IMG/VR virus record: IMGVR_UViG_3300027804_000047 | Coordinates: 32,001 to 96,000 of that record | Source: a virus | DNA: 64,000 bases | Strand: one strand, 5' to 3' | In this document: positions 1 through 64,000 of the stretch, one piece after another | How the letters are laid out: each line of letters begins with the position of its first letter | Position numbering within the stretch: the stretch's first letter is position 1 | Position numbers and translations under genes: made by a program | Notes under the pieces: generated by a model | Told to the model about the DNA's origin: nothing | What the model saw: the letters and a program-made list of their open reading frames with translations, nothing else | Database searches by the model: none

Positions 1-1
1 T

Positions 2-226
2 ATTTTTATCAATGAACAAGAGTTTTTGGCAAATCCAAATGATGCTGTAATGTTCATGGGTGAAAAATACGAACATTGGAGAGAAACAAAGTATAACAAT
101 TATGATAAAATTGGTGTAGTGTTTTTTCACTACGTTGAGCCAGATCATTGGTATTTTACAGAGGGTCCAGGGTATGTTGAAAAAATAAGAGAACAAATGA
201 GGAGTAATAATGTCATCAATAACTAG
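2..226 (+). CDS. 2OG-Fe(II) oxygenase-like protein, 5'-truncated by the window edge
   Basis: Frame is open from position 2 (IFINEQEFLANPNDAVMFMG...HWRE...VFFHYVEPDHWYF). It aligns by eye with the C-terminal half of the next ORF (LVVEDQEFEEEPNSCVLFSG...HWRT...LFMQFAEPDHWFF). Confidence 0.7.
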   Translation: MFINEQEFLANPNDAVMFMGEKYEHWRETKYNNYDKIGVVFFHYVEPDHWYFTEGPGYVEKIREQMRSNNVINN

Positions 227-926
227 CCCAATCGCTATTAAAAACTTTTTGCCACCGCATATGTTTGGCAATGTTAAAAAGCAAATATTAGATAAAAAAA
301 TGGGACCAGACGGAAATCATTTTTATCACACCGTTGCTGGTAGATGGCTGACGGAAATTCATTTTGATGAAGAAACAGAAAAAGAAATCTTAGATATAGC
401 AAGAAAAACATTTAATAATCCAAACTTAAAACGTGCAGGGTTTCATACAGCAAGGTACCAAATGCAAAATGGAATTAAGCCACAATTGTGGAAGCATTGG
501 GATCAGTCTGCTTGTCAGTATTCTTTAGATATCTGTATTGAGAAAACTGTAGATTGGAAACTAGTTGTTGAAGATCAAGAATTTGAAGAAGAGCCTAATA
601 GTTGTGTGCTATTTTCTGGAAACGATATGCTTCACTGGAGAACTCCATATCCTAGTGATAAAGAAGACGATTATGTAACATTATTATTTATGCAGTTTGC
701 AGAGCCTGACCATTGGTTTTTTACAGAAGGTGGAAAGGCTGGCTTTGATAAGCATGGACATGAAGCGGACTTTAGATTTAGAGCCAGAATGGGATATTGG
801 TCTCAGCCAGATTATTCCGACGGAAGACCAATATGCCCATGCTGCGATTACCGTGGTGTTTTAGAATTTGAAGAACGATATCAAAAAGAAAAACACCTAT
901 GGGAAAATGCTAATTTGGAAAATTAG
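210..926 (+). CDS. 2OG-Fe(II) oxygenase-like protein
   Basis: HxD (HWD) and distal H-x-R (HWR) motifs of the double-stranded beta-helix oxygenases; C-terminal extension contains CPCC. Confidence 0.75.
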   Translation: MSSITSPIAIKNFLPPHMFGNVKKQILDKKMGPDGNHFYHTVAGRWLTEIHFDEETEKEILDIARKTFNNPNLKRAGFHTARYQMQNGIKPQLWKHWDQSACQYSLDICIEKTVDWKLVVEDQEFEEEPNSCVLFSGNDMLHWRTPYPSDKEDDYVTLLFMQFAEPDHWFFTEGGKAGFDKHGHEADFRFRARMGYWSQPDYSDGRPICPCCDYRGVLEFEERYQKEKHLWENANLEN

Positions 927-1473
927 ACATTAGACTCTTTGTTCTTGGAGTAATACCTTTCCAGGCAATCCAATTTTCACCGCCGTTTGACATGTGAAAT
1001 GCAATCTGAGCATTTAATACTGGATTAAATAACTCGTAGTTTGATTCTAATTTAAACTTATCTCTACGTTCAGGACCAAGGTCGCCAATCATATTTATTT
1101 GAAATAAGCCATAAGAACTATCTCCAGTTCTTTTACTAAGATTTAATGCCATTGGTCTACCGCCAGACTCTTTCTTAGCAATAGCCCAAGCCTCCCTTAG
1201 TTTTTGACCTTCAAAACCTACTAAATATAGTAAATTTTTAAGTTCTTTGTCAGATAGATTTACAGCATTTTTATATTTTTCTAACTGATCTTCTTTAGCC
1301 TTAGAAACACTTTTGGCCACTTCCGTGGCCTCTATTGTTTCTTGCAGCACGATATTTTTACTATCGTCTAATCGGTTTTCAGAAGCATTGGCAACATTTG
1401 AATAAACACCAAAAATCGCCAATATGCTGAGTGTACCAATGATGTTCCTGTTATTATTCATAAAGTTAATCAT
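910..1473 (-). CDS. Lysozyme-like / lytic transglycosylase with N-terminal signal or anchor sequence
   Basis: AIAKKESGG (catalytic Glu), DSSYGLFQINM and W-x-x-W motifs; hydrophobic N-terminus. Start set at ATG 1473 because AAGGAGG lies just upstream on the minus strand. Confidence 0.85.
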   Translation of the reverse strand: MINFMNNNRNIIGTLSILAIFGVYSNVANASENRLDDSKNIVLQETIEATEVAKSVSKAKEDQLEKYKNAVNLSDKELKNLLYLVGFEGQKLREAWAIAKKESGGRPMALNLSKRTGDSSYGLFQINMIGDLGPERRDKFKLESNYELFNPVLNAQIAFHMSNGGENWIAWKGITPRTKSLMSNFPN

Positions 1474-1527
1474 AGTTTCCTCCTTAGAAACGAATAACAC
1501 CTTTTTAGGGGTGTTATATTACTTCTT

Positions 1528-1557
1528 AGTATAACACAATTTAGGCCAGGTAGTCAA
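1528..1557 (-). promoter_or_regulatory. Sigma70-type promoter for the lysozyme gene
   Basis: Minus strand reads TTGACT-18 bp-TATACT, with TG extension (tgtgtTATACT). Confidence 0.65.
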
Positions 1558-1561
1558 ATAA

Positions 1562-1570
1562 TGCTATAAT
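1562..1570 (+). promoter_or_regulatory. Extended -10 promoter, probably leaderless transcript
   Basis: TGcTATAAT ending 8 nt before ATG 1579; no Shine-Dalgarno. Confidence 0.6.
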
Positions 1571-1578
1571 TAATCCCT

Positions 1579-2094
1579 ATGGCAGAAATAACTAATAACT
1601 ATGGTCTAACATATCCAGAAGCAACTGACTCTGTAAATGTTCATAATGATATTAAAAAATTAGCAGATGATGTTGATGATGCAATTGCTTCTCTTGATGC
1701 CTCAAATGTTAGAATAAAAGTATTAAATAATTCTGGCACAACAATAGGGGCAGGAAAACCTGTTTATGCTACTGGACATACAAATAATAAAACAACAATT
1801 TCATTATTTACCTCTACCTTGTCTGATAATTACCCATTATTGGGACTAACAAAAACTTCTTTGGCAAATAACGAAAGCGGAGAAGTTGTTGTTGCAGGAG
1901 TTTTAACAAATATTAATACAAGTGGTTTTTCTGTTGGAGAATTATTATATGTAAATTCTTCTGGTGCTCTTACAAATACTGTTAATGGTGGAGCAATAGG
2001 AATAGTTGCAGTAGCAGATCCAGTAATTGGTGTTATTGTAATACAGGCAAAAGGTAATGGTACTTGGGGAGCATTGAAGGCTGGATTAGCCTAA
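1579..2094 (+). CDS. Virion-associated protein (fibre/decoration-like)
   Basis: N-terminal T-x-NYGLTYP...D...DIKKLA motif typical of actinophage minor tail proteins; beta-rich Gly/Val C-terminus; first gene of the fibre block. Confidence 0.55.
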   Translation: MAEITNNYGLTYPEATDSVNVHNDIKKLADDVDDAIASLDASNVRIKVLNNSGTTIGAGKPVYATGHTNNKTTISLFTSTLSDNYPLLGLTKTSLANNESGEVVVAGVLTNINTSGFSVGELLYVNSSGALTNTVNGGAIGIVAVADPVIGVIVIQAKGNGTWGALKAGLA

Positions 2095-2111
2095 TATGAT
2101 ATAATCGACAC

Positions 2112-2501
2112 ATGGCTACCTTTAGAAATCAAACCACAGATAGTTATTCGTTAGGCTCTACACCACCAGAAATTCGTTGGACGGTAGTTAGAGGAGACTC
2201 TGCAGCATTTAGAGTTTATGTTACAGATGATGAAAGAGAGCCGCTATTAATTGAAGATTGGGAAATTGCGATGGATATTTATCGTCCGTCTACAGATGAG
2301 GTTATTTTATCTTTAACCCCTGGCGTAATTGAATTTCAAGATAGCGAAGGTAGTTTTACTGTTTCTTTAACAGCAGATCAATCTGAAATTTTAGAAACAG
2401 GAGATGTCTTTGATATACAACTAACAGAACTTGATTCTGGCACCAGAGTTTGGACGGTAGCCAAAGGTTCAATGGTTATTATTGAAGACATAACAGAGTA
2501 A
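2112..2501 (+). CDS. Virion structural protein (Ig-like/BppU-like fold possible)
   Basis: VVRGDS...FTVSLTADQS...FDIQL...TVAKG pattern; context; TGaTATAAT 6 nt upstream. Confidence 0.5.
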   Translation: MATFRNQTTDSYSLGSTPPEIRWTVVRGDSAAFRVYVTDDEREPLLIEDWEIAMDIYRPSTDEVILSLTPGVIEFQDSEGSFTVSLTADQSEILETGDVFDIQLTELDSGTRVWTVAKGSMVIIEDITE

Positions 2502-2746
2502 TGCCAACAAACCTAACACCAATATCTGAACAAGTATATAGAACAACTCACCGCCTAGCGCATGCACAAATAAAAGAATTAGATAAAAGATCTATACGAA
2601 TTAATGATATAAACCATAAAACAAAAATAGAAGAAATTATTCCATTTAAAGTACAATTTATAAATGTTGGAGTTTTTGGGTTTTCTAGCAATAACCCAGC
2701 AGGTGTTGGGGTTGCAGTTGTTGGCTACAATAACTACATCCTCTAA
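2501..2746 (+). CDS. Hypothetical virion-associated protein
   Basis: Coupled (TAATG) to the previous ORF; 81 aa. Confidence 0.55.
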   Translation: MPTNLTPISEQVYRTTHRLAHAQIKELDKRSIRINDINHKTKIEEIIPFKVQFINVGVFGFSSNNPAGVGVAVVGYNNYIL

Positions 2747-2776
2747 AAAATATAAAAAGGGAGTTATAATAAGGCC

Positions 2777-3223
2777 ATGGCAAAAATATCACTTGCTACA
2801 CTAAAAACAAAGTTTGAATCTGGAGATCGTCCTAGTCAGCAAGACTATGAAGATTTAATTGACAGCGCTGCTGGTCAATCATTGGATCTTGGATCTTCAG
2901 GCAATAATGAAAATACCATTTCTGGTATTGAAAACCCAACAGTTATTGATAACTTCGATGCAACTGTTTGGCGTATGGTTAAGTACATTGTTTCTATTGC
3001 CAAGACAACAGCAGGAGACAATAAATTTTATGCAACAGAATTGACTATACTCGTAGACGGTACAAATGTAAATGTTTCTGAGTATGGAACAATAGACAAC
3101 GATGGGAATATTGGCACCATTAGCGTCTCAAGGGCTGGAAATACAGTATCCTTAACGGTTACTCCAGACCCTGCAATTAAGCCAGTCACAGTTCGTTATG
3201 CACGAATTGGACTTAAGGCGTAA
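2777..3223 (+). CDS. Virion structural protein
   Basis: LKTKFESGDRPSQQDYEDLIDS N-terminal motif seen in phage fibre-associated proteins; C-terminal beta domain resembles the C-terminus of 3240..4847. Confidence 0.55.
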   Translation: MAKISLATLKTKFESGDRPSQQDYEDLIDSAAGQSLDLGSSGNNENTISGIENPTVIDNFDATVWRMVKYIVSIAKTTAGDNKFYATELTILVDGTNVNVSEYGTIDNDGNIGTISVSRAGNTVSLTVTPDPAIKPVTVRYARIGLKA

Positions 3224-3239
3224 ATAAGGAGATAAAAAA

Positions 3240-4847
3240 ATGGCAACAGTAGTAAAAGACTTTAAAGTAAAGAATGGTCTTATTGTTGAAGGCACAACAG
3301 GTACCATCAATAATCACGATATTCTTACAAAGAAAACAGACGATCAAAACTATATCGTCAATTTAATTGGTGGAACAGCCACCTCAGCAAACGAAGCAAA
3401 CAAGGTTGTTAAGCGTGATGCTAATGGCAACTTTGCTGCGGGAGAAGTAACAGCAGACCTCGTTGGTGATGTAACTGGTAATGCAGATACAGCAACAACA
3501 CTTGAAACTGCTCGTACAATTTCTTTAACTGGAGATGTAACAGGTTCTGTTTCATTTGATGGTTCACAAAATGTAAACATTACAGCAACTGTAGATGGAT
3601 CATTTGCAACAGATTCAGAAGTTGCTACAGCAAAGGGAGAAGCAATTGACGCAGCATCAGCAGATGCTACTTCAAAGGCAAACGCTGCACAAGCAGCAGC
3701 AGAATTAACAGCATCAAATGCTCTTTCTTCAGCAGTTTCTACCCTAGAGGGACAGATTGCAGATGCAGAGACAGATGCAAATACATATACAGATAATGCA
3801 ATCACAGCACTCAATCTTGCTGGAACATATGATGCACTTGGTGCAGCAGCACAGGCTCTTTCAGATGCAGAAGACTACACAGATGAAAAAATTGCAGACC
3901 TAGTAGATTCAGCACCAGCAATGCTTGATACTCTTAACGAGTTGGCAGCAGCAATTGCTGATAATCCAAACTATGCGACAGATGTTGCTAACTTGGTTGC
4001 TACAAAGGCTGATACATCTTATGTAGATTCAGAAATTTCTGATCTTGATACAGCAGCACAGGGATATGCTTCAACAGCACAATCTAACGCAGAATCATTT
4101 GCTACAACTGCAGCAAGCAATGCTCAGTCAGCAGCAGAAGACTATGCAGATTCTCTTGCTGTAAATTATGATGCAGCAGGTTCAGCAGCAACAGCACAAT
4201 CAAACGCTAACTCATATACAGACACAGCAATTTCTGGTGTAAATAGCACAATTGCAGCACTTGATACAGGTGATGTAGCAGAAGGTTCAAACCTTTATTA
4301 CACAACTTCTCGTGCTAAGACAGATGCAGCAGCACTTATTGTAGGTGCAACAAAGACTAATATTGTTATCACAGGTGATGAGAATGGTCTTACAATTACC
4401 GCAGAAAACGGTGTTGCAGATTCTACAACATCTAATCTTGCAGAAGGTTCAAACCTTTACTTTACAGATGCTCGTGCAGTATCTGCTCTTGAAGCAGTTA
4501 CACCTGATTTCCCTGCAGTAGAACTTGCTTCTGTTGCAAAGCAGGTAGCAGCACAAGCAACAGTAGCAACTGCAAGCACAAACACAGCAGTTTCATGGGC
4601 TGTAGCAGATTACAAGTCTGCTGAGTTCCTTGTAAAGATTGCAAATGGCTCACATACAGAAGTTTCAAAGGTAATTCTTACTCTTGATACTTCAAACAAT
4701 GTTGCAGTCACAGAGTATGCGATGGTAGGAACAAATGGTTCACTTGGATCTGTTTCAGCAGATGTAAGCGGTTCAGATGTTCGTCTTCGTGTAACAACTG
4801 ACAATAACAACTCAACAGTTGCTGTTGTTGGAACACTTTTAAAGTAA
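3240..4847 (+). CDS. Tail/head fibre protein
   Basis: GNADTATTLETARTISLTGDVTGSVSFDGS and APAMLDTLNELAAAI fibre motifs, Ala-rich coiled coil, AEGSNLY twice; strong RBS (aaggag). Confidence 0.75.
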   Translation: MATVVKDFKVKNGLIVEGTTGTINNHDILTKKTDDQNYIVNLIGGTATSANEANKVVKRDANGNFAAGEVTADLVGDVTGNADTATTLETARTISLTGDVTGSVSFDGSQNVNITATVDGSFATDSEVATAKGEAIDAASADATSKANAAQAAAELTASNALSSAVSTLEGQIADAETDANTYTDNAITALNLAGTYDALGAAAQALSDAEDYTDEKIADLVDSAPAMLDTLNELAAAIADNPNYATDVANLVATKADTSYVDSEISDLDTAAQGYASTAQSNAESFATTAASNAQSAAEDYADSLAVNYDAAGSAATAQSNANSYTDTAISGVNSTIAALDTGDVAEGSNLYYTTSRAKTDAAALIVGATKTNIVITGDENGLTITAENGVADSTTSNLAEGSNLYFTDARAVSALEAVTPDFPAVELASVAKQVAAQATVATASTNTAVSWAVADYKSAEFLVKIANGSHTEVSKVILTLDTSNNVAVTEYAMVGTNGSLGSVSADVSGSDVRLRVTTDNNNSTVAVVGTLLK

Positions 4848-4876
4848 TAAAATAAATAAAAGAGGGAGTGGTAATC

Positions 4877-5332
4877 TTGGCAACAGTCAACAAGGACTTC
4901 AAGGTTAAAAATGGACTAATCGTCAATGGTAACGGTGAGTTCGGAGGAACGGTAGTTGTAGCAAACCCTACATTATCTACCCATGCTGCTACTAAGGCAT
5001 ATGTTGACTCAGTAGTTGGCGGTATGCAGGTTGGGAATACCGCTCCCTCTACACCAGACAATGGTGATTTATGGTTTGACACATTAACATCAAGAGTTAA
5101 TGTTTATTATTCTGGATCATGGATTACCATGGCAGCAATTGACGATACATTAAATCTTCCACAGCATATTCACGACACTGCAATTGATGGAACTGGATTT
5201 ATAGTATCTCAGTTTGTTACTGGTGGTAGTTTTAATGACCCTCAGGGTTCTTCAATAGATGCAGGATCCTATAATACCAACTCATGGACTCTAGTTTATG
5301 ATGGCGGTATAGCAACAGATAACTTCAATTAA
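4877..5332 (+). CDS. Short fibre-associated protein
   Basis: TTG start gives MATVNKDFKVKNGL, matching the N-terminus of 3240 (MATVVKDFKVKNGL); HAATKAYVD and APSTPDNGDLWFDT fibre motifs. Confidence 0.65.
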   Translation: MATVNKDFKVKNGLIVNGNGEFGGTVVVANPTLSTHAATKAYVDSVVGGMQVGNTAPSTPDNGDLWFDTLTSRVNVYYSGSWITMAAIDDTLNLPQHIHDTAIDGTGFIVSQFVTGGSFNDPQGSSIDAGSYNTNSWTLVYDGGIATDNFN

Positions 5333-5395
5333 AAACTGATGTTATAATAAGCACAGAAATAAATTGGTAGAAATACCATAAGGAGAGATAAAAAT

Positions 5396-7291
5396 ATGGC
5401 AACAAGAATGCAGCAACGCAGAGGAACTGCACAGCAATGGACAGATGCAGATCCAATTTTAGCAGCAGGAGAAATCGGATTTGAGACTGACACTGGTCAA
5501 TTTAAAATTGGTGATGGCGTTAACCACTGGGAAGATCTCTCCTACTTTAAGAACCTAGAAGACCTAGGTGGAAACTTAGATGATTATATTCTTTTAACAG
5601 AGAAGGCAACAGCAAATGGCGTTGCTACTCTCGATGGTACAGGAAATATTCCAATGTCACAACTTGGAAATATTATTGATGGAGCACCAGCACTATTAAA
5701 TACATTAAATGAGATAGCAAACGCAATTGATGATGATTCAACTTTTGCTAACACAGTTGTTGCATCTTTATCAACAAAAGCACCAACTGCTTCTCCTAGT
5801 TTAACTGGAACTCCAACAGCACCTACTCCATCTTCAAGCAATGATTCAAATCAAATTGCAACAACAGCCTTTGTTAAGGCTCAAGGGTATGCTATTGCAT
5901 CAACAGTAGATACAAATAAGACTGATGCAGACAATGCAATATCTTTGTTAGATGGAAGACTTGATACAGCAGAATCTGATATCAATACACTACAAAATGA
6001 TTTAGTAGCAGTACAAGGTGATGTAACAACATTACAGGGAAGCACAACATCATTAGACGGAAGACTTGATTCAGCAGAGTCTAATATTACTACTCTACAG
6101 GGAGACTTGTCCACTGCAGAAAATAATATAACAGCAATTCAAGGCGATGTAACAACAGCACAGTCAGATATCAATGCTGCAGAAGGCAGATTAGACACTG
6201 CAGAATCAGAAATTGACGGATTACAAAGTAGCCTTACAACTGCTGAAGGTGAAATTGATCAACTTCAGACTGATGTAACATCTTTACAGACTGATGTAAC
6301 GGCGCTACAAGGAACAGTTGATACCCCTACAACTGGTCTTACTGCTAGACTTACTGCAGCAGAATCAGATATAGGATCTCTACAGACAACAGTAGATACA
6401 CCAACTACAGGTCTTTCTGATCGCATGACTGCAGCAGAAGGAGATATCAGCACTTTACAAGGAGATCTTGATACAGCAGAAGCAACATTAGCAACAGCAG
6501 TATCTGATTTAGATACACATGAAGCAGCAACAACAACTGTTCATGGAATTGCAGATACATCTGCTCTTGCTACAAAGTCTTACGCTGATACAGCAGCAAC
6601 TAATGCACAGACATCAGCGCAGTCTTATGCTGACACAGCACTTGCTTTAAAGGCACCGTTGGCTTCTCCAGCACTTACTGGAACACCAACTGCTCCAACA
6701 GCAACAGCAGGAACAAACACAACACAGGTTGCTACAACAGCGTTCGTTGGAACAGCAGTAGCAAATCTTGTTGCATCAGCACCTGCAGCATTAAATACAC
6801 TGGATGAACTTGCAGCAGCCCTTGGTGATGATGCTAACTTTGCAACAACAGTTACAAATAACTTAGCAGCAAAGGCACCACTAGCATCTCCAACATTTAC
6901 AGGAACAGTTGCTCTTCCAGCAGCATCTTCTGTAACACTAAATGGAACTGCTCTTTCTGCAACACTTGCAGATAAGGCAGATAAGACAGCATCTATATCT
7001 TCAAAGTCAGGAGCATACACATTTGCTTCTGGAGATGTTAATATGATATTTGAGTATAACTCAGGATCAGCAGGAACATTTACAATTCCAGCAGATAACT
7101 CGTTCTGGACAGTAGGACAGAGACTAGAAGTCTTGCAGGTTGGAGCAGGCCAGTTAACAATTGCTGGTGGCTCTGGAGTAACTGTAAATGGCACTCCTAC
7201 AACAAAAACAAGAACAACTTGGTCTGGAGCAACTATTATTAAAAGATCTGCAAACGTCTTCGTAGTAGTTGGAGACCTTGCTTCTTCATAA
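5396..7291 (+). CDS. Long coiled-coil fibre protein with Mtd-like N-terminal domain
   Basis: RRGTAQQW...LAAGEIGFETDTGQFKIGDG N-terminal domain; long heptad region; KAP(L/T)ASP-x-(L/F)TGT three times; C-terminal beta domain ending VVVGDL. Confidence 0.8.
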   Translation: MATRMQQRRGTAQQWTDADPILAAGEIGFETDTGQFKIGDGVNHWEDLSYFKNLEDLGGNLDDYILLTEKATANGVATLDGTGNIPMSQLGNIIDGAPALLNTLNEIANAIDDDSTFANTVVASLSTKAPTASPSLTGTPTAPTPSSSNDSNQIATTAFVKAQGYAIASTVDTNKTDADNAISLLDGRLDTAESDINTLQNDLVAVQGDVTTLQGSTTSLDGRLDSAESNITTLQGDLSTAENNITAIQGDVTTAQSDINAAEGRLDTAESEIDGLQSSLTTAEGEIDQLQTDVTSLQTDVTALQGTVDTPTTGLTARLTAAESDIGSLQTTVDTPTTGLSDRMTAAEGDISTLQGDLDTAEATLATAVSDLDTHEAATTTVHGIADTSALATKSYADTAATNAQTSAQSYADTALALKAPLASPALTGTPTAPTATAGTNTTQVATTAFVGTAVANLVASAPAALNTLDELAAALGDDANFATTVTNNLAAKAPLASPTFTGTVALPAASSVTLNGTALSATLADKADKTASISSKSGAYTFASGDVNMIFEYNSGSAGTFTIPADNSFWTVGQRLEVLQVGAGQLTIAGGSGVTVNGTPTTKTRTTWSGATIIKRSANVFVVVGDLASS

Positions 7292-7298
7292 AAAGTAG

Positions 7299-7304
7299 TA
7301 TAAT
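7299..7304 (+). promoter_or_regulatory. -10 element upstream of the repeat/Hint gene cluster
   Basis: TATAAT just after the fibre stop codon; RBS aggag near 7321. Confidence 0.45.
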
Positions 7305-7335
7305 TAAATAAATATTGAATAGGAGAATGATCTAA

Positions 7336-8394
7336 ATGGCACTACAAAAAACAGGTGACAGAGGAATAAGAAAGGTAGAAGTACCTAATCTGTCAGGAAT
7401 GACAAGAAGTCAATACCAGGCAGAGTTAACCCTAAAAGGTTTAACATATACCGAAACCACTACTACCACATCAAATTCTTCATTAGATCAAAAAATAAAT
7501 ACACAAGGCACTGTTGCTGGTACTATAGTTAATATAGGTACCAGCATTGCCATAAACTATTATCAGTATGTGTATCCTGGTTTTAGCCATTATGCTGCAT
7601 TCAGCCACTACGCTGGTTTCAGCCACTACGCTGGTTTCAGCCACTACGCTGGTTTCAGCCACTACGCTGGATTCTCTCACTATGCTGGCTTCTATCACGG
7701 ATTCTCCCATTACGGTGGATTCTCACACTATGGTGGATTCTCACACTATGGTGGATTCAATCATTATGGAGGCTTCTATCATGGATTTAGCCACTATGGA
7801 TCGTTCTCTCATCAATCATATGGCGGATTCTCACACTCATCATATGGTTCATTCTCACACTCATCATATGGTGGCTTCTATCACGGATTTAACCATTCCC
7901 CAGCATCGTACGGTGGATTTGGAGATTATTTCTCACTATCACCATCTACAGGTGTTAGAACTCCAGGCGGTATCGTAACTGCTGGATCTCTAAATGTTGG
8001 AGATAAATTATTAGCATTAAATATCGCAGAAGTTGGAACAGGTCAATTTGATCCAGCAACATGGTCTTCAGCAACATTTGATGGTATTGAAGTTGTTGAA
8101 ACAGAGGTTGTGGCAATCAGAGAAAGAACTGTTGATAAAATTTACAACATCAATGGAAGCCTTTTCTCTCCATATCACTGGATATTTACAAGAAAGGATA
8201 ATGTCTACAAGTTTGTATTGTCAAAAGATATTGACACATCATATGAAGTTTATGACTTTGCAAACCAAGATTGGTCTGCAGTTACAAACATCACAGAATT
8301 AAACTATATCGACAATGTAGTTTCTATTAACTGTGAACCTTATGATAACTTCTTTACAGAAACAATGTTAGTCTTCGATACGAAAGATAACTAA
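7336..8394 (+). CDS. PASTA-like domain + F-x-H-Y-x-G repeat region + C-terminal Hint (intein-like) domain
   Basis: aa ~13-77 VEVPNLSGMT...KINTQ...AGTIVNIGTSIAINY (PASTA-like); aa 83-199 hold 18 F-x-H units; aa 200-352 SLSPSTGVRTPGG...LNVGDKLL...SPYHWIF...VVSINCEPYDNFFTETMLVFD (Hint blocks A, B, F, G). Confidence 0.75.
   Translation: MALQKTGDRGIRKVEVPNLSGMTRSQYQAELTLKGLTYTETTTTTSNSSLDQKINTQGTVAGTIVNIGTSIAINYYQYVYPGFSHYAAFSHYAGFSHYAGFSHYAGFSHYAGFSHYAGFYHGFSHYGGFSHYGGFSHYGGFNHYGGFYHGFSHYGSFSHQSYGGFSHSSYGSFSHSSYGGFYHGFNHSPASYGGFGDYFSLSPSTGVRTPGGIVTAGSLNVGDKLLALNIAEVGTGQFDPATWSSATFDGIEVVETEVVAIRERTVDKIYNINGSLFSPYHWIFTRKDNVYKFVLSKDIDTSYEVYDFANQDWSAVTNITELNYIDNVVSINCEPYDNFFTETMLVFDTKDN
7579..7932 (+). 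repeat. Coding tandem repeat (FSHYAG / FSHYGG / FYHG / FSHSSYGG units)
   Basis: 18-bp unit ttcagccactacgctggt in four near-perfect copies at 7600-7671, followed by diverged synonymous units. Confidence 0.95.
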
Positions 8395-8396
8395 CG

Positions 8397-9188
8397 GTGT
8401 CACGTAAATATAATAGAGACTATTATCCTAATCATGATGCAGACGAGTTTTTATACTCCGATGACCTGGTTGCACTAAACAAAGAACTATTAAAAGATAC
8501 TAGAGCAACACCATTTTTAATTAGTTCTCAGGTGGCGGTAGAAACTAAGGCATATGAAAAACGAATAACTCCATTAATGCAGCAAGGCAAAATATCTGTT
8601 ACTGTAGGAAATACAGATTGGAATAAAGAGTATGATGAGGGTAGATCATACTGGATACCTGAAAATAGGTGGGTGCATGAAACTAATCTAAAGCCAATAG
8701 AGATAGAAAAAAATCTATATGAATTTAGAACGTCTGCAGATGTATTTTTCTTGCCAGCATCTTATGGATATTTTAGTAAACTCACAAATAATAAATATAT
8801 TCTTCCTTTTCCAAGACCAGTTAGCAGAACTCTTTATCAACATTTAGAAGTAGATGAAGATATTTTAAAAGATTTAGATAATTCTTTAGAGTTAGAACAA
8901 GAGGATATAGACAATATATATAGTAAAGAAAATCCTAATGTTTTTTATCCTTATCCATATTTTTGGAATGTAAGGTGGCTACCTAAAAATTCATGCAAAA
9001 TAACATTTTATACAACAGAAGAGACAGAAAAAATAACCAGGGTTCATGTACCACAAATTACTTTAGATTGTTTAGATGATATACAAAGTCTAAAAGTTCC
9101 TGTACAATTGTATATAGATGTACGGAAAAAATCTCCGTATATAAAGCATGACGAACTAATCATGTACATGAGAGTAGAGGAAATTTAG
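8397..9188 (+). CDS. Hypothetical protein, possibly a diverged paralog of the two following ORFs
   Basis: GTG start 2 nt after the Hint gene stop; ASYGY...LPFP and YFWNVRWLP segments loosely echo the downstream family. Confidence 0.55.
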   Translation: MSRKYNRDYYPNHDADEFLYSDDLVALNKELLKDTRATPFLISSQVAVETKAYEKRITPLMQQGKISVTVGNTDWNKEYDEGRSYWIPENRWVHETNLKPIEIEKNLYEFRTSADVFFLPASYGYFSKLTNNKYILPFPRPVSRTLYQHLEVDEDILKDLDNSLELEQEDIDNIYSKENPNVFYPYPYFWNVRWLPKNSCKITFYTTEETEKITRVHVPQITLDCLDDIQSLKVPVQLYIDVRKKSPYIKHDELIMYMRVEEI

Positions 9189-9901
9189 TGTCAAAATCTA
9201 ATAAAATAACTTTTATACCAAAAGATGAGTTTACATTTGAGTATGCTCCACTTCCAGAGCCTATGTCTAAAAACCTCCCATCTTGGTGGAGAAAAACAGA
9301 ACCATTTGTAGGCGGAGAGCGCAAATTAATAAATGGACAATATAACGAAACAGTAAAAAAATGTCCAGGAATTCTTGATCAAATGGTAACTGGGTATATG
9401 TTAAAGTTTCCATGCGATATTTATGTAGATGCTACTGGAGATGCTTTAGAGGTTCAGGTTCATCCAGTTCATAATGACACAGTAGGAAAACATAGCAGAG
9501 AACAAATAGAGGGATGGACTTATGATAAAAATATATATGTTGATGATATTTTTAGAGTACACCCTATGTGGGTAATAGGAACACAAAAGGGATATAGCAC
9601 GATGTTTGTTCATCCATCTTATCATGACGATCTACCCTTTGTTACAATTCCTGCTATAATAGATACAGATATGTATATTTCAGACGGACCATTTTCTTTA
9701 CTAGTAAAGCGTGGCTTTAAAGGTACTATTGAAAAAGGAACTCCATTAGTTCAGTGTATACCATATAAAAGAGAAGAGTATAAATCTGAAATATTAGAAA
9801 AGCCAGACATGAAGGCTCTAGGGTCAATACCATATAAACTTAGGGCTAAATTCGGCGGAGCATACAAAAATTTCATGTGGGAAAAGAAGGTGTTTAAGTA
9901 A
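9188..9901 (+). CDS. Conserved phage beta-fold protein (DUF6065-like), paralog 1
   Basis: P-x-WW...KKCPGILD...GY...GYSTMFVHP...DLPF...IIDTD...GTIEKGTPLVQCIPYKRE...YK-x-x-x-W-x-KK. Confidence 0.65.
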   Translation: MSKSNKITFIPKDEFTFEYAPLPEPMSKNLPSWWRKTEPFVGGERKLINGQYNETVKKCPGILDQMVTGYMLKFPCDIYVDATGDALEVQVHPVHNDTVGKHSREQIEGWTYDKNIYVDDIFRVHPMWVIGTQKGYSTMFVHPSYHDDLPFVTIPAIIDTDMYISDGPFSLLVKRGFKGTIEKGTPLVQCIPYKREEYKSEILEKPDMKALGSIPYKLRAKFGGAYKNFMWEKKVFK

Positions 9902-10662
9902 TGTCTGATAAGATGGAGGACAAGTATAAAGATGTTCCGCCAATGGAAGATCTGACTGCTCAATTTTGGGCATCAACAGCATATCAGATAACACCTCCAC
10001 CAGTTCCAGCAATTGATAATTTACCAGATTGGTGGAAAGATAGACCTCTATATCAAGTAACAGACGACATAAATAAACTAAGCGTAACTTGGAATAAAGG
10101 TGCAGATTCAGCAGCAATTAGTGTTAAACATTGTATGCCATTTTTTGATGCACTAACTATGGGATATCATTTACCATTAGCATGCGATGTTCATGTTAAG
10201 AAAACAGATAATCCAGATAAGCCAGAAATAACCTGGGATGACGATGCTCCACGTCCTATAGAAATGAGAGGACATATAGAGATTCCAGTACCTTCTGGAT
10301 GTTACCCAATTCATTTTCTTTGGGATATGAGATGGGGATGTAAACTTCCAGATGGTTGGTCTTTAATGATTACTCATCCTACAAATAGATACGATCTTCC
10401 ATTTTTTACTGTTACTGCAATACAAGATTCAGACAGATGGTTTGGTGGAAATGTTGTAACATTCTTTTTAAGAAAAGATTTTGAAGGAACCATTCCTAAA
10501 GGAACCCCAATTATACAATTTACTCCAATTAAAAGAGCAAATTGGACAATGGAGATAGATCATGATCTTCAGGCCGAAGGTCTTTGGGATGTAGAAAGAA
10601 AAAGAAATTATCTTTATGGATTTTACAAGAAACACCGTTGGGTGAGAAAAAAATATAGATAG
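9901..10662 (+). CDS. Conserved phage beta-fold protein (DUF6065-like), paralog 2
   Basis: PDWW...KHCMPFFDA...GY...GWSLMITHP...DLPF...DSD...GTIPKGTPIIQFTPIKR...YKKHRWVRKKY. Confidence 0.65.
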   Translation: MSDKMEDKYKDVPPMEDLTAQFWASTAYQITPPPVPAIDNLPDWWKDRPLYQVTDDINKLSVTWNKGADSAAISVKHCMPFFDALTMGYHLPLACDVHVKKTDNPDKPEITWDDDAPRPIEMRGHIEIPVPSGCYPIHFLWDMRWGCKLPDGWSLMITHPTNRYDLPFFTVTAIQDSDRWFGGNVVTFFLRKDFEGTIPKGTPIIQFTPIKRANWTMEIDHDLQAEGLWDVERKRNYLYGFYKKHRWVRKKYR

Positions 10663-10670
10663 GAAAAAAT

Positions 10671-11333
10671 ATGGAAAACAGATCAAGTTATGGCGATGCA
10701 TTTCAGCCTAGTACAAGTAAGTCTACAAAAGAACATAAATTCTTTGAGAGACAAATAGATATCAATAATTTAGATGCTCTTGAATCTCTTCTTTTATCTC
10801 AATACAAAAGAATAGAAAATGGAGAAGTAGTTAAGCAAAAACTAAACGATCATACCCCATGGGATGATTCTGGAAGTATAACTACTATGAATTGGAACAA
10901 GTATAATGTTTTTCAGTTTTATGATCAAAACATTCATACACTGTTTCGTGCCGTAAAGGATATGACTGTAGATGCTTGTGAGCATTATGGACTTGATTTT
11001 GTTCAAGAACAATTTATGGTTCAGGGATGGTTTAATGTTAACTATAATCATATCGGAAAATTGGACTGGCACGAGCACGGAGGAGATGGTGCTCCTTACT
11101 TCCATGGATATTATTGCGTAAAGGCAGAACCATCAGTTACTCATTATCGTGTTTTTGAAAAAGAAATAGAAAACCACAATAGAAATAATCGTGCCATACT
11201 TTCTGAAACTGGGCATCCACATGCTATGGGTGACTGGGACTGGGATGGTCCAAGAATAACTATAGCGTATGATGTTATTCCGCTAAGATATATTCCAAAG
11301 GAATGGGAGCAACACTGGATCCCAATGGTGTGA
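10671..11333 (+). CDS. Putative 2OG-Fe(II) oxygenase (HxH type, TIGR02466-like)
   Basis: WFNVN...WHEH...FHGYY...HAM...RITIAYDV: metal-binding His triad and terminal R-x-T/S-I-A motif. Confidence 0.7.
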   Translation: MENRSSYGDAFQPSTSKSTKEHKFFERQIDINNLDALESLLLSQYKRIENGEVVKQKLNDHTPWDDSGSITTMNWNKYNVFQFYDQNIHTLFRAVKDMTVDACEHYGLDFVQEQFMVQGWFNVNYNHIGKLDWHEHGGDGAPYFHGYYCVKAEPSVTHYRVFEKEIENHNRNNRAILSETGHPHAMGDWDWDGPRITIAYDVIPLRYIPKEWEQHWIPMV

Positions 11334-11334
11334 T

Positions 11335-11664
11335 ATGGAATATTTCCTAATTGCATTATTATTACTATTTTCTTTAGTTTTTAAAAAGTATTCTATTGAT
11401 ACAAAATTAACAATTAAAGAATTAGAAAAAGATAAAAACTATTTTAGAAATACACTATGGAATAGGCTTTATTATTTAAATAAAGATGCAAAATCTACAG
11501 ATTTTAGATATCAAAACTTGAAAAAAAGAATTGATGTATTAATTAATGATATAGAAGATACTGATTTTTCAAATTTTGATGGAGATGCAAAATATGAATT
11601 AATAAATGCATTAAAAGAGATAGATTTTTATGGAGATTCAAATGATTCAAATAAAAATAAATAA
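11335..11664 (+). CDS. Hypothetical protein with N-terminal membrane anchor
   Basis: MEYFLIALLLLFSLVF hydrophobic segment followed by a coiled coil; very AT-rich. Confidence 0.6.
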   Translation: MEYFLIALLLLFSLVFKKYSIDTKLTIKELEKDKNYFRNTLWNRLYYLNKDAKSTDFRYQNLKKRIDVLINDIEDTDFSNFDGDAKYELINALKEIDFYGDSNDSNKNK

Positions 11665-11842
11665 GTCTTGCCAGGCTTGGGGACAGTGTGTTTTTGATGC
11701 TCCAGAAATATTCGATCTTGTAGATAGTGAAAGAAAAACATGGAAGTATAATGCTGATGATTCTATGTTAGAAAAAATATCTATCGCAGCATCACATTGT
11801 CCCAACAGAGCAATATCATTTAAAAAGGTTGAAGATGAATAG
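11642..11842 (+). CDS. Single-cluster (3Fe-4S type) ferredoxin
   Basis: CQAWGQC...APEIF...AASHCPNRAI, i.e. C-x2-X-x2-C...CP as in actinobacterial ferredoxins; ggag RBS before ATG 11642. Confidence 0.85.
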   Translation: MIQIKINKSCQAWGQCVFDAPEIFDLVDSERKTWKYNADDSMLEKISIAASHCPNRAISFKKVEDE

Positions 11843-11960
11843 TTTGATTTGTAAAATTAAGGGACATAAAGCAGATAAAAAAGAAACGACTTGTCCATTT
11901 ACATTAAAAACCTATCAGGTGTGTGTAAGGTGCGGTATCAAAAGGGTTAAACCAGAATGA
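11835..11960 (+). CDS. Small Cys/His zinc-binding protein (41 aa), absent from the ORF track
   Basis: MNSLICKIKGHK...TCPF...VCVRCG; overlaps both neighbours, ending in an ATGA junction. Confidence 0.6.
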   Translation: MNSLICKIKGHKADKKETTCPFTLKTYQVCVRCGIKRVKPE

Positions 11961-13108
11961 AAATAGCAGCATACGGAATAGGTAAAAACGAAGAAAAAAA
12001 TATACCAGGTTGGTTTGAAGGTATAAAAGATGCAGATTACGTTTTATATGTAGATACTGGATCAACGGATAAGAGTGTTGAGATAGCAAAATCTTTAGGA
12101 ATTGATGTTAAGTTTTCTTACTTTGACCCGTGGGATGAAACAATGGCTAAAAATGCTGCTCTTTCTTTTATACCATTGGACTTTGATTATTGCATTAACC
12201 TAGACATGGATCAACACATGAAAAGCAAAGATTGGAAAGAAAAGATATTATTAGAAAATGGCGATTACGAAATAATGTCTTTTAACTTACACTCTTCTCA
12301 CGGCTTAGCAGATTCTAATGTAATTAAAAAATCATTTAAGATCCATAAAAGACAAGGACTTTTTTGGTTTGGATATAGACCAGAAATTAAAAAAATAGGA
12401 TACAACATTGAAACTGCTTCTGCTAAAACCTTAGATATAGTGGTTTCTGACATTCCTGGAGATGAGGCTAGGTTTGAAAACAGGGATCCTTTGTATATTA
12501 AGTCGTATAAAAATTATGTAGGAAAATTAAAAAGATCTAGAAATAATGGCATTATGGTTCAGGCTTTAAATTCTTTAGCATTGTCATATTATGAAGTAGA
12601 CGATAAAGAAAATTTTGAAAATGTTTATTATGAAATGCAAGAGTTTATATCAAAGGTAGAAGTTGAAAATGATGTAGAAATACCAGATCAGTATGCTGTT
12701 AATTTAGCATACACTTTATTTAATCCTAATAAAACAATAGATATTTATAATAAGTTATATGGATCTTCAGAAATAAGTTCATATCAAAAATTTTATTTAG
12801 ATTTAAGAAAAGCAATAATTTATTATAAGAAAAAAGAATATCAAAGATTAGAAAAAATATTAAATTTGATTGATTCTGAAAAAACATTTTATGAAGGCAA
12901 CGAAACCAGATGGGATTCATATGCTTTATCAGAAACAGAAATAAACATAATAAAATATTTAAAAAATATAAAAGAAAACAAAAACAATCAAGAATATATA
13001 AATGAATTAGATAATCTGTGTCTTATTGTGTTTTCTAGCATAAATTGGGGCAAGTGGCACACTGATTTAGCACAAAAAAGTTTTGATTATTTTGAGGGGC
13101 TAATGTGA
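11957..13108 (+). CDS. GT2-family glycosyltransferase with helical (TPR-like) C-terminus
   Basis: KNEEKNI...VDTGSTDKS...AKNAAL...LDMD (DxD) N-terminal GT-A fold; helical C-terminal half. Confidence 0.85.
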   Translation: MKIAAYGIGKNEEKNIPGWFEGIKDADYVLYVDTGSTDKSVEIAKSLGIDVKFSYFDPWDETMAKNAALSFIPLDFDYCINLDMDQHMKSKDWKEKILLENGDYEIMSFNLHSSHGLADSNVIKKSFKIHKRQGLFWFGYRPEIKKIGYNIETASAKTLDIVVSDIPGDEARFENRDPLYIKSYKNYVGKLKRSRNNGIMVQALNSLALSYYEVDDKENFENVYYEMQEFISKVEVENDVEIPDQYAVNLAYTLFNPNKTIDIYNKLYGSSEISSYQKFYLDLRKAIIYYKKKEYQRLEKILNLIDSEKTFYEGNETRWDSYALSETEINIIKYLKNIKENKNNQEYINELDNLCLIVFSSINWGKWHTDLAQKSFDYFEGLM

Positions 13109-14115
13109 ACACAGTAATGGTAACTGGCGTTGCTGGTTTAGTTGGAAGCAATATTGCTAAAAAATTAATATCAGAAGGATATAATATTGTAGGTGTAGAC
13201 AATTTTATAGGTGGATATAGAGATAATGTTCCAGAAGGCGTTTTTCTTATTGAAAAAGATTGCAATGATTTAACAGAGACTGATTTTATTAATGTAGAAA
13301 CTGTAGTTCATGCTGCATGTACACCGCATGAAGGTCTTTCTGTTTTTTCCCCAAAGTTTATAACAGATAATACATTTGGCATATCCATGAATGTTTTAAA
13401 ATGCTCAATACAGTCTGGTGTTAAAAAGTTTATTTTTACATCAAGTATGGCAAGATACGGTTCTCAAGACATAGTTCCATTTACTGAAGATATGATCCCA
13501 AATCCACAAGATCCGTACGGTATAGCAAAAATTGCATTTGAAAATTCTCTTAAAATTCTTTCAGAAGTTCACGGTATAAAATATGTAGTATTAATTCCAC
13601 ACAATATTATTGGTCCTGGACAAGTATATACAGATCCATTTAGAAATGTTGCAGGAATTATGATAAATAGAATGCTAAAAGGATTACAGCCAATAGTCTA
13701 TGGTGATGGTACTCAAATGAGATGTTTTTCTGATATTAAAGATGTTGTGGATCCAATATACCATGCTGTAGTAAATGATACAGTAAATGGAGAAACCATA
13801 AATATTGGTCCAGATAAAAACTATATAACTATTAATGAATTAGCACATACTATAGGAAAAATTATAGGGATGAATGTCGAACCAATATATCTTCCAAAAA
13901 GGCCTAAAGAGGTTAAGTTTGCTAATTGTTCTGCAGACAAAGCAAGAAGTTTATTAAATTATAACCCTGTAACAACTCTTGAATCAACAATTACTGATAT
14001 GGTAAACTGGGTTAGAACAAGAGGTCCATTAGATTTTAATTATAATTTACCTGTTGAAATTGTAAATGAATTAACTCCAAAAACTTGGACAGATCAAAAA
14101 GTTTTTAATACATAA
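13105..14115 (+). CDS. NAD-dependent nucleotide-sugar epimerase/dehydratase
   Basis: TGVAGLVGS Rossmann motif, TSSMARYG, YGIAK (YxxxK), GDGTQMRCF. Confidence 0.92.
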   Translation: MNTVMVTGVAGLVGSNIAKKLISEGYNIVGVDNFIGGYRDNVPEGVFLIEKDCNDLTETDFINVETVVHAACTPHEGLSVFSPKFITDNTFGISMNVLKCSIQSGVKKFIFTSSMARYGSQDIVPFTEDMIPNPQDPYGIAKIAFENSLKILSEVHGIKYVVLIPHNIIGPGQVYTDPFRNVAGIMINRMLKGLQPIVYGDGTQMRCFSDIKDVVDPIYHAVVNDTVNGETINIGPDKNYITINELAHTIGKIIGMNVEPIYLPKRPKEVKFANCSADKARSLLNYNPVTTLESTITDMVNWVRTRGPLDFNYNLPVEIVNELTPKTWTDQKVFNT

Positions 14116-14163
14116 TGTGTAAACCTAAATAATAGCATTAGAGTTTTGTAAAAATAAAAACTC

Positions 14164-14172
14164 TGGTATACT
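14164..14172 (+). promoter_or_regulatory. Extended -10 promoter for the reductase gene
   Basis: TGgTATACT, preceded by inverted repeat agagtttt...aaaactct (14140-14164); RBS aaggag follows. Confidence 0.55.
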
Positions 14173-14204
14173 TTAGCAATAACAGTTTTTTAAGGAGCAA
14201 ATCA

Positions 14205-16235
14205 ATGTCTGATTTTTTTAGTTTTCATTTATCTGAAGAGTTCGTAAATGAGTATAAAACAAAGGAAGCCCCGTTTGGTTTTACAGACGCAGGCGGTAAT
14301 TCATTAGGAGAGATTACATTTATTCGTACCTACTCCCGTATGAAAGAAGATGGAACTAAGGAAAGATGGTATGAGGTTTGCCGTAGAGTAATCGAGGGTA
14401 TGTATTCAGCACAGAAGAATCACGCTAAAGAAAACAGACTACCTTGGAATGACTACAAGGCTCAGGCTTCTGCAAAAGAAGCATTTGATCGTTTATTTAA
14501 TTTAAAGTGGACTCCACCTGGACGAGGCTTATGGTCTTTTGGAACAGCATTAACAATGGAGAAAAAGAACTCTGCTGCACTTCAAAATTGTGCCATGGTT
14601 TCAACAAAAGATATTGACCGCAATGATCCAGGACAGTTATTTGGCTGGGTTATGGATGCATTAATGATGGGTGTTGGTGTAGGGTTTGATACTTTGGGCG
14701 GGGAGAAAAATCTTCCGATTTATACTCCAACAGAACCAGAACAAGTATATGAAATCCCAGATACTCGTGAGGGTTGGGTAGAGTCTGTTCGATTATTAAT
14801 TAATTCATTTTTAAAGCCTAATATGTATATCCAAGAGTTTAACTATGACCTTATTAGGCCATTAGGTGCCCCTATTAAGGGGTTTGGGGGCACTGCAAGC
14901 GGTCCTGCACCACTTATGCAGTTGCACAAGCAAATCAGGTCTGTAATAGGCGGTAGAGCAGGAGAAACCCTAGACTCAAGAGCAATCGTAGACATTGTAA
15001 ACCTTATCGGTACTTGTGTAGTATCAGGAAATGTTAGACGATCCGCTACCTTGGCTTTAGGTGGAGCAGAAGATAAAAACTTTATGAATTTGAAGAACGC
15101 TGAGGTTTTTCCTGAGCGTAATTCATTTGATCCAGAAAATCCAGGTTGGGCATGGATGTCAAACAACTCCATTGCTGCGACGGTAGGTACAAAGTACGAA
15201 GACTACGTAGACCTAATCGTTAATAATGGAGAACCAGGATTTATCTGGCTTGATGTAGCACGTAACTATGGTCGTTTAGCAGATCCAAAAGATGGCAAAG
15301 ACTATCGTGTTATGGGCTTCAATCCGTGTGCGGAGCAGCCATTGGAATCATACGAGTTATGTACACTTGTTGAAGTGCATTTAAATCGTCATGAATCTAA
15401 GGAAGACTTCCTGCGGACACTCAAGTTTGCATATTTGTATGGAAAGACTGTTACATTAATTCCAACACACTGGCAACAGACAAACGGAATCATGCAGCGT
15501 AATCGTCGTATTGGTACATCCCTAACAGGTATTGCATCCTTCTCAGACAAATTTGGCTTGCCTGTTGTGCGTGAATGGATGGACGAAGGCTACAAGACTA
15601 TTCGTAAATATGATCATTCTTATTCTGAATGGTTATGCGTTCGTGAGTCCATTAGAGTCACAACTGTTAAGCCATCAGGGTCTGTATCAATTCTTTCTGG
15701 CGCAACGCCAGGAGTTCACTGGGCACCAGGCGGAGATTATTTCTTGAGAGCAATTCGATTTGGGAATACCGACCCAATGATTCACTTATTCAAGGCTGCT
15801 GGATATAAGATGGAGGCTGACCTTGTATCTGCGAATACAACTGTCGTTTATTTCCCAGTTCATTCTGGCCATCCAAGATCTGAAAAAGATGTTACATTAT
15901 TTGAGAAGATTGCGCTTGCTGCTACTGCTCAGAAATACTGGTCAGATAATGGCGTTTCTGTAACGCTTTCATTTGACAAAGAAACTGAAGCAAAGCATGT
16001 AGCGCCTGCGCTTCATATGTACGAGGGACAACTAAAGGCTGTTTCATTCTTGCCGATGGGAAATCATACATATCCTCAACAACCATATACTCAAATAACT
16101 AAAGAAGAATACGATAGTTATATTGGACAAATCAAAAAGATCGATTGGTCTGCTATTTACGACGGTGCCGAGAATTTAGAAGCACAAGGCGAAATGTACT
16201 GCACAACTGATGCCTGTGAAATAAAAATATCTTAG
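14205..16235 (+). CDS. nrdJ: Class II (adenosylcobalamin-dependent) ribonucleoside-triphosphate reductase
   Basis: RTYSR, PPGRGLW, ALQNC, GNVRRSA, NPCAEQ (thiyl Cys), TTVKPSG, and C-terminal C-x4-C (YCTTDACE). Confidence 0.93.
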   Translation: MSDFFSFHLSEEFVNEYKTKEAPFGFTDAGGNSLGEITFIRTYSRMKEDGTKERWYEVCRRVIEGMYSAQKNHAKENRLPWNDYKAQASAKEAFDRLFNLKWTPPGRGLWSFGTALTMEKKNSAALQNCAMVSTKDIDRNDPGQLFGWVMDALMMGVGVGFDTLGGEKNLPIYTPTEPEQVYEIPDTREGWVESVRLLINSFLKPNMYIQEFNYDLIRPLGAPIKGFGGTASGPAPLMQLHKQIRSVIGGRAGETLDSRAIVDIVNLIGTCVVSGNVRRSATLALGGAEDKNFMNLKNAEVFPERNSFDPENPGWAWMSNNSIAATVGTKYEDYVDLIVNNGEPGFIWLDVARNYGRLADPKDGKDYRVMGFNPCAEQPLESYELCTLVEVHLNRHESKEDFLRTLKFAYLYGKTVTLIPTHWQQTNGIMQRNRRIGTSLTGIASFSDKFGLPVVREWMDEGYKTIRKYDHSYSEWLCVRESIRVTTVKPSGSVSILSGATPGVHWAPGGDYFLRAIRFGNTDPMIHLFKAAGYKMEADLVSANTTVVYFPVHSGHPRSEKDVTLFEKIALAATAQKYWSDNGVSVTLSFDKETEAKHVAPALHMYEGQLKAVSFLPMGNHTYPQQPYTQITKEEYDSYIGQIKKIDWSAIYDGAENLEAQGEMYCTTDACEIKIS

Positions 16236-16255
16236 TATGATAAAATAGACTCATA

Positions 16256-19200
16256 ATGTCTAGTCCGTCAAATCTGTACGCAGAAAAAATATATGCAGAG
16301 CATCCACAGTTTTTGTGGGCACTCGATGATAAGGCTGACTATGTTTCTTTAATTTCAGAAGCACAAAGAGACACATCGGTTTGGGCTATTGACAATGGAA
16401 TATCTGAAGAAACAGAAGAACTACTTGATGCTCCATTTCCAGAAAGCATAATTAATAAAATAAAACCATCTTCAGTAATTGGAGAACTTTTTTCATCAAC
16501 AATTGTTAGTCCAGATTTAATTTCTATAAATGATATAAATTCTGCATTACAAACTTTTTCTATAGGCTCTTATTTTTATAATATTGGGCCATATGTATTA
16601 AGTATTGAAATAGGATATAGGTATTACGATGATGCCTTAGAGAACTATGTCGATGTTTTAAAATCCTATGACGCCTCAGTACAAGGTAGATGGTTTTTTA
16701 TTTCAGAAACCTTTAGTCCAGAACAAACAAGTCTGCCTATAAAACTTGTTATTAAAATTAATTACTTTGGCCAGTCTGCAAATATTGATGACTATACATT
16801 GTATGTAAATGGAATTACATTTGGTCAATGGTGTGAAGAGTTTCAGTCCACTTCCTTGGGTGTTAACACAATATCTTTGCCATCAAATATAGCACTAGAT
16901 ACATCTGATGTTGTAGAGGCAAAGGCATACGGATTAACAAATAACAGTGGATATTATTTTGTTAACAATAATTCTTTATCAGCAAAAAATTTTGGTATGC
17001 CAATGGTTTTTGGATCTCAGAATATTACAAAATTATATAACAATAATAATGCACCATCGATTATAATTCCTTCGGATGGCATGATGTCGGATGGAGGAAG
17101 ATACAAAGATTTTACATTAGAATTTTGGTTAAGAACTAACAACGCATCTTCAGAAGCAAAAAGAATAGTTGGCGCTATATCTTCTGACGACGGCATTTAC
17201 ATAGATGGTCCATTTATAATATTAAAAATAAACAAATCATATTCATCGTATTATGTAGGTCAATGGGAAAGGCCAATGCTTATACATTGGAGATATACAA
17301 ATAATTTATCAACCATTCTTTTAAATGGAGAAGAAGTTATATCTTTAGCAATTGATAGTTCTTTAATTACATTGCCAGATTCTAAAAATACAGAAGACAA
17401 AGAGCAAGACTGGATAGGATTCTATGCATACGAAAATATTGAGCCTATTGAGATTGACTGCATTGCTTTATATACATATTCAGTTCCATCTGTTGTTGCG
17501 AAACGTAGATTTGTTTATGGCCAAGGAGTCCAGTATCCAGAAAACCTAAATGCTTCATATGGTGGAAGTTCTGTTGTTTTTGATTATGCTTTTGCAGATT
17601 ACACTAAAAATTATAACTATCCAGACCTAGGATCTTGGTCTCAAGGATCGTTAGATAATGTCTTAGTAGAAGACAACTATATAACTTTTCAAAATTTTAA
17701 TACTCCAGAAATTTTTATCAATAGTACCGAAAAAACAAAAGAACAAATGTTATTGGATTGTTCCACTATACAGAATGAAGATAGTTATTTTTTAAAATTA
17801 AGACCAACAGAAGATTGGGAAGGCATAAATTCATATTTATATTTTGATATATTTTCAACATTAAATCAACCAATTCATGCATTCTACGGATTATTTAAAA
17901 AACCATTAGAATACTCTGGACCAGAAGTTTTAATTAGATTAGAGGATCAAAATTCAAACTATCTATCTATAGAGTGTGTAGGAAATGATATTAGGTATAT
18001 ATTTAAAAAAGACTCTAACATAAAAACCTTGTATGAAATGTTTTCAGTAGATAATACAGATGTTTTTGCTGTAGGAATTGAAATAGATGTATTTAGAGAT
18101 TATTTTGGAGAAGAACTTTTATCATTTTTTAATAGTTCTGGATTAACCATGTATGTTGGAGGAACAAAAGAATTTACAAAAACCTTTACTGGAAATATTT
18201 ATAAAGTAGCAGTTTGTTCTGAAAAAAATGTAAAGGATATTGCAAATTTATTTAATGAACTTGGAGTTCCAAAAGATTATGAAAATATATTTGATTTGTA
18301 TGGTCCAAATATAGATTATGACGGAGGAGATTCAGATCAAGAATTTTGGGACTATTACTTAAACTACGACACACAGTTTGATTTTAATGCATCAGAATTT
18401 TTAAATATTAGATTAGCAGATCATGCCCCTAGTTTTGGAGTAATTCCAAAAGTTTATTTTAATAATTTCTACTTAGATGTCTATTCAAGCGGTTCTTGGA
18501 AAGACTATATTCCTCTTTCATATTTTGGACAGTATGTAACAGACGAGTATGGTAAAAGTAAGTTTGGATTAGATTTTATTCAGTTCAACGTTAATTATCC
18601 AGCACCAACTAAATTTAAAGAAACAGAAGTAATAGATGAAGACGGTTGGACATATGCAGAGTTGTCTGAAGAATACTCGTACCCAGAACAAAGAACTTAC
18701 GAGTCTTTAGATAATTATCTTTATACTGGATATGTAGATTATCAAGATTTATCAGAAAGATCACAAAAAACTTATTCGTATGACACTACTGGAGCAATAT
18801 TAAAAACATATATTACTTTTGAATATTTAGAAAGTGGGGCAAATGCTTCAGATGGATATTTTATAAACACAAAAGATGTTCCAAAAAATGGTGTTATTTC
18901 TCCAGGAAGTGAATGGATAAATACTAAATATGAAGTTGTTGATAATGTATTAATATATCCTCCAAAAGGAGTTAACTTTAATGATTTAGCAATAGTTGTT
19001 CATCTTGACTTTGAGGTAGACGGAATTTTACATAACCCGATTAAAGTTAAAAGTTTGCAATTAGCCTCTCAGGCATTTAATTATAATACTGCAAATAATA
19101 TAGGTACTCGCTTTGGAACTAATGTTTATCCTTATTTAAATAATGGTTACTATTTTAACTATAAATCAAAAAATCCATTTAGCATATATAAAGGATCTTC

Positions 19201-19957
19201 CCCCTACTTATATTTAACGAGGTATTCTGGTTTAGAGTTACGTGGAGACTATGATCCGCTAACGAATCGTGGAGTAGCAATCCCCATCAACAGTGGAAAA
19301 ACAAATAATTATGAGATTATGGCTATGCAGTCTTTAGTTAGATTTAATGGAGATTTCTTCCCATACTCCCCAACTCAAATAATGCAGATTAACTCAAAAA
19401 CAAAAACTATAAAATTATTTATGGTTGCAAATCACCCTACTGGTAAACGTGCAAAAATATATGCAATAGATGCAAATACTGGATCTTTATATAATGGAAT
19501 ATCATTTTATTTAAATGGAAAGATAGTTAAGGAGCCAGTATTAAATATAAATGAGTGGGCAATGCTTGGAATAGGTTTTCCATCTATATTAAACTTCAAA
19601 GGATATGCTGGGTCAATAATGATAAATGGGCCAATTATTTTTAATAGTTTATCTTATTATCAAACTACAAGTTTGCAAGCAATACAAAATGTAAATAAGA
19701 GGCCATGGTCAAGAGTAAAATTTGCTCCAGATGGATTTTTTGATTGGGAATACTGGGCTGACGTCGCTATATGGCAGGGAGTATTGGTGCAATCCTCAAT
19801 TAGTTATTATGGCGTAGATCCATCAGACCTATATAAAGCATATACTGGAACTAATAAAATTATAGTTGACGATACCAGAGTTTTTAGTCTTAAAGATTAT
19901 GAATATGCCATATTTAAAGATATACAGTGGCAATCTCAAACCTCTGACGCAGTATAA
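16256..19957 (+). CDS. Large virion protein with probable LamG/concanavalin-like domain
   Basis: YAEKIYAEHP..LWALDD start; FTLEFWLR...LIHW...LLNGEEV...IDCIALY LamG-like strands; just upstream of the head genes. Confidence 0.6.
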   Translation: MSSPSNLYAEKIYAEHPQFLWALDDKADYVSLISEAQRDTSVWAIDNGISEETEELLDAPFPESIINKIKPSSVIGELFSSTIVSPDLISINDINSALQTFSIGSYFYNIGPYVLSIEIGYRYYDDALENYVDVLKSYDASVQGRWFFISETFSPEQTSLPIKLVIKINYFGQSANIDDYTLYVNGITFGQWCEEFQSTSLGVNTISLPSNIALDTSDVVEAKAYGLTNNSGYYFVNNNSLSAKNFGMPMVFGSQNITKLYNNNNAPSIIIPSDGMMSDGGRYKDFTLEFWLRTNNASSEAKRIVGAISSDDGIYIDGPFIILKINKSYSSYYVGQWERPMLIHWRYTNNLSTILLNGEEVISLAIDSSLITLPDSKNTEDKEQDWIGFYAYENIEPIEIDCIALYTYSVPSVVAKRRFVYGQGVQYPENLNASYGGSSVVFDYAFADYTKNYNYPDLGSWSQGSLDNVLVEDNYITFQNFNTPEIFINSTEKTKEQMLLDCSTIQNEDSYFLKLRPTEDWEGINSYLYFDIFSTLNQPIHAFYGLFKKPLEYSGPEVLIRLEDQNSNYLSIECVGNDIRYIFKKDSNIKTLYEMFSVDNTDVFAVGIEIDVFRDYFGEELLSFFNSSGLTMYVGGTKEFTKTFTGNIYKVAVCSEKNVKDIANLFNELGVPKDYENIFDLYGPNIDYDGGDSDQEFWDYYLNYDTQFDFNASEFLNIRLADHAPSFGVIPKVYFNNFYLDVYSSGSWKDYIPLSYFGQYVTDEYGKSKFGLDFIQFNVNYPAPTKFKETEVIDEDGWTYAELSEEYSYPEQRTYESLDNYLYTGYVDYQDLSERSQKTYSYDTTGAILKTYITFEYLESGANASDGYFINTKDVPKNGVISPGSEWINTKYEVVDNVLIYPPKGVNFNDLAIVVHLDFEVDGILHNPIKVKSLQLASQAFNYNTANNIGTRFGTNVYPYLNNGYYFNYKSKNPFSIYKGSSPYLYLTRYSGLELRGDYDPLTNRGVAIPINSGKTNNYEIMAMQSLVRFNGDFFPYSPTQIMQINSKTKTIKLFMVANHPTGKRAKIYAIDANTGSLYNGISFYLNGKIVKEPVLNINEWAMLGIGFPSILNFKGYAGSIMINGPIIFNSLSYYQTTSLQAIQNVNKRPWSRVKFAPDGFFDWEYWADVAIWQGVLVQSSISYYGVDPSDLYKAYTGTNKIIVDDTRVFSLKDYEYAIFKDIQWQSQTSDAV

Positions 19958-19975
19958 TATGGTATACTGGTGGTT

Positions 19976-20380
19976 ATGAAAAAGAACAATCAACCCCTTT
20001 TTGGTAAAGATGGAAAGCCTCGCATGCCTGGTCAGATTGGTGAAACTAAGGTTACAGTAATTGATAAAAAATATGATTGGGGTATTTATGTTTGGAAAAA
20101 GTCTAACGGTAAGTGGTTTACTGATGGAAACGGAAACATATTAAACATTCCATCAATGAAGGGTGATCTTGCAAGAATTGCAGAATTAAAGCAAGCAGCA
20201 GCATATTATGGAGAGCCAGACGGGGAGCCATATTTTTTTGCGGGTATGGGAAGAGTAACTGATGAAGAGTATAGCGAGCAGGTAGATAGAATGAAGGCTG
20301 GGCTAATACCTAATCTAAATGATCTTGGTGCAGTTCAAGCAGCAAAAGATACAATTGCAAAATATGGTGATGAGGAATAA
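19976..20380 (+). CDS. Conserved hypothetical protein upstream of portal
   Basis: ATG 19976 lies 7 nt after TGgTATACT; coupled to the portal gene (TAATG). Confidence 0.7.
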   Translation: MKKNNQPLFGKDGKPRMPGQIGETKVTVIDKKYDWGIYVWKKSNGKWFTDGNGNILNIPSMKGDLARIAELKQAAAYYGEPDGEPYFFAGMGRVTDEEYSEQVDRMKAGLIPNLNDLGAVQAAKDTIAKYGDEE

Positions 20381-21981
20381 TGTCAGAAGAAAAAGAATAT
20401 TTGATAGGTGCAAGAATAGATAATCCAGTAGATGCATTAGATACTTTTAAAGCATCTGACCCATTTAATCAATCATGGGAAGATTTAAAATCATATAACG
20501 GATTAGACAATAACTTTAAAAGAAGAGCATCTCGTCTTGTAGAAAAAGCAGATAGAAATAATCCAACACAGGGATATCTTGATAGTGCAAGAGCAGAGCA
20601 AAGCGGTATTAATGGTGCAAAATCAAAAGAAATAAATCCTGGCACAGTATATAGAAATGGTTATGGTTTATTTGACGTAATTACACCACCATGGAATGTT
20701 TACGAACTTGCAAATTATTATGATACATCATTTGCAAATCATGCTGCTATCGATGCTAAAGTAGAAAATATTGTTGGACTTGGATATGATTTTGAAGTTG
20801 CTCCAAGCACAATGCTTAGACTAGAATCAAATAAAGATAAAGATCAAGTTTCAAGAGCAAGAAATAGAATTGAACGTGCAAAGATTGAAATGCATGAATG
20901 GTTAGAATCATTAAACGATGATGATTCTTTTACTACAACAATGATGAAAGTTTATACTGATGTTCAAGCAGTAGGAAATGGTTATCTTGAAGTAGGAAGA
21001 ACCACTCGTGGTGAAATTGGTTATATTGGACACATTCCAGCAACAACTATGCGTGTTCGTAGATTGCGTGACGGATATGTTCAGATAATCGGAAGCAAGG
21101 TTGTTTATTTTAGGAACTTTGGAGCAAAAAATGCTAATCCAGTAACTTCTGATCCAAGACCTAATGAAATCATACACTTTAAACAGTACTCGCCTTTAAA
21201 TACTTTTTATGGTGTACCAGACATAATGTCGGCAATAAACTCGCTCCATGGAGACCAGTTAGCGTCACAATATAACATCGACTACTTTAGTAATAAGGCT
21301 GTCCCTCGTTATGTTGTGACACTAAAGGGTGCACGACTTTCTGCAGATGCTGAAGATAAGATGTTTAGATTTTTACAAACAAGTCTTAAGGGGCAATCAC
21401 ATAGAACTTTATACATTCCGCTCCCTGGAGATAGCGATACTAATAAGGTCGAGTTCAAAATGGAGCCTATTGAAAATGGTGTTCAAGAGGGTTCCTTTGA
21501 AAGGTATCGTAACCAAAATCGTGACGACATTTTAATTGCACATCAAGTTCCATTATCTAAGATAGGTGGAGGAGATTCTGGCTCAATTGCAGCAGCACTT
21601 GCACAAGATAGAACATTCAAAGAGCAAGTCGCAAGACCAGCACAAAGAGAATTAGAAAAAATAGTTAATAAAATTATTAAAGAAAAGACTGATGTTTTAG
21701 TCCTTAAGTTTAAAGAATTAACACTTACAGATGAAATAGCACAATCTCAGATTTTGGAGAGATACGTAAAAACACAGGTAATGCTTCCAAACGAAGCAAG
21801 ATCCGCACTTGGTCTTCCACAAAGAGAGGGGGGGGACGAGCCATTTAATCCTAAGCCAGAACAAATATCAAGCGATAATTCTGATAGGGCAAGGGATTCA
21901 GAAAGAACGAATAACCAGTCTGACGGGGCTGCCACAATAAGCGGTAGAAATCCAAAAGGCGAAGGTAGATCTTCTCAATAG
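20380..21981 (+). CDS. Portal protein
   Basis: GNGYLEV, HIPATTMRV, NEIIHFK...YGVP, YFSNKAVP, ILIAHQVP, PNEARSALGLP motifs of HK97/PBSX-type portals. Confidence 0.92.
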   Translation: MSEEKEYLIGARIDNPVDALDTFKASDPFNQSWEDLKSYNGLDNNFKRRASRLVEKADRNNPTQGYLDSARAEQSGINGAKSKEINPGTVYRNGYGLFDVITPPWNVYELANYYDTSFANHAAIDAKVENIVGLGYDFEVAPSTMLRLESNKDKDQVSRARNRIERAKIEMHEWLESLNDDDSFTTTMMKVYTDVQAVGNGYLEVGRTTRGEIGYIGHIPATTMRVRRLRDGYVQIIGSKVVYFRNFGAKNANPVTSDPRPNEIIHFKQYSPLNTFYGVPDIMSAINSLHGDQLASQYNIDYFSNKAVPRYVVTLKGARLSADAEDKMFRFLQTSLKGQSHRTLYIPLPGDSDTNKVEFKMEPIENGVQEGSFERYRNQNRDDILIAHQVPLSKIGGGDSGSIAAALAQDRTFKEQVARPAQRELEKIVNKIIKEKTDVLVLKFKELTLTDEIAQSQILERYVKTQVMLPNEARSALGLPQREGGDEPFNPKPEQISSDNSDRARDSERTNNQSDGAATISGRNPKGEGRSSQ

Positions 21982-22013
21982 TTTTCCACAGGTTTATTCA
22001 CAAGTTATTAACA
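21982..22013 (+). promoter_or_regulatory. Three tandem DnaA-box-like 9-mers
   Basis: TTTTCCACA (21982), TTATTCACA (21994), TTATTAACA (22005); two match TTWTNCACA exactly and one has a single mismatch; spacing 12 and 11 bp. Confidence 0.7.
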
Positions 22014-22047
22014 TATGTGTAAAAAAGGCTCTATAATATATTCTAGT

Positions 22048-23379
22048 ATGACTATATCTAAAGCCCATTGGGATACCACTGGCGACTCAGTAAGACTTTC
22101 CCTTCCATTTGCGAAGGTTGATAAGGAGAGACGTATCGTCTCTGGTTTTGCATCTCTTGATAATGTTGATAAGCAAGGCGATATAGTTACAGCAGAAGCA
22201 TCACTAAAAGCATTTTCAAAATTCCGTGGAAACATTCGTGAAATGCACCAGCCACTTGCTGTTGGTAAGATGGTTAATTTTAAAGAAGATAGATATTTTG
22301 ATCCAGAATCTAAAAAGTTTTATTCTGGTGTTTTTGTTTCAGCATATGTATCAAAGGGTGCACAAGATACATGGGAAAAAGTTTTGGACGGTACACTAAC
22401 AGGATTTTCTATTGGTGGTCGAATGAATAAGTGGGATGACGGTTATGATGAGAAGTCAGATTCCACAATTAGAATTATTAAAGATTATGATCTTGTTGAG
22501 TTATCATTAGTTGATTCTCCAGCAAATCAGTTTGCAAATATTATGCAAGTTGAAAAGGTTGATGGAGTAGATGTTGTTAAGGGACAAGATGTTGCATTAG
22601 AAAATGTTTTTTATGATGAAGAGTCTGGTTTGGTTATGGTGTCAGAAGAAGAATCTGTAACAAGTCCAGTTAACGGAAATGAAATGAAGAATATAGGGTT
22701 CGTTGAAAAAACGGATAATGAAAAAATGGATATAGTCAAATTCTTAGTAGATAGTGCTAAAGGCATTGATGCTAAGATTAAGAAGGAGGATAATCCTATG
22801 GCAAAAAAGACAAAGGTTGAAGAAACCGAAGTTACTAAGTCAGAAGAAATCGCTCCAGAGGCAGATGCCGTAGTTGAGGCTCCTGTTGCAGAAGTTACTG
22901 AAAAATCTGAAGAGGTTGAAGTAGCAGAAGATACTGTTGAAAAGTCTGAAGAGACTCCAACAGAAGAAGTTGCAAAGGCTGAAGAATCAGTTGAAGCACC
23001 AGCAGCAGAAGTTGCAGCAGAAGTATCTAAGTCAGATGAAGCAATTGTTGAAGCAGTTGCAGAAATCAAGAATACAATTACATCAGCCTTTAGCGATTTA
23101 GTTGAAACTGTAAAGTCTTTGCAGGCAGAAGTAGAAATGCTTAAGTCTAATAAGGTTGACACAGCAGCAGTAAAGAGTTCACTTGATGCAGTCGCCAAAG
23201 ACATTGCTGCAACAGTTGAACAAGTTGATAGATTTGGAAAGAGAGTAGACGCAGTAGAAGCAGACACTGCTTTCCGAAAGTCTGGCGATCTAGGCGAGAT
23301 CGTACAGGAACAACCAGCAATGGTTGAAAAATCCCTATGGGGCGGACGTTTCCTCAAAACAGCCGACTTATTTAATTAA
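22048..23379 (+). CDS. Prohead protease fused to acidic scaffold domain
   Basis: VSGFAS...DKQGD...REMH...GFSIGG...ELSLVDSPAN (HK97-type protease) followed by Glu/Ala-rich coiled coil; ATG 22048 follows TATAAT at 22032. Confidence 0.9.
   Translation: MTISKAHWDTTGDSVRLSLPFAKVDKERRIVSGFASLDNVDKQGDIVTAEASLKAFSKFRGNIREMHQPLAVGKMVNFKEDRYFDPESKKFYSGVFVSAYVSKGAQDTWEKVLDGTLTGFSIGGRMNKWDDGYDEKSDSTIRIIKDYDLVELSLVDSPANQFANIMQVEKVDGVDVVKGQDVALENVFYDEESGLVMVSEEESVTSPVNGNEMKNIGFVEKTDNEKMDIVKFLVDSAKGIDAKIKKEDNPMAKKTKVEETEVTKSEEIAPEADAVVEAPVAEVTEKSEEVEVAEDTVEKSEETPTEEVAKAEESVEAPAAEVAAEVSKSDEAIVEAVAEIKNTITSAFSDLVETVKSLQAEVEMLKSNKVDTAAVKSSLDAVAKDIAATVEQVDRFGKRVDAVEADTAFRKSGDLGEIVQEQPAMVEKSLWGGRFLKTADLFN
22798..23379 (+). 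CDS. Probable nested in-frame scaffold protein
   Basis: Strong internal RBS aaggagg (22783-22789) before in-frame ATG 22798 (MAKKTKVEETE...), at the start of the acidic region. Confidence 0.6.
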   Translation: MAKKTKVEETEVTKSEEIAPEADAVVEAPVAEVTEKSEEVEVAEDTVEKSEETPTEEVAKAEESVEAPAAEVAAEVSKSDEAIVEAVAEIKNTITSAFSDLVETVKSLQAEVEMLKSNKVDTAAVKSSLDAVAKDIAATVEQVDRFGKRVDAVEADTAFRKSGDLGEIVQEQPAMVEKSLWGGRFLKTADLFN

Positions 23380-23402
23380 GTAATCACTTAGGAGGTGACA
23401 AT

Positions 23403-24530
23403 ATGTCGGAAGAGATTAAGAAAAACCAGCCAGGAGAAACTGGCGAACTAGGCGGAACAGCCCCTGGTCTTTATCAAGGTCAAGGTGCATTCGCTTCAGG
23501 TGGTGTTGGTGGTGTAACAGATCCAGGTGCAGATACACTTGGTAACATCCCTAACGCTAACTTTGGTGTTACCACTGGTCCTAATGCCGTAAACCCTTCG
23601 GGTGATGCTGCAAGCGGAATCCTACGCCCTGAACAGGCACGTCGTTTTATTGACTACGTTTGGGATGCTACCGTTCTCGCCCAAGATGGTCGTCGTGTGA
23701 CGATGAGAGCAAACACCATGGAATTAGAGAAGATTAACGTTGGTGAGCGTGTTATCCGTTCTGCTGCACAAGCAATCGGTAACTACACAAACACTGGTGC
23801 AACCTTCTCAAAGGTAGAACTTACCACAAAGAAAATCCGTTTGGATTGGGAAGTTTCTGCTGAAGCACTAGAAGACAATGTCGAGGGTGGTGCATTAGAA
23901 GATCATCTCGTTCGCTTGATGACAAATGCATTCGCAAATGACATTGAAGATCTTGCTATTAATGGTGACGGAACAACCGCACCATTCCTTTCAATTATGC
24001 CTGGCTTCATTAAGAAGCATCAGGATAATGGAGATTCACATGAGGCAGCAATTACCGTTGCTGACAACGCATGGACTCCAGAAAAAATGCAGGAGATCAT
24101 CCTTGCTATGCCACGTAAGTACCGTGCACTTAAGAACAATCTTAAGTTCTATGCAGGTACAGATGCATTCGCAGGTATCGTTAAGAATAACGGTACATTG
24201 TCTGATGCAATCGCTGAAGCACTTGGCAAGAATGGTAATACCTATGCAAATACACAGGCTTACCTAGATGGTCAAGGCCAGACATTCGGTGGAGCACGTA
24301 CAACTCGTGTTCTCGGAATCGATGTACAAGAAGTTCCTTACTACCCTGAAGGATATGTCGATTTGACATTCCCTCAGAACCGTGTATGGGGCTTCCAGCG
24401 TGATATCGTTGTAAACCGTGAATATGTTGCGAAGAAGGATACAATTGAATATACTGTATTCGTTCGCTTCGGTATTCAATGGGAAGAAGAAGACGCTATT
24501 GCCTGGGCAGACGCTGCAGCAGATGCATAA
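23403..24530 (+). CDS. Major capsid protein (HK97 fold)
   Basis: Follows protease; GILRPEQARRFID, LTTKKIRLDWEVSAEALEDNVEG, NDIEDLAINGD; strongly biased codons; RBS ggaggt; terminator downstream. Confidence 0.9.
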   Translation: MSEEIKKNQPGETGELGGTAPGLYQGQGAFASGGVGGVTDPGADTLGNIPNANFGVTTGPNAVNPSGDAASGILRPEQARRFIDYVWDATVLAQDGRRVTMRANTMELEKINVGERVIRSAAQAIGNYTNTGATFSKVELTTKKIRLDWEVSAEALEDNVEGGALEDHLVRLMTNAFANDIEDLAINGDGTTAPFLSIMPGFIKKHQDNGDSHEAAITVADNAWTPEKMQEIILAMPRKYRALKNNLKFYAGTDAFAGIVKNNGTLSDAIAEALGKNGNTYANTQAYLDGQGQTFGGARTTRVLGIDVQEVPYYPEGYVDLTFPQNRVWGFQRDIVVNREYVAKKDTIEYTVFVRFGIQWEEEDAIAWADAAADA

Positions 24531-24548
24531 TCTGTAGACAGTACCTTT

Positions 24549-24588
24549 GAGAGGGGGCAGGGGTTAATCTCCTCCCCCTCTTATCTTT
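24549..24588 (+). terminator. Probable intrinsic terminator after capsid gene
   Basis: gagagggggcagggg-ttaat-ctcctccccctctt hairpin followed by T-rich tract. Confidence 0.7.
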
Positions 24589-24626
24589 AGTATTCTGTTA
24601 TAATAGTTCACATAGGAGGTTAAATA

Positions 24627-25118
24627 ATGGAAGAAAATAATTTTAATAATGAAGCACCAGTAGAAAACATTGTTGCACCAGAGGCTCCAGTAGAAGAACC
24701 AGCAGTTGCTGAACCAGTTGTTGAGGCTCCTATGCCAGAAACTAAGGTTGAAGAAGTCGCTGCGGAAAATAATATTGAAGCATCAGTATCTGAGGCTACA
24801 GAGTCTACAGATGCTATCACTACAGCAGATTTGAGCAGATCTTCATCTGATACAGTTCAGTCTGTAGGATCTATTGTAAATGGTGTAATTGGTGTTGCAC
24901 AAACACCACGACAGGTTAAAAATGAAAAATCTGTTGCACCAAAAAAGTCTAATAAAACAGTTGCTGTTCATTCTACAAAGAATGTAAGTTTACCTGGAGT
25001 TGGCAAGGTATATCGTGGATATAATATTGTTACACCAGAGCAGGCTGAAAAATGGTTAGAGCGTAGTCATGTTAGACTTGCTACACCAGAAGAGGTAGCC
25101 AAGGAGTTTGGTCGCTAA
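24627..25118 (+). CDS. Hypothetical head-associated protein
   Basis: TGtTATAAT (24596) and ggagg RBS upstream; Glu/Pro-rich N-terminus, compact C-terminal domain (VRLATPEEV). Confidence 0.65.
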   Translation: MEENNFNNEAPVENIVAPEAPVEEPAVAEPVVEAPMPETKVEEVAAENNIEASVSEATESTDAITTADLSRSSSDTVQSVGSIVNGVIGVAQTPRQVKNEKSVAPKKSNKTVAVHSTKNVSLPGVGKVYRGYNIVTPEQAEKWLERSHVRLATPEEVAKEFGR

Positions 25119-25997
25119 ATGCAAATTCTGAGAGTACCGCCATATAATTTAAGTGTAACTTTAGATGTTGGATCTGCATCCACAGAATATGATTACACCA
25201 TTACAGATATGGCGGACTCCTCAGTTATAGAAGATTCAATTACTTCTAATGCAAATTCAAAAGTAGTAATACCACTATCTTCAAAATATGATACAGAATA
25301 TAAAATAGAAATTGATGGAGATGAATATTTTATTGATGTAGTCCGCCCGTACATAAATCCAAACGATCACGGAACTACAGCCAGTGAAATTTCAACCTAT
25401 GCCTCTAACGAAGAATTAGCCAGAGCAATTATAGATTCTGTATGCGATGTAGAGTTTTATTATAAGAAAAAAATAATTCAAACAACAGGTCAAGGAACAG
25501 ACTACCTTCCTATTTGGGTAGATGCTAAAAAGGTTTTAAAGGTTTATGAAAACAACGTATTGCTTTATGATGCAGATGATTTAGAAAACTCTGTTTCAGC
25601 ATTTGAAATTATTCCAGATGGATCTGCAATCACAATGACGTTTAATGATGCAATAAACAGAGATGAGTCTGCTCGTATTTTATTGCCAGCCTCACCGACA
25701 GATATTACAGAACTTGATTATTCTGCACGAGGATTTCCAAAGACATGGGATTACACAGTTATACTAGAAGTAGGATATAACAAGGTTCCGTCTGATATTG
25801 TTAGAGCAACAGAGTTACTTATTCATGACATCGATTGTGGTAAGTTAGATTATTATAAGCGCTATATCGGTGCCTATAATACAGATCAATTTAGAATTCA
25901 GTTTGATAAAGCAGTATTTGAAGGTACTGGCAATTTAATTGTAGACAAGATACTTGATAAATATCGCAAACCGATTGAGTTCGTCGGGGTACTATAA
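25119..25997 (+). CDS. Head-tail adaptor (putative)
   Basis: ELARAIIDS...GY..VPSDIVRAT...TGNLIVDKIL; position after capsid. Confidence 0.65.
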   Translation: MQILRVPPYNLSVTLDVGSASTEYDYTITDMADSSVIEDSITSNANSKVVIPLSSKYDTEYKIEIDGDEYFIDVVRPYINPNDHGTTASEISTYASNEELARAIIDSVCDVEFYYKKKIIQTTGQGTDYLPIWVDAKKVLKVYENNVLLYDADDLENSVSAFEIIPDGSAITMTFNDAINRDESARILLPASPTDITELDYSARGFPKTWDYTVILEVGYNKVPSDIVRATELLIHDIDCGKLDYYKRYIGAYNTDQFRIQFDKAVFEGTGNLIVDKILDKYRKPIEFVGVL

Positions 25998-26446
25998 TGG
26001 TAATATGCGAAACTCCAGACTTCGCATTTCCTATGCAAGCAGATGTGTATCACCCAATAGTTGAACAGGGTATTTACGGAGAAGTTAAAAAGACTTGGAT
26101 TTTAGATCGTACAATTGCATGTTCATTTGCTCCAGCAGGAACAGCATTTAAAGAAGAGGTAACTCCAAATATTAATATTACACAAGATAAACTATTAATG
26201 GGTAGAGTAAAAACAGATATCAGAATGTCAAGTTTAGAGGCTCGTAATTCTATTACAAATGTTATTATCACAAACATAAAAGATAAAAACTGTAATGAAA
26301 TTTATTTAGAAACTTCTGGGCCACGTGCAGGTAAGTCCACTATATTTGAAATAGCAACACAAGACCCTTTTACAGGTCCTTTTGGAAATATAGAATACTA
26401 TAAATTAATTATACGTAGATCTGAAAATCAGGCGGTAGACGTATGA
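25997..26446 (+). CDS. Head closure/stopper protein (putative)
   Basis: Size, beta-rich sequence and position in the neck operon. Confidence 0.55.
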   Translation: MVICETPDFAFPMQADVYHPIVEQGIYGEVKKTWILDRTIACSFAPAGTAFKEEVTPNINITQDKLLMGRVKTDIRMSSLEARNSITNVIITNIKDKNCNEIYLETSGPRAGKSTIFEIATQDPFTGPFGNIEYYKLIIRRSENQAVDV

Positions 26447-27114
26447 GAGTTGTTATTGATTCTAAGTTATTTAAAAAAGAAATGAACAATATAATTGATT
26501 ATTCTTTTGGATTTATTGAAGGAGTTCAAAGAGGAAAGAAAGCGTTGTATGTAGCACTTGGTCCACAAATATCAGAATATGCTTCTCAATTTATAGATGC
26601 CAATGCAAGAACTTCTCCAGAATTACTTCATCATATATATGAGTGGGATCAAACAGGAAGTCCAAAAGCAAGACTATTTGATATAGATTACACCATTAGC
26701 AATATAGGACTTACCTTTAAGTCATCTTTTAAACAATCTACTTCAATTAAAAATGGATCAACTGTTCCATTTTACAATAAAGCACAAATTATGGAAAGTG
26801 GTGTTGCTGTAACTATTAAACCAAAAAAAGCAAATGTGCTTTCTTTTGAAATAGGCGGAGAGCAAGTATTTACACCTAATCCAGTAAGGGTAGAAAATCC
26901 TGGAGGACAAACTCAAGGTCAATTTGAAAATACTATTAATAATTTTTTTGGCGTATATTTTAGACAATCATTTTTAAGAGCAAGTGGTTTACAGGAAAAA
27001 TTAAGTTATCCAAAGGTTTATAAGAAAAATTTAAATGCAGCAAAACGTAGTGGAAGATCTCTAGGAATAAAGACAGGCTTTCAGTGGGTTGCAAATGCGG
27101 GGGTAATTAGATGA
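26443..27114 (+). CDS. Neck / tail completion protein (putative)
   Basis: Basic protein in canonical neck position; coupled on both sides. Confidence 0.5.
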   Translation: MRVVIDSKLFKKEMNNIIDYSFGFIEGVQRGKKALYVALGPQISEYASQFIDANARTSPELLHHIYEWDQTGSPKARLFDIDYTISNIGLTFKSSFKQSTSIKNGSTVPFYNKAQIMESGVAVTIKPKKANVLSFEIGGEQVFTPNPVRVENPGGQTQGQFENTINNFFGVYFRQSFLRASGLQEKLSYPKVYKKNLNAAKRSGRSLGIKTGFQWVANAGVIR

Positions 27115-27668
27115 CAGAATCTACATCAGTATTAAATACACCAGTTTTATGGATTAATTATTATCTAAGAACTAAAATAGAAGAGTTAGCAGGCTTGGAA
27201 GATGTACCATTTTTCCCAACAGGTCCTTCAACAATAGAAACCCTTCAGAAACAATTTCCAGAGGGTGGAACCATGGCTGTTTATGACCGCATGTTTAAGA
27301 TGCGCCGTGGCCCATTTCCACATATTAAATGTGAGCAAGTTTTATATTATTTTTATGCTAGTGGTTCAGAACCCACAATACAGATGATTAAAATACAGGA
27401 AGCCGTAATGAGGCTATTAGATCGTGGAGATGAAAGTGCACAGGAGTTAAATTCTTGGGTAAAAGGAAAAACCCTTGATGGTATGAGTTGTGAGTTCTTT
27501 TTCCATGATTTCAAAATATATCAGTTAGAAGAGTCAAGAGATATAGTCGACTTTGGAACAGCCAGAACTTACGCTGGTAATAAGATTATTATTGATTATG
27601 ACTATCATCAGTCTACTACTAGGTATGATAAAGACGGTAATTTAGTACTTGGGATATTAGGAAATTAA
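27111..27668 (+). CDS. Tail terminator protein (putative)
   Basis: Immediately precedes the major tail gene; 185 aa. Confidence 0.5.
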   Translation: MTESTSVLNTPVLWINYYLRTKIEELAGLEDVPFFPTGPSTIETLQKQFPEGGTMAVYDRMFKMRRGPFPHIKCEQVLYYFYASGSEPTIQMIKIQEAVMRLLDRGDESAQELNSWVKGKTLDGMSCEFFFHDFKIYQLEESRDIVDFGTARTYAGNKIIIDYDYHQSTTRYDKDGNLVLGILGN

Positions 27669-27739
27669 TAAAAAGGCTGTATACTTATCAATGAGGAAAC
27701 ACGCCTTTTAATTTCTAGAAAAATAAAGAGGTGAAATAA

Positions 27740-28357
27740 ATGGCATATACACGTGGTGATAGTACACAAATCATCGTAGGTGCAGCAGCACTTTTTACGT
27801 ATGAGGCAGGTCCACTACCAGAAGCAGGTGCTCTTCCAGGGTACTCTGCTGGTACATCTTACAAAACGACTCTTTCTGATGAAGAAGGTTTCCGTAACGT
27901 AGGTTACACAATGAATGGTTTAGAACTTCAGTTCCAACCAGACTTTGGCGAAGTTGCTGTTGATCAGGTTCTTGACGTTGCCAAGTTGTTTAAGCAAGGC
28001 ATGCAAGTTAATCTCAACACAACATTTGCTGAGGCAACATTGGAAAATCTTTTGTTTGCTCTTGCAGGCAAGGATGATAATCTTACAAATGTAAGTGGTA
28101 ATCCAACACTTAATCTTTCAGCAGGCGATATTGGCGAATGTCCAGTAGAGCGTGGTTTGGTTGCAGTAGGTCCAGGAACTGGCGACTGCGCTGACTCAGA
28201 TTCTATTGAAAGAATTTATGTTGCATATCGTGCACTCTCAATCGAGAGCGTAACTGTAGGTGCTAAGCGTGATGAAGCGACAATGTTTGAAGTTTCATTC
28301 CGTTTACTACCAAATGATAACGCATCATACGGTAAAATCGTAGATCGTTCTCTATAA
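27740..28357 (+). CDS. Major tail (tube) protein
   Basis: IIVGAA...VGYTMNGLELQFQPDF.EV.VDQ...TTFAEATLENL...KRDEATMFEVSFRLLP; biased codons; followed by terminator. Confidence 0.85.
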   Translation: MAYTRGDSTQIIVGAAALFTYEAGPLPEAGALPGYSAGTSYKTTLSDEEGFRNVGYTMNGLELQFQPDFGEVAVDQVLDVAKLFKQGMQVNLNTTFAEATLENLLFALAGKDDNLTNVSGNPTLNLSAGDIGECPVERGLVAVGPGTGDCADSDSIERIYVAYRALSIESVTVGAKRDEATMFEVSFRLLPNDNASYGKIVDRSL

Positions 28358-28377
28358 TACAATTAAATAAAAAGATT

Positions 28378-28405
28378 AGCCCAACCCAAAAGGTTGGGCT
28401 TTTCT
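28378..28405 (+). terminator. Intrinsic terminator after major tail gene
   Basis: agcccaacc-caaaa-ggttgggct perfect 9-bp stem followed by tttct. Confidence 0.85.
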
Positions 28406-28423
28406 GTTTGATATAATAGTTAA

Positions 28424-29110
28424 ATGCCTACAGAAATATATAAAAGTGCTGTTGTTGAGTTAATGGATGGAACAGAACTTTATATTACACCATTAAAAAT
28501 AAAATTTTTAAAGTTATTTTTAGATGAATTTGAAAATGTTAAAATATCTAAAAATGATGATGAGGCAATAGATGCACTAGCAAAATGCACGGTAATTGCA
28601 ATGAGACAATATTATCCATTAATAAAAACACAAGAACAATTAGAAGATAATATTGATATGCCAACAATCTATAAGATATTAGATTTTGCTGCTGGGATTA
28701 AGATTAATGAAAAATCAGAAGAGCCAGTACAACAACAGGCTACAGATAGCGGTAAGAGTTGGGATGAATTAGATTTAGCAGAGTTAGAGTCAGAGGTATT
28801 CCTTCTCGGTATCTGGAAAGATTATGAAGAGTTAGAGTCATCTATGTCTATGCCAGAAATAATAGCAACATTAAAAATAAAAAGAGATTTAGATTATTCA
28901 CAAAAAAAGTTTTTGGCAGCAATGCAGGGTGTAGATTTGGATAAGGCAAGTGGAAAGCAAGATGCCTGGCAAGAACTTAAGGCAAGGGTATTTAGTAAGG
29001 GTAAGGCAGCAAATGCAAAAGATGTATTGGCATTACAAGGTGCTAACGCACAAAAGGCTGGATTTGGAATCGGTATGGGCTTAGATTATGAGGACCTTAC
29101 CAAAAAATAA
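28424..29110 (+). CDS. Tail assembly chaperone, long (GT-like) form
   Basis: Between tail tube and tape measure. N-terminal ~95 aa are homologous to 29155..29481; the C-terminal part (LGIWKDYEELESSMSMPE) resembles a T domain. Confidence 0.7.
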   Translation: MPTEIYKSAVVELMDGTELYITPLKIKFLKLFLDEFENVKISKNDDEAIDALAKCTVIAMRQYYPLIKTQEQLEDNIDMPTIYKILDFAAGIKINEKSEEPVQQQATDSGKSWDELDLAELESEVFLLGIWKDYEELESSMSMPEIIATLKIKRDLDYSQKKFLAAMQGVDLDKASGKQDAWQELKARVFSKGKAANAKDVLALQGANAQKAGFGIGMGLDYEDLTKK

Positions 29111-29154
29111 AAGGCCTTTGTGGTATAATTTATTCAATACCTTAAGGAGGAAAA

Positions 29155-29481
29155 ATGGCCGAAAAGCCTACAGATAATAAGCAAACAATCACGTTAGTTG
29201 ACAATACAGAGATTCCAGTAAGACCTCTTAAACTATCTTTATTGAGACCTTTCATGGGGAAGTTTGGAGAACTTGCTGCAGTTGCAGATGATAACGATAA
29301 GTCTATGGATATTCTAATGGACTGTGTTCAAATTGCAATGAAACAATACAAGCCAGAATTGGCAGAAAACCGTGAACAATTAGAAGAACTTTTAGATCTT
29401 CCTACTGTCTATAAGATAGTTGACGCTGCTTCTGGATTCCAGAGTGCAGATGCATCAGTTGTTTCTGGTTTAGTAAAATAA
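29155..29481 (+). CDS. Tail assembly chaperone, short (G-like) form
   Basis: ITLVDNTEIPVRPLKLSLLRPFM...CVQIAMKQY...EQLEELLDLPTVYKIVDAASG; own TGgTATAAT (29121) and strong aaggagg RBS. Confidence 0.75.
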   Translation: MAEKPTDNKQTITLVDNTEIPVRPLKLSLLRPFMGKFGELAAVADDNDKSMDILMDCVQIAMKQYKPELAENREQLEELLDLPTVYKIVDAASGFQSADASVVSGLVK

Positions 29482-29504
29482 ATAAATAAAGAGGTGCATA
29501 GGAA

Positions 29505-32500
29505 TTGGCAGATGTAAATTCTAATATTAATATCAATTTTAATACTGCCGACGCTCTTGCACAATTACGTAGTTTACAGGCTGGCCTCAGTAAGTTTCAT
29601 CAATCGCTTGCTGAGGGCAACCTTGCTGCAGCAAATGCACAAAAAGGATTAAATGCTCAACTAGCACAGGCTATTGGAGCAACAGGAAAGTTTGCTGTAA
29701 GTCAAGCAAAAGTCGCATCAAGTACACTTGCATTTACAACTGCTTTAGAAAAAAACAAATTATCTTTAAAAGAATATTATAGATACAGCATGGCTGCAGC
29801 AACAGCCAATACAAAAGTTTTAGGCAAAGCATTTGCACAAGAACGTGAAATTATTAATCGTGCTCGTAGAGATAGAGTAAAGGCTCTTCAGTCACAATAT
29901 ATTCAAATGTCTAAAGCCCAAGGTGGCTTTATTGATGCAATGCGTATTATGCCAAAAACATTAGTAATGACTAATGGAAGATTTACAGAACTTGGTACAC
30001 GTATTCAGTATGCTGCACAAAGACAACAATTTTTAAATCAATTATTAAAACAAGGCTCAACTCAACTTCTAAATTTTGGTAAGAACACCCAGTGGGCTGG
30101 TCGTCAGTTGATGGTAGGTTTAACAATACCACTATCTATGCTTGGCGGATATGCATCTAAAGCATTTAGAGAATTAGAGCAAGCAACACTAAAGTTTAGG
30201 CGTGTTTATGGAGATGCATTTACCAATGATGCTGAGGTAGAGTCTGCAGTTGCTAATATAAGAAGACTTGCAGAAGAGTTTACAAAATATGGAGTTGCAG
30301 TTAAAGATACTGTTGATATGGCAGCAACTGCTGCTGCAGCAGGTTTTCAAGGTAGAGCATTAGAAGAACAAGTAAAGACTGCTACCAAACTTGCAGTTTT
30401 GGGTCAAGTAGAACAACAGCAGGCTCTAGAAACTACAATATCATTACAAAATGCTTTTGGTCTTTCTACAGATCAACTAGCAGAAAAAATTAACTTCTTA
30501 AACGCAGTAGAAAACCAAACTGTTCTTTCGATTGAAGATTTAACAATTGCAATTCCAAAGGCTGCTCCAGTTGTAAAACAACTTGGCGGTAGTGTTGAGG
30601 ATCTTGCATTTTTCCTTACTGCTATGAAAGAAGGTGGCATCAATGCATCTGAAGGTGCCAACGCACTAAAGTCTGGTCTTGCTTCATTGATTAATCCAAC
30701 AGAAAAAGCAACCAAATTTCTTGCTGAAATGGGGATTAATCTAAAGGGTATTGTTGAAGCAAATAAAGGCGATGTTAAAGCAACAGTAGTTGGTTTTGCA
30801 AGAGCACTAGACACACTAGCACCTCTAGAAAGAGCAAGAGCAATTGAACAACTATTTGGAAAATTCCAGTTTGCTCGTTTGTCAACCTTATTCCAAAATG
30901 TATCTAAAGATGGAACTCAGGCGTCTAGAGCATTAGATTTGGCAGGATCAGCAATAGAAGAGTTAGCCGTATTATCTGAACGAGAAATGAAAAAGGTAGA
31001 GGATTCAGTAGGAACTAAATTCCAGGCTGCTGTTGAGCAGTTTAAGCAAGATATCATGCCTTTAGGTAAGGCATTTCTTGAAGCAGTTACTCCTATTGTT
31101 AAGTTTTTTGGAGGACTTTTTGAAAAGTTCAACAACTTAAGCGATCAAACAAAAAAGGTAGTTGCTATTATCGTAGGTGTTGTTGCTGGTATTGGACCAG
31201 TACTACTTATGACATTTGGTTTATTGGCAAATGGATTAGCAAACTTAATTAAGTTATTTGCCACAATACGTGGTGGCATGGCAAAATTAAATGGCCAAAC
31301 CAACGTTCTTGGTGCTGGTTTTGATTATGTTACACAACAACAACTAGAACAGCAGGCTGCAAGTCAAGCCTTACATAATACTCACACCAGACTAGTAGAA
31401 GTTTTCAATGTTGAAAGAACAGCAGCAATGCAACTAGCATCAGCATATGGAATGCTTTCATCTCAAATGAAAAATATGGCTGCTCAAAATCCAGCATTAT
31501 TTGCTGGTGGAATGCAGGGAGCAGCAGGATCAGTATCTAAACTACCTAAGGGTCCAATGAAATTTGCAGATGGAATTATAAGTGTGCCAGGTCCAAAAGG
31601 TGCTGGAGATGTTGTTCCAGCAATGGTTTCTCCAGGAGAAGCAATTATTCCAACTAAGACTTCCGAAAAGTATCGTGGATTAATTACAGCAATGTTCCAA
31701 GACAAGGTGCCAGGATTTGCTGGTGGAAGATTGCCTTGGGGAACATCTCATCCAGTAAGGCAGTCTGGCGCTGTAGATATCGGTATGCCTAAGAAAATAG
31801 CAGATGTAACACAGTCCAGAATGATAGCAGATCAAATTGATAAAGCAGTAAAGTCTTCTAGATTTGCTGAAACAAAACCAACAAACTTTGGAACACTAAT
31901 GCAACCATTCTCTGGACGAAGTTTCCCAATACGTGGAGTAGGCGGGGTATATAGAAAGCCAGATGGAAGTTTAGTAGTAGTAAAGCCTACAATGGATGAG
32001 AAGACTGCTTTAGCAGAAGTCCGTGCTACAGAGATAGCAAGAGAAGCACATGGTTTGATTGCTCCAAAGCAAACAATTAAGACAATGATAGATCCAACAG
32101 ATCCTTCTGGACAAAGAAAACTAATTGTTTTAGAGTCTCCATATGATCCAAGAATTGCTGCAGGTGCTGGTAAGTTTAATAAAAAGGATATGATTTCTCA
32201 ATTAGTGGCATCACTATTGAGAGCAGACAAAGATTTATCACAGTCAAATGTTTCTGGTAAAGTTTTAGCAGACGTAGGAAATGCTGGGGTTTTTGATAGA
32301 GCATCTGGATTTAGAGATTTTGCAAAAGCATTGCCTTCAATGGAAGAGCAGGCCATGATTAATTTGCTTGGTATTAAGGGTGGTGCTAAAAAATTCTTTG
32401 CACAAGAAACATCTGGTTTAGCAGCAAACATGACCCCTAAACAATACCATGATGCAATTATTAAAGAGATTGATAAAGTACTTCCAAAATTAAAAGAAAC

Positions 32501-35500
32501 TATCGGAAAGTTTGATCTAAACCCTGCAGAAAAACTTGTTTACAATGATATGATTAAAAGATTAGAGGCTGGAAAAGCAGTAGACTGGTCAAAGTTTCAA
32601 GGCATCCACGCTAATGCTGGGCAATCAGTAAAGAAGTTGATAGAGGGACAGGGCGGAACCAATTATCAAGATGTTATTGAAAAGCAGGTAGGAAAATTTG
32701 CATTAGGAACATTTGATGAACTTAAAAATGATCCATCATCTAGGACACAAATAGATACATTAGTAAAAAGATTAGCCAAGGATGCTGTTGATGAAATTGA
32801 AGTTCTTAAAAATACTAATCCTAAACAACATGAATTAGTTACATCATTACTAACTAAAAAAGGCATTACGCCATCAAATATGACGCAGCATCAATTATTA
32901 AAATATATTGAAGATGAAATGGTTTATAAAGATGGACGCTATTACGATAAAAAGTCTATAGAGTCTGGTGCAAATGTTGCTTCTGCTGGGAAAACATACA
33001 GTGAAGTTAGAGATAAGTTATTATATAGATTAGGTGCAGTTGAAAGAGGCGGAGCATTTTCAGACCAAAGAAAGATGAATGTTTCTAAGTTAAGATTTGA
33101 TATGAGTCCAACAGGAAAACAAAGTGGTGGATGGAGACAGTCAATACCAAGAGACTCATTGCTATATAAAGTTTTAGACTCACAAGAAAAAGAATTTAAG
33201 GCAGCAAATGCTGCAACAGGTAAGTCTGATCCGCTAGGTGCTCTAAAGGAGTCAATGAAAGCACTTGGATATACAGACAAACAAATTGCTCAGGCACTAA
33301 GACCAGAACTTTCTCATATTGCAAAAACTGGTGAATCTGGCAGAGGAACAGAAAAATGGCTTAAGGGCCAAGCATTATTTGATTTAAGATTATTAAATAA
33401 CTACATGAATACTGGCAAAAGAACTGGAAGTATTCTTGATTGGAATGAAAAGAGTGGAAACCCTCTTAGACTTACTCCAGATCAAATTAAAGAATTTAGA
33501 AATTCTGCAACATATATGTCTGGACAAAATCATCCAACTACTGAGGCTCAAGTTAAACTAGTACGAGCAGCAACACAACTTGATATTATTGCAGAGGATT
33601 TCTTAAAGACTCAACCAAAGAAGCCAGCAGGTTTTCCAAGTTTAGGAGAAGTAAGACAATCAAGAGCAGTTGCTCAATTAATTGACAGCAGACTTGGCAC
33701 TGAATATTATTCACAATGGAGACCACAATTTAATCTAGGAAGTGGAGCAACAAAGGGAACAAATGTTTTAGTAAATCCAAACAAAGAATATATGGTTGAT
33801 ACTGTAACAGGAAAAATAACTAAACTAACAACTGCAAATACTTCTTCTAAACCATCAGGCGCAGTTGCAGATACTGGAAAAGCAACAGATAGAAGAGTTG
33901 CAACTGAAACAGCAACCAGAAGAGTGGCCACAGCGCCTCAGGCAAGAGCATTTGGAAGACAGTTTGCTATGGTTGGCAGAGATCAGGGAGACCCTAACTT
34001 AAGCAAGGCAGCACGTGGCCGTATAACTAAGGCCATACAAGATGAGCAAAGACTATTAAGATCAAAAAATAGATTTACAGAAAAAGAAATCAGAGACTCC
34101 TTAGAAAGACTAAGAAAGAGAAAAACTGCAGAAGAACTTGCCGCAGCATCTGCTAGAAAGAAAGCAGAGTTAGAAAGACAAGAAATAAAAAATAGACAAA
34201 CTGCACAGTTAACTGAAAAGGAAAGAGCAAAGCAAGATAAAAGAGACATAAAGGCTAGACGTCAAGAAAAGGTTGGTCGTTTTTCTGGTGGAGCCTCAAT
34301 GGCATTGGGTACTGCTGGTATGGCAGCGATGATGGCTGGTAATACTGGTGCTGGTATGGGATTAATGGGTGCTTCTGCTGTTGCTGGTATGGCTCCAATG
34401 TTGGCAGGAATGGGGCCAGTGGGATGGATAAGCACAGCAGCGATTGCTGTTGGAGGAAGTTTATTTGCTCTTAATAAGAGTTTTGAAAATTCTGCAAAGA
34501 AACAGGCGGAATACGTAGATTCTATTTCTTCAACAACAGCAAAGATGGATCAAATAGGACAAATAACAAACAAGGTTGGCGCATCTCGTGCAATGGAAGA
34601 AGTAAGAAAGAAAGGCGTATTTGGTGCATACAATGATGTTGAACGTGCTGGAACTGGTTTTGGAGATACATTCTTAACATCTCAAGTTGGTAAGTCAATG
34701 GTAACTGGTTTTGTAGATCAAATGAAACAGTATGGGTCTAAGACTGCTGCTAAAGATTTTGCCTTGCAGTTATCTTCTTATGTTTCTGACGGAGTTTTAG
34801 ATGCTTCTCAAGCAGCAAGTATTGCAGATCAAATTGGAATTCAATTAGGTAGTAGAAAATATACTGCTGAAATTATGGGAGATTTACGAGAAATAATTGG
34901 TCCAAATGGAGAAGATCTATCAACTGATCCACTACAAGTTAGACTTGAAATAATTAAGGCAGCAGGAGAAAGATCTAATACTCTTCTAAAGAGTCTAGGT
35001 GCTGCCGAATCTAAAGGGTTGACTGGAAAAACAGAATCCGCTCAACTAGCAGCATTCGGTATAAACAATGTTCAGATAGCAAAAGCACAGGTAGATGCTA
35101 CAGAGTGGCAATATAAAAAGCAAATTCAATTACTTCAAAAAGAATTAGAATCTACAACAAATGCAGAAAAGTTATTATCAATAAAAACAAAAATTGCTAA
35201 TTTAGAAAGTAAGATGGCTTCAGATGTTAAGTTAGCAAATAAAGAAATAGTAAAGCAAATTGATAAAGAAACCAAGATATTTGAAACAAGAATTAGACAA
35301 AGCCAAGTTGGAATTTTTTCTGGTGCCAAAGAAGATGCTTATTTTGATGCATTAAAATCTAAAGTAAAAGATGCATTTAAGGGTACAGAGTTTGAAACAA
35401 TGGCATCTGATACTTTATCTAGATTAGCAAAATTAAGCGACCTAACTGTAAACCCATTTGATGGTGGAAAAACAAAGGGTGGTTTTGAAAATGCACAAAA

Positions 35501-38500
35501 GGCTCAAAGTTTTGAAGTACAGATGCAAATGCTTCTAGGTAATAAAATTATAAATCCAGAACAAATGAATACTTTTATGGCTATGTTTGAAGGCAGGTTG
35601 CCAGAATTAGGAACAACATTAAAGGTAGGAATTGAAAAACAAGGTGCAGATGCCACTATAGAAATGTTAGAATATTTTTCAGGCTTTGAAAATCAAGGAA
35701 AAGCCGTAGAGATTTCTACAAAGTTAATAAATGGTGATCCTAAAACCTTTAAAGAAGTTGGCGAAGCGATGGCTCAACTACGTGTGCTTGATGGTCACGA
35801 AGTTAATATGGAAGCATACATTACTACAGTTGGATATGATGGATTAGTTAAACTATCTAAAGATTTAGCAAAAATTGAAGCAATGCCAGACAAGTTAGAT
35901 AAGCAATTAATTCTTGATTACTTTACAACTGGAAATGGCGCTGGAATGAAGGGAATGACACAAGATAACCTAAAGGTGTTATTTGCTCAGTGGGCTGATT
36001 TTGATAAGTTACCAGATAAGGCTCAAAAAGAAGCGATTTCAAAGTTTACAACAATATATCAGACTATCTTTGCAGATGAAGCATCAAGAAAGAAATATGC
36101 AGAAGAACAAGCGGATGCTGCTGCAAGGGAGTCTGGCTTTAGGGGTAGAACTGCTGCAGCATATAAGAAGAAAAGATATGACGAGATTATGGCAGGAACT
36201 CTTTCCGAGGCTCAGGCAAGAGAGGCTGCTCGTGCAACAAAAACGTATATTGGTGAAAATGGAGAATTGATTACTAAGCCAGGAGGGGCAGTTGGAGATA
36301 CCCCAGGTGCTGGTACTAAAGAAGATCCATACGAAGAGTTATTGAGAAGATTAAAGAATGTTCGTAATGCAGCGATTAATGCTGCTGGTGGAATAAAGGA
36401 ATTAAATAAAGCGCTTTCGGATAAAGGATTAAAATCTGTTAAAGATAAATATCAGGGTATTGAGCAACAGTTAAATAAAATGGGATATAGTAGACAATAC
36501 GCTGATTATCTAATGGGCCTATCTCAAAAAGATCAAGATAAATTGTTTAAAGTTACTTCTGAAAAAATTACAAAGGGTAAAAATAAAGGAAGATTTAAAG
36601 ATCCATTTACTGGAAAGGCAATGCCAAAGGGTACAAAAGCAGGGGACCTTGTGCTTTCTGCAGAGGGTAAGTTAAGAGCACAAGCATTTGATGCAGCAAT
36701 TATAGGAGAGTTTAATACTGCTGCAGGTAAAACATTAACAATTTTTAATGAACAAGAAACAGTTAGAAGAAAGTTAGCAGCATTAGGATATGATCAAACT
36801 GCTATTGAAAGAATTCTTTCAGACGAATATACAACCCAACTCATATATAATGGAAAGATTACAGATCAAGATCTAAAAACAAATGCTGCGCTCAACAATC
36901 AAGTTGTACTTAGAGAAAAAATAAACAATTTAATTTCTAGAGGATTAAAGGCTCAACAAGAAGCAGCAAACGTTAAGCAGATTCCTAAGGTATTAGAGTT
37001 TTTCCAAAAGATGTCTAAGGAAGGATTATCATTATCTTCTGGGGCAATGTTAGACATGATTGGAGATCCAGAATCTCTTGAGGCAGCAATTGCTGCTATG
37101 AATGATTATGAATCAAATGCGGAAGGCGCCAGAGATAGACTAAAAGAAATAGTAGACGGTTTAAACGCAATAAAGGCTAACTCAAATATTAAATTAATCA
37201 TGGATTTTGTTTCAAAGAATCCAGCAGAAAAAGCACAGGCTGGATTTGAAGCAGCAAAAAGAGTTATGGAAGTTAGACGCAATATATATTCTAATATGAC
37301 TGTAGGGGAACTTCCAGGTATCAGAACAGCAGACAGAAAAGCAAAAGATGGAACATTAATTTCTGGAAAGAATATTGGAAGTCAGGCTATTGCAAATGTT
37401 GCAGCAAGATACCAGGCTGCTGGGGTTGCAATTCCAACTATTACTCCAGGTGCAACATTAAAGGGTATCCAGACAAAGAGAGCAGACTTGGCTAAAACTA
37501 TGCAAATAGGACAGCAAGCCCTGTCTTCACTGCAGGCATCATATAATGCAAAGCAGGATGCTTTAAATAATGCTCAGGATAATTTAGAAAAAGCCTTAGA
37601 CGCTGCCAATGATAAGTATGATAATTTAATAGATGCTCAAGAAAATATTATTAAGGGATTAGAAGAAAAGATTAAGATAGATTATGAAGATAAAATTACT
37701 GCTCTTAATAAAGAATCTGATAAATTAAACAATGACTTAGCAATAATGGACCATGCTGCAGATAAAATAAATGAAAAGTATGACAAGCAAGTAGAAGCAT
37801 TACAGAAGATTTCAGATATTAATCAACAAATTGCAGAGTCTCAGTCTCAACAATTAGATTTAGCGGATGCATTATCACAAGGTGATATAGCAGCAGCAGC
37901 ACGAGCAGCACAAGAGATGAGGGCCTCTAGTTCCGCAAATGCTTTAGATGCCTCTATGCAGAGTATAGAGAAAGCAAGAAAAACTGAAATCGATGCACTC
38001 CGTGGTTCAGAAACTGGAATGACAAGACAGCAAATTGCTGAAAGACAATTCCAGATATCACAACAAATATATAAACTAGAAACTGATCCTAAGAGACTTG
38101 AGTTAGAAAAACAAATTGAGGCTGCAAAAACTGAAATTACTAGACTAGAAAAAGAACGAGAAGTAGCAATTAAAAATATTAATGCTGAACATGATGCAAT
38201 GATTGCTAAACTTAAGAGTGAATTGGAAAATATTAATCAACAAGTTACAGCGCAGCAAAATATATTAACTTCGTTAGAAAAACAAGATGCTGAGTTAGCA
38301 TCACAAGAAACATACATGCAGTCGATAGTTGATGAAGCAGTCGCTTTAGATGATAGCACTGGAATGACTTTAGAAAAGTGGGAAGAAACTGTAGACAAGT
38401 TAATCGATATCGAGCAGTTGGCAGAAGATTATGCAATTTCTCTTGCAGCAGCAGAGGCTTCAGCAGCAGCAACAGATGCATCGTGGCAAGGCATTTTAGA

Positions 38501-39128
38501 TAAAATTAATTCAATTCCTAAAGAAGTCACAACTAACCAAATAATAAATGAAATAAGAAATATTACTGAAAATATTACTAGATATATAACTACAATAGAT
38601 CTTGGTGGTGGTGGCAACGGCAATGGCAACGGAAACGGCAATGGAAACGGCAACGGCAATGGCAATGGAAACGGCAATGGAAACGGCAACGGCAATGGCA
38701 ATGGAAACGGCAATGGAAACGGCAACGGAAACGGCAACGGCAACGGAAACGGCAACGGTAGTGGTAACAACGGAGACTCTGGCTACTATGGTTGGGATTG
38801 GGGAAATACTGGAGAGTTGTTTGCATTTTCTAAAGGTGGCTTAGTACCAACAAAGTATTTTTCAAGTGGTGGTTTTTCTATAGGAACAGATACAGTACCA
38901 GCAATGCTTACTCCAGGAGAATTTGTAATGAGTAGATATGCAGTAGATTCTCATGGATTAGATACAATGAAGTCTATTAATAATGGAGATTCAGTTGGTG
39001 ATTCAGTGTATAATTATAGTATTAACGTTAATGTTAAATCTGATGCAAATCCTGATGAAATTGCACGGGCTGTAATGACTCAGATTAAACAGGTAGATTC
39101 AAAGAAACTTAGAGGAGCAAGAATATAA
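29505..39128 (+). CDS. Tape measure protein with internal kinase-like cargo domain
   Basis: TP901-type tape-measure core (aa ~200-480), hydrophobic segments, long coiled coils, and VPAM-x-(S/T)PGE motif twice; TTG start after gaggtg. Confidence 0.9.
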   Translation: MADVNSNININFNTADALAQLRSLQAGLSKFHQSLAEGNLAAANAQKGLNAQLAQAIGATGKFAVSQAKVASSTLAFTTALEKNKLSLKEYYRYSMAAATANTKVLGKAFAQEREIINRARRDRVKALQSQYIQMSKAQGGFIDAMRIMPKTLVMTNGRFTELGTRIQYAAQRQQFLNQLLKQGSTQLLNFGKNTQWAGRQLMVGLTIPLSMLGGYASKAFRELEQATLKFRRVYGDAFTNDAEVESAVANIRRLAEEFTKYGVAVKDTVDMAATAAAAGFQGRALEEQVKTATKLAVLGQVEQQQALETTISLQNAFGLSTDQLAEKINFLNAVENQTVLSIEDLTIAIPKAAPVVKQLGGSVEDLAFFLTAMKEGGINASEGANALKSGLASLINPTEKATKFLAEMGINLKGIVEANKGDVKATVVGFARALDTLAPLERARAIEQLFGKFQFARLSTLFQNVSKDGTQASRALDLAGSAIEELAVLSEREMKKVEDSVGTKFQAAVEQFKQDIMPLGKAFLEAVTPIVKFFGGLFEKFNNLSDQTKKVVAIIVGVVAGIGPVLLMTFGLLANGLANLIKLFATIRGGMAKLNGQTNVLGAGFDYVTQQQLEQQAASQALHNTHTRLVEVFNVERTAAMQLASAYGMLSSQMKNMAAQNPALFAGGMQGAAGSVSKLPKGPMKFADGIISVPGPKGAGDVVPAMVSPGEAIIPTKTSEKYRGLITAMFQDKVPGFAGGRLPWGTSHPVRQSGAVDIGMPKKIADVTQSRMIADQIDKAVKSSRFAETKPTNFGTLMQPFSGRSFPIRGVGGVYRKPDGSLVVVKPTMDEKTALAEVRATEIAREAHGLIAPKQTIKTMIDPTDPSGQRKLIVLESPYDPRIAAGAGKFNKKDMISQLVASLLRADKDLSQSNVSGKVLADVGNAGVFDRASGFRDFAKALPSMEEQAMINLLGIKGGAKKFFAQETSGLAANMTPKQYHDAIIKEIDKVLPKLKETIGKFDLNPAEKLVYNDMIKRLEAGKAVDWSKFQGIHANAGQSVKKLIEGQGGTNYQDVIEKQVGKFALGTFDELKNDPSSRTQIDTLVKRLAKDAVDEIEVLKNTNPKQHELVTSLLTKKGITPSNMTQHQLLKYIEDEMVYKDGRYYDKKSIESGANVASAGKTYSEVRDKLLYRLGAVERGGAFSDQRKMNVSKLRFDMSPTGKQSGGWRQSIPRDSLLYKVLDSQEKEFKAANAATGKSDPLGALKESMKALGYTDKQIAQALRPELSHIAKTGESGRGTEKWLKGQALFDLRLLNNYMNTGKRTGSILDWNEKSGNPLRLTPDQIKEFRNSATYMSGQNHPTTEAQVKLVRAATQLDIIAEDFLKTQPKKPAGFPSLGEVRQSRAVAQLIDSRLGTEYYSQWRPQFNLGSGATKGTNVLVNPNKEYMVDTVTGKITKLTTANTSSKPSGAVADTGKATDRRVATETATRRVATAPQARAFGRQFAMVGRDQGDPNLSKAARGRITKAIQDEQRLLRSKNRFTEKEIRDSLERLRKRKTAEELAAASARKKAELERQEIKNRQTAQLTEKERAKQDKRDIKARRQEKVGRFSGGASMALGTAGMAAMMAGNTGAGMGLMGASAVAGMAPMLAGMGPVGWISTAAIAVGGSLFALNKSFENSAKKQAEYVDSISSTTAKMDQIGQITNKVGASRAMEEVRKKGVFGAYNDVERAGTGFGDTFLTSQVGKSMVTGFVDQMKQYGSKTAAKDFALQLSSYVSDGVLDASQAASIADQIGIQLGSRKYTAEIMGDLREIIGPNGEDLSTDPLQVRLEIIKAAGERSNTLLKSLGAAESKGLTGKTESAQLAAFGINNVQIAKAQVDATEWQYKKQIQLLQKELESTTNAEKLLSIKTKIANLESKMASDVKLANKEIVKQIDKETKIFETRIRQSQVGIFSGAKEDAYFDALKSKVKDAFKGTEFETMASDTLSRLAKLSDLTVNPFDGGKTKGGFENAQKAQSFEVQMQMLLGNKIINPEQMNTFMAMFEGRLPELGTTLKVGIEKQGADATIEMLEYFSGFENQGKAVEISTKLINGDPKTFKEVGEAMAQLRVLDGHEVNMEAYITTVGYDGLVKLSKDLAKIEAMPDKLDKQLILDYFTTGNGAGMKGMTQDNLKVLFAQWADFDKLPDKAQKEAISKFTTIYQTIFADEASRKKYAEEQADAAARESGFRGRTAAAYKKKRYDEIMAGTLSEAQAREAARATKTYIGENGELITKPGGAVGDTPGAGTKEDPYEELLRRLKNVRNAAINAAGGIKELNKALSDKGLKSVKDKYQGIEQQLNKMGYSRQYADYLMGLSQKDQDKLFKVTSEKITKGKNKGRFKDPFTGKAMPKGTKAGDLVLSAEGKLRAQAFDAAIIGEFNTAAGKTLTIFNEQETVRRKLAALGYDQTAIERILSDEYTTQLIYNGKITDQDLKTNAALNNQVVLREKINNLISRGLKAQQEAANVKQIPKVLEFFQKMSKEGLSLSSGAMLDMIGDPESLEAAIAAMNDYESNAEGARDRLKEIVDGLNAIKANSNIKLIMDFVSKNPAEKAQAGFEAAKRVMEVRRNIYSNMTVGELPGIRTADRKAKDGTLISGKNIGSQAIANVAARYQAAGVAIPTITPGATLKGIQTKRADLAKTMQIGQQALSSLQASYNAKQDALNNAQDNLEKALDAANDKYDNLIDAQENIIKGLEEKIKIDYEDKITALNKESDKLNNDLAIMDHAADKINEKYDKQVEALQKISDINQQIAESQSQQLDLADALSQGDIAAAARAAQEMRASSSANALDASMQSIEKARKTEIDALRGSETGMTRQQIAERQFQISQQIYKLETDPKRLELEKQIEAAKTEITRLEKEREVAIKNINAEHDAMIAKLKSELENINQQVTAQQNILTSLEKQDAELASQETYMQSIVDEAVALDDSTGMTLEKWEETVDKLIDIEQLAEDYAISLAAAEASAAATDASWQGILDKINSIPKEVTTNQIINEIRNITENITRYITTIDLGGGGNGNGNGNGNGNGNGNGNGNGNGNGNGNGNGNGNGNGNGNGNGNGNGNGSGNNGDSGYYGWDWGNTGELFAFSKGGLVPTKYFSSGGFSIGTDTVPAMLTPGEFVMSRYAVDSHGLDTMKSINNGDSVGDSVYNYSINVNVKSDANPDEIARAVMTQIKQVDSKKLRGARI
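38613..38756 (+). repeat. (Gly-Asn)24 coding microsatellite in tape measure C-terminus
   Basis: 24 hexamers GG(C/A)AA(C/T) with a 36-bp higher-order period. Confidence 0.95.
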
Positions 39129-39784
39129 TGTCAACAGCACCATATATGGCAGGTAGAAAAAAATATCAACGCCCTCAAGCAATGCTATGGTCAGAAAATT
39201 CTGGAACGTTAGTGTCAGGATCATACGTCCCTAATGGATTAGAAATAGGGCAAGATCCAGGATCAGAAACGGATGAGTCAAAATATAATCAATTTTTAAT
39301 ATTATCTGATGATAACAGGTCCCCTTTAAATTTTACAAATGCAAGAATTGAAACAAGAGAAAGAATGATTAATGGAAGAATGAGGTCTTATCATATTGCT
39401 GATAAATTAGTATTATCAACCTCATGGGACATGTTGCCATCAAGATCGTATTTTACTGTACCAGAATTTAATCCAACAACTGGAATATCACCGAATAATG
39501 GTTTTGGAAGTCCTGTCGGTGCAGATTTACAGTACACAACTGACGGCGGTGCTGGAGGAGTAGAGGTATTAGATTGGTATGAAAATCATCAAGGTCCGTT
39601 TTGGGTTTATTTAGCATATGACAAATATTCTAATTTTGGAAAAGAGTCAGACGCATATGCACACTTACCACAATATAATCAATTAATTCAAATGTATTTT
39701 TCTGATTTTAATTATAGTGTTGTTAAACGTGGCGGTAGCAATTTTGATTTTTGGAATATATCTGTAACACTGGAAGAGGTATAA
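39128..39784 (+). CDS. Distal tail protein (putative)
   Basis: Directly after tape measure; RERMINGRMRSYHIADK...WNISVTLEEV. Confidence 0.65.
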   Translation: MSTAPYMAGRKKYQRPQAMLWSENSGTLVSGSYVPNGLEIGQDPGSETDESKYNQFLILSDDNRSPLNFTNARIETRERMINGRMRSYHIADKLVLSTSWDMLPSRSYFTVPEFNPTTGISPNNGFGSPVGADLQYTTDGGAGGVEVLDWYENHQGPFWVYLAYDKYSNFGKESDAYAHLPQYNQLIQMYFSDFNYSVVKRGGSNFDFWNISVTLEEV

Positions 39785-42700
39785 TGTTTCAAAATCAAGA
39801 CCTTAAATCATTTTTAGAAACCTCACCTACGGTAAGGTCTCAGTCTGCAATCATAGCAGAATGGAATATGAATTTTGCAAATAATATTTTTAGAATTGGA
39901 AATTATAGATACAGACCTTCTGCAGAAACAACTGATAAATATAAAATCATACCAAATAGTTTTGATATAAACGACATTGGAAATTTTTATACTGGCGCTA
40001 CTAATTCAGATATTATTGTTGATGGAGGAATTAGTCCATCAGACAATGAAGAGCCATGGTTTTTATTAGAACAAAATAAAAAATCTTCAATGTTATATTC
40101 TCTTGAAGATTGTTTTAAAAAATTTAGACCAAGGTCTGGAATAAATAAGGCTGCATATTTTCCAGGAAGAAAATTACATCATTCTAATATGAATATGTCA
40201 AATCGTCCAAGATATTACATGGCAGACAAAAATGATACTTTTAAATACTGGACATCTTTTAGATTAGACGCTGGAGTTCTTAGGGGGATAGCAAATAAAT
40301 TTATTAATGGGCAACACTTTATTGATGATGCTGCTCCTTTTATAGTATATGACAATCCAGTTCCAGCGAATAGAATAATAGTAAAAATGCAAACAAATGT
40401 TGGATCAGTAGATTTAGGTCCATTTTCAAATTCTTCTGGGTCTTTTCCAGATCCACTATATGGAGATTTAAATAAAACAACTCCAGTAAAATGGAAAATA
40501 CAGTCATTGCAAAATAATAATTGGGTAGATATTGTTAGTTTTAATTCTGGTAGTACTAGAAGAAATGGTTTACCTGTAATTAATAACGATGGCTATGTTG
40601 AGATATCATATGGGTTAAAGGTTCCAGAAAAATATCGAGATGTTTTTGTTCGTGCAGAAGAATATACGGATGAATCTTTTAAGCCAGAACGTTCCATTAA
40701 TGGATATGCATATTTAATTAAAGCAAACGAATATGATTTGGGCAGATACCATATATGGTTTAACAATCAATGGGAGACTTTTATACCAGAATATGGATGG
40801 GTTTTAGAAGAAGAGACTGTTGATCGTCTTACTAACTTTGTTACAGATTTTGTTGATCCCGCTAAATTTACATCTCCTACAGATGGATTAAGCACATACT
40901 GCGAGTTTGAGTTTATTAAAGGCTTAAGAATAGTCGTAGATACAATGAACAAAATAGATTCTACCTTTGATTTGATAGAACTATCACCAAGACTTGTTGC
41001 TGATATTTCAGACAAGGCTGTATCTTTTAATGTTTCTAAAACAGCATCAGATTTAGGAACTAGCGGTCTTCCAGTAGGGCAGTTGCTTGCATCAAATGGA
41101 ACATTAACTATATTTGATTATGATAATTCTTTTAATGAAAATAATTCATTAAGCATTATTAATGAATATATTTCAAACAATATACAAATAAAATTTTATG
41201 ACATAATTGTAAACGTTAATGGGTATGATTATTTTGTTCCTATCAAAACAATGTATTCAGAAGGCTTTCCATCATTTTCTCATTCTGATAGAAAAGTAGA
41301 GTTAAGGCTAAGAGATTTATATTTTTATTTTGAATCAATCAAAGCACCAGAAATGTTGGTCACTAATGTTTCTTTAAGTTATGCAGTATCATTATTACTG
41401 GACTCTATTGGATTTTCAAATTATGTTTTTAAAAGAGTAGAAAACGAAAAAGAATTAATAATCCCATTTTTCTACATACCACCAGACAAAACAGTGGCAG
41501 AGGTTTTAAATGACCTAGCAGTTTCTACACAAACGGCTATGTTCTTTGATGAGTACAATAATTTTGTAATGATAAGCAAAAATTATATGCTTCCATCAAG
41601 TTCAGAAAGAAGTGTTGATTTTACTCTTTATGGCTCAAAAGATTTATCTCATATTGGAGTAAGAGAAAATGTAAATGTAAATGAAAAGTTATCTAATATT
41701 ATTGAAATATCTTCTGAAGAAAGAAACATCTATAATGATGGGGTAATTAACTATGACACAAGATATATCCAAAGGTCGTACGGTAGTATAAAGCAAGCAT
41801 CAATGATTGATAATGAGGTTGCTGCAAAAAACTGGATATACAAGCCTTCACTCCTATGGGAAATTACTGGAGATAAAAATGTAAGGTCTATTAATAATGA
41901 AGTATCTGATCAATCTTCTTATAACCTAGCAGCCATTCCATTAAACTCTAACTTATCAGCAGATTTGCCTACTGTAGTTAACAACAGACTTGTAAATAAC
42001 ATAATAGATTTAGGAGAAGCAGTATATTGGCTTGGCAGATACAACGGATATTTTTATGCAAATGGTGAAATAATTAAATTTGATGCTGTTCAATACAGTA
42101 TACCTGGAGCACAAAAAAATATATTAAGAGAAGAGTCAAATGGAAAATTTTCATATACTACAGAAACAGCAGGGGCCGTTGGAAATGTTTGGATTAGTAG
42201 TAATCAAGAATATCAAGACTATATGTCTAAATTAACATTTAATGGAAAAATGTATCCAACTGGATTGGTAAGGATATACTCAGAACCAAAATATGAAACT
42301 ATTAATGACGTAACGGTAATGAAAAATGGCGAGGTGTCACGTCATGGAAGAGGTCAATTTGGAACAAAAATAATTTCACATGATTCTGGACTTAATTCTT
42401 ATTGGAATAATAACTCTTATGTTCGTGGATGCGATATGCAAAGCATACACCTTTTTGGATTGACTTCAGGAGATGTCTTAGATAATTCTGCTATTCAGTC
42501 TAAGTCATTAGGAACAACTATTCCTGCAGGCCCTAATTCATCAAGAGCAAAAGAAAATATTAGAACTGGAATAATTAAAAACTTTTTATCACACTCTTAT
42601 GTAAATGAATCTGAAAAAAATACTAATAAATCTACTCAGGCAGGATCTGTTCAGTCATCTGCTTTAGTAATGAGTGGACCATCTTTTAGCAGTATAGAGT

Positions 42701-44181
42701 CACCAATAAACTTTATTTCATATCAGTACAAACCGCTAGATAATAAGTATAAGCATTTTGGAACAAGGATGCGTGTTATTGGAAAGGTTGAAATTAGCGA
42801 AACAAAAGAACAAACTCCAGTAGGCTCTGTTCCATATTATGTATTATCTGGAACACAACCAAACCAACAATTAAATATCTCTGGTGGTTCTGGAGGTCTT
42901 GCTGTAATGATAAACCCAGAAACCAATGTCGGTTATTATTTTGAAATTGTTGCTTTAACAGAAAAAAATATTAGTCAATATTCTTCAGATGTAGATAATC
43001 TTCACAATATTATTTTTTATAAAGTTTATTCAGATCCAACAGGAAAAGCGATACCAATAAAACTTTGGGGCGGGTTAAGTAACATTATTGTAGACGATGG
43101 TAAGTTTACTGGGCAAGCACGTATGATAGGAGAACAAAATCCTACTGTTTATGATTTAGCAGTAGAATATCAAGATATAGGGTCTTCTCGTAGATTTTAT
43201 TTATATATAAATAATAACTTAGTAAAGGTAGTTGACGACTCCTCTCCATTGCCAATATACAATAATCTTGCACTATTTGTTCGTGGGGGAAGCAAGTGTA
43301 TGTTTGAAAATGTATATGCTCTTGCTAATAACTATAGCCAAAATACTTCGTTTTCGTTAGAGACACCAGTATCTGCTGCTTTTGGAGATGAACATATAAC
43401 TGCCAATGAATCCTTTAGAAAGTATGCAATGTCTGGTATTGTACAATCTACATATTTATCTGGAATCAATACAAGTCAGCCACCAAGTTTTAATATTTAT
43501 TTTGATGAGTTTGGAACCATTATGAGAGAAGCAGCATATCTAAAGGTAAGGTATGACAAAGCCTATCCAGCATTATATGCACAACTTTCTCCAACATTTA
43601 ATAGAATTAAAGGATACACGACTTCTGGATTTAAAGCAGGTTCATACGGTGCTGAATTTTTAATTTTTAATTCAACTGATACATCAATTAATCTTGATGA
43701 GTCTAGCGGAAACTATTTAAGAATACAAGGTATAGCATTTACACAAGAATCTAATAGTCAGTTGAGTGTTGACTCATACTTTGCAAAAAATACTAACTTT
43801 TCAGATCCAATGATAGGAAAAGATGGTTTAATTGTTTCTCCATTTAGACTTGCATTAGATTATGATAAAATAAAAACAAGCAGGCTGACGTATGGCAAAA
43901 AAGAATTTTCTTTAGATCCAACATATGTTCAGTCTAATGACGATGCTAATGAACTAATGGGATGGATAATTAATAAAATACTTAGACCACGTAAAAATGT
44001 AGGTGTTAAGATTTTTTCAATGCCAATACTTCAATTGGGAGATATTGTCAATATAGAATATAAAGACGAACTTGGAAATGATATAATAGAATCAGAAGAT
44101 AAAAGATTTGTTGTATATCATATAGAATATAATAAAGATGCAGACGGACCAGAAATGACCGTTTACTTAAGTGAGGTTTAA
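39784..44181 (+). CDS. Large minor tail / hub protein
   Basis: Position; AEVLNDLAVSTQTAMFFDEYNNFV and C-terminal PILQLGDIVNI hub-like motifs; ATG 39784 coupled to the previous stop. Confidence 0.7.
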   Translation: MFQNQDLKSFLETSPTVRSQSAIIAEWNMNFANNIFRIGNYRYRPSAETTDKYKIIPNSFDINDIGNFYTGATNSDIIVDGGISPSDNEEPWFLLEQNKKSSMLYSLEDCFKKFRPRSGINKAAYFPGRKLHHSNMNMSNRPRYYMADKNDTFKYWTSFRLDAGVLRGIANKFINGQHFIDDAAPFIVYDNPVPANRIIVKMQTNVGSVDLGPFSNSSGSFPDPLYGDLNKTTPVKWKIQSLQNNNWVDIVSFNSGSTRRNGLPVINNDGYVEISYGLKVPEKYRDVFVRAEEYTDESFKPERSINGYAYLIKANEYDLGRYHIWFNNQWETFIPEYGWVLEEETVDRLTNFVTDFVDPAKFTSPTDGLSTYCEFEFIKGLRIVVDTMNKIDSTFDLIELSPRLVADISDKAVSFNVSKTASDLGTSGLPVGQLLASNGTLTIFDYDNSFNENNSLSIINEYISNNIQIKFYDIIVNVNGYDYFVPIKTMYSEGFPSFSHSDRKVELRLRDLYFYFESIKAPEMLVTNVSLSYAVSLLLDSIGFSNYVFKRVENEKELIIPFFYIPPDKTVAEVLNDLAVSTQTAMFFDEYNNFVMISKNYMLPSSSERSVDFTLYGSKDLSHIGVRENVNVNEKLSNIIEISSEERNIYNDGVINYDTRYIQRSYGSIKQASMIDNEVAAKNWIYKPSLLWEITGDKNVRSINNEVSDQSSYNLAAIPLNSNLSADLPTVVNNRLVNNIIDLGEAVYWLGRYNGYFYANGEIIKFDAVQYSIPGAQKNILREESNGKFSYTTETAGAVGNVWISSNQEYQDYMSKLTFNGKMYPTGLVRIYSEPKYETINDVTVMKNGEVSRHGRGQFGTKIISHDSGLNSYWNNNSYVRGCDMQSIHLFGLTSGDVLDNSAIQSKSLGTTIPAGPNSSRAKENIRTGIIKNFLSHSYVNESEKNTNKSTQAGSVQSSALVMSGPSFSSIESPINFISYQYKPLDNKYKHFGTRMRVIGKVEISETKEQTPVGSVPYYVLSGTQPNQQLNISGGSGGLAVMINPETNVGYYFEIVALTEKNISQYSSDVDNLHNIIFYKVYSDPTGKAIPIKLWGGLSNIIVDDGKFTGQARMIGEQNPTVYDLAVEYQDIGSSRRFYLYINNNLVKVVDDSSPLPIYNNLALFVRGGSKCMFENVYALANNYSQNTSFSLETPVSAAFGDEHITANESFRKYAMSGIVQSTYLSGINTSQPPSFNIYFDEFGTIMREAAYLKVRYDKAYPALYAQLSPTFNRIKGYTTSGFKAGSYGAEFLIFNSTDTSINLDESSGNYLRIQGIAFTQESNSQLSVDSYFAKNTNFSDPMIGKDGLIVSPFRLALDYDKIKTSRLTYGKKEFSLDPTYVQSNDDANELMGWIINKILRPRKNVGVKIFSMPILQLGDIVNIEYKDELGNDIIESEDKRFVVYHIEYNKDADGPEMTVYLSEV

Positions 44182-44182
44182 A

Positions 44183-44686
44183 ATGTCAACAGTAAATAGT
44201 ACTCCAAACTTACCATCATCTAGCCCAAATCCAGGAACAAATAATCCAAGCGTTGTTGCAGCAACACCAGATATTATTTTATTTAATGATGAATCTACGC
44301 CAATAGAAATAATGACAGATCTTATATTTGAAAATATAGGTGGTCAAGAATTAATTAATATAATAAGATCAGATATAATTAATGGACAAAATGTAATATA
44401 TCAACCTATTAAAAATCTAACTAATTTATTTTTTCAGTATAACCCTCAAAATATTTTAGCACTTCAAGATACTGATTCAAATTATTTTAAAAAATTTCCT
44501 ATAAATTTTTCAAACAAAGTTCCAGAATGTGGCACAGGTCCTGACTGCTCAAAGGTTTATATAGATCCAGACACTGGAGATCTCGTAATTAATGTAATTA
44601 ATCTAGCAAGAGATGAGCAGGTAGAGATATCCATAGTTTCTGACGGAGAAGTATTAGATGATACAATATACGAGGTGAATCCATGA
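44183..44686 (+). CDS. Minor tail protein (putative)
   Basis: gagg RBS before ATG 44183; tail-tip operon context. Confidence 0.55.
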   Translation: MSTVNSTPNLPSSSPNPGTNNPSVVAATPDIILFNDESTPIEIMTDLIFENIGGQELINIIRSDIINGQNVIYQPIKNLTNLFFQYNPQNILALQDTDSNYFKKFPINFSNKVPECGTGPDCSKVYIDPDTGDLVINVINLARDEQVEISIVSDGEVLDDTIYEVNP

Positions 44687-45834
44687 TTACAAATATAGGT
44701 AAAGGCATTTTAGCAAAGTATCTTATTGGCCAGGCTCCAGCCTATGCCTCTTATGTTGCCATTGGTTGCGGTGCAAAACCGCTTGCAACAAACCAGTCTT
44801 TTGCAGATTATTCTGATAAAAAATCTTTAGATTTTGAAATGTTCAGAGTACCAGTTACATCACGAGGTTATGTAAATGAAGACGGCATCGATAAGATTGT
44901 GCTAACAGCAGAACTTCCAACAGATGAAAGATATGAAATATCAGAAGTTGGGATATATTCTGCTGGAGCAAATCCATCTGCAGGAGCATATGATAGTCGT
45001 TCTTTATTTGCATTCACAGTAAATGAAAACTGGGAATATCATAGACAGGATGGCGGTGCAGGTTCTCTAGAAGTAAAATATTCACGACTAGATGATTCAG
45101 ATAATGATAATATCATTAATGATTTTAATCAAACTATCGGTGACCAAACATTTGTTGCCAAAGTTTTTCAGACAAACTCTGATAATTTATCATTTACAAA
45201 TGGAGACAGGCTCTCAAGATATGAGAGGGCACGTTTTTATAACAATATAGTTATGGCAAGAGGCGACGTTTCAAATCTTACAGTATCAGGCGGACACCTT
45301 GAGATTGGATCAAATTCAAATCATATACACCTACTTGGAACTTCTTTAGATTTTAATAAGAACTCACCAACCGATGAGATTAAGTTGGCTTTTAGTATTA
45401 TCAATAAAGACCCAGATCCAGCCATTGTTCCAGATGCAGTTAGAATATTATTAGAGTTTGGCGAAAGCGATACCCCAGGAGTTGGAGAGTGGGCAAGGTT
45501 TGAAGTTATTATGTCTAATGAAGATTATGATTTTGCAAACAATAGATATTATGTTATAACAAAGCAGTTACAGGAACTACATAAGAGCATTGGGTTTACA
45601 TGGAACAATGTTAGCATCATAAAGATTTATGCAACTGTTATTAATAATGAATTGCCATCAACCGATTTTTATGTAGGTCTAGACGCAGTAAGGTTTGAAA
45701 ATGTATCTACAACAAATCCAATATACGGCCTTACTGGGTATACTGTTATTAAAAATACCAATGCAGAAACAATTATTAAGGCAGCAAACACTACAAACTA
45801 TATTGAGTTTAGATTTGCAATGGATGTACAGTAA
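44683..45834 (+). CDS. Minor tail / baseplate protein
   Basis: MITNIGKGILAKYL...YVAIGCG...LDFEMFRVP...ISEVGIYS pattern typical of tail-fibre-attachment domains. Confidence 0.6.
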   Translation: MITNIGKGILAKYLIGQAPAYASYVAIGCGAKPLATNQSFADYSDKKSLDFEMFRVPVTSRGYVNEDGIDKIVLTAELPTDERYEISEVGIYSAGANPSAGAYDSRSLFAFTVNENWEYHRQDGGAGSLEVKYSRLDDSDNDNIINDFNQTIGDQTFVAKVFQTNSDNLSFTNGDRLSRYERARFYNNIVMARGDVSNLTVSGGHLEIGSNSNHIHLLGTSLDFNKNSPTDEIKLAFSIINKDPDPAIVPDAVRILLEFGESDTPGVGEWARFEVIMSNEDYDFANNRYYVITKQLQELHKSIGFTWNNVSIIKIYATVINNELPSTDFYVGLDAVRFENVSTTNPIYGLTGYTVIKNTNAETIIKAANTTNYIEFRFAMDVQ

Positions 45835-46274
45835 TGGCAACACCAGATTTAGGCATAAAAAAAGTTATTATTCCAAAATCTAAACTGCCTGGATTTTTTG
45901 GGGAAAATAGAAAATACATTTTAAGATATAGATTTATATCAGAAGACAAGAATAGAACATCGCATTGGTCTCCAGCATATAAAATTATTGCTGAAGACAC
46001 TCCTTCAGAAATATTGAATAGTATGATAATTGATACCGATAATAAAGTTATTAACTTAGCATGGCAACCACAAACAAACGTTGAAGAATATTTTATATAT
46101 GTAAAATGGAATAACAGTGGATGGCAATATTATACTAAGACATCACAAACTAACTACTCTATAGTTTATGATGCAGCCAAAACATATGTTCATATTGCAG
46201 TACAAGTAAAAACAATACCACTAGAAAGATTTGCCGATGCAATATTGTTTGAAAATGAAGGCAGTCTGGTATAA
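45834..46274 (+). CDS. Minor tail protein, FN3-like (putative)
   Basis: YILRYRFISEDKNRTSHWSP and INLAWQP beta-sandwich pattern; coupled. Confidence 0.5.
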   Translation: MATPDLGIKKVIIPKSKLPGFFGENRKYILRYRFISEDKNRTSHWSPAYKIIAEDTPSEILNSMIIDTDNKVINLAWQPQTNVEEYFIYVKWNNSGWQYYTKTSQTNYSIVYDAAKTYVHIAVQVKTIPLERFADAILFENEGSLV

Positions 46275-46290
46275 TTAGACAGGAGGAATA

Positions 46291-46731
46291 ATGGCAAAAA
46301 TACCATCACCAGAACCAGGGCAACCTATAGATGTATCTTATATAGATCAGATAGTTCGTGCTATTAACGATCTTTCTGTTCAGATATCACCAGCAATTTA
46401 TAAATATGTTACAGTTGATGTTCCTAAGTTTACATCTCAGAGCGCTAAAATATCTGAGACCAGAGTAATTGGAGGATATGTTGACGTCTTTAAAGGAATA
46501 CAAAGCGTTGGTGGGCAAAAAGATTTTTATTATCAGTTTCAACCAGAATTTAAATATCCACCAATTGTTGTAGCAACCCCAGTTAATATCAATGGAACAG
46601 AAGCAGGTAAAACAGTAACTGTTGTTTTAAAAGAGCCAAGCACTTCTAGGGTTGATGGAACAGTAAATTTTAACTCTGCTGGAGACGTTTCTATCGGTGT
46701 TAACTTAGTTATTATTGGCATTCCTAATTAA
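46291..46731 (+). CDS. Tail-tip associated protein (H-type lectin/gp53-like beta domain possible)
   Basis: F...FKYPPIVVATP...VNLVIIG motif; aggagg RBS. Confidence 0.5.
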   Translation: MAKIPSPEPGQPIDVSYIDQIVRAINDLSVQISPAIYKYVTVDVPKFTSQSAKISETRVIGGYVDVFKGIQSVGGQKDFYYQFQPEFKYPPIVVATPVNINGTEAGKTVTVVLKEPSTSRVDGTVNFNSAGDVSIGVNLVIIGIPN

Positions 46732-46922
46732 TGATCAAATGCAAAAAATGTTCAAGAAAGATGCTAATAGACAGAGTTTACAACTCAGTGTCTCATTTAG
46801 AAATTTATTGCTTATTGTGTGGATCAAGAGTTTTTTTCCATCCACCATCTGATTCGAAGGAAGGAAGATGGCTACTAGAAAAGGAAATAGAACGAGCGAA
46901 GAATACAATGTCGCTGCTGTGA
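46731..46922 (+). CDS. Small zinc-ribbon protein
   Basis: CKKC...CLLCG. Confidence 0.65.
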   Translation: MIKCKKCSRKMLIDRVYNSVSHLEIYCLLCGSRVFFHPPSDSKEGRWLLEKEIERAKNTMSLL

Positions 46923-47410
46923 TACCTGGAAATAAAAAAGTTTGGTTTTTAAATAAAGATCTTGTTAGAGTTGTGCATTATAACAGATCAAATGGCATTA
47001 TGTCAATTTATAACATTACAAAAGATAGGTTAGAGAGTTGTCTAATAAATGATTTTAAAAATAAAAGAGAAAGAGCATACACAGTCGGAGAAACTGCTGA
47101 TTTAGTTAATAGACATAAAAAATATATGCCATCACTAATGAAGAGAGGTGTCATACCTTTTCCAACTGGATCACAAAAAGGCGGAGAAAGGGGATGGCAG
47201 GTTAGATCTTATTACTCCGAATCGCAAGTCAGAGAGATACGTGATATACTGGCTACATACCATATTGGTAGACCAAGAAAAGATAATTTAATAACAAATG
47301 ATATTACTCCTACAAAAGCAGAGTTGACTCGCAGGATGGGAGATGGTATACTAACATATACAAAGACTGAAGACGGTAGGTTTATACCAATTTGGTCAGA
47401 ATCAATATAA
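46868..47410 (+). CDS. MerR-like HTH DNA-binding protein
   Basis: AYTVGETADLVNRHKKYMPSLMKRGVIP...RSYYSESQV winged-HTH pattern. Confidence 0.7.
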   Translation: MATRKGNRTSEEYNVAAVIPGNKKVWFLNKDLVRVVHYNRSNGIMSIYNITKDRLESCLINDFKNKRERAYTVGETADLVNRHKKYMPSLMKRGVIPFPTGSQKGGERGWQVRSYYSESQVREIRDILATYHIGRPRKDNLITNDITPTKAELTRRMGDGILTYTKTEDGRFIPIWSESI

Positions 47411-47424
47411 TAGAAGGGTATGAA

Positions 47425-47631
47425 ATGGAAGATACAAAGGTATCAGTAACACTAGGATATACACTTAATCTTGGAAACTTTCAATCACTAAGGTTAGACC
47501 TTGGTGTTGTAGATTCAAAGCGTGAAGGTGAAAATACAGATCAAGCATTTGAACGTGTATATAAATTTGTTGAAGATAAGTTAGCAGCAAAAATAGCAGA
47601 AGCAAAGGTTGAACTAGAAGAAGGAAATTAG
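47425..47631 (+). CDS. Conserved small phage protein
   Basis: KVSVTLGYTLNLGNFQSLRLD motif common in large phages. Confidence 0.65.
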   Translation: MEDTKVSVTLGYTLNLGNFQSLRLDLGVVDSKREGENTDQAFERVYKFVEDKLAAKIAEAKVELEEGN

Positions 47632-47632
47632 T

Positions 47633-47941
47633 GTGACAGAAAAACAGAAGCGATTTGCTCTGTTGAATAGGTTTGATAAACACTATAAGTTTAAACTAGA
47701 ACAAGAGCCACGCTATAATAAGTGGGTTGAACAATGGTCTGCAAATGCTCTAATAGAATCATATGGCATTGAACTTTGCTATGAACTATTGGAATATTAT
47801 TTTGAAGTCACAGAAAATCCTTCATGGAATCATTTTGCATATATTGCACATGATATACTTGAAAGAAAACAAGAACAAGAAAAAGATTTAGTTGATAGAT
47901 CTCAACGTAGAAAAATGGCAAAGGAGTGGCTGGGTGAATAG
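47633..47941 (+). CDS. Hypothetical protein upstream of helicase
   Basis: Tightly packed ORF, 102 aa. Confidence 0.65.
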   Translation: MTEKQKRFALLNRFDKHYKFKLEQEPRYNKWVEQWSANALIESYGIELCYELLEYYFEVTENPSWNHFAYIAHDILERKQEQEKDLVDRSQRRKMAKEWLGE

Positions 47942-49160
47942 TACAGAATCAAAGTTAATCTCAGCCGTACTTCAAGATAAACAGGCACACGTATTATTAC
48001 AAGCAAATATTGAAAACATATTAATCACACATGTCGATGTGTGGCAGTTTATTAGAAAATACTATGAGCACAATGCAACAGTTCCTCCAACAGAATTAGT
48101 AGTAGAAAAGTTTAGAGACTTTGAACCAGTTGTTGGCGTAGGATCTACTAAGCATCATCTTGAAGAATTACAGGCAGAGTATCTTACAAACAGTTTAAAA
48201 GATATTATTAGGTCTGCTGCTACAGATGTTCAGGGCGGACAAGGTGTGGAAGCACTTGAAACTCTTATTACAAAAACAGCAGAACTTAGAAAAAATACTG
48301 CAGCCATTCGTGATATCGATGTGACTGATTTAGATTCAGCAGTTGCATACTTTGAAAATCTAAAAAAACAACAAGAGGCTGGCGCTATAGGAATTAAAAC
48401 AGGTCTTCCAGGTTTTGATAACTACTTACCTTCTGGAATCATGCCAGGGCAGTTGGGAGTCTTTCTTGCATATCCAGGTATAGGAAAGTCATGGTTGTCT
48501 CTCTATTTTGCTGTACAGGCCTGGAAACAGGGTCGTAGCCCAATGATTATAAGCCTTGAAATGTCAGAAGTTGAAGTACGTAATCGTGTATTTGCTATCA
48601 TGGGTGAGGGCCTGTGGTCACACCGTAAACTAAGCGCTGGACAGATAGAGATGGACATGCTTAAGTCTTGGCATGCTAAAAGTGTTCAGGGTAAACCAGA
48701 ATTTCATATTATTTCAAATGATACTGGTGGTGATATCACTCCTCTAGTTCTTCGTGGAAAGATTGATCAATACAAGCCAGATTTTGTTATTGTTGATTAT
48801 TTACAACTTATGTCTCCAAACCAAAAGTCAGATAATGAAACGGTACGAATGAAGAACCTTTCTCGTGAATTAAAGTTAATGGCAATTTCTGAAGAAGTCC
48901 CAATTATTGCTATTTCTTCTGCCACTCCAGATGATGTTACTAAACTTGAGACAGTTCCAACACTTGGTCAAACAGCATGGTCAAGACAGATTGCATATGA
49001 TGCTGACTGGGTTTTGGCACTTGGTCGAGGTACTAATAGTGATATTATTGAGTGCGTATTTAGAAAGAACCGTAATGGTTTTATGGGAGAATTCTTGGTT
49101 CAGGCTGATTTTGACAAGGGATATTACAGATATAAGGATTATGAAGATAAGTCAGTATAA
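47934..49160 (+). CDS. dnaB: Replicative DnaB-like helicase
   Basis: Walker A AYPGIGKS, SLEMS, IVDYLQLM, SRELKLMA, IAYDAD, KNRNG; GTG start after aaggag. Confidence 0.93.
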   Translation: MNSTESKLISAVLQDKQAHVLLQANIENILITHVDVWQFIRKYYEHNATVPPTELVVEKFRDFEPVVGVGSTKHHLEELQAEYLTNSLKDIIRSAATDVQGGQGVEALETLITKTAELRKNTAAIRDIDVTDLDSAVAYFENLKKQQEAGAIGIKTGLPGFDNYLPSGIMPGQLGVFLAYPGIGKSWLSLYFAVQAWKQGRSPMIISLEMSEVEVRNRVFAIMGEGLWSHRKLSAGQIEMDMLKSWHAKSVQGKPEFHIISNDTGGDITPLVLRGKIDQYKPDFVIVDYLQLMSPNQKSDNETVRMKNLSRELKLMAISEEVPIIAISSATPDDVTKLETVPTLGQTAWSRQIAYDADWVLALGRGTNSDIIECVFRKNRNGFMGEFLVQADFDKGYYRYKDYEDKSV

Positions 49161-49168
49161 TATGCTCC

Positions 49169-49495
49169 ATGGAGACATTTCAGCACAAGCCCATAAAGAG
49201 GTTTGGTTTGGACGGAATCATCAATGATGACTCTGCCATATACAGATTACAGCAAGAGTATATCAGGCTACTGGTATCAGAAATGCGATTATCTGGTTAT
49301 GCCCCAAGGTTTGATATTGATCCACAGTTCACATTATCATATAACGAACACAAAAACTACTTTGAATTTACATTAAGCGTATATGGAATATATATAGGGA
49401 GAAAAAAATCAGAATGGATATTAGGAATAGACGGAACCAAGCCAGTATATACACAGCCAGTCAAGTTAAAAGAGTACTCGCAGGATCTGGCATAA
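49169..49495 (+). CDS. Conserved hypothetical protein
   Basis: TATAAT (overlapping the dnaB stop) 7 nt upstream of ATG; overlaps the primase start. Confidence 0.6.
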   Translation: METFQHKPIKRFGLDGIINDDSAIYRLQQEYIRLLVSEMRLSGYAPRFDIDPQFTLSYNEHKNYFEFTLSVYGIYIGRKKSEWILGIDGTKPVYTQPVKLKEYSQDLA

Positions 49496-50358
49496 CCGTA
49501 GAAAAAGAAGCAGAGTCGGAGTACATAGTATTTTGTCCATTCCATTCTAACCATAGAACCCCTGCTGGAGAAATTAACAAATATACTGGATTGTTCTTTT
49601 GTTTTTCATGTGGGAAAACAGCAGATTTAATAGAACTAGTAATGCATTTTTCTAATCGAACATATTTTGAGTCTGTTCGGTTTATTAAAAGCAAAGAGGT
49701 AGAAACAGATATATTGTCTGAAATAAATAATAAGTTAATTGAAAAAGAAGAATGGACAGAGTTCGATATGTCTATTATTAATAGACTTCATGAGCAGGCC
49801 TTTTCTTCAGAAAGAGCCAAAGAATATTTTATTAAAAGAAAAATTAATAGAGAGTCTGTTGCTAAGTTTAAACTTGGTTATTCTGAAAACCAAGATATGG
49901 TATCTATTCCAGTCTATAATCACGAAGGCCTATGTGTCGGATTTGTGGCAAGATCAGTTGAAGGTAAAGATTTTAAAAATACAACTAAGTTACCAAAGTC
50001 TAAAATATTATTTAATCTAAATAGAGTAAAGACTGCTACCAAAGTTTATGTTGTAGAGTCTTCATTTGATGCTATAAGGCTTGATCAGTTAGGGTTTCCA
50101 TCAGTTGCAACCCTTGGCGCCAATGTATCATCCAAACAAATAGAGTTATTAAAAAGATATTTTAATGATGTAGTTATAATTGCTGATAATGATGAAGCAG
50201 GCGGGAATATGAAAGAAAGAATAATTGAGTCATTAGGCAGTAGTGTCACTATAGTAAGCATAGATCAAAAATATAAAGATATAGGCGACATGGAAGATAG
50301 TGATATAATTAAACTTAAGAAAAATTTTAATGATCATATAAAGGAGATGTTTGTATGA
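49414..50358 (+). CDS. dnaG: DNA primase (CHC2 zinc finger + TOPRIM)
   Basis: CPFH...CFSC; VVESSFDA; IADNDEAG; KDIGD. Confidence 0.9.
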   Translation: MDIRNRRNQASIYTASQVKRVLAGSGITVEKEAESEYIVFCPFHSNHRTPAGEINKYTGLFFCFSCGKTADLIELVMHFSNRTYFESVRFIKSKEVETDILSEINNKLIEKEEWTEFDMSIINRLHEQAFSSERAKEYFIKRKINRESVAKFKLGYSENQDMVSIPVYNHEGLCVGFVARSVEGKDFKNTTKLPKSKILFNLNRVKTATKVYVVESSFDAIRLDQLGFPSVATLGANVSSKQIELLKRYFNDVVIIADNDEAGGNMKERIIESLGSSVTIVSIDQKYKDIGDMEDSDIIKLKKNFNDHIKEMFV

Positions 50359-50654
50359 GTAAGAAAAACCATATGGAATGGTTAGAGGCCCTAAAAACTA
50401 TGGGTCATAAAAAGTATTGGAATAGAGCAAACACTGTAGAGTTTTTTGCCTTTGTTGCTAAAGCAATGATTATTTTACCAGGTTTGCTGTTTGACATAAG
50501 TGTTTGGTGGTTTTATATTTTTGCATTGGTTTCAAGCCTTGGGCTTATCTGGTCTTCAACTGTAAAAACAATACCAACCCTAATTTGGTTTAACATACTA
50601 TGGTCAATTTTAGCAATACTTTATATTGCAAAATATTTTGGTGTTATTTTATGA
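50355..50654 (+). CDS. Small integral membrane protein
   Basis: About three hydrophobic segments in 99 aa; ATGA-coupled on both sides. Confidence 0.7.
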   Translation: MSKKNHMEWLEALKTMGHKKYWNRANTVEFFAFVAKAMIILPGLLFDISVWWFYIFALVSSLGLIWSSTVKTIPTLIWFNILWSILAILYIAKYFGVIL

Positions 50655-52144
50655 AATTAGTTATTATTGGTGGAGGTTCTGCTGGATGGATGAGCAGTCT
50701 TTTTCTTAAGAAAAGGTATCCTCATTTTGATATTACAGTTATAAATAGTAGCAAATTAGATATCTTGGGTGCGGGAGAAGGAACTGTTGGAAACTCTAGT
50801 TTTGCATTTGATTATATGGAATTAGATGCCTTTGAGTTTATTAAAAAAACAAAATCATCAATTAAAACTGGAGTCAGATTTACTGGATGGAATAAAGACA
50901 CAGATTATTTTATGGGCCTTGCTCCAATGGCATATGAAGAAAATAATGATCTATATCCAAAGGTAGTGGCAACTGCTGCACAAAAATATAAATCTTTAAA
51001 TAAATTAAATATGTATTATAGGCAGGCACTTGATGACAGACTTCCCTTTAAAAAATCAAACCTAACAAATAAATACTTTGCAGACTCTACCTTTATATGG
51101 AAGATGTGGGTTGCTTGGCATTTTGATGCAAGACTTCTTGCTGCCTTCCTTGCTGAAAAAGCAGCAGAACGAGATATCAAGATAGTAGATAACATTGTTA
51201 CATCCTTTGAATCTGATGACGATGGAAATATAAATAAAATTATCTTTGAAGATGATACATTTTTAGATTGTGATTTTATAATTGATTGCACTGGTTTTCA
51301 AAGACTTGTTATTGGAAAACATTTTAAATCTGAATGGATAGATTACAGCAAATATTTACCGCTAGATACTGGTCTAGCATTTATGTTACCTACAAAAGAG
51401 AATTTACCACCATATACAGAACTAATAGCCATGAATGCTGGCTGGGTTTTTAACATACCTTTGCAGCATAGAACTGGTGCTGGATATCTATATTCTTCAA
51501 AATATATAACAGAAGAAGAAGCAATAAAAGAAATAAAACAAAAATATGGAGATGTTCAAATAATAAAAAAGTTTTATTTTAATGCTGGACATTATAAAGA
51601 AAGTTGGATTAAGAATGTCATTGCAATAGGCTTGTCCTCTGGATTTTTGGAACCAATGGAGGCAACCACGATACATGGAACTATAAGAATGTTATATAAA
51701 TTAGTAGATACATTTGATTTAGAAAATTATAATGAAAGTGATATTGAATATTTTAATGAACACCTACATAGATTCTATGCAGATTGTAGAGATTTTATTG
51801 CTATTCATTATATTACAAATAGAGAAGATACCCCGTTTTGGAAAAACTTTACAGTAGATAATGAATTATCAGATAACATTAAAAAGTTTTTAGAAAAAAT
51901 GCAGCAACAAACTGTATACATACACGAAGACATGGACTCCTGGGTATCAGACTTACATAAGGTATACTATGGATCATTAGGTACACATCTAAATGAACAT
52001 GTTATTTCAAAAGAACTTGAAGATGGAGATGCTTTAAAAGAAATCGAAAGAATTGATGAAAGTTTTAGTTCACAATTAGAAGATTATATTAAAAATAAAG
52101 AGTTTTTTGATATGATTAATAATGATGAGTTGACAATTAAATAA
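50651..52144 (+). CDS. Flavin-dependent tryptophan-halogenase-family protein
   Basis: IIGGGSAGW, GAGEGT, IKTGVRF (position of the PrnA catalytic Lys), FIIDCTGF, GWVFNIPL (WxWxIP variant), GLSSGFLEPMEATTI. Confidence 0.88.
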   Translation: MKLVIIGGGSAGWMSSLFLKKRYPHFDITVINSSKLDILGAGEGTVGNSSFAFDYMELDAFEFIKKTKSSIKTGVRFTGWNKDTDYFMGLAPMAYEENNDLYPKVVATAAQKYKSLNKLNMYYRQALDDRLPFKKSNLTNKYFADSTFIWKMWVAWHFDARLLAAFLAEKAAERDIKIVDNIVTSFESDDDGNINKIIFEDDTFLDCDFIIDCTGFQRLVIGKHFKSEWIDYSKYLPLDTGLAFMLPTKENLPPYTELIAMNAGWVFNIPLQHRTGAGYLYSSKYITEEEAIKEIKQKYGDVQIIKKFYFNAGHYKESWIKNVIAIGLSSGFLEPMEATTIHGTIRMLYKLVDTFDLENYNESDIEYFNEHLHRFYADCRDFIAIHYITNREDTPFWKNFTVDNELSDNIKKFLEKMQQQTVYIHEDMDSWVSDLHKVYYGSLGTHLNEHVISKELEDGDALKEIERIDESFSSQLEDYIKNKEFFDMINNDELTIK

Positions 52145-52158
52145 CTGTGTGATACACT
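52130..52158 (+). promoter_or_regulatory. Sigma70-type promoter for ssb
   Basis: TTGACA-17 bp-TACACT with TG extension. Confidence 0.75.
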
Positions 52159-52185
52159 ATAAATAACATAACAAAGGAGAAAACT

Positions 52186-52848
52186 ATGAGCGTTATTAAG
52201 GGACTAAAAAATATCAATGCCCTGCTCGATAAGAAAACAGATGAAACAGGTCCAAAGGTTCGCTGGCTTAAGTTGGCCGATGGACAAGCAGTAAAGATTC
52301 GATTCATTGAGGAATTAGATGAAGACTCTGCAAATTATAATGATAAGCGTGGACTTGCACTTGTTGTAAAGGAACACACAAATCCAAAAGACTATAAGCG
52401 TAAGGCTGTAGATACTCTTGATACAGAAGGTCGTGACTGGGCTGAAGAAATGTATCGCAAAGATCCTAAAGGAAATAGCGGATGGCGTGGTCGTCTTCGT
52501 TTTTATTGTAATGTACTTGTAGACGATGGTATTGAAGATAAGCCTTATGTTGCTATATGGTCTATGGGTGTAAGCAAGCAATCTGCATTTAATACAATTC
52601 GTGAGTATGCTCTTGAAACAGGTAGCATCTCAAATATTGTATGGAAATTGAAGCGTAATGGTCAAGGTACTGAGACATCTTATACTCTAATTCCATCTGC
52701 TCCAGATAAGGAGCCTTTTAACTGGGAAGGCGTTGAGCCATATCCACTAGAGAAGGCGTTGCGTCGTGTTCCATATGCGGAGCAAGAAGCATTTTATCTT
52801 GGATTTGATTCACCTTCATCTACATCAGCGACGAATATCGATTGGTAG
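52186..52848 (+). CDS. Single-stranded DNA-binding protein (gp32-like, putative)
   Basis: WLKLADGQAVKIRF...RFYCNVLV...WKLKRNGQGTETSYTL; acidic/aromatic tail NIDW; replication context. Confidence 0.7.
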   Translation: MSVIKGLKNINALLDKKTDETGPKVRWLKLADGQAVKIRFIEELDEDSANYNDKRGLALVVKEHTNPKDYKRKAVDTLDTEGRDWAEEMYRKDPKGNSGWRGRLRFYCNVLVDDGIEDKPYVAIWSMGVSKQSAFNTIREYALETGSISNIVWKLKRNGQGTETSYTLIPSAPDKEPFNWEGVEPYPLEKALRRVPYAEQEAFYLGFDSPSSTSATNIDW

Positions 52849-52857
52849 TATAGATTG

Positions 52858-52881
52858 CTGGGGGGTGTAAAAGCCCCCCAG
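52858..52881 (+). terminator. GC hairpin after ssb (terminator or processing site)
   Basis: ctgggggg-tgtaaaag-ccccccag perfect 8-bp stem; no clear U tract. Confidence 0.55.
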
Positions 52882-52889
52882 ATATAACT

Positions 52890-53603
52890 ATGAAAAAAAT
52901 TGAATTTATAACTAATAATAAAAATGTTTTGCTGGGTGTTAGTTCACCAAAACCAGCACAAGAATATATACCTCAGTGGTATAAAGATTCTAAATCATTT
53001 TTTACAAGCAATTCTATTAGTTTTGATAAAAATTTAAATATGACTAAAACAGCAAAACTATGCATTCCAGTTTTAGATTCTATGACATCTGGATATATTC
53101 AAGAAACTTGGACAGATATATATATAGAAAGAAATGGAAAAGAAATTAAATATGTTTTTGCTGACTCGTCTATTCCAATATTTTCTTCAAGAGATAAAAG
53201 AACTATACAGAATATGCCTATACCCACAGGACACCTAGATATACTATTTCACTGGAATAGGGTGTGGTGTCCAAAGGTGCCAAAGGGATATAGTGTTTTG
53301 TTTAAGCATCCATCCTATAGAGATGATTTGCCTTTTACAAGTATATCTGGAATAATAGATTCTGATGAATTTATACTTAATGGAAAGGTAGGATTTTTTA
53401 TTAAGGATAATTTTACAGGTTTAATTCCTAAAGGAACACCAATGTATCAAATGATTCCTTTTAAAAGAGATGATTGGAAATCTGAAAGTAGAATGTTGGA
53501 AGATGAAGAAAAAGATAATTGGCACCGTATCGCAAATAATATCACCAGTGTTTTTACTGGCGGGTATAAAAAGAAATATTGGAAAAGAAAGAAATATACT
53601 TAA
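52890..53603 (+). CDS. Conserved phage beta-fold protein (DUF6065-like), paralog 3
   Basis: PQWYK...KLCIPVLD...GY...GYSVLFKHP...DLPF...IIDSD...GLIPKGTPMYQMIPFKRDDW...YKKKYWKRKKY, as in 9188 and 9901. Confidence 0.7.
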   Translation: MKKIEFITNNKNVLLGVSSPKPAQEYIPQWYKDSKSFFTSNSISFDKNLNMTKTAKLCIPVLDSMTSGYIQETWTDIYIERNGKEIKYVFADSSIPIFSSRDKRTIQNMPIPTGHLDILFHWNRVWCPKVPKGYSVLFKHPSYRDDLPFTSISGIIDSDEFILNGKVGFFIKDNFTGLIPKGTPMYQMIPFKRDDWKSESRMLEDEEKDNWHRIANNITSVFTGGYKKKYWKRKKYT

Positions 53604-56600
53604 TGATTAACTATGTACCACTACACCTGCATACTCACTTTTCATTATTTGACGGGATTGGGTTGCCGTCAGAATATGTTGAACGTGCTACAAAGTTGGG
53701 TATGCCAGCAATAGGAATTACAGACCATGGCTCCCTTTCTGGCCACAGAGAAATGTATCGTGTTGCTAAAGCAAGTGGTATCAAACCTATTCTTGGCATA
53801 GAGGGATATATGTGCGAAGATCGCTTTGACAAAAGAGACAAAGAGGATCGCAAGACACCATTAGATATGGTTTATAACCATATTATTCTTCTTGCCAAGA
53901 ATAAGGTTGGTTTAGAGAATCTTAACAAATTAAATGAAATTGCTTGGACAGAAGGATATTATAAAAAGCCAAGAATAGATTTTGAAGTACTTTCCAAATA
54001 CAAAGAAGGTATTATAGTTTCATCTGCATGCCCAAGTGGAATTATTGCTAAGTCAATCGAACTTGGTGAACTTGGAATGGCAAAGAAATATATAAAGTGG
54101 TTTAAAGAAGAGTTTGGTGACGATTATTATCTTGAGGTAATGCCTCATAATGATGAATCAATAAATAGAACTATTTTACAATTAGCAGATGAGTTCAAGA
54201 TTAAGCCTATTGTAACTCCAGACTGTCATCACGTTGATCAATCACAAAAAGAAATTCAGGAATTAAAACTTATTTTAAATACTTATTCTAATAAGATTCA
54301 AAAAGATGCTACATACGAAAAGTCAAAAAAGCAGGGCGATTTAATGAAGCGTCTTGATTATTTGTATGGCGCAGATAGACAAATGTCATTTAATAAGTTT
54401 GACATTCACCTACTTTCATATGAAGAAATTCAGGCTGCTATGGAAAAGCAAGCAGTATGGAGAACAGATATTTATGAAAATACAATTGATCTTGCTAATA
54501 AGATTGAAGATTATGATATCCAGGATGGTCTAAATCTTTTGCCTGTTCAGTATAAAAATCCAGATAAGCAACTAAAAGATTTAGCAATGCAAGGCTTAGT
54601 AGATAAAGGGCTTAATAAAAATCAAGAATATCTTGATAGACTTGAAGAAGAATTAAAGGTTATTCAAGATAAAAAATTTGGTCCATACTTCCTTGTTGTT
54701 CAGAGCATGATCTCTTGGGCAAAAAAGGAAGGAATTATGGTTGGTCCAGGTCGTGGTTCATCTGCTGGCTCTTTACTGTGCTATGCACTTGGTATTACTG
54801 ATATTGATCCATTAAAGCACGGACTTCTATTCTTCCGTTTTATTAATCCAGAGCGTAATGATTTTCCAGATATTGATACAGATATTCAAGATTCTCGTCG
54901 TGATGAGGTAAAAGATTATCTTGTTAGACAGTACAAACATGTTGCATCTATTGCTACATTCTTAGAGTTTAAAGATAAAGGTGTAGTTCGAGATGTTGCT
55001 CGTGCACTAAACATACCTTTAGTAGATGTAAATAAAGTTTTAAAGTTAGTAGATACTTGGGACGAATACTGTTCATCAAAAACTACTGCTTGGTTTAGAG
55101 AAAAATATCCAGAGGTGGAGCAATATGGAGAACAATTACGTGGTCGTATTAGAGGTACTGGCATACACGCTGCTGGTGTTGTCACTAGTAAAAATCCTAT
55201 TTTTAGGTACGCACCGTTGGAGACACGTTCTTCTCCTGGTTCCGATGACCGCATACCTGTTGTGGCGGTGGACATGGAAGAGGCTGAGAAAATCGGACTC
55301 ATCAAAATCGACGCACTTGGTCTTAAAACCTTAAGCGTTATTAACGATACATTAAATATTATCAAGGAGCGAGAGGGCACTGAGATAAATCTTTTAAGTC
55401 TTGACATGGATGATTCCAAGGTATATCAGATGCTTTCTGAGGGTTATACAAAGGGCGTGTTCCAATGTGAAGCCACACCCTATACCAACCTACTTGTTAA
55501 GATGGGTGTAAAGAATTTAGCAGAACTTGCTGCTTCTAACGCCTTGGTTCGTCCAGGTGCAATGAATACTATTGGCAAGGACTATATTGAACGTAAGCAC
55601 GGTAGACAGGCAGTAAATTATCTGCATCAAACTATGAAACCATTCACACAAGAAACATATGGGTGTATCCTATACCAAGAGCAGGTTATGCAGGCCTGTG
55701 TTGAACTTGGAGGGATGTCTTGGTCTGAAGCGGATAAAGTTCGTAAGATCATTGGTAAAAAGAAAGATGCTAGAGAATTTGATGCTTTTCGTGATAGGTT
55801 CGTTGATGGTGCTTCTAAGTTTATTAGTCCTAACCAGGCTCGTGATTTATGGCATGACTTTGAGGCGCATGCGGGTTATTCGTTCAACAAGTCTCATGCG
55901 GTTGCTTACTCTACGCTCTCGTATTGGACGGCATGGCTAAAGTACTATTATCCAATTGAGTTTATGTATTCACTACTTAAGAATGAAAGGGATAAAGATG
56001 CACGAACTGAATATCTTATTGAAGCGAAAAGAATGGGCATTAGCATTAAATTACCTCACATTAACGATTCGGATATTGATTTTAAAATTGAGGGTAAGGG
56101 TATTCGGTTTGGATTGTCGGGGATCAAGTTTATCTCTGATAAGATTGCAGAACGATATATATCGGCACGACCTTTTAAGTCTTTCGAGGAAGTTAAAGCC
56201 TTTACATTTACGAAAGGTAATGGAGTCAACAGCAGAGCATTAGAAGCATTAAGAATTATTGGTGCTGTAACTTTTTCAGACAATCCTAGAAACGATGATG
56301 AATTAAGAGAAAATCTTTATGAGTATTTAGGTTTGCCAGAGTTCACACAAACAGTTCCGTCTCACTACCATGCGTTCATTAATCCTGTAGAGGACTTTGA
56401 GGAAAAGGGTTCATTTATTTTAATGGGTATGGTAAAAGGAATTAAGCGTGGTAAAGGTTGGTCTCGTGTTGAAATATTAGATAAGACTGGAAGTATTGGA
56501 GTATTTGATGAAGAGCAAACAACGATTGAGGCTGGACGAAGTTATATTGCACTCTGTTCTGATAACAGAATTGTTAGTGCTGTTCCTGTGGACGAGATAA

Positions 56601-56884
56601 AGGGATCTGACTCTGCTTTAGTTAAATTCTTAAACTATAGAATGTTGCCATATAAAGATGATGAGTTATTTGTGGTATCCTTTAAACCTAGGATAACAAA
56701 AGCAGGAAAAAAGATGGCTTCTCTAACTTTAGCAGACACATCTAGAGAACTTCATCCAGTAACAGTGTTCCCTACTGCATTTGCTAAAGCATACATGAAG
56801 ATTGAAGAAGGACACGCATATAAATTTGAATTAGGTAAAACTAAAGACGGTACAGTAATATTGGAGGATATAAATGTCGGTTAG
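53603..56884 (+). CDS. dnaE: DNA polymerase III alpha subunit
   Basis: PHP domain LHLHTHFSLFDG/TDHG; GPGRGSSAGS; FPDIDTD; HAAGVV; KIDALGL; YSFNKSHA. Confidence 0.96.
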   Translation: MINYVPLHLHTHFSLFDGIGLPSEYVERATKLGMPAIGITDHGSLSGHREMYRVAKASGIKPILGIEGYMCEDRFDKRDKEDRKTPLDMVYNHIILLAKNKVGLENLNKLNEIAWTEGYYKKPRIDFEVLSKYKEGIIVSSACPSGIIAKSIELGELGMAKKYIKWFKEEFGDDYYLEVMPHNDESINRTILQLADEFKIKPIVTPDCHHVDQSQKEIQELKLILNTYSNKIQKDATYEKSKKQGDLMKRLDYLYGADRQMSFNKFDIHLLSYEEIQAAMEKQAVWRTDIYENTIDLANKIEDYDIQDGLNLLPVQYKNPDKQLKDLAMQGLVDKGLNKNQEYLDRLEEELKVIQDKKFGPYFLVVQSMISWAKKEGIMVGPGRGSSAGSLLCYALGITDIDPLKHGLLFFRFINPERNDFPDIDTDIQDSRRDEVKDYLVRQYKHVASIATFLEFKDKGVVRDVARALNIPLVDVNKVLKLVDTWDEYCSSKTTAWFREKYPEVEQYGEQLRGRIRGTGIHAAGVVTSKNPIFRYAPLETRSSPGSDDRIPVVAVDMEEAEKIGLIKIDALGLKTLSVINDTLNIIKEREGTEINLLSLDMDDSKVYQMLSEGYTKGVFQCEATPYTNLLVKMGVKNLAELAASNALVRPGAMNTIGKDYIERKHGRQAVNYLHQTMKPFTQETYGCILYQEQVMQACVELGGMSWSEADKVRKIIGKKKDAREFDAFRDRFVDGASKFISPNQARDLWHDFEAHAGYSFNKSHAVAYSTLSYWTAWLKYYYPIEFMYSLLKNERDKDARTEYLIEAKRMGISIKLPHINDSDIDFKIEGKGIRFGLSGIKFISDKIAERYISARPFKSFEEVKAFTFTKGNGVNSRALEALRIIGAVTFSDNPRNDDELRENLYEYLGLPEFTQTVPSHYHAFINPVEDFEEKGSFILMGMVKGIKRGKGWSRVEILDKTGSIGVFDEEQTTIEAGRSYIALCSDNRIVSAVPVDEIKGSDSALVKFLNYRMLPYKDDELFVVSFKPRITKAGKKMASLTLADTSRELHPVTVFPTAFAKAYMKIEEGHAYKFELGKTKDGTVILEDINVG

Positions 56885-57887
56885 TCTTGAAGATGTATTA
56901 GCACAACTAAATCCTAAATTAAGGAAGAGCATTCTTGTTGGAGACGAAGTTCCTAAGACAGAATATGCCACAACACCAAGTTTTGGATTAAACCGTGCAT
57001 TAAATGGTGGGCTACCATATGGAAGACAGGTTCTTGTTTGGGGTAGCAAGTCAAGTGCAAAATCATCCTTATGTCTTCAAACAATTGCATTAGCACAAAA
57101 AGAAGGAAAGATCTGTGCATGGATAGATGCAGAAATGTCATACGACAAAGAGTGGGCAGAAAAGTTAGGTGTAGATACTTCAAAATTAATTGTTTCGCAG
57201 GCAAGAACTATTAATGAAATGGTAGATGTTGGAGTAAATCTAATTGAGGCTGGAGTTGACATAATTGTTGTTGACTCGATTACCTCTTTGCTTCCAGCAA
57301 TTTATTTTGAAAAAGATTCATCAGAGTTAAAGCAGTTAGAAAATACAAAACAAATTGGTGCAGAGTCTCGTGACTTTAGTAATGCTTGGAAGATGCTTAA
57401 CTATGCAAACAATAAGGTTAAGCCAACATTATTAATTCTTATTTCTCAATCCAGAAATAATATTAATGCAATGTACACAAGTCAGCAACCAACTGGTGGT
57501 CAGGCTACTAAATTTTATTCATCAACTGTAGTAAAACTGTTTTCGTCTGAATCAGATAATCAGGCACTGAAAGGAAAAATATATGTTGGCGACAAGGCTA
57601 TTGAAGAAAAGATTGGTAGAAAGATTAGATGGGAACTCCAGTTTTCCAAAACTTCTCCTGCTTTTCAGTCTGGTGAGTATGATTTCTATTTTAGAGGCGA
57701 TAACCTGGGCATTGATGGGGTCGCTGATCTTGTTGACACTGCTGAACTTGTGGGCATAGTTGAAAGAACTGGCGCATGGTATTTACTTCCAGATGGTTCA
57801 AAAGTCCAAGGTAGAGAAGCATTTGTTAATCGTGTAAGAGAGGATCTTGATCTACAAGATATGATTAAGAATAAAATCAGTGGATAA
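56874..57887 (+). CDS. recA: RecA-like recombinase
   Basis: LNRALNGGLPYGR, Walker A variant GSKSSAKS, WIDAE, IVVDSI, PTGGQATKFYSS, GAWY. Confidence 0.9.
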   Translation: MSVSLEDVLAQLNPKLRKSILVGDEVPKTEYATTPSFGLNRALNGGLPYGRQVLVWGSKSSAKSSLCLQTIALAQKEGKICAWIDAEMSYDKEWAEKLGVDTSKLIVSQARTINEMVDVGVNLIEAGVDIIVVDSITSLLPAIYFEKDSSELKQLENTKQIGAESRDFSNAWKMLNYANNKVKPTLLILISQSRNNINAMYTSQQPTGGQATKFYSSTVVKLFSSESDNQALKGKIYVGDKAIEEKIGRKIRWELQFSKTSPAFQSGEYDFYFRGDNLGIDGVADLVDTAELVGIVERTGAWYLLPDGSKVQGREAFVNRVREDLDLQDMIKNKISG

Positions 57888-58056
57888 GTATACTATTTAT
57901 GAGGGAAAATTTCCTTGTAGAACCTGTAAAAAAGAAGTAAAAACTATTAGGATGTACCCATCAACTGGAATGGCTTCCTGGATGTGCTCAGACAAACATT
58001 TGTCAGAAGTACAATTATATAAGGTTGGATACAAGAAAGTTAAAAGGAATGACTGA
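57880..58056 (+). CDS. Small zinc-binding protein (58 aa), absent from the ORF track
   Basis: GTG start; CRTC...WMCSDKH; fills the gap between recA and the next gene with overlaps at both ends. Confidence 0.6.
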   Translation: MDKYTIYEGKFPCRTCKKEVKTIRMYPSTGMASWMCSDKHLSEVQLYKVGYKKVKRND

Positions 58057-58339
58057 AAAAAACGAAAGCAAAAGACTGGGTGCTAAGCAGCATAAAAATT
58101 CTGGTAGAAATACTAAGAAGGGCGATGCTACTTGGGAAAACTTTACTGTAGATTTTAAGGAAAACTCAAAATCTTTTACGCTCAATCAAGACGTATGGGC
58201 TAAAGCAACAACAGATGCAATACGAAATGGCAATGATCCAGCCATCGTTGTGGTACTTGGCGAGGGATCTAAAAAGGTAAGGCTTGCTATAATAGAGTTA
58301 GAACTACTAGAACAGATGGTGAATAATGGAACAGAATAA
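58049..58339 (+). CDS. PD-(D/E)xK nuclease, Holliday-junction-resolvase-like
   Basis: E...NSGR..KKGDA...VDFKE motif. Confidence 0.65.
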   Translation: MTEKNESKRLGAKQHKNSGRNTKKGDATWENFTVDFKENSKSFTLNQDVWAKATTDAIRNGNDPAIVVVLGEGSKKVRLAIIELELLEQMVNNGTE

Positions 58340-58631
58340 TACAACGCTTGAGATGGTAAACGGTTTGTCAGAAATTGCAGACTACATGGAAGATGAAGAG
58401 TTAACAACAGCACTTACATTTATTGCCAAAATAATTATTAAGCCAGATATACCTATGAACGTTGCTACATTAGAGATAGTAAGATTGCAAGCAATTGCTG
58501 CTAAGATGGCTTTTAAGGCTACATGGATGGCCAATGTGGACAAATCAGATCGTGGTAAAAAGAATATTTATTATACCGCAGCAGAATCTATAAACAATTT
58601 AGTATCTGCTCTTAAATATATAACTCGATGA
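58326..58631 (+). CDS. Conserved hypothetical helical protein
   Basis: Coupled ORF, 101 aa. Confidence 0.65.
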   Translation: MEQNNTTLEMVNGLSEIADYMEDEELTTALTFIAKIIIKPDIPMNVATLEIVRLQAIAAKMAFKATWMANVDKSDRGKKNIYYTAAESINNLVSALKYITR

Positions 58632-58664
58632 GATCTGATATAATTATATAAACAAAGGATAAAA

Positions 58665-59528
58665 ATGGCTAAAAATTTACTAAAAGAAATAATGATAAAG
58701 GGTCCTGATAAAAATAAAACATCAGGAACTACAGAAGATACAAGTTTTATTGACGGTCTAATAGAAAAAATAGAATCTGGCTATATGGTAAAAACCAAAC
58801 CAAGATTTACTAAAAAAAGTAATTTTTCTGCATCTGGATTAACTTATGGTGCAGGTGAATGTCCTAGATATTGGTATCTTGCATTTGATGGACAGGTGCA
58901 TTATGATAACTCAGATGCCTATGGTGTTGCTAATAGAACAAATGGAACTTTAGGACACGAAAGAATTCAAGAGGCTATAGAGGCTTCTGGTTTACTTGAC
59001 TCCACTATGGAGATAGATCCGTTACCAAGAAAATATAATAAACAGACTCACCCAGCAATGGAATTTAGAGTTAAAACAGAAGATCCACCATTTGATGGTT
59101 ATGCAGATGTTATGCTTAACATCAATGACGAAAGAGTAATTGGTGAAATTAAAACTATAACTAATGAAGGATTTGAGTATAAAAAGAATAGTAGAAAGCC
59201 TAAGATGGGTCATCTTATGCAACTACTAATGTATATGAAGGTTTGGAAAATTGGCAAGGGTGTAATGATTTATGAAAATAAAAATAATCATGAGTTGCTA
59301 ACTTTACCAGTAGTAGTAAACGATCATTACCGTCGGTGGGTAGACCAGGCATTTGATTGGATGAGAACAGTTCATAAGAGTTGGATAGATAGAGAGTTGC
59401 CACAAAAACCTTATCGATCTAATTCTAAAATATGTAAAACCTGTCCAATTCAAAAAGCATGCGCTGAAGCAGAGACAGGGGTAGTTAAAATTAAACCTCT
59501 GGAGTTGCTGGAAAATGAAAAACTGTAG
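58665..59528 (+). CDS. Cas4/RecB-like exonuclease
   Basis: CPRYW...GTLGHE...GYAD...GEIKT...QLLMY...CKTCPIQKAC (four Fe-S Cys plus PD-(D/E)xK). Confidence 0.85.
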   Translation: MAKNLLKEIMIKGPDKNKTSGTTEDTSFIDGLIEKIESGYMVKTKPRFTKKSNFSASGLTYGAGECPRYWYLAFDGQVHYDNSDAYGVANRTNGTLGHERIQEAIEASGLLDSTMEIDPLPRKYNKQTHPAMEFRVKTEDPPFDGYADVMLNINDERVIGEIKTITNEGFEYKKNSRKPKMGHLMQLLMYMKVWKIGKGVMIYENKNNHELLTLPVVVNDHYRRWVDQAFDWMRTVHKSWIDRELPQKPYRSNSKICKTCPIQKACAEAETGVVKIKPLELLENEKL

Positions 59529-59805
59529 ATGGTGTGATAAAGACTTCAATACTAAAATTTCATATCAGATATATTGTTCTGAAGAATGTAGAGATAACGC
59601 TACAAAAGAAAAAATAGCAGAAAGATATATTTTAAATAGAAGACAAAAGCGAAAAGGAAAAAATCGCATTTGTAAGATGTGTAAAGAAAAATTATCTATT
59701 TATAATGATGAGCCATTATGCATAAAGTGCAACATAAATCCAAACGATGTTAAAAAAGCATTAAAAGAAATAAAAGGACTATCAAATGATAAAAGAAAGC
59801 AATAG
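59515..59805 (+). CDS. Cys-rich zinc-finger protein
   Basis: CRWC...YCSEEC...CKMC...CIKC. Confidence 0.7.
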   Translation: MKNCRWCDKDFNTKISYQIYCSEECRDNATKEKIAERYILNRRQKRKGKNRICKMCKEKLSIYNDEPLCIKCNINPNDVKKALKEIKGLSNDKRKQ

Positions 59806-60352
59806 GCCAGAAAGAATTTGTGCTATAGATGCAAGCACTAACAGTCTTGCCTATGCTACCTTTCATAATGGATATTTAAAAGAAATGGGTAAAATTAATT
59901 TTGAGGGCAGTGACGTATATCAAAAAGTAATTGATGCTGGTAAAAAATCAAAGGCTTTATTTCATCATCTTGTTAATGTTGATGCAATAGTTATTGAGCA
60001 TACAGTATTTATGAATTCCCCTAAAACAGCAGCAGATTTAGCATTAGTACAGGGAGCAATACTTAGTGGTGCAGGAATATCAGGAATAAAGAAAATAGGT
60101 AAAGTTTCTCCTATAACTTGGCAAAGTTATTTAGGAAATAAAAAATTAACAAAAGAAGAACAAATGCAGATAAGAATATCTAATCCAAACAAGTCCGCTT
60201 CTTGGTATAAGTCATATGAAAGAGATTTTAGAAAACAAAGAACTATTAAATTATTGGATATTATTTATGATAAAAAAATAACAGATAATGATGTTGCAGA
60301 TGCCTGTGGAATAGGACATTGGGCAATAAATAATTGGGAAAGGGCTATATGA
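59786..60352 (+). CDS. RuvC-like resolvase
   Basis: ICAIDAS, IVIEH, DNDVADACGI: RNase H-fold acidic residues. Confidence 0.75.
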   Translation: MIKESNRPERICAIDASTNSLAYATFHNGYLKEMGKINFEGSDVYQKVIDAGKKSKALFHHLVNVDAIVIEHTVFMNSPKTAADLALVQGAILSGAGISGIKKIGKVSPITWQSYLGNKKLTKEEQMQIRISNPNKSASWYKSYERDFRKQRTIKLLDIIYDKKITDNDVADACGIGHWAINNWERAI

Positions 60353-60582
60353 ATAATTGGGATTTACAAAATTCTCTAATGTTAGAGCACCTTATTTTGC
60401 AGGGTGCAGTAGAAATGTCTGGAATTGACAGCGATACTGGGGAAATGATATACTCTATTACAGAGAAACTTGAATCAGTTCATCCAAAACTGTATGCCTC
60501 AATGAAAAAAGATTTTGAAGAGCATATGTTTAAGTTAATTGATCAGGGTCCTAAAATAATGCAATGGAGGTTAAATTCATGA
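60349..60582 (+). CDS. Hypothetical protein
   Basis: LILQGAVEMSGID..TGEMIYSIT; ATGA-coupled on both sides. Confidence 0.55.
   Translation: MNNWDLQNSLMLEHLILQGAVEMSGIDSDTGEMIYSITEKLESVHPKLYASMKKDFEEHMFKLIDQGPKIMQWRLNS
60425..60454 (+). promoter_or_regulatory. Internal sigma70-type promoter (possible)
   Basis: TTGACA-18 bp-TATACT with TG extension, inside the coding sequence and upstream of the terminase block. Confidence 0.45.
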
Positions 60583-60728
60583 AGTTTTATACTAACGAGT
60601 TTTGGCTTCGTAAAAGATATACAGTTGATAAAAAATCTCCAAAAGAAATAGCAGAAGAATGTGGTGTTTCAATAGAAACAATTTATGTATATCTTGCTAA
60701 ATTTGGATTAAGGAAATCAAAGCGATGA
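60579..60728 (+). CDS. Small HTH protein (49 aa), absent from the ORF track
   Basis: WLRKRY...KSPKEIAEECGVSIETIYVYLAKFGL; ggagg RBS; ATGA overlaps at both ends. Confidence 0.75.
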   Translation: MKFYTNEFWLRKRYTVDKKSPKEIAEECGVSIETIYVYLAKFGLRKSKR

Positions 60729-61060
60729 GACCAGAACCAGTATACTCTGATGTTAAAAAATTTACTTGTCAAGATTTGTATCTGCATTCTACGGGTGCCC
60801 CGTCTGGCATACAAATTTTAGATACATGCCATAACATTGCAAAAATGTTGATAGATAAAAATATTGCTTATGGAGATTCTGCACTTAGCCCTGTAAGAAT
60901 TTTTAGCAAATCAGATCCTAGAGAGCAGTTACATGTTCGTATTGATGATAAGTTAAGCAGGCTTATGAAAGGATCTGAGTATCCAGGAGACAACGATATA
61001 GATGATTTGATTGGCTACCTTGTACTTTTAAAAATCGCAAAGGAAAAAAATGTCAACTGA
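60725..61060 (+). CDS. Nucleotide-modification-associated (DUF1599/Nmad1-like) protein
   Basis: KNIAYGDS...RIDDKLSR...DDLIGYLVL helical dNTPase-like motif set. Confidence 0.65.
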   Translation: MRPEPVYSDVKKFTCQDLYLHSTGAPSGIQILDTCHNIAKMLIDKNIAYGDSALSPVRIFSKSDPREQLHVRIDDKLSRLMKGSEYPGDNDIDDLIGYLVLLKIAKEKNVN

Positions 61061-61583
61061 AGAAGATTTAGTCAAACATCTTGATGAAATTAACACCGTA
61101 GTTGGAGAATATCTAAAGGGTAATGATGCAACTAAAATTTCTAAAGATCTTGCTATTCCAAGAACTCGTGTAGTTCAACATATCAATGAGTGGAAGGTTA
61201 TGGCATCTGCTAATGATGCTATTCGTGCTCGTGCAAAAGAAGCACTTGCTGTTGCAGACACTCATTACAATAAACTAATTTCAAAATCTTATGAAGTTAT
61301 TGATGAGGCTACATTAACAAATAACCTTGGAGCAAAAACCCAGGCAATAAAACTTGTCATGGATATTGAATCTAAGAGAATTGATATGTTGCAGAAAGCA
61401 GGTCTACTAGAAAATAAAGAACTTGCAGAAGAAATGCTACAAATTGAAAAGAAACAAGAAGTACTTATGGCAATTCTTAGAGATATAGCATCTGAGCATC
61501 CAGAAATTCGTGATGAGATTATGCGTAGACTTTCTGATATTGCTAAGAAGGATGAAGTGATTACAATTGTCCATGAAGTTTGA
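61050..61583 (+). CDS. Terminase small subunit (putative)
   Basis: N-terminal HTH (ATKISKDLAIPRTRV) plus helical body; directly upstream of the large subunit. Confidence 0.6.
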   Translation: MSTEEDLVKHLDEINTVVGEYLKGNDATKISKDLAIPRTRVVQHINEWKVMASANDAIRARAKEALAVADTHYNKLISKSYEVIDEATLTNNLGAKTQAIKLVMDIESKRIDMLQKAGLLENKELAEEMLQIEKKQEVLMAILRDIASEHPEIRDEIMRRLSDIAKKDEVITIVHEV

Positions 61584-63351
61584 TGATTTTCTTGAGGCTC
61601 TTGCCGATAACCATTTTGAAGAAAATCCAGTAGATGCTAAAACATTTGTTGAGTCCCCAGACTATTTAGGGCAACCTGCTTTATCAGATATTCAATACGA
61701 CATTGTTGAAGCAATGAGCCAGATCTACAGAAAAGAAGACCTTCAAATAATAATGGGAGAGGAAGAAGGTGCAAAATACTATGAAAAATACACAAAAAAT
61801 GAAATCATTTTACAACTTGGCAAGGGTAGCGGTAAAGACTTCACCTCTACTGTGGCTTGTGCTTATATTGTATACAAACTACTTTGTCTTAAGGACCCTG
61901 CGAAATACTTCGGAAAGCCATCTGGAGACGCTATAGACTTAATCAACGTGGCTATCAATGCTCAACAGGCAAAGAATGTTTTCTTCAAAGGCTTTAAGTC
62001 AAAGATTGAAAGATCGCCATGGTTTGCTGGTAAATATGAGGCAAAGGTTGATTCTATAAGTTTTGATAAATCTGTTACTGTTTATTCTGGTCACTCTGAG
62101 CGTGAATCTCATGAGGGTTTAAACCTTTTACTTGCAGTGCTCGACGAGATTTCAGGTTTTGCATCTGAAGTGGCAACAGGTAATGAACAGGGAAAAACTG
62201 CTGATAATATCTATAAGGCATTCCGTGGATCAGTAGATTCTCGCTTCCCAGACTTAGGCAAGGTAGTTCTTCTTTCATTCCCAAGATACAACGGAGATTT
62301 TATTTCTGAGCGGTATGAAGCAGTAATCGCTGATAAAGAAGTAGTAACTAAGACACATAGATTTATTATCAATCCATTACTTCCAGAAGATGACAAGGAT
62401 AATTGGTTTGATATTGCTTGGGATGAAGACCACATTAAATCTTATAAGTATCCTGGAGTTTTTGCTATTAAAAGACCTACATGGGAAGTAAACCCAACAA
62501 GAAAGGTTGATGATTTTAAGATTGCATTTATGACAGACCTTGGAGATGCAATGATGCGTTTTGCTTGTGTTCCTACATATGCATCAGATGCTTTTTTTAA
62601 ACAAGCAGACAAAGTAAGAAACTGTATGAGTATTAGAAATCCTCTTGATACTTTTAGAAGATTTGAAGAAAACTTCAAGCCAGATCCAGAAAAAGTTTAT
62701 TATGTTCATGCTGACCTTGCACAAAAACATGACAAATGTGCTGTTGCAATTGCACACGTTGAGAAGTGGGTCAATGTGCAGGTGATTAAAGACTATGAGC
62801 AGATATCTCCTGTAGTAGTTGTAGATGCAGTAGCATGGTGGGAACCAAAGGTTGAAGGACCAGTAAATCTATCTGAGGTAAAACAGTGGATCCAAAACCT
62901 ACGCAGACTTGGATTTAATATTGGATTAGTTACATTTGACCGTTGGCAATCGTTTGATATTCAAAATGAATTACAGGCTGTAGGTATGAGAACGGAAACA
63001 GTTTCAGTAGCAAAGAAACACTATGAGGATATGGCAATGCTTGTATATGAAGAGCGCTTGGCTATGCCTGCTATAGAACTTTTGTTTGAAGAATTAACAG
63101 AACTTAAGATTATGAAAAATGATAAGGTAGACCACCCACGTAAAAAATCTAAAGACTTGGCAGATGCTGTGTGTGGTTCTATTTTTGGTGCTATTTCCCA
63201 CACACCCAGAGACCAAAACCTTGAAGTTGAGATTCACACATTTAAGGATAAACCCCGTAGAGTTGACACGCTCCCTGAGAACGTGATACAATATAAACCT
63301 AGTCAAATAGAAGAAATAAATGACTATTTGGATAGACTAAAAACAATATAA
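61573..63351 (+). CDS. terL: Terminase large subunit
   Basis: Walker A GKGSGKD, Walker B AVLDE, nuclease HADLA...TFDRW...DHPRKKSKDLADA. Start may be 61567 or 61573. Confidence 0.9.
   Translation: MKFDDFLEALADNHFEENPVDAKTFVESPDYLGQPALSDIQYDIVEAMSQIYRKEDLQIIMGEEEGAKYYEKYTKNEIILQLGKGSGKDFTSTVACAYIVYKLLCLKDPAKYFGKPSGDAIDLINVAINAQQAKNVFFKGFKSKIERSPWFAGKYEAKVDSISFDKSVTVYSGHSERESHEGLNLLLAVLDEISGFASEVATGNEQGKTADNIYKAFRGSVDSRFPDLGKVVLLSFPRYNGDFISERYEAVIADKEVVTKTHRFIINPLLPEDDKDNWFDIAWDEDHIKSYKYPGVFAIKRPTWEVNPTRKVDDFKIAFMTDLGDAMMRFACVPTYASDAFFKQADKVRNCMSIRNPLDTFRRFEENFKPDPEKVYYVHADLAQKHDKCAVAIAHVEKWVNVQVIKDYEQISPVVVVDAVAWWEPKVEGPVNLSEVKQWIQNLRRLGFNIGLVTFDRWQSFDIQNELQAVGMRTETVSVAKKHYEDMAMLVYEERLAMPAIELLFEELTELKIMKNDKVDHPRKKSKDLADAVCGSIFGAISHTPRDQNLEVEIHTFKDKPRRVDTLPENVIQYKPSQIEEINDYLDRLKTI
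63263..63292 (+). promoter_or_regulatory. Sigma70-type promoter within the terL 3' end
   Basis: TTGACA-18 bp-TACAAT with TG extension, upstream of the secreted-protein gene. Confidence 0.6.
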
Positions 63352-63376
63352 ATAAAATGAATATACAAGGAGAAAA

Positions 63377-64000
63377 ATGAATTCATTAAAGAAAATCGCT
63401 CTAGCCGTGGTTGCAGCCATGACTACCGCAACAATCGTGGCTTCGCCTGCAAGCGCAGCCGTAATGACAGTCGCTGTATCACTTGACGGAACTGCTAATA
63501 CAACAGCATCCGCAATTGCTACACCTGCTGCATTGCCAGTACCAGCAGACAACACAGTTGACGCTGCTGACGCACTCAAGTTTGTTGCAACAGTTGACAC
63601 AGGAACATCGGTAACTGTATCAACAACAAATGCAACAATTGTTTCTGCATTGCATACATCTGCTGCACCAGTATCTGCGTCATCAGGATCTTCATCTTTG
63701 ACAATTGCAACTGGAACAGGAACAACTGCAACATTTTGGGTTTATACAAAGACAACAGCAATTGGTACTGTAACAATTACCAATCAGGGAACAACCCTAA
63801 CATATTATGTACAAGGAACTGCAGGAAAGATTAATACTCTTGCACTTTCATCTGCTGATGCTGGAACAACCTCAAGCGTTGTAACTGCAACAGTAACAGC
63901 AACAGACGTATTTGGTAACAAGGTATCAGGTAAGGGTCTAACAGCACTTGTTGTTGGTGGAACTCTTGATACAACTACTGCTACAACTGGCGCTACTTTG
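63377..64000 (+). CDS. Secreted Thr/Ala-rich beta (Ig-like) surface protein, 3'-truncated; absent from the ORF track
   Basis: aaggag RBS; MNSLKKIALAVVAAMTTATIVASPASA signal peptide with A-x-A site; ...VTATDVFGNKVSG Ig-like motif; frame open to the window end. Confidence 0.8.
   Translation, partial: MNSLKKIALAVVAAMTTATIVASPASAAVMTVAVSLDGTANTTASAIATPAALPVPADNTVDAADALKFVATVDTGTSVTVSTTNATIVSALHTSAAPVSASSGSSSLTIATGTGTTATFWVYTKTTAIGTVTITNQGTTLTYYVQGTAGKINTLALSSADAGTTSSVVTATVTATDVFGNKVSGKGLTALVVGGTLDTTTATTGATL

What the first reader, a model, noticed from the sequence alone, without database searches (positions are those of the whole stretch)
7336..14115. Candidate new system: repeat-peptide/Hint 'precursor' followed by a tailoring-enzyme operon
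Seen: directly after the long fibre gene lies a protein built as PASTA-like domain, 18 F-x-H units (FSHYAG etc.), then Hint domain. It is followed, with gaps of only 0-8 nt or overlaps, by three related beta-fold proteins, an HxH 2OG-Fe(II)-type oxygenase, a membrane-anchored protein, a 3Fe-4S ferredoxin, a small Zn protein, a GT2 glycosyltransferase with helical C-terminus, and a nucleotide-sugar epimerase. Known: multi-core repeat precursors next to oxidases and transferases are the layout of RiPP clusters; Hint domains self-cleave or ligate; PASTA domains bind peptidoglycan; hydroxylation followed by glycosylation is a known protein-modification sequence. Inference: the phage makes a Ser/His/Tyr/Phe-rich repeat polypeptide that is oxidised or cross-linked and glycosylated, processed by its Hint domain, and either displayed at the fibre tip (adhesion, shielding, metal binding) or released as modified peptides. 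I know of no description of such a phage system but could not search for one.
Basis: partly seen in the sequence, partly recalled or inferred. Interest (0 to 1): 0.85.

Follow-up and report, generated by a model that had tools for sequence, protein, structure and literature searches.

The report
Self-cleaving His/Tyr-repeat phage fibre protein
An uncultured phage encodes, next to its tail-fibre genes, a protein with a cell-wall-binding head, a sticky Phe-His-Tyr repeat and an intein-like cap that probably cuts itself off, followed by a conserved set of enzyme genes that may decorate the repeat, though no chemistry has been shown.

Summary
Gene 7336-8394 encodes a PASTA domain, exactly 18 F-x-H units and a C-terminal Hint domain. 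The Hint call rests on an AF2 model (pLDDT 92) whose best PDB matches are BIL domains, inteins and Hedgehog. Ser200 and block-B His281 are invariant in 53 of 53 relatives. The terminal His-Asn is Phe-Asp, so N-terminal self-cleavage is expected, not splicing.

The protein belongs to a large family (488 clusters at E<=0.001): a variable head, a low-complexity repeat and a terminal Hint, in phage fibre modules.

- The two "beta-fold" proteins are DUF6065 with a dUTPase-like fold (Z 8.3-10.8). They also sit near RNR in viruses without Hint proteins.
- The first gene (8397-9188) is unrelated to them.
- The "oxygenase" is only a lead.

The whole ten-gene set recurs with every His/Tyr-repeat locus found (4 others), in at least 3 backbone clades. 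Across about 150 loci, repeat type tracks the neighbouring oxygenase genes. Phylogenetically independent contrasts are too few for significance (median p 0.06 to 1).

A RiPP-like released peptide is unlikely; a modified virion appendage is the better reading. Earlier notes of this scan report the same kind of system in at least 33 other genomes.

The parts
5396..7291 (+). Tail-fibre gene directly upstream (context; left border of the module)
   Evidence: PHROG tail fibre families (E 7.8e-43) and Pfam Mtd_N (E 2.8e-14). Syntenic fibre genes sit upstream in relatives.
7336..8394 (+). Repeat-Hint protein, 352 aa: PASTA head, F-x-H repeat, C-terminal Hint domain
7375..7548 (+). PASTA domain (aa 14-71)
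   Evidence: Pfam PF03793, E 8.2e-6, 26.1 bits, above the 23.2 cut-off. BFVD holds an uncultured-phage protein auto-named PASTA_pknB with the same Hint end.
7579..7932 (+). Low-complexity repeat (aa 82-199) with 18 F-x-H units (FSHYAG, FSHYGG, FYHG, FSHSSYGG)
   Evidence: TRF periods 18 and 24 nt. 18 F.H matches; 113 of 118 residues are G, S, F, Y, H or A. Unit number varies among relatives: 19, 11, 9 and 14.
7933..8391 (+). Hint domain (aa 200-352): Ser200 as residue 1, block-B His281, ends ...MLVFD-TKDN with no His-Asn
   Evidence: Alignment A1: Ser, His and INCEPYDNFFT are invariant in 53 of 53. AF2 pLDDT 92.2. Foldseek PDB and BFVD matches.
8397..9188 (+). Unknown protein, 263 aa, 2 nt after the Hint gene; found only in His/Tyr-repeat loci; fast evolving
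   Evidence: No Pfam, PHROG or NCBIfam hit. Unrelated to DUF6065, OXY3 or OXY5 by hhalign. Present in L002, L003, L004/5 and L158 at 29-61% identity.
9188..9901 (+). DUF6065 paralogue a (dUTPase-like fold)
   Evidence: PHROG 7084, E 1.2e-39. Atlas lead to PF19541. AF2 pLDDT 89.4. VIA-align: 11 dUTPases at Z 8.3-10.8, cupins at 3-4.
9901..10662 (+). DUF6065 paralogue b
   Evidence: 26% identical to paralogue a, E 5e-26. PHROG 7084, E 1.2e-29.
10671..11333 (+). Candidate 2OG-Fe(II)_Oxy_5-like protein (a lead only), with WHEHGG...FHGYYC
   Evidence: Atlas features: 17 of 30 hits carry PF13759. No Pfam hit. hhalign to PF13640-type proteins 11.6%. 72-89% identity in the four other His/Tyr loci.
11335..11664 (+). 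Small protein with a hydrophobic N-terminus (MEYFLIALLLLFSLVF), probably membrane-anchored
   Evidence: Sequence read directly. Kept in L002, L003, L004 and L158. No transmembrane predictor was run.
11630..11842 (+). Single-cluster ferredoxin, 70 aa; three Cys (C-x5-C...CP) suggest 3Fe-4S
   Evidence: Pfam Fer4_13 (26.6 bits against 24.5) and Fer4_15 (24.1 against 22.4). The cluster type is inferred from the Cys pattern.
11829..11960 (+). 43-aa Cys/His ORF (C..H...C...CxxC), a possible zinc ribbon
   Evidence: ORF. Kept at 48-68% identity over 37-41 aa in L002, L003, L004 and L158.
11957..13108 (+). GT2-type glycosyltransferase (N-terminal about 100-185 aa) with an unassigned C-terminal half
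   Evidence: PHROG 13126, E 3.6e-29. Pfam GT2 below cut-off. tblastn matches annotated phage GT2 genes over aa 1-185.
13105..14115 (+). NAD-dependent nucleotide-sugar epimerase/dehydratase (GxxGxxG, YxxxK)
   Evidence: Pfam Epimerase, E 4.1e-43; NCBIfam GalE-like below the equivalog cut-off. Absent from L004.
14205..16235 (+). Class II ribonucleotide reductase (backbone gene; right border of the variable island)
   Evidence: PHROG 367, E 4.7e-143. 84-96% identical across relatives.

Best explanation
Gene 7336-8394 encodes a tail-fibre-module protein made of a PASTA head, a 118-residue Gly/Ser/Phe/Tyr/His repeat and a C-terminal Hint domain.

Inferred mechanism. After folding, Ser200 attacks the Phe199 carbonyl (N-to-O acyl shift), helped by block-B His281. 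There is no terminal Asn and no conserved +1 nucleophile, so splicing cannot follow. The ester is resolved by water or another nucleophile. This frees a 199-residue mature protein that ends in the aromatic repeat, and discards the 153-residue Hint cap. That resembles Hedgehog or B-type BIL processing. It is a functional analogue of the self-cleaving C-terminal chaperone domains of other phage fibres.

The genes from 8397 to 14115 form one co-inherited cassette with this repeat type. Part of it probably modifies the repeat or another virion protein by oxidation and O-glycosylation. The candidates are 8397-9188, the candidate oxygenase 10671-11333, the ferredoxin, the GT2 and the epimerase. The two DUF6065 genes more likely belong with the adjacent ribonucleotide reductase.

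Shown: domain architecture, Hint fold, conserved catalytic residues, family size, synteny. Inferred: cleavage, virion location, any modification.
For: Hint fold and residues. The domain is terminal in nearly all of the best 150 family members and is preceded by low-complexity repeats of many kinds.

Fibre-module position with FN3 or PASTA heads. Distant tblastn matches of the Hint domain fall in annotated tail, tail-fibre or virion structural proteins of Erwinia, Alcaligenes and Salmonella phages and phage NCTB.

Cassette conservation: all ten downstream genes are kept in L002, L003, L004 (minus the epimerase) and L158, while the Hint domain has diverged to 37-49% identity. The His/Tyr module needs 4 changes on the RNR tree, at least 3 of them forced by well-supported branches. 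On the Hint tree it is one clade (99/93).

Family-wide pattern: Pro-rich repeats are followed by arrays of PF13640 oxygenase genes, FGFTP and FGFSP types by g10671-like genes, and GAF types by neither. The same adjacency holds in a second phage group with different synteny, where these genes lie inside the fibre module.

Independent contrasts go the expected way on average 4.8 times and the other way 0.1 times, out of 8 pairs.

A GT2 homologue (E 7e-38 against my cassette HMM) lies 4 genes upstream of Hint-capped Thr/Cys-rich proteins in a third context.

Precedent for phage-encoded virion glycosylation in actinobacteriophages: passages of PMC11256854 citing Freeman et al. 2023.
Against: There are no experimental data: no cleavage, modification or virion location has been shown.

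The covariation is not significant once relatedness is allowed for. The median p values are 1 and 0.5, and 0.5 and 0.0625. Adjacent genes between conserved flanks would be co-inherited anyway.

This window's repeat has one Pro, and its operon has no confirmed oxygenase.

DUF6065 and PF13640 genes also occur away from Hint genes.

Second-site Hint genes with Pro-rich repeats in L068, L017 and L026 have no enzyme gene next to them.

The island is more AT-rich (GC 0.29-0.33) than its flanks (0.40-0.42), as imported accessory DNA often is.
Confidence: 0.5

Rival explanations
1. The repeat-Hint protein is a self-cleaving fibre-module protein, but the downstream genes are an unrelated accessory island in a recombination hot spot between the fibre genes and RNR. 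In this reading DUF6065 serves nucleotide metabolism. The GT2, epimerase, ferredoxin and the rest act on host envelope glycans, on other virion proteins or on host metabolism. The covariation would reflect only block inheritance.
For: The Hint-to-RNR interval ranges from about 830 to 7,600 bp among relatives, with the exception of L053 (9,043 bp), where the matched copy is the second-site gene. The island has low GC. DUF6065 has a dUTPase-like fold, a copy sits in the replication module, the genome has no canonical dUTPase, and DUF6065 is near RNR in S-RIM4 and HSTV-4. PF13640 genes occur elsewhere in these genomes. The contrasts are not significant. Published views of phage 2OG oxygenases invoke 2OG levels or DNA repair (PMC3037559, passages).
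Against: The same ten genes stay with the His/Tyr repeat across at least 3 backbone clades and deep divergence. No locus among about 95 distinct ones mixes a His/Tyr repeat with another enzyme set, although the conserved Hint and DUF6065 genes offer recombination points. In the second phage group the oxygenase genes lie inside the fibre module, far from RNR.
Confidence: 0.3
2. The Hint domain acts as a single-turnover ligase rather than a simple self-protease. The Ser200 ester is attacked by an amine or hydroxyl of another molecule, such as a virion protein, a peptidoglycan or lipid component, or a sugar. The PASTA-repeat fragment would then become covalently attached by its C-terminal Phe199. 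This resembles cholesterol transfer by Hedgehog or conjugation by the Tetrahymena BUBL BIL domains.
For: The closest solved folds include BIL2 of the BUBL1 locus and Hedgehog autoprocessing domains. The domain is always terminal and the repeat always abuts the scissile bond. Hedgehog-type transfer is described in the review PMC7765530 (passages).
Against: No acceptor-recognition region follows the Hint fold: only 4 residues remain. The -1 residue varies widely in the family (F, Y, W, D, H, N, M, K). Nothing identifies an acceptor.
Confidence: 0.12
3. The repeat is a multi-core precursor that is oxidised, cross-linked or glycosylated and then released as modified peptides.
For: Repeated near-identical units lie next to enzyme genes in one tight operon. 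Repeat type tracks enzyme content.
Against: No protease, RiPP recognition element or class-defining RiPP enzyme was detected by Pfam, PHROG or NCBIfam. The only hit was a sub-threshold TIGR04139 match, E 0.023, on 10671-11333. There are no cleavage motifs between units. Family members carry folded FN3 or PASTA heads and sit among fibre genes. Repeats such as (GAF)n have no enzymes beside them.
Confidence: 0.04

Closest known systems
B-type bacterial intein-like (BIL) domains and Hedgehog-type Hint autoprocessing domains (solved folds 2lwy, 6y75/6tmm, 1at0/6tyy)
   Same: The horseshoe Hint fold (TM 0.61-0.81). A nucleophile at residue 1 and a block-B His. No intein-type C-terminal His-Asn, so N-terminal cleavage or transfer is expected rather than splicing. 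They lie in variable, non-conserved proteins (review PMC7765530, passages).
   Different: Ser rather than Cys at position 1 in this subfamily; distant members do have Cys. It has its own invariant INCEPYDNFFT block. It is always the extreme C-terminus and has no sterol-recognition region. It is always preceded by a low-complexity repeat. It is encoded in phage fibre modules. Membership of the B-type sequence family itself was not tested.
Self-cleaving C-terminal intramolecular chaperone domains (peptidase S74) of phage tail spikes and fibres
   Same: A C-terminal domain of a fibre-region protein with low-complexity content that detaches autoproteolytically at a Ser (described in PMC7824862, passage). 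This is the same logic of 'fold or assemble, then cut off the cap'.
   Different: An unrelated fold and chemistry: a Ser/Lys dyad there, an N-O acyl shift here. Any chaperone role of the Hint cap is conjecture.
Viral and bacterial protein hydroxylation plus glycosylation of repeat proteins (chlorovirus PBCV-1 prolyl 4-hydroxylase on Pro-rich repeats; Skp1 Hyp-GlcNAc pathway, Pfam PF11397; mycobacteriophage virion glycosylation)
   Same: Relatives pair Pro-rich repeats with PF13640 (P4H-type) genes, and some carry PF11397-type transferases. Phage glycosyltransferases that glycosylate virion proteins are known in actinobacteriophages (PMC11256854, passages). The PBCV-1 and Skp1 facts are recalled, not checked in a call.
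   Different: This window's repeat has almost no Pro. Its cassette holds a GT2, an epimerase, a ferredoxin and unassigned proteins instead of recognised P4H genes. No substrate has been demonstrated anywhere in the family.
RiPP biosynthetic clusters with multi-core precursors
   Same: Tandem near-identical peptide units are encoded next to candidate modifying enzymes.
   Different: There is no leader peptide, recognition element, protease or RiPP-class enzyme. The 'precursor' has folded domains at both ends and belongs to a structural gene module.

Membership tests
Hint (Hedgehog/intein) superfamily | Horseshoe-shaped all-beta Hint fold | tested here: met
   AF2 pLDDT 92.2. 49 PDB matches at E<=0.001, led by BIL domains, inteins and Hedgehog. 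Pfam Intein_splicing hits 22 of 53 members, best E 6.6e-6, and Hint_2 hits 11 of 53.
Hint (Hedgehog/intein) superfamily | Nucleophile (Cys/Ser/Thr) at residue 1 and block-B His | tested here: met
   Ser (aa 200) and His (aa 281) are invariant in 53 of 53 sequences of A1. The rows were picked with a pattern requiring Ser plus a hydrophobic residue at the start, so the Ser count is partly built in. In the profile search distant members show Ser or Cys there.
Inteins (splicing) | C-terminal His-Asn followed by a Cys/Ser/Thr +1 residue; insertion in a conserved host protein | tested here: not met
   The domain ends MLVFD followed by T, R, S, G, Y and others, then 2-10 residues. It is terminal, not inserted.
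A-type BIL domains | Highly conserved C-terminal His-Asn (review PMC7765530) | tested here: not met
   Phe-Asp in this subfamily. His-Asp in the A3 subfamily.
B-type BIL domains | All intein splicing motifs except the C-terminal one; N-terminal cleavage (review PMC7765530) | tested here: inconclusive
   The motif pattern agrees, but no B-type BIL profile or sequence was compared and cleavage is untested.
Hog/Hedgehog autoprocessing domains | Hint module followed by a sterol-recognition region; Cys1 | tested here: not met
   Only 4 residues follow the Hint fold, and residue 1 is Ser.
RiPP precursor and cluster | Leader/core organisation with a class-defining modifying enzyme or recognition element | tested here: not met
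   None appears among the Pfam, PHROG or NCBIfam hits of the ten proteins.
PASTA domain | Match to PF03793 above the gathering score | tested here: met
   26.1 bits against 23.2, aa 14-71.
2OG-Fe(II) oxygenases (PF13759/PF13640) for 10671-11333 | Profile match or DSBH fold with an HxD/E...H iron triad | tested here: inconclusive
   Pfam 0 of 33 members. hhalign to PF13640-type proteins 11.6%. The Atlas lead to PF13759 covers 17 of 30 hits.
dUTPase-like superfamily for DUF6065 (9188-9901, 9901-10662) | dUTPase beta-barrel fold | tested here: met
   11 dUTPases at Z 8.3-10.8 with 109-130 aligned residues; cupins only at Z 3-4. Foldseek E values are about 1e-3.
dUTPase-like superfamily for DUF6065 | Five catalytic dUTPase motifs / enzymatic activity | tested here: inconclusive
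   A profile of A2 finds no dUTPase in PDB sequences. Invariant columns are W, C, G and P only.
GT2 glycosyltransferases | GT-A N-terminal domain matching PF00535 | tested here: inconclusive
   Pfam 19.1 bits, below the 23.3 cut-off. PHROG 13126 scores E 3.6e-29, and tblastn matches annotated GT2 genes.
SDR nucleotide-sugar epimerase/dehydratase | PF01370 match with GxxGxxG and YxxxK | tested here: met
   E 4.1e-43. The motifs GVAGLVG and YGIAK are visible.

The most novel reading that the evidence does not exclude
Phages of aquatic (probably actinobacterial) hosts carry an undescribed modular system. A hypervariable low-complexity peptide tail on a fibre-module protein is chemically tailored by repeat-specific enzymes encoded next door. 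It is then exposed, or covalently transferred to a target, by a terminal Hint domain. In this window the tail is a His/Tyr/Phe/Gly repeat reminiscent of metal-binding or cross-linking adhesive proteins, served by its own redox and glycosylation set. If so, many orphan phage 2OG-Fe(II) oxygenases are virion-protein tailoring enzymes rather than metabolic genes.
Probability: 0.2. Interest if true: 0.85.

Novelty: new variant of a known kind. Interest (0 to 1): 0.66.

Why it matters
Phage genomes from oceans and lakes are full of 2OG-Fe(II) oxygenase and glycosyltransferase genes with no known substrate. The literature I read attributes them to 2OG balance or DNA repair (PMC3037559, passages). 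A large family of fibre-module proteins sits directly before such genes, each with a hypervariable repeat abutting a self-cleaving Hint domain. That gives a concrete, cheap test: express, look for cleavage, look for mass shifts.

This window adds a variant with a Pro-free His/Tyr/Phe repeat, a PASTA head and a distinct, strictly conserved enzyme set. It also re-assigns DUF6065, which has no paper in the searched library, to a dUTPase-like fold with RNR linkage.

If modification is real, host recognition by these phages depends on post-translational chemistry that gene-based host-range prediction cannot see.

Tried and rejected
1. Searches with the whole 352-aa protein failed. The search for related loci and the search for homologous proteins gave machine errors or a time-out. 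tblastn and blastn against isolated phages found nothing at E 1e-5, and phmmer against PDB found nothing. Using the Hint domain alone worked.

2. 'DUF6065 is a cupin or oxygenase' was my first guess and is rejected. The fold matches dUTPases at Z 8.3-10.8, against cupins at 3-4.

3. 'Gene 8397-9188 is a third DUF6065 paralogue' is rejected.

4. 'Gene 10671-11333 is a demonstrable 2OG oxygenase' could not be shown.

5. Significance of the covariation was tried with treekit independent_pairs on the 50-row Hint tree and on a joint 95-row tree. There were too few informative pairs, and the median p ranged from 0.0625 to 1.
   - In one search I dropped duplicate domains and short 'other' fragments.
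   - In one search I dropped 46 of 141 rows as duplicate domains, plus genes with fewer than 3 downstream ORFs or fewer than 45 residues before Ser1.

6. The trio c15 / PF13640 / PF11397 after second-site Hint genes looked like a third association. The c15-PF13640 pair also occurs without a second Hint gene, in L002. In this genome a PF13640 gene lies just upstream of the window and the genome has only one Hint gene. I give that association little weight.

7. Unknown ORFs next to Hint genes in the second phage group got no Pfam name.

8. Literature searches found no description of this family:
   - 'DUF6065': 0 papers.
   - 'Hint domain' + phage + tail fiber: 4 papers; the one I opened, on phiCbK, was irrelevant, and the other three I judged from the listing only.
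   - 'bacterial intein-like' + bacteriophage: 8 papers, none on fibres by title or abstract.
   - intein-like / tail protein / autoproteolytic / phage: listing only.
   - 'Hint domain' + '2OG-Fe' + phage: 0 papers.

Full report
WHAT THE WINDOW IS

The window is bases 32001-96000 of a 117.6-kb IMG/VR virus record rated complete. It has siphovirus-like content:
- portal at 20380, prohead protease, and major head protein at 23403;
- a 3207-aa ORF at 29505-39128 in the tail region;
- a class II ribonucleotide reductase (RNR) at 14205;
- a DnaB-like helicase, and a DNA polymerase matching PHROG 405.

Its RNR is most like that of Actinomycetia phage DSL-LC01 (63%) and Mycobacterium phage Gaia (60%). 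Its GT2 is also closest to DSL-LC01. An aquatic actinobacterial host is plausible but was not tested.

THE OBSERVATION

ORF 7336-8394 follows fibre gene 5396-7291 by 44 nt.
- Pfam finds PASTA at aa 14-71 above its cut-off.
- Tandem Repeats Finder finds 18- and 24-nt arrays at 7577-7879.
- The protein has exactly 18 F-x-H matches between aa 83 and 185. In the 118-aa repeat, 113 residues are G, S, F, Y, H or A.

The C-terminal 153 residues gave only weak sequence signals:
- Intein_splicing at E 0.08;
- intein and BIL chains at E 0.04-0.05 with a family profile;
- Intein_splicing in 22 of 53 relatives and Hint_2 in 11 of 53.

The fold settles it. An AlphaFold2 model built on 53 relatives has pLDDT 92.2. 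It matches the Tetrahymena BIL2 domain, the Ssp DnaB mini-intein, the Clostridium thermocellum BIL domain and Hedgehog autoprocessing domains, with 49 PDB matches at E<=0.001.

In the alignment the first residue (Ser200), a Thr five residues on, the block-B His (His281) and the block INCEPYDNFFT are invariant. The domain ends MLVFD plus 2-10 variable residues, with no His-Asn and no conserved +1 nucleophile. The rows were selected with a pattern that required Ser at the start. The independent profile search shows Ser in close members and Cys in distant ones at that position.

Promoter-like and terminator-like sites in 7000-14400 are no more frequent than in shuffles: 27 against 37.5 expected, and 3 against 3.0.

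CORRECTIONS TO THE GENE LABELS

1. Genes 9188-9901 and 9901-10662 are paralogues (26% identity, E 5e-26) of PHROG 7084 / DUF6065. Gene 8397-9188 is not related to them.

2. A model of 9188-9901 (pLDDT 89.4) matches eleven dUTPases at Z 8.3-10.8 over 109-130 residues. Cupins reach only Z 3-4. Foldseek agrees weakly.

3. More DUF6065 copies exist. A third lies between ssb and the DNA polymerase at 52890-53603 (hhalign probability 100%). A fourth lies at 110444 of the record. The genome has no canonical dUTPase.

4. DUF6065 relatives occur in 50 isolated viruses, mostly haloarchaeal. None of these appeared among the 11 records with any Hint match at E<=1.
   - In cyanophage S-RIM4 the gene follows the RNR subunits after four tiny ORFs.
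   - In halovirus HSTV-4 it lies between the tail-fibre/adhesin genes and a class II RNR.
   I therefore place DUF6065 with nucleotide metabolism. One caveat: in the second phage group below it is often embedded among oxygenase genes.

5. Gene 10671-11333 has no Pfam, PHROG or NCBIfam assignment.
   - 0 of 33 family members hit Pfam at E<=0.01.
   - A profile finds nothing relevant in the PDB.
   - hhalign to the PF13640-type neighbours gives 11.6%.
   - Only the language-model Atlas points to PF13759 (17 of 30 hits).
   - Its WFN...HEH...HGYY pattern resembles what I recall of that family. That is recall, not a test.

6. The 43-aa Cys/His ORF is conserved and therefore probably real.

THE FAMILY

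A profile of the Hint domain finds 488 representative clusters at E<=0.001, 129 of them at E<=1e-10, among 1.84 billion proteins. Among the best 150, the domain ends within about 20 residues of the C-terminus in nearly all full-length members.

The 60 residues before it are almost always low-complexity. Examples are FGFTP, FFPP, (GAF)n, FGVFGFSP, FYHG/FAHGYGG, PPYYNPPPED, GPPxGPP, poly-Pro, NPGF and TIGTIN.

Heads are FN3-like repeats in most members, and PASTA (with or without Pro/Thr linkers and Cys-rich modules) in others.

BFVD holds uncultured-phage proteins with the same Hint end, automatically named 'Hint domain containing', 'Fibronectin type III' or 'PASTA_pknB' (TMq 0.85-0.90). The sequences are therefore public. 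My literature searches found no description of them.

GENOMIC CONTEXT, FIRST PHAGE GROUP (78 loci)

Synteny is fibre A, fibre B, fibre C, repeat-Hint, a variable island, RNR, a 1233-aa protein, a small protein, then portal. The island ranges from about 830 bp (one DUF6065 gene) to about 7.6 kb. L053 is the exception at 9,043 bp, because there the matched copy is the second-site gene.

I clustered all plus-strand ORFs and named the clusters by Pfam. Island content by repeat type:

| Repeat type | Genes after the Hint gene |
|---|---|
| FFPP / PPPF | 2-8 PF13640 (prolyl-hydroxylase-type) genes plus two DUF6065 genes |
| FGFTP, PFSPF, FGVFGFSP/AP | DUF6065 plus 1-2 g10671-like genes |
| (GAF)n | DUF6065 only |
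| His/Tyr (window, L002, L003, L004/5) | the full set seen here |

Exceptions: the second-site Hint genes in L068 (FFPP) and in L017/L026 (PFSPF) have no enzyme gene beside them.

GENOMIC CONTEXT, SECOND PHAGE GROUP (79 loci)

Here RNR lies upstream of the fibre genes. I labelled ORFs with HMMs built from my own clusters.
- Hint genes with NPGF, PPPYDN, PPADPPAA, poly-Pro or FFPP repeats are again followed by PF13640-type and g10671-like genes, and those in turn by further fibre-like genes.
- FGFTP types are followed by g10671-like genes.
- Repeat-less Hint proteins (L130-L141) have none. They do have a GT2 homologue (E 7e-38 against my HMM) four genes upstream.
- L158 is a fifth His/Tyr locus with the same ten genes.

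THE HIS/TYR CASSETTE

All ten downstream genes are kept in order in L002, L003 and L158. L004 lacks the epimerase and swaps the ferredoxin and GT2.

| Part | Identity to the window |
|---|---|
| PASTA head | 52-85% |
| Hint domain | 37-87% |
| 8397-9188 homologue | 29-61% |
| DUF6065a | 57-87% |
| DUF6065b | 71-86% |
| g10671 | 72-89% |
| GT2 | 33-59% |
| epimerase | 68-69% |

F-x-H unit numbers are 18, 19, 11, 9 and 14.

On the RNR tree the four His/Tyr loci with a complete RNR need 4 changes, at least 3 forced by well-supported branches. The window's nearest backbone relatives (RNR 94-96%) carry FN3-(GAF)n-Hint and one DUF6065 gene. On the Hint tree the His/Tyr loci form one clade (99/93). 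The cassette is therefore old and moves between backbones as a unit.

HOW STRONG IS THE COVARIATION?

Raw tables look striking. In the first group:

| | at least 2 PF13640 genes | fewer |
|---|---|---|
| Pro-rich repeat | 11 | 5 |
| Not Pro-rich | 0 | 34 |

But labels cluster on the tree. Only 3 independent pairs exist, and the median p values are 1 and 0.5.

On a joint tree of 95 distinct Hint domains:
- Pro>=25% against PF13640 next door gives 5 pairs and median p 0.5.
- Pro>=10% against any PF13640- or g10671-like gene gives 8 pairs. They go the same way 4.8 times and the other way 0.1 times on average, with median p 0.0625.

The direction is consistent, but the test is underpowered. Block inheritance between conserved flanks would produce much of the pattern.

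What speaks for more than linkage:
- the adjacency recurs in two different synteny contexts;
- in the second group the enzyme genes lie inside the fibre module;
- no mixed cassettes were seen, although the conserved Hint and DUF6065 genes offer recombination points.

MOST LIKELY MECHANISM

Shown:
- the architecture;
- the fold;
- the conserved Ser and His;
- the lack of a splicing end;
- the fibre-module location;
- cassette conservation.

Inferred:
- an N-O acyl shift at Phe199-Ser200 and release of a 199-residue PASTA-repeat protein;
- display on the virion or at the fibre;
- binding of peptidoglycan through PASTA;
- modification of the repeat, or of another virion protein, by part of the cassette.

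For this Pro-free repeat the plausible chemistry is hydroxylation or cross-linking of His, Tyr or Phe, and O-glycosylation of Ser or Tyr. None of it is supported beyond gene content.

Virion glycosylation by phage glycosyltransferases is documented for mycobacteriophages (PMC11256854, passages citing Freeman et al. 2023).

A transfer reaction instead of hydrolysis is possible. A RiPP-like release of small peptides is unlikely.

COMPARISON WITH THE KNOWN

The domain works like B-type BIL or Hedgehog Hint domains. It fails the defining C-terminal features of inteins and A-type BILs (review PMC7765530, passages), and it lacks the Hedgehog sterol-recognition region. Functionally it parallels S74 self-cleaving fibre chaperones (PMC7824862, passage).

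Phage 2OG oxygenases have been discussed in terms of 2OG levels and DNA repair (PMC3037559, passages).

EARLIER NOTES OF THIS SCAN

I consulted these after my own reading was formed. The same kind of system (Hint-capped repeat proteins beside oxygenase genes) is reported in at least 33 other genomes. The His/Tyr type is noted by first readers on one other genome.

These notes are not independent evidence. They agree with my reading, except that one treats DUF6065 as a partner of the oxygenases, where my fold and context results point to nucleotide metabolism.

VERDICT

This is a new variant of known kinds (Hint autoprocessing; virion protein modification). It has good experimental leverage and no chemistry yet.

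Noticed in passing
window 9188-10662 and 52890-53603; G000:C1:110444-110974: DUF6065 (no paper in the searched library) has a dUTPase-like fold (Z 8.3-10.8). It is present in four copies in a genome with no canonical dUTPase. Homologues sit next to or near RNR in cyanophage S-RIM4 and halovirus HSTV-4. It may be a nucleotide-metabolism enzyme family of viruses.
   Followed up: partly
G000:C1:30643-30894 (about 1.1 kb upstream of the window start) and G000:C1:106604-106762: The genome's only PF13640 (P4H-type) oxygenase gene lies just upstream of the window. A weak PF11397 (Skp1 hydroxyproline GlcNAc-transferase family) match lies far downstream. Protein hydroxylation and glycosylation genes are therefore dispersed, not confined to the cassette.
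   Followed up: no
L039 8240-10486, L050 80-1990, L062 8617-10269, L038 631-2001: Second-site Hint proteins in relatives have a PASTA-like head, long Pro/Thr or SPVG linkers and repeated Cys-rich modules. They are followed by a small c15 gene, a PF13640 oxygenase gene and a PF11397 glycosyltransferase gene.
   Followed up: partly
alignment A3 (proteins P0020-P0068) and loci L085-L163: A sister subfamily of the Hint domain ends ...MLTHD-S. It keeps the penultimate His, with Asp in place of Asn and often Ser at +1. C-terminal cleavage, or even splicing onto a 3-8-residue tail, is not excluded there.
   Followed up: no
L085-L129, the ORF directly after the Hint gene (e.g. L095 10070-10609): A conserved family of about 180-aa proteins (25 distinct members) directly follows the Hint gene in the second phage group. 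It has no Pfam match and no hhalign relation to the oxygenase or DUF6065 families.
   Followed up: partly
L130-L140 (e.g. L130 3012-4088 and 5285-7588): A GT2 homologue of the window's glycosyltransferase lies four genes upstream of 735-784-aa Cys/Thr/Gly-rich Hint-capped proteins that lack an aromatic repeat.
   Followed up: no
L045 7055-7798 and cluster c20 in 10 loci: Collagen triple-helix repeat proteins (Pfam E 5.6e-9) sit in the second fibre module of relatives. They are alternative substrates for the P4H-type enzymes.
   Followed up: no
window 8001-14000: GC falls to 0.29-0.33 across the enzyme cassette, against 0.40-0.42 in the fibre/repeat gene and RNR flanks.
   Followed up: no
window 50600-52144 and 210-926: There is a tryptophan-halogenase-family gene in the replication module (PHROG 2928, E 9e-106) and a protein with a partial 'ferrochelatase' PHROG match. 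DSL-LC01 also has a glycosyltransferase next to a tryptophan halogenase.
   Followed up: no
phage records H41-H51 (Erwinia pEa_SNUABM phages, phage NCTB, Alcaligenes Afa-NA1, Salmonella Sen-NF): Distant Hint-like C-termini (24-27% identity) occur in annotated tail, tail-fibre or virion structural proteins of isolated jumbo and other phages. The Erwinia phages and phage NCTB also encode GT2 homologues elsewhere in the genome.
   Followed up: no
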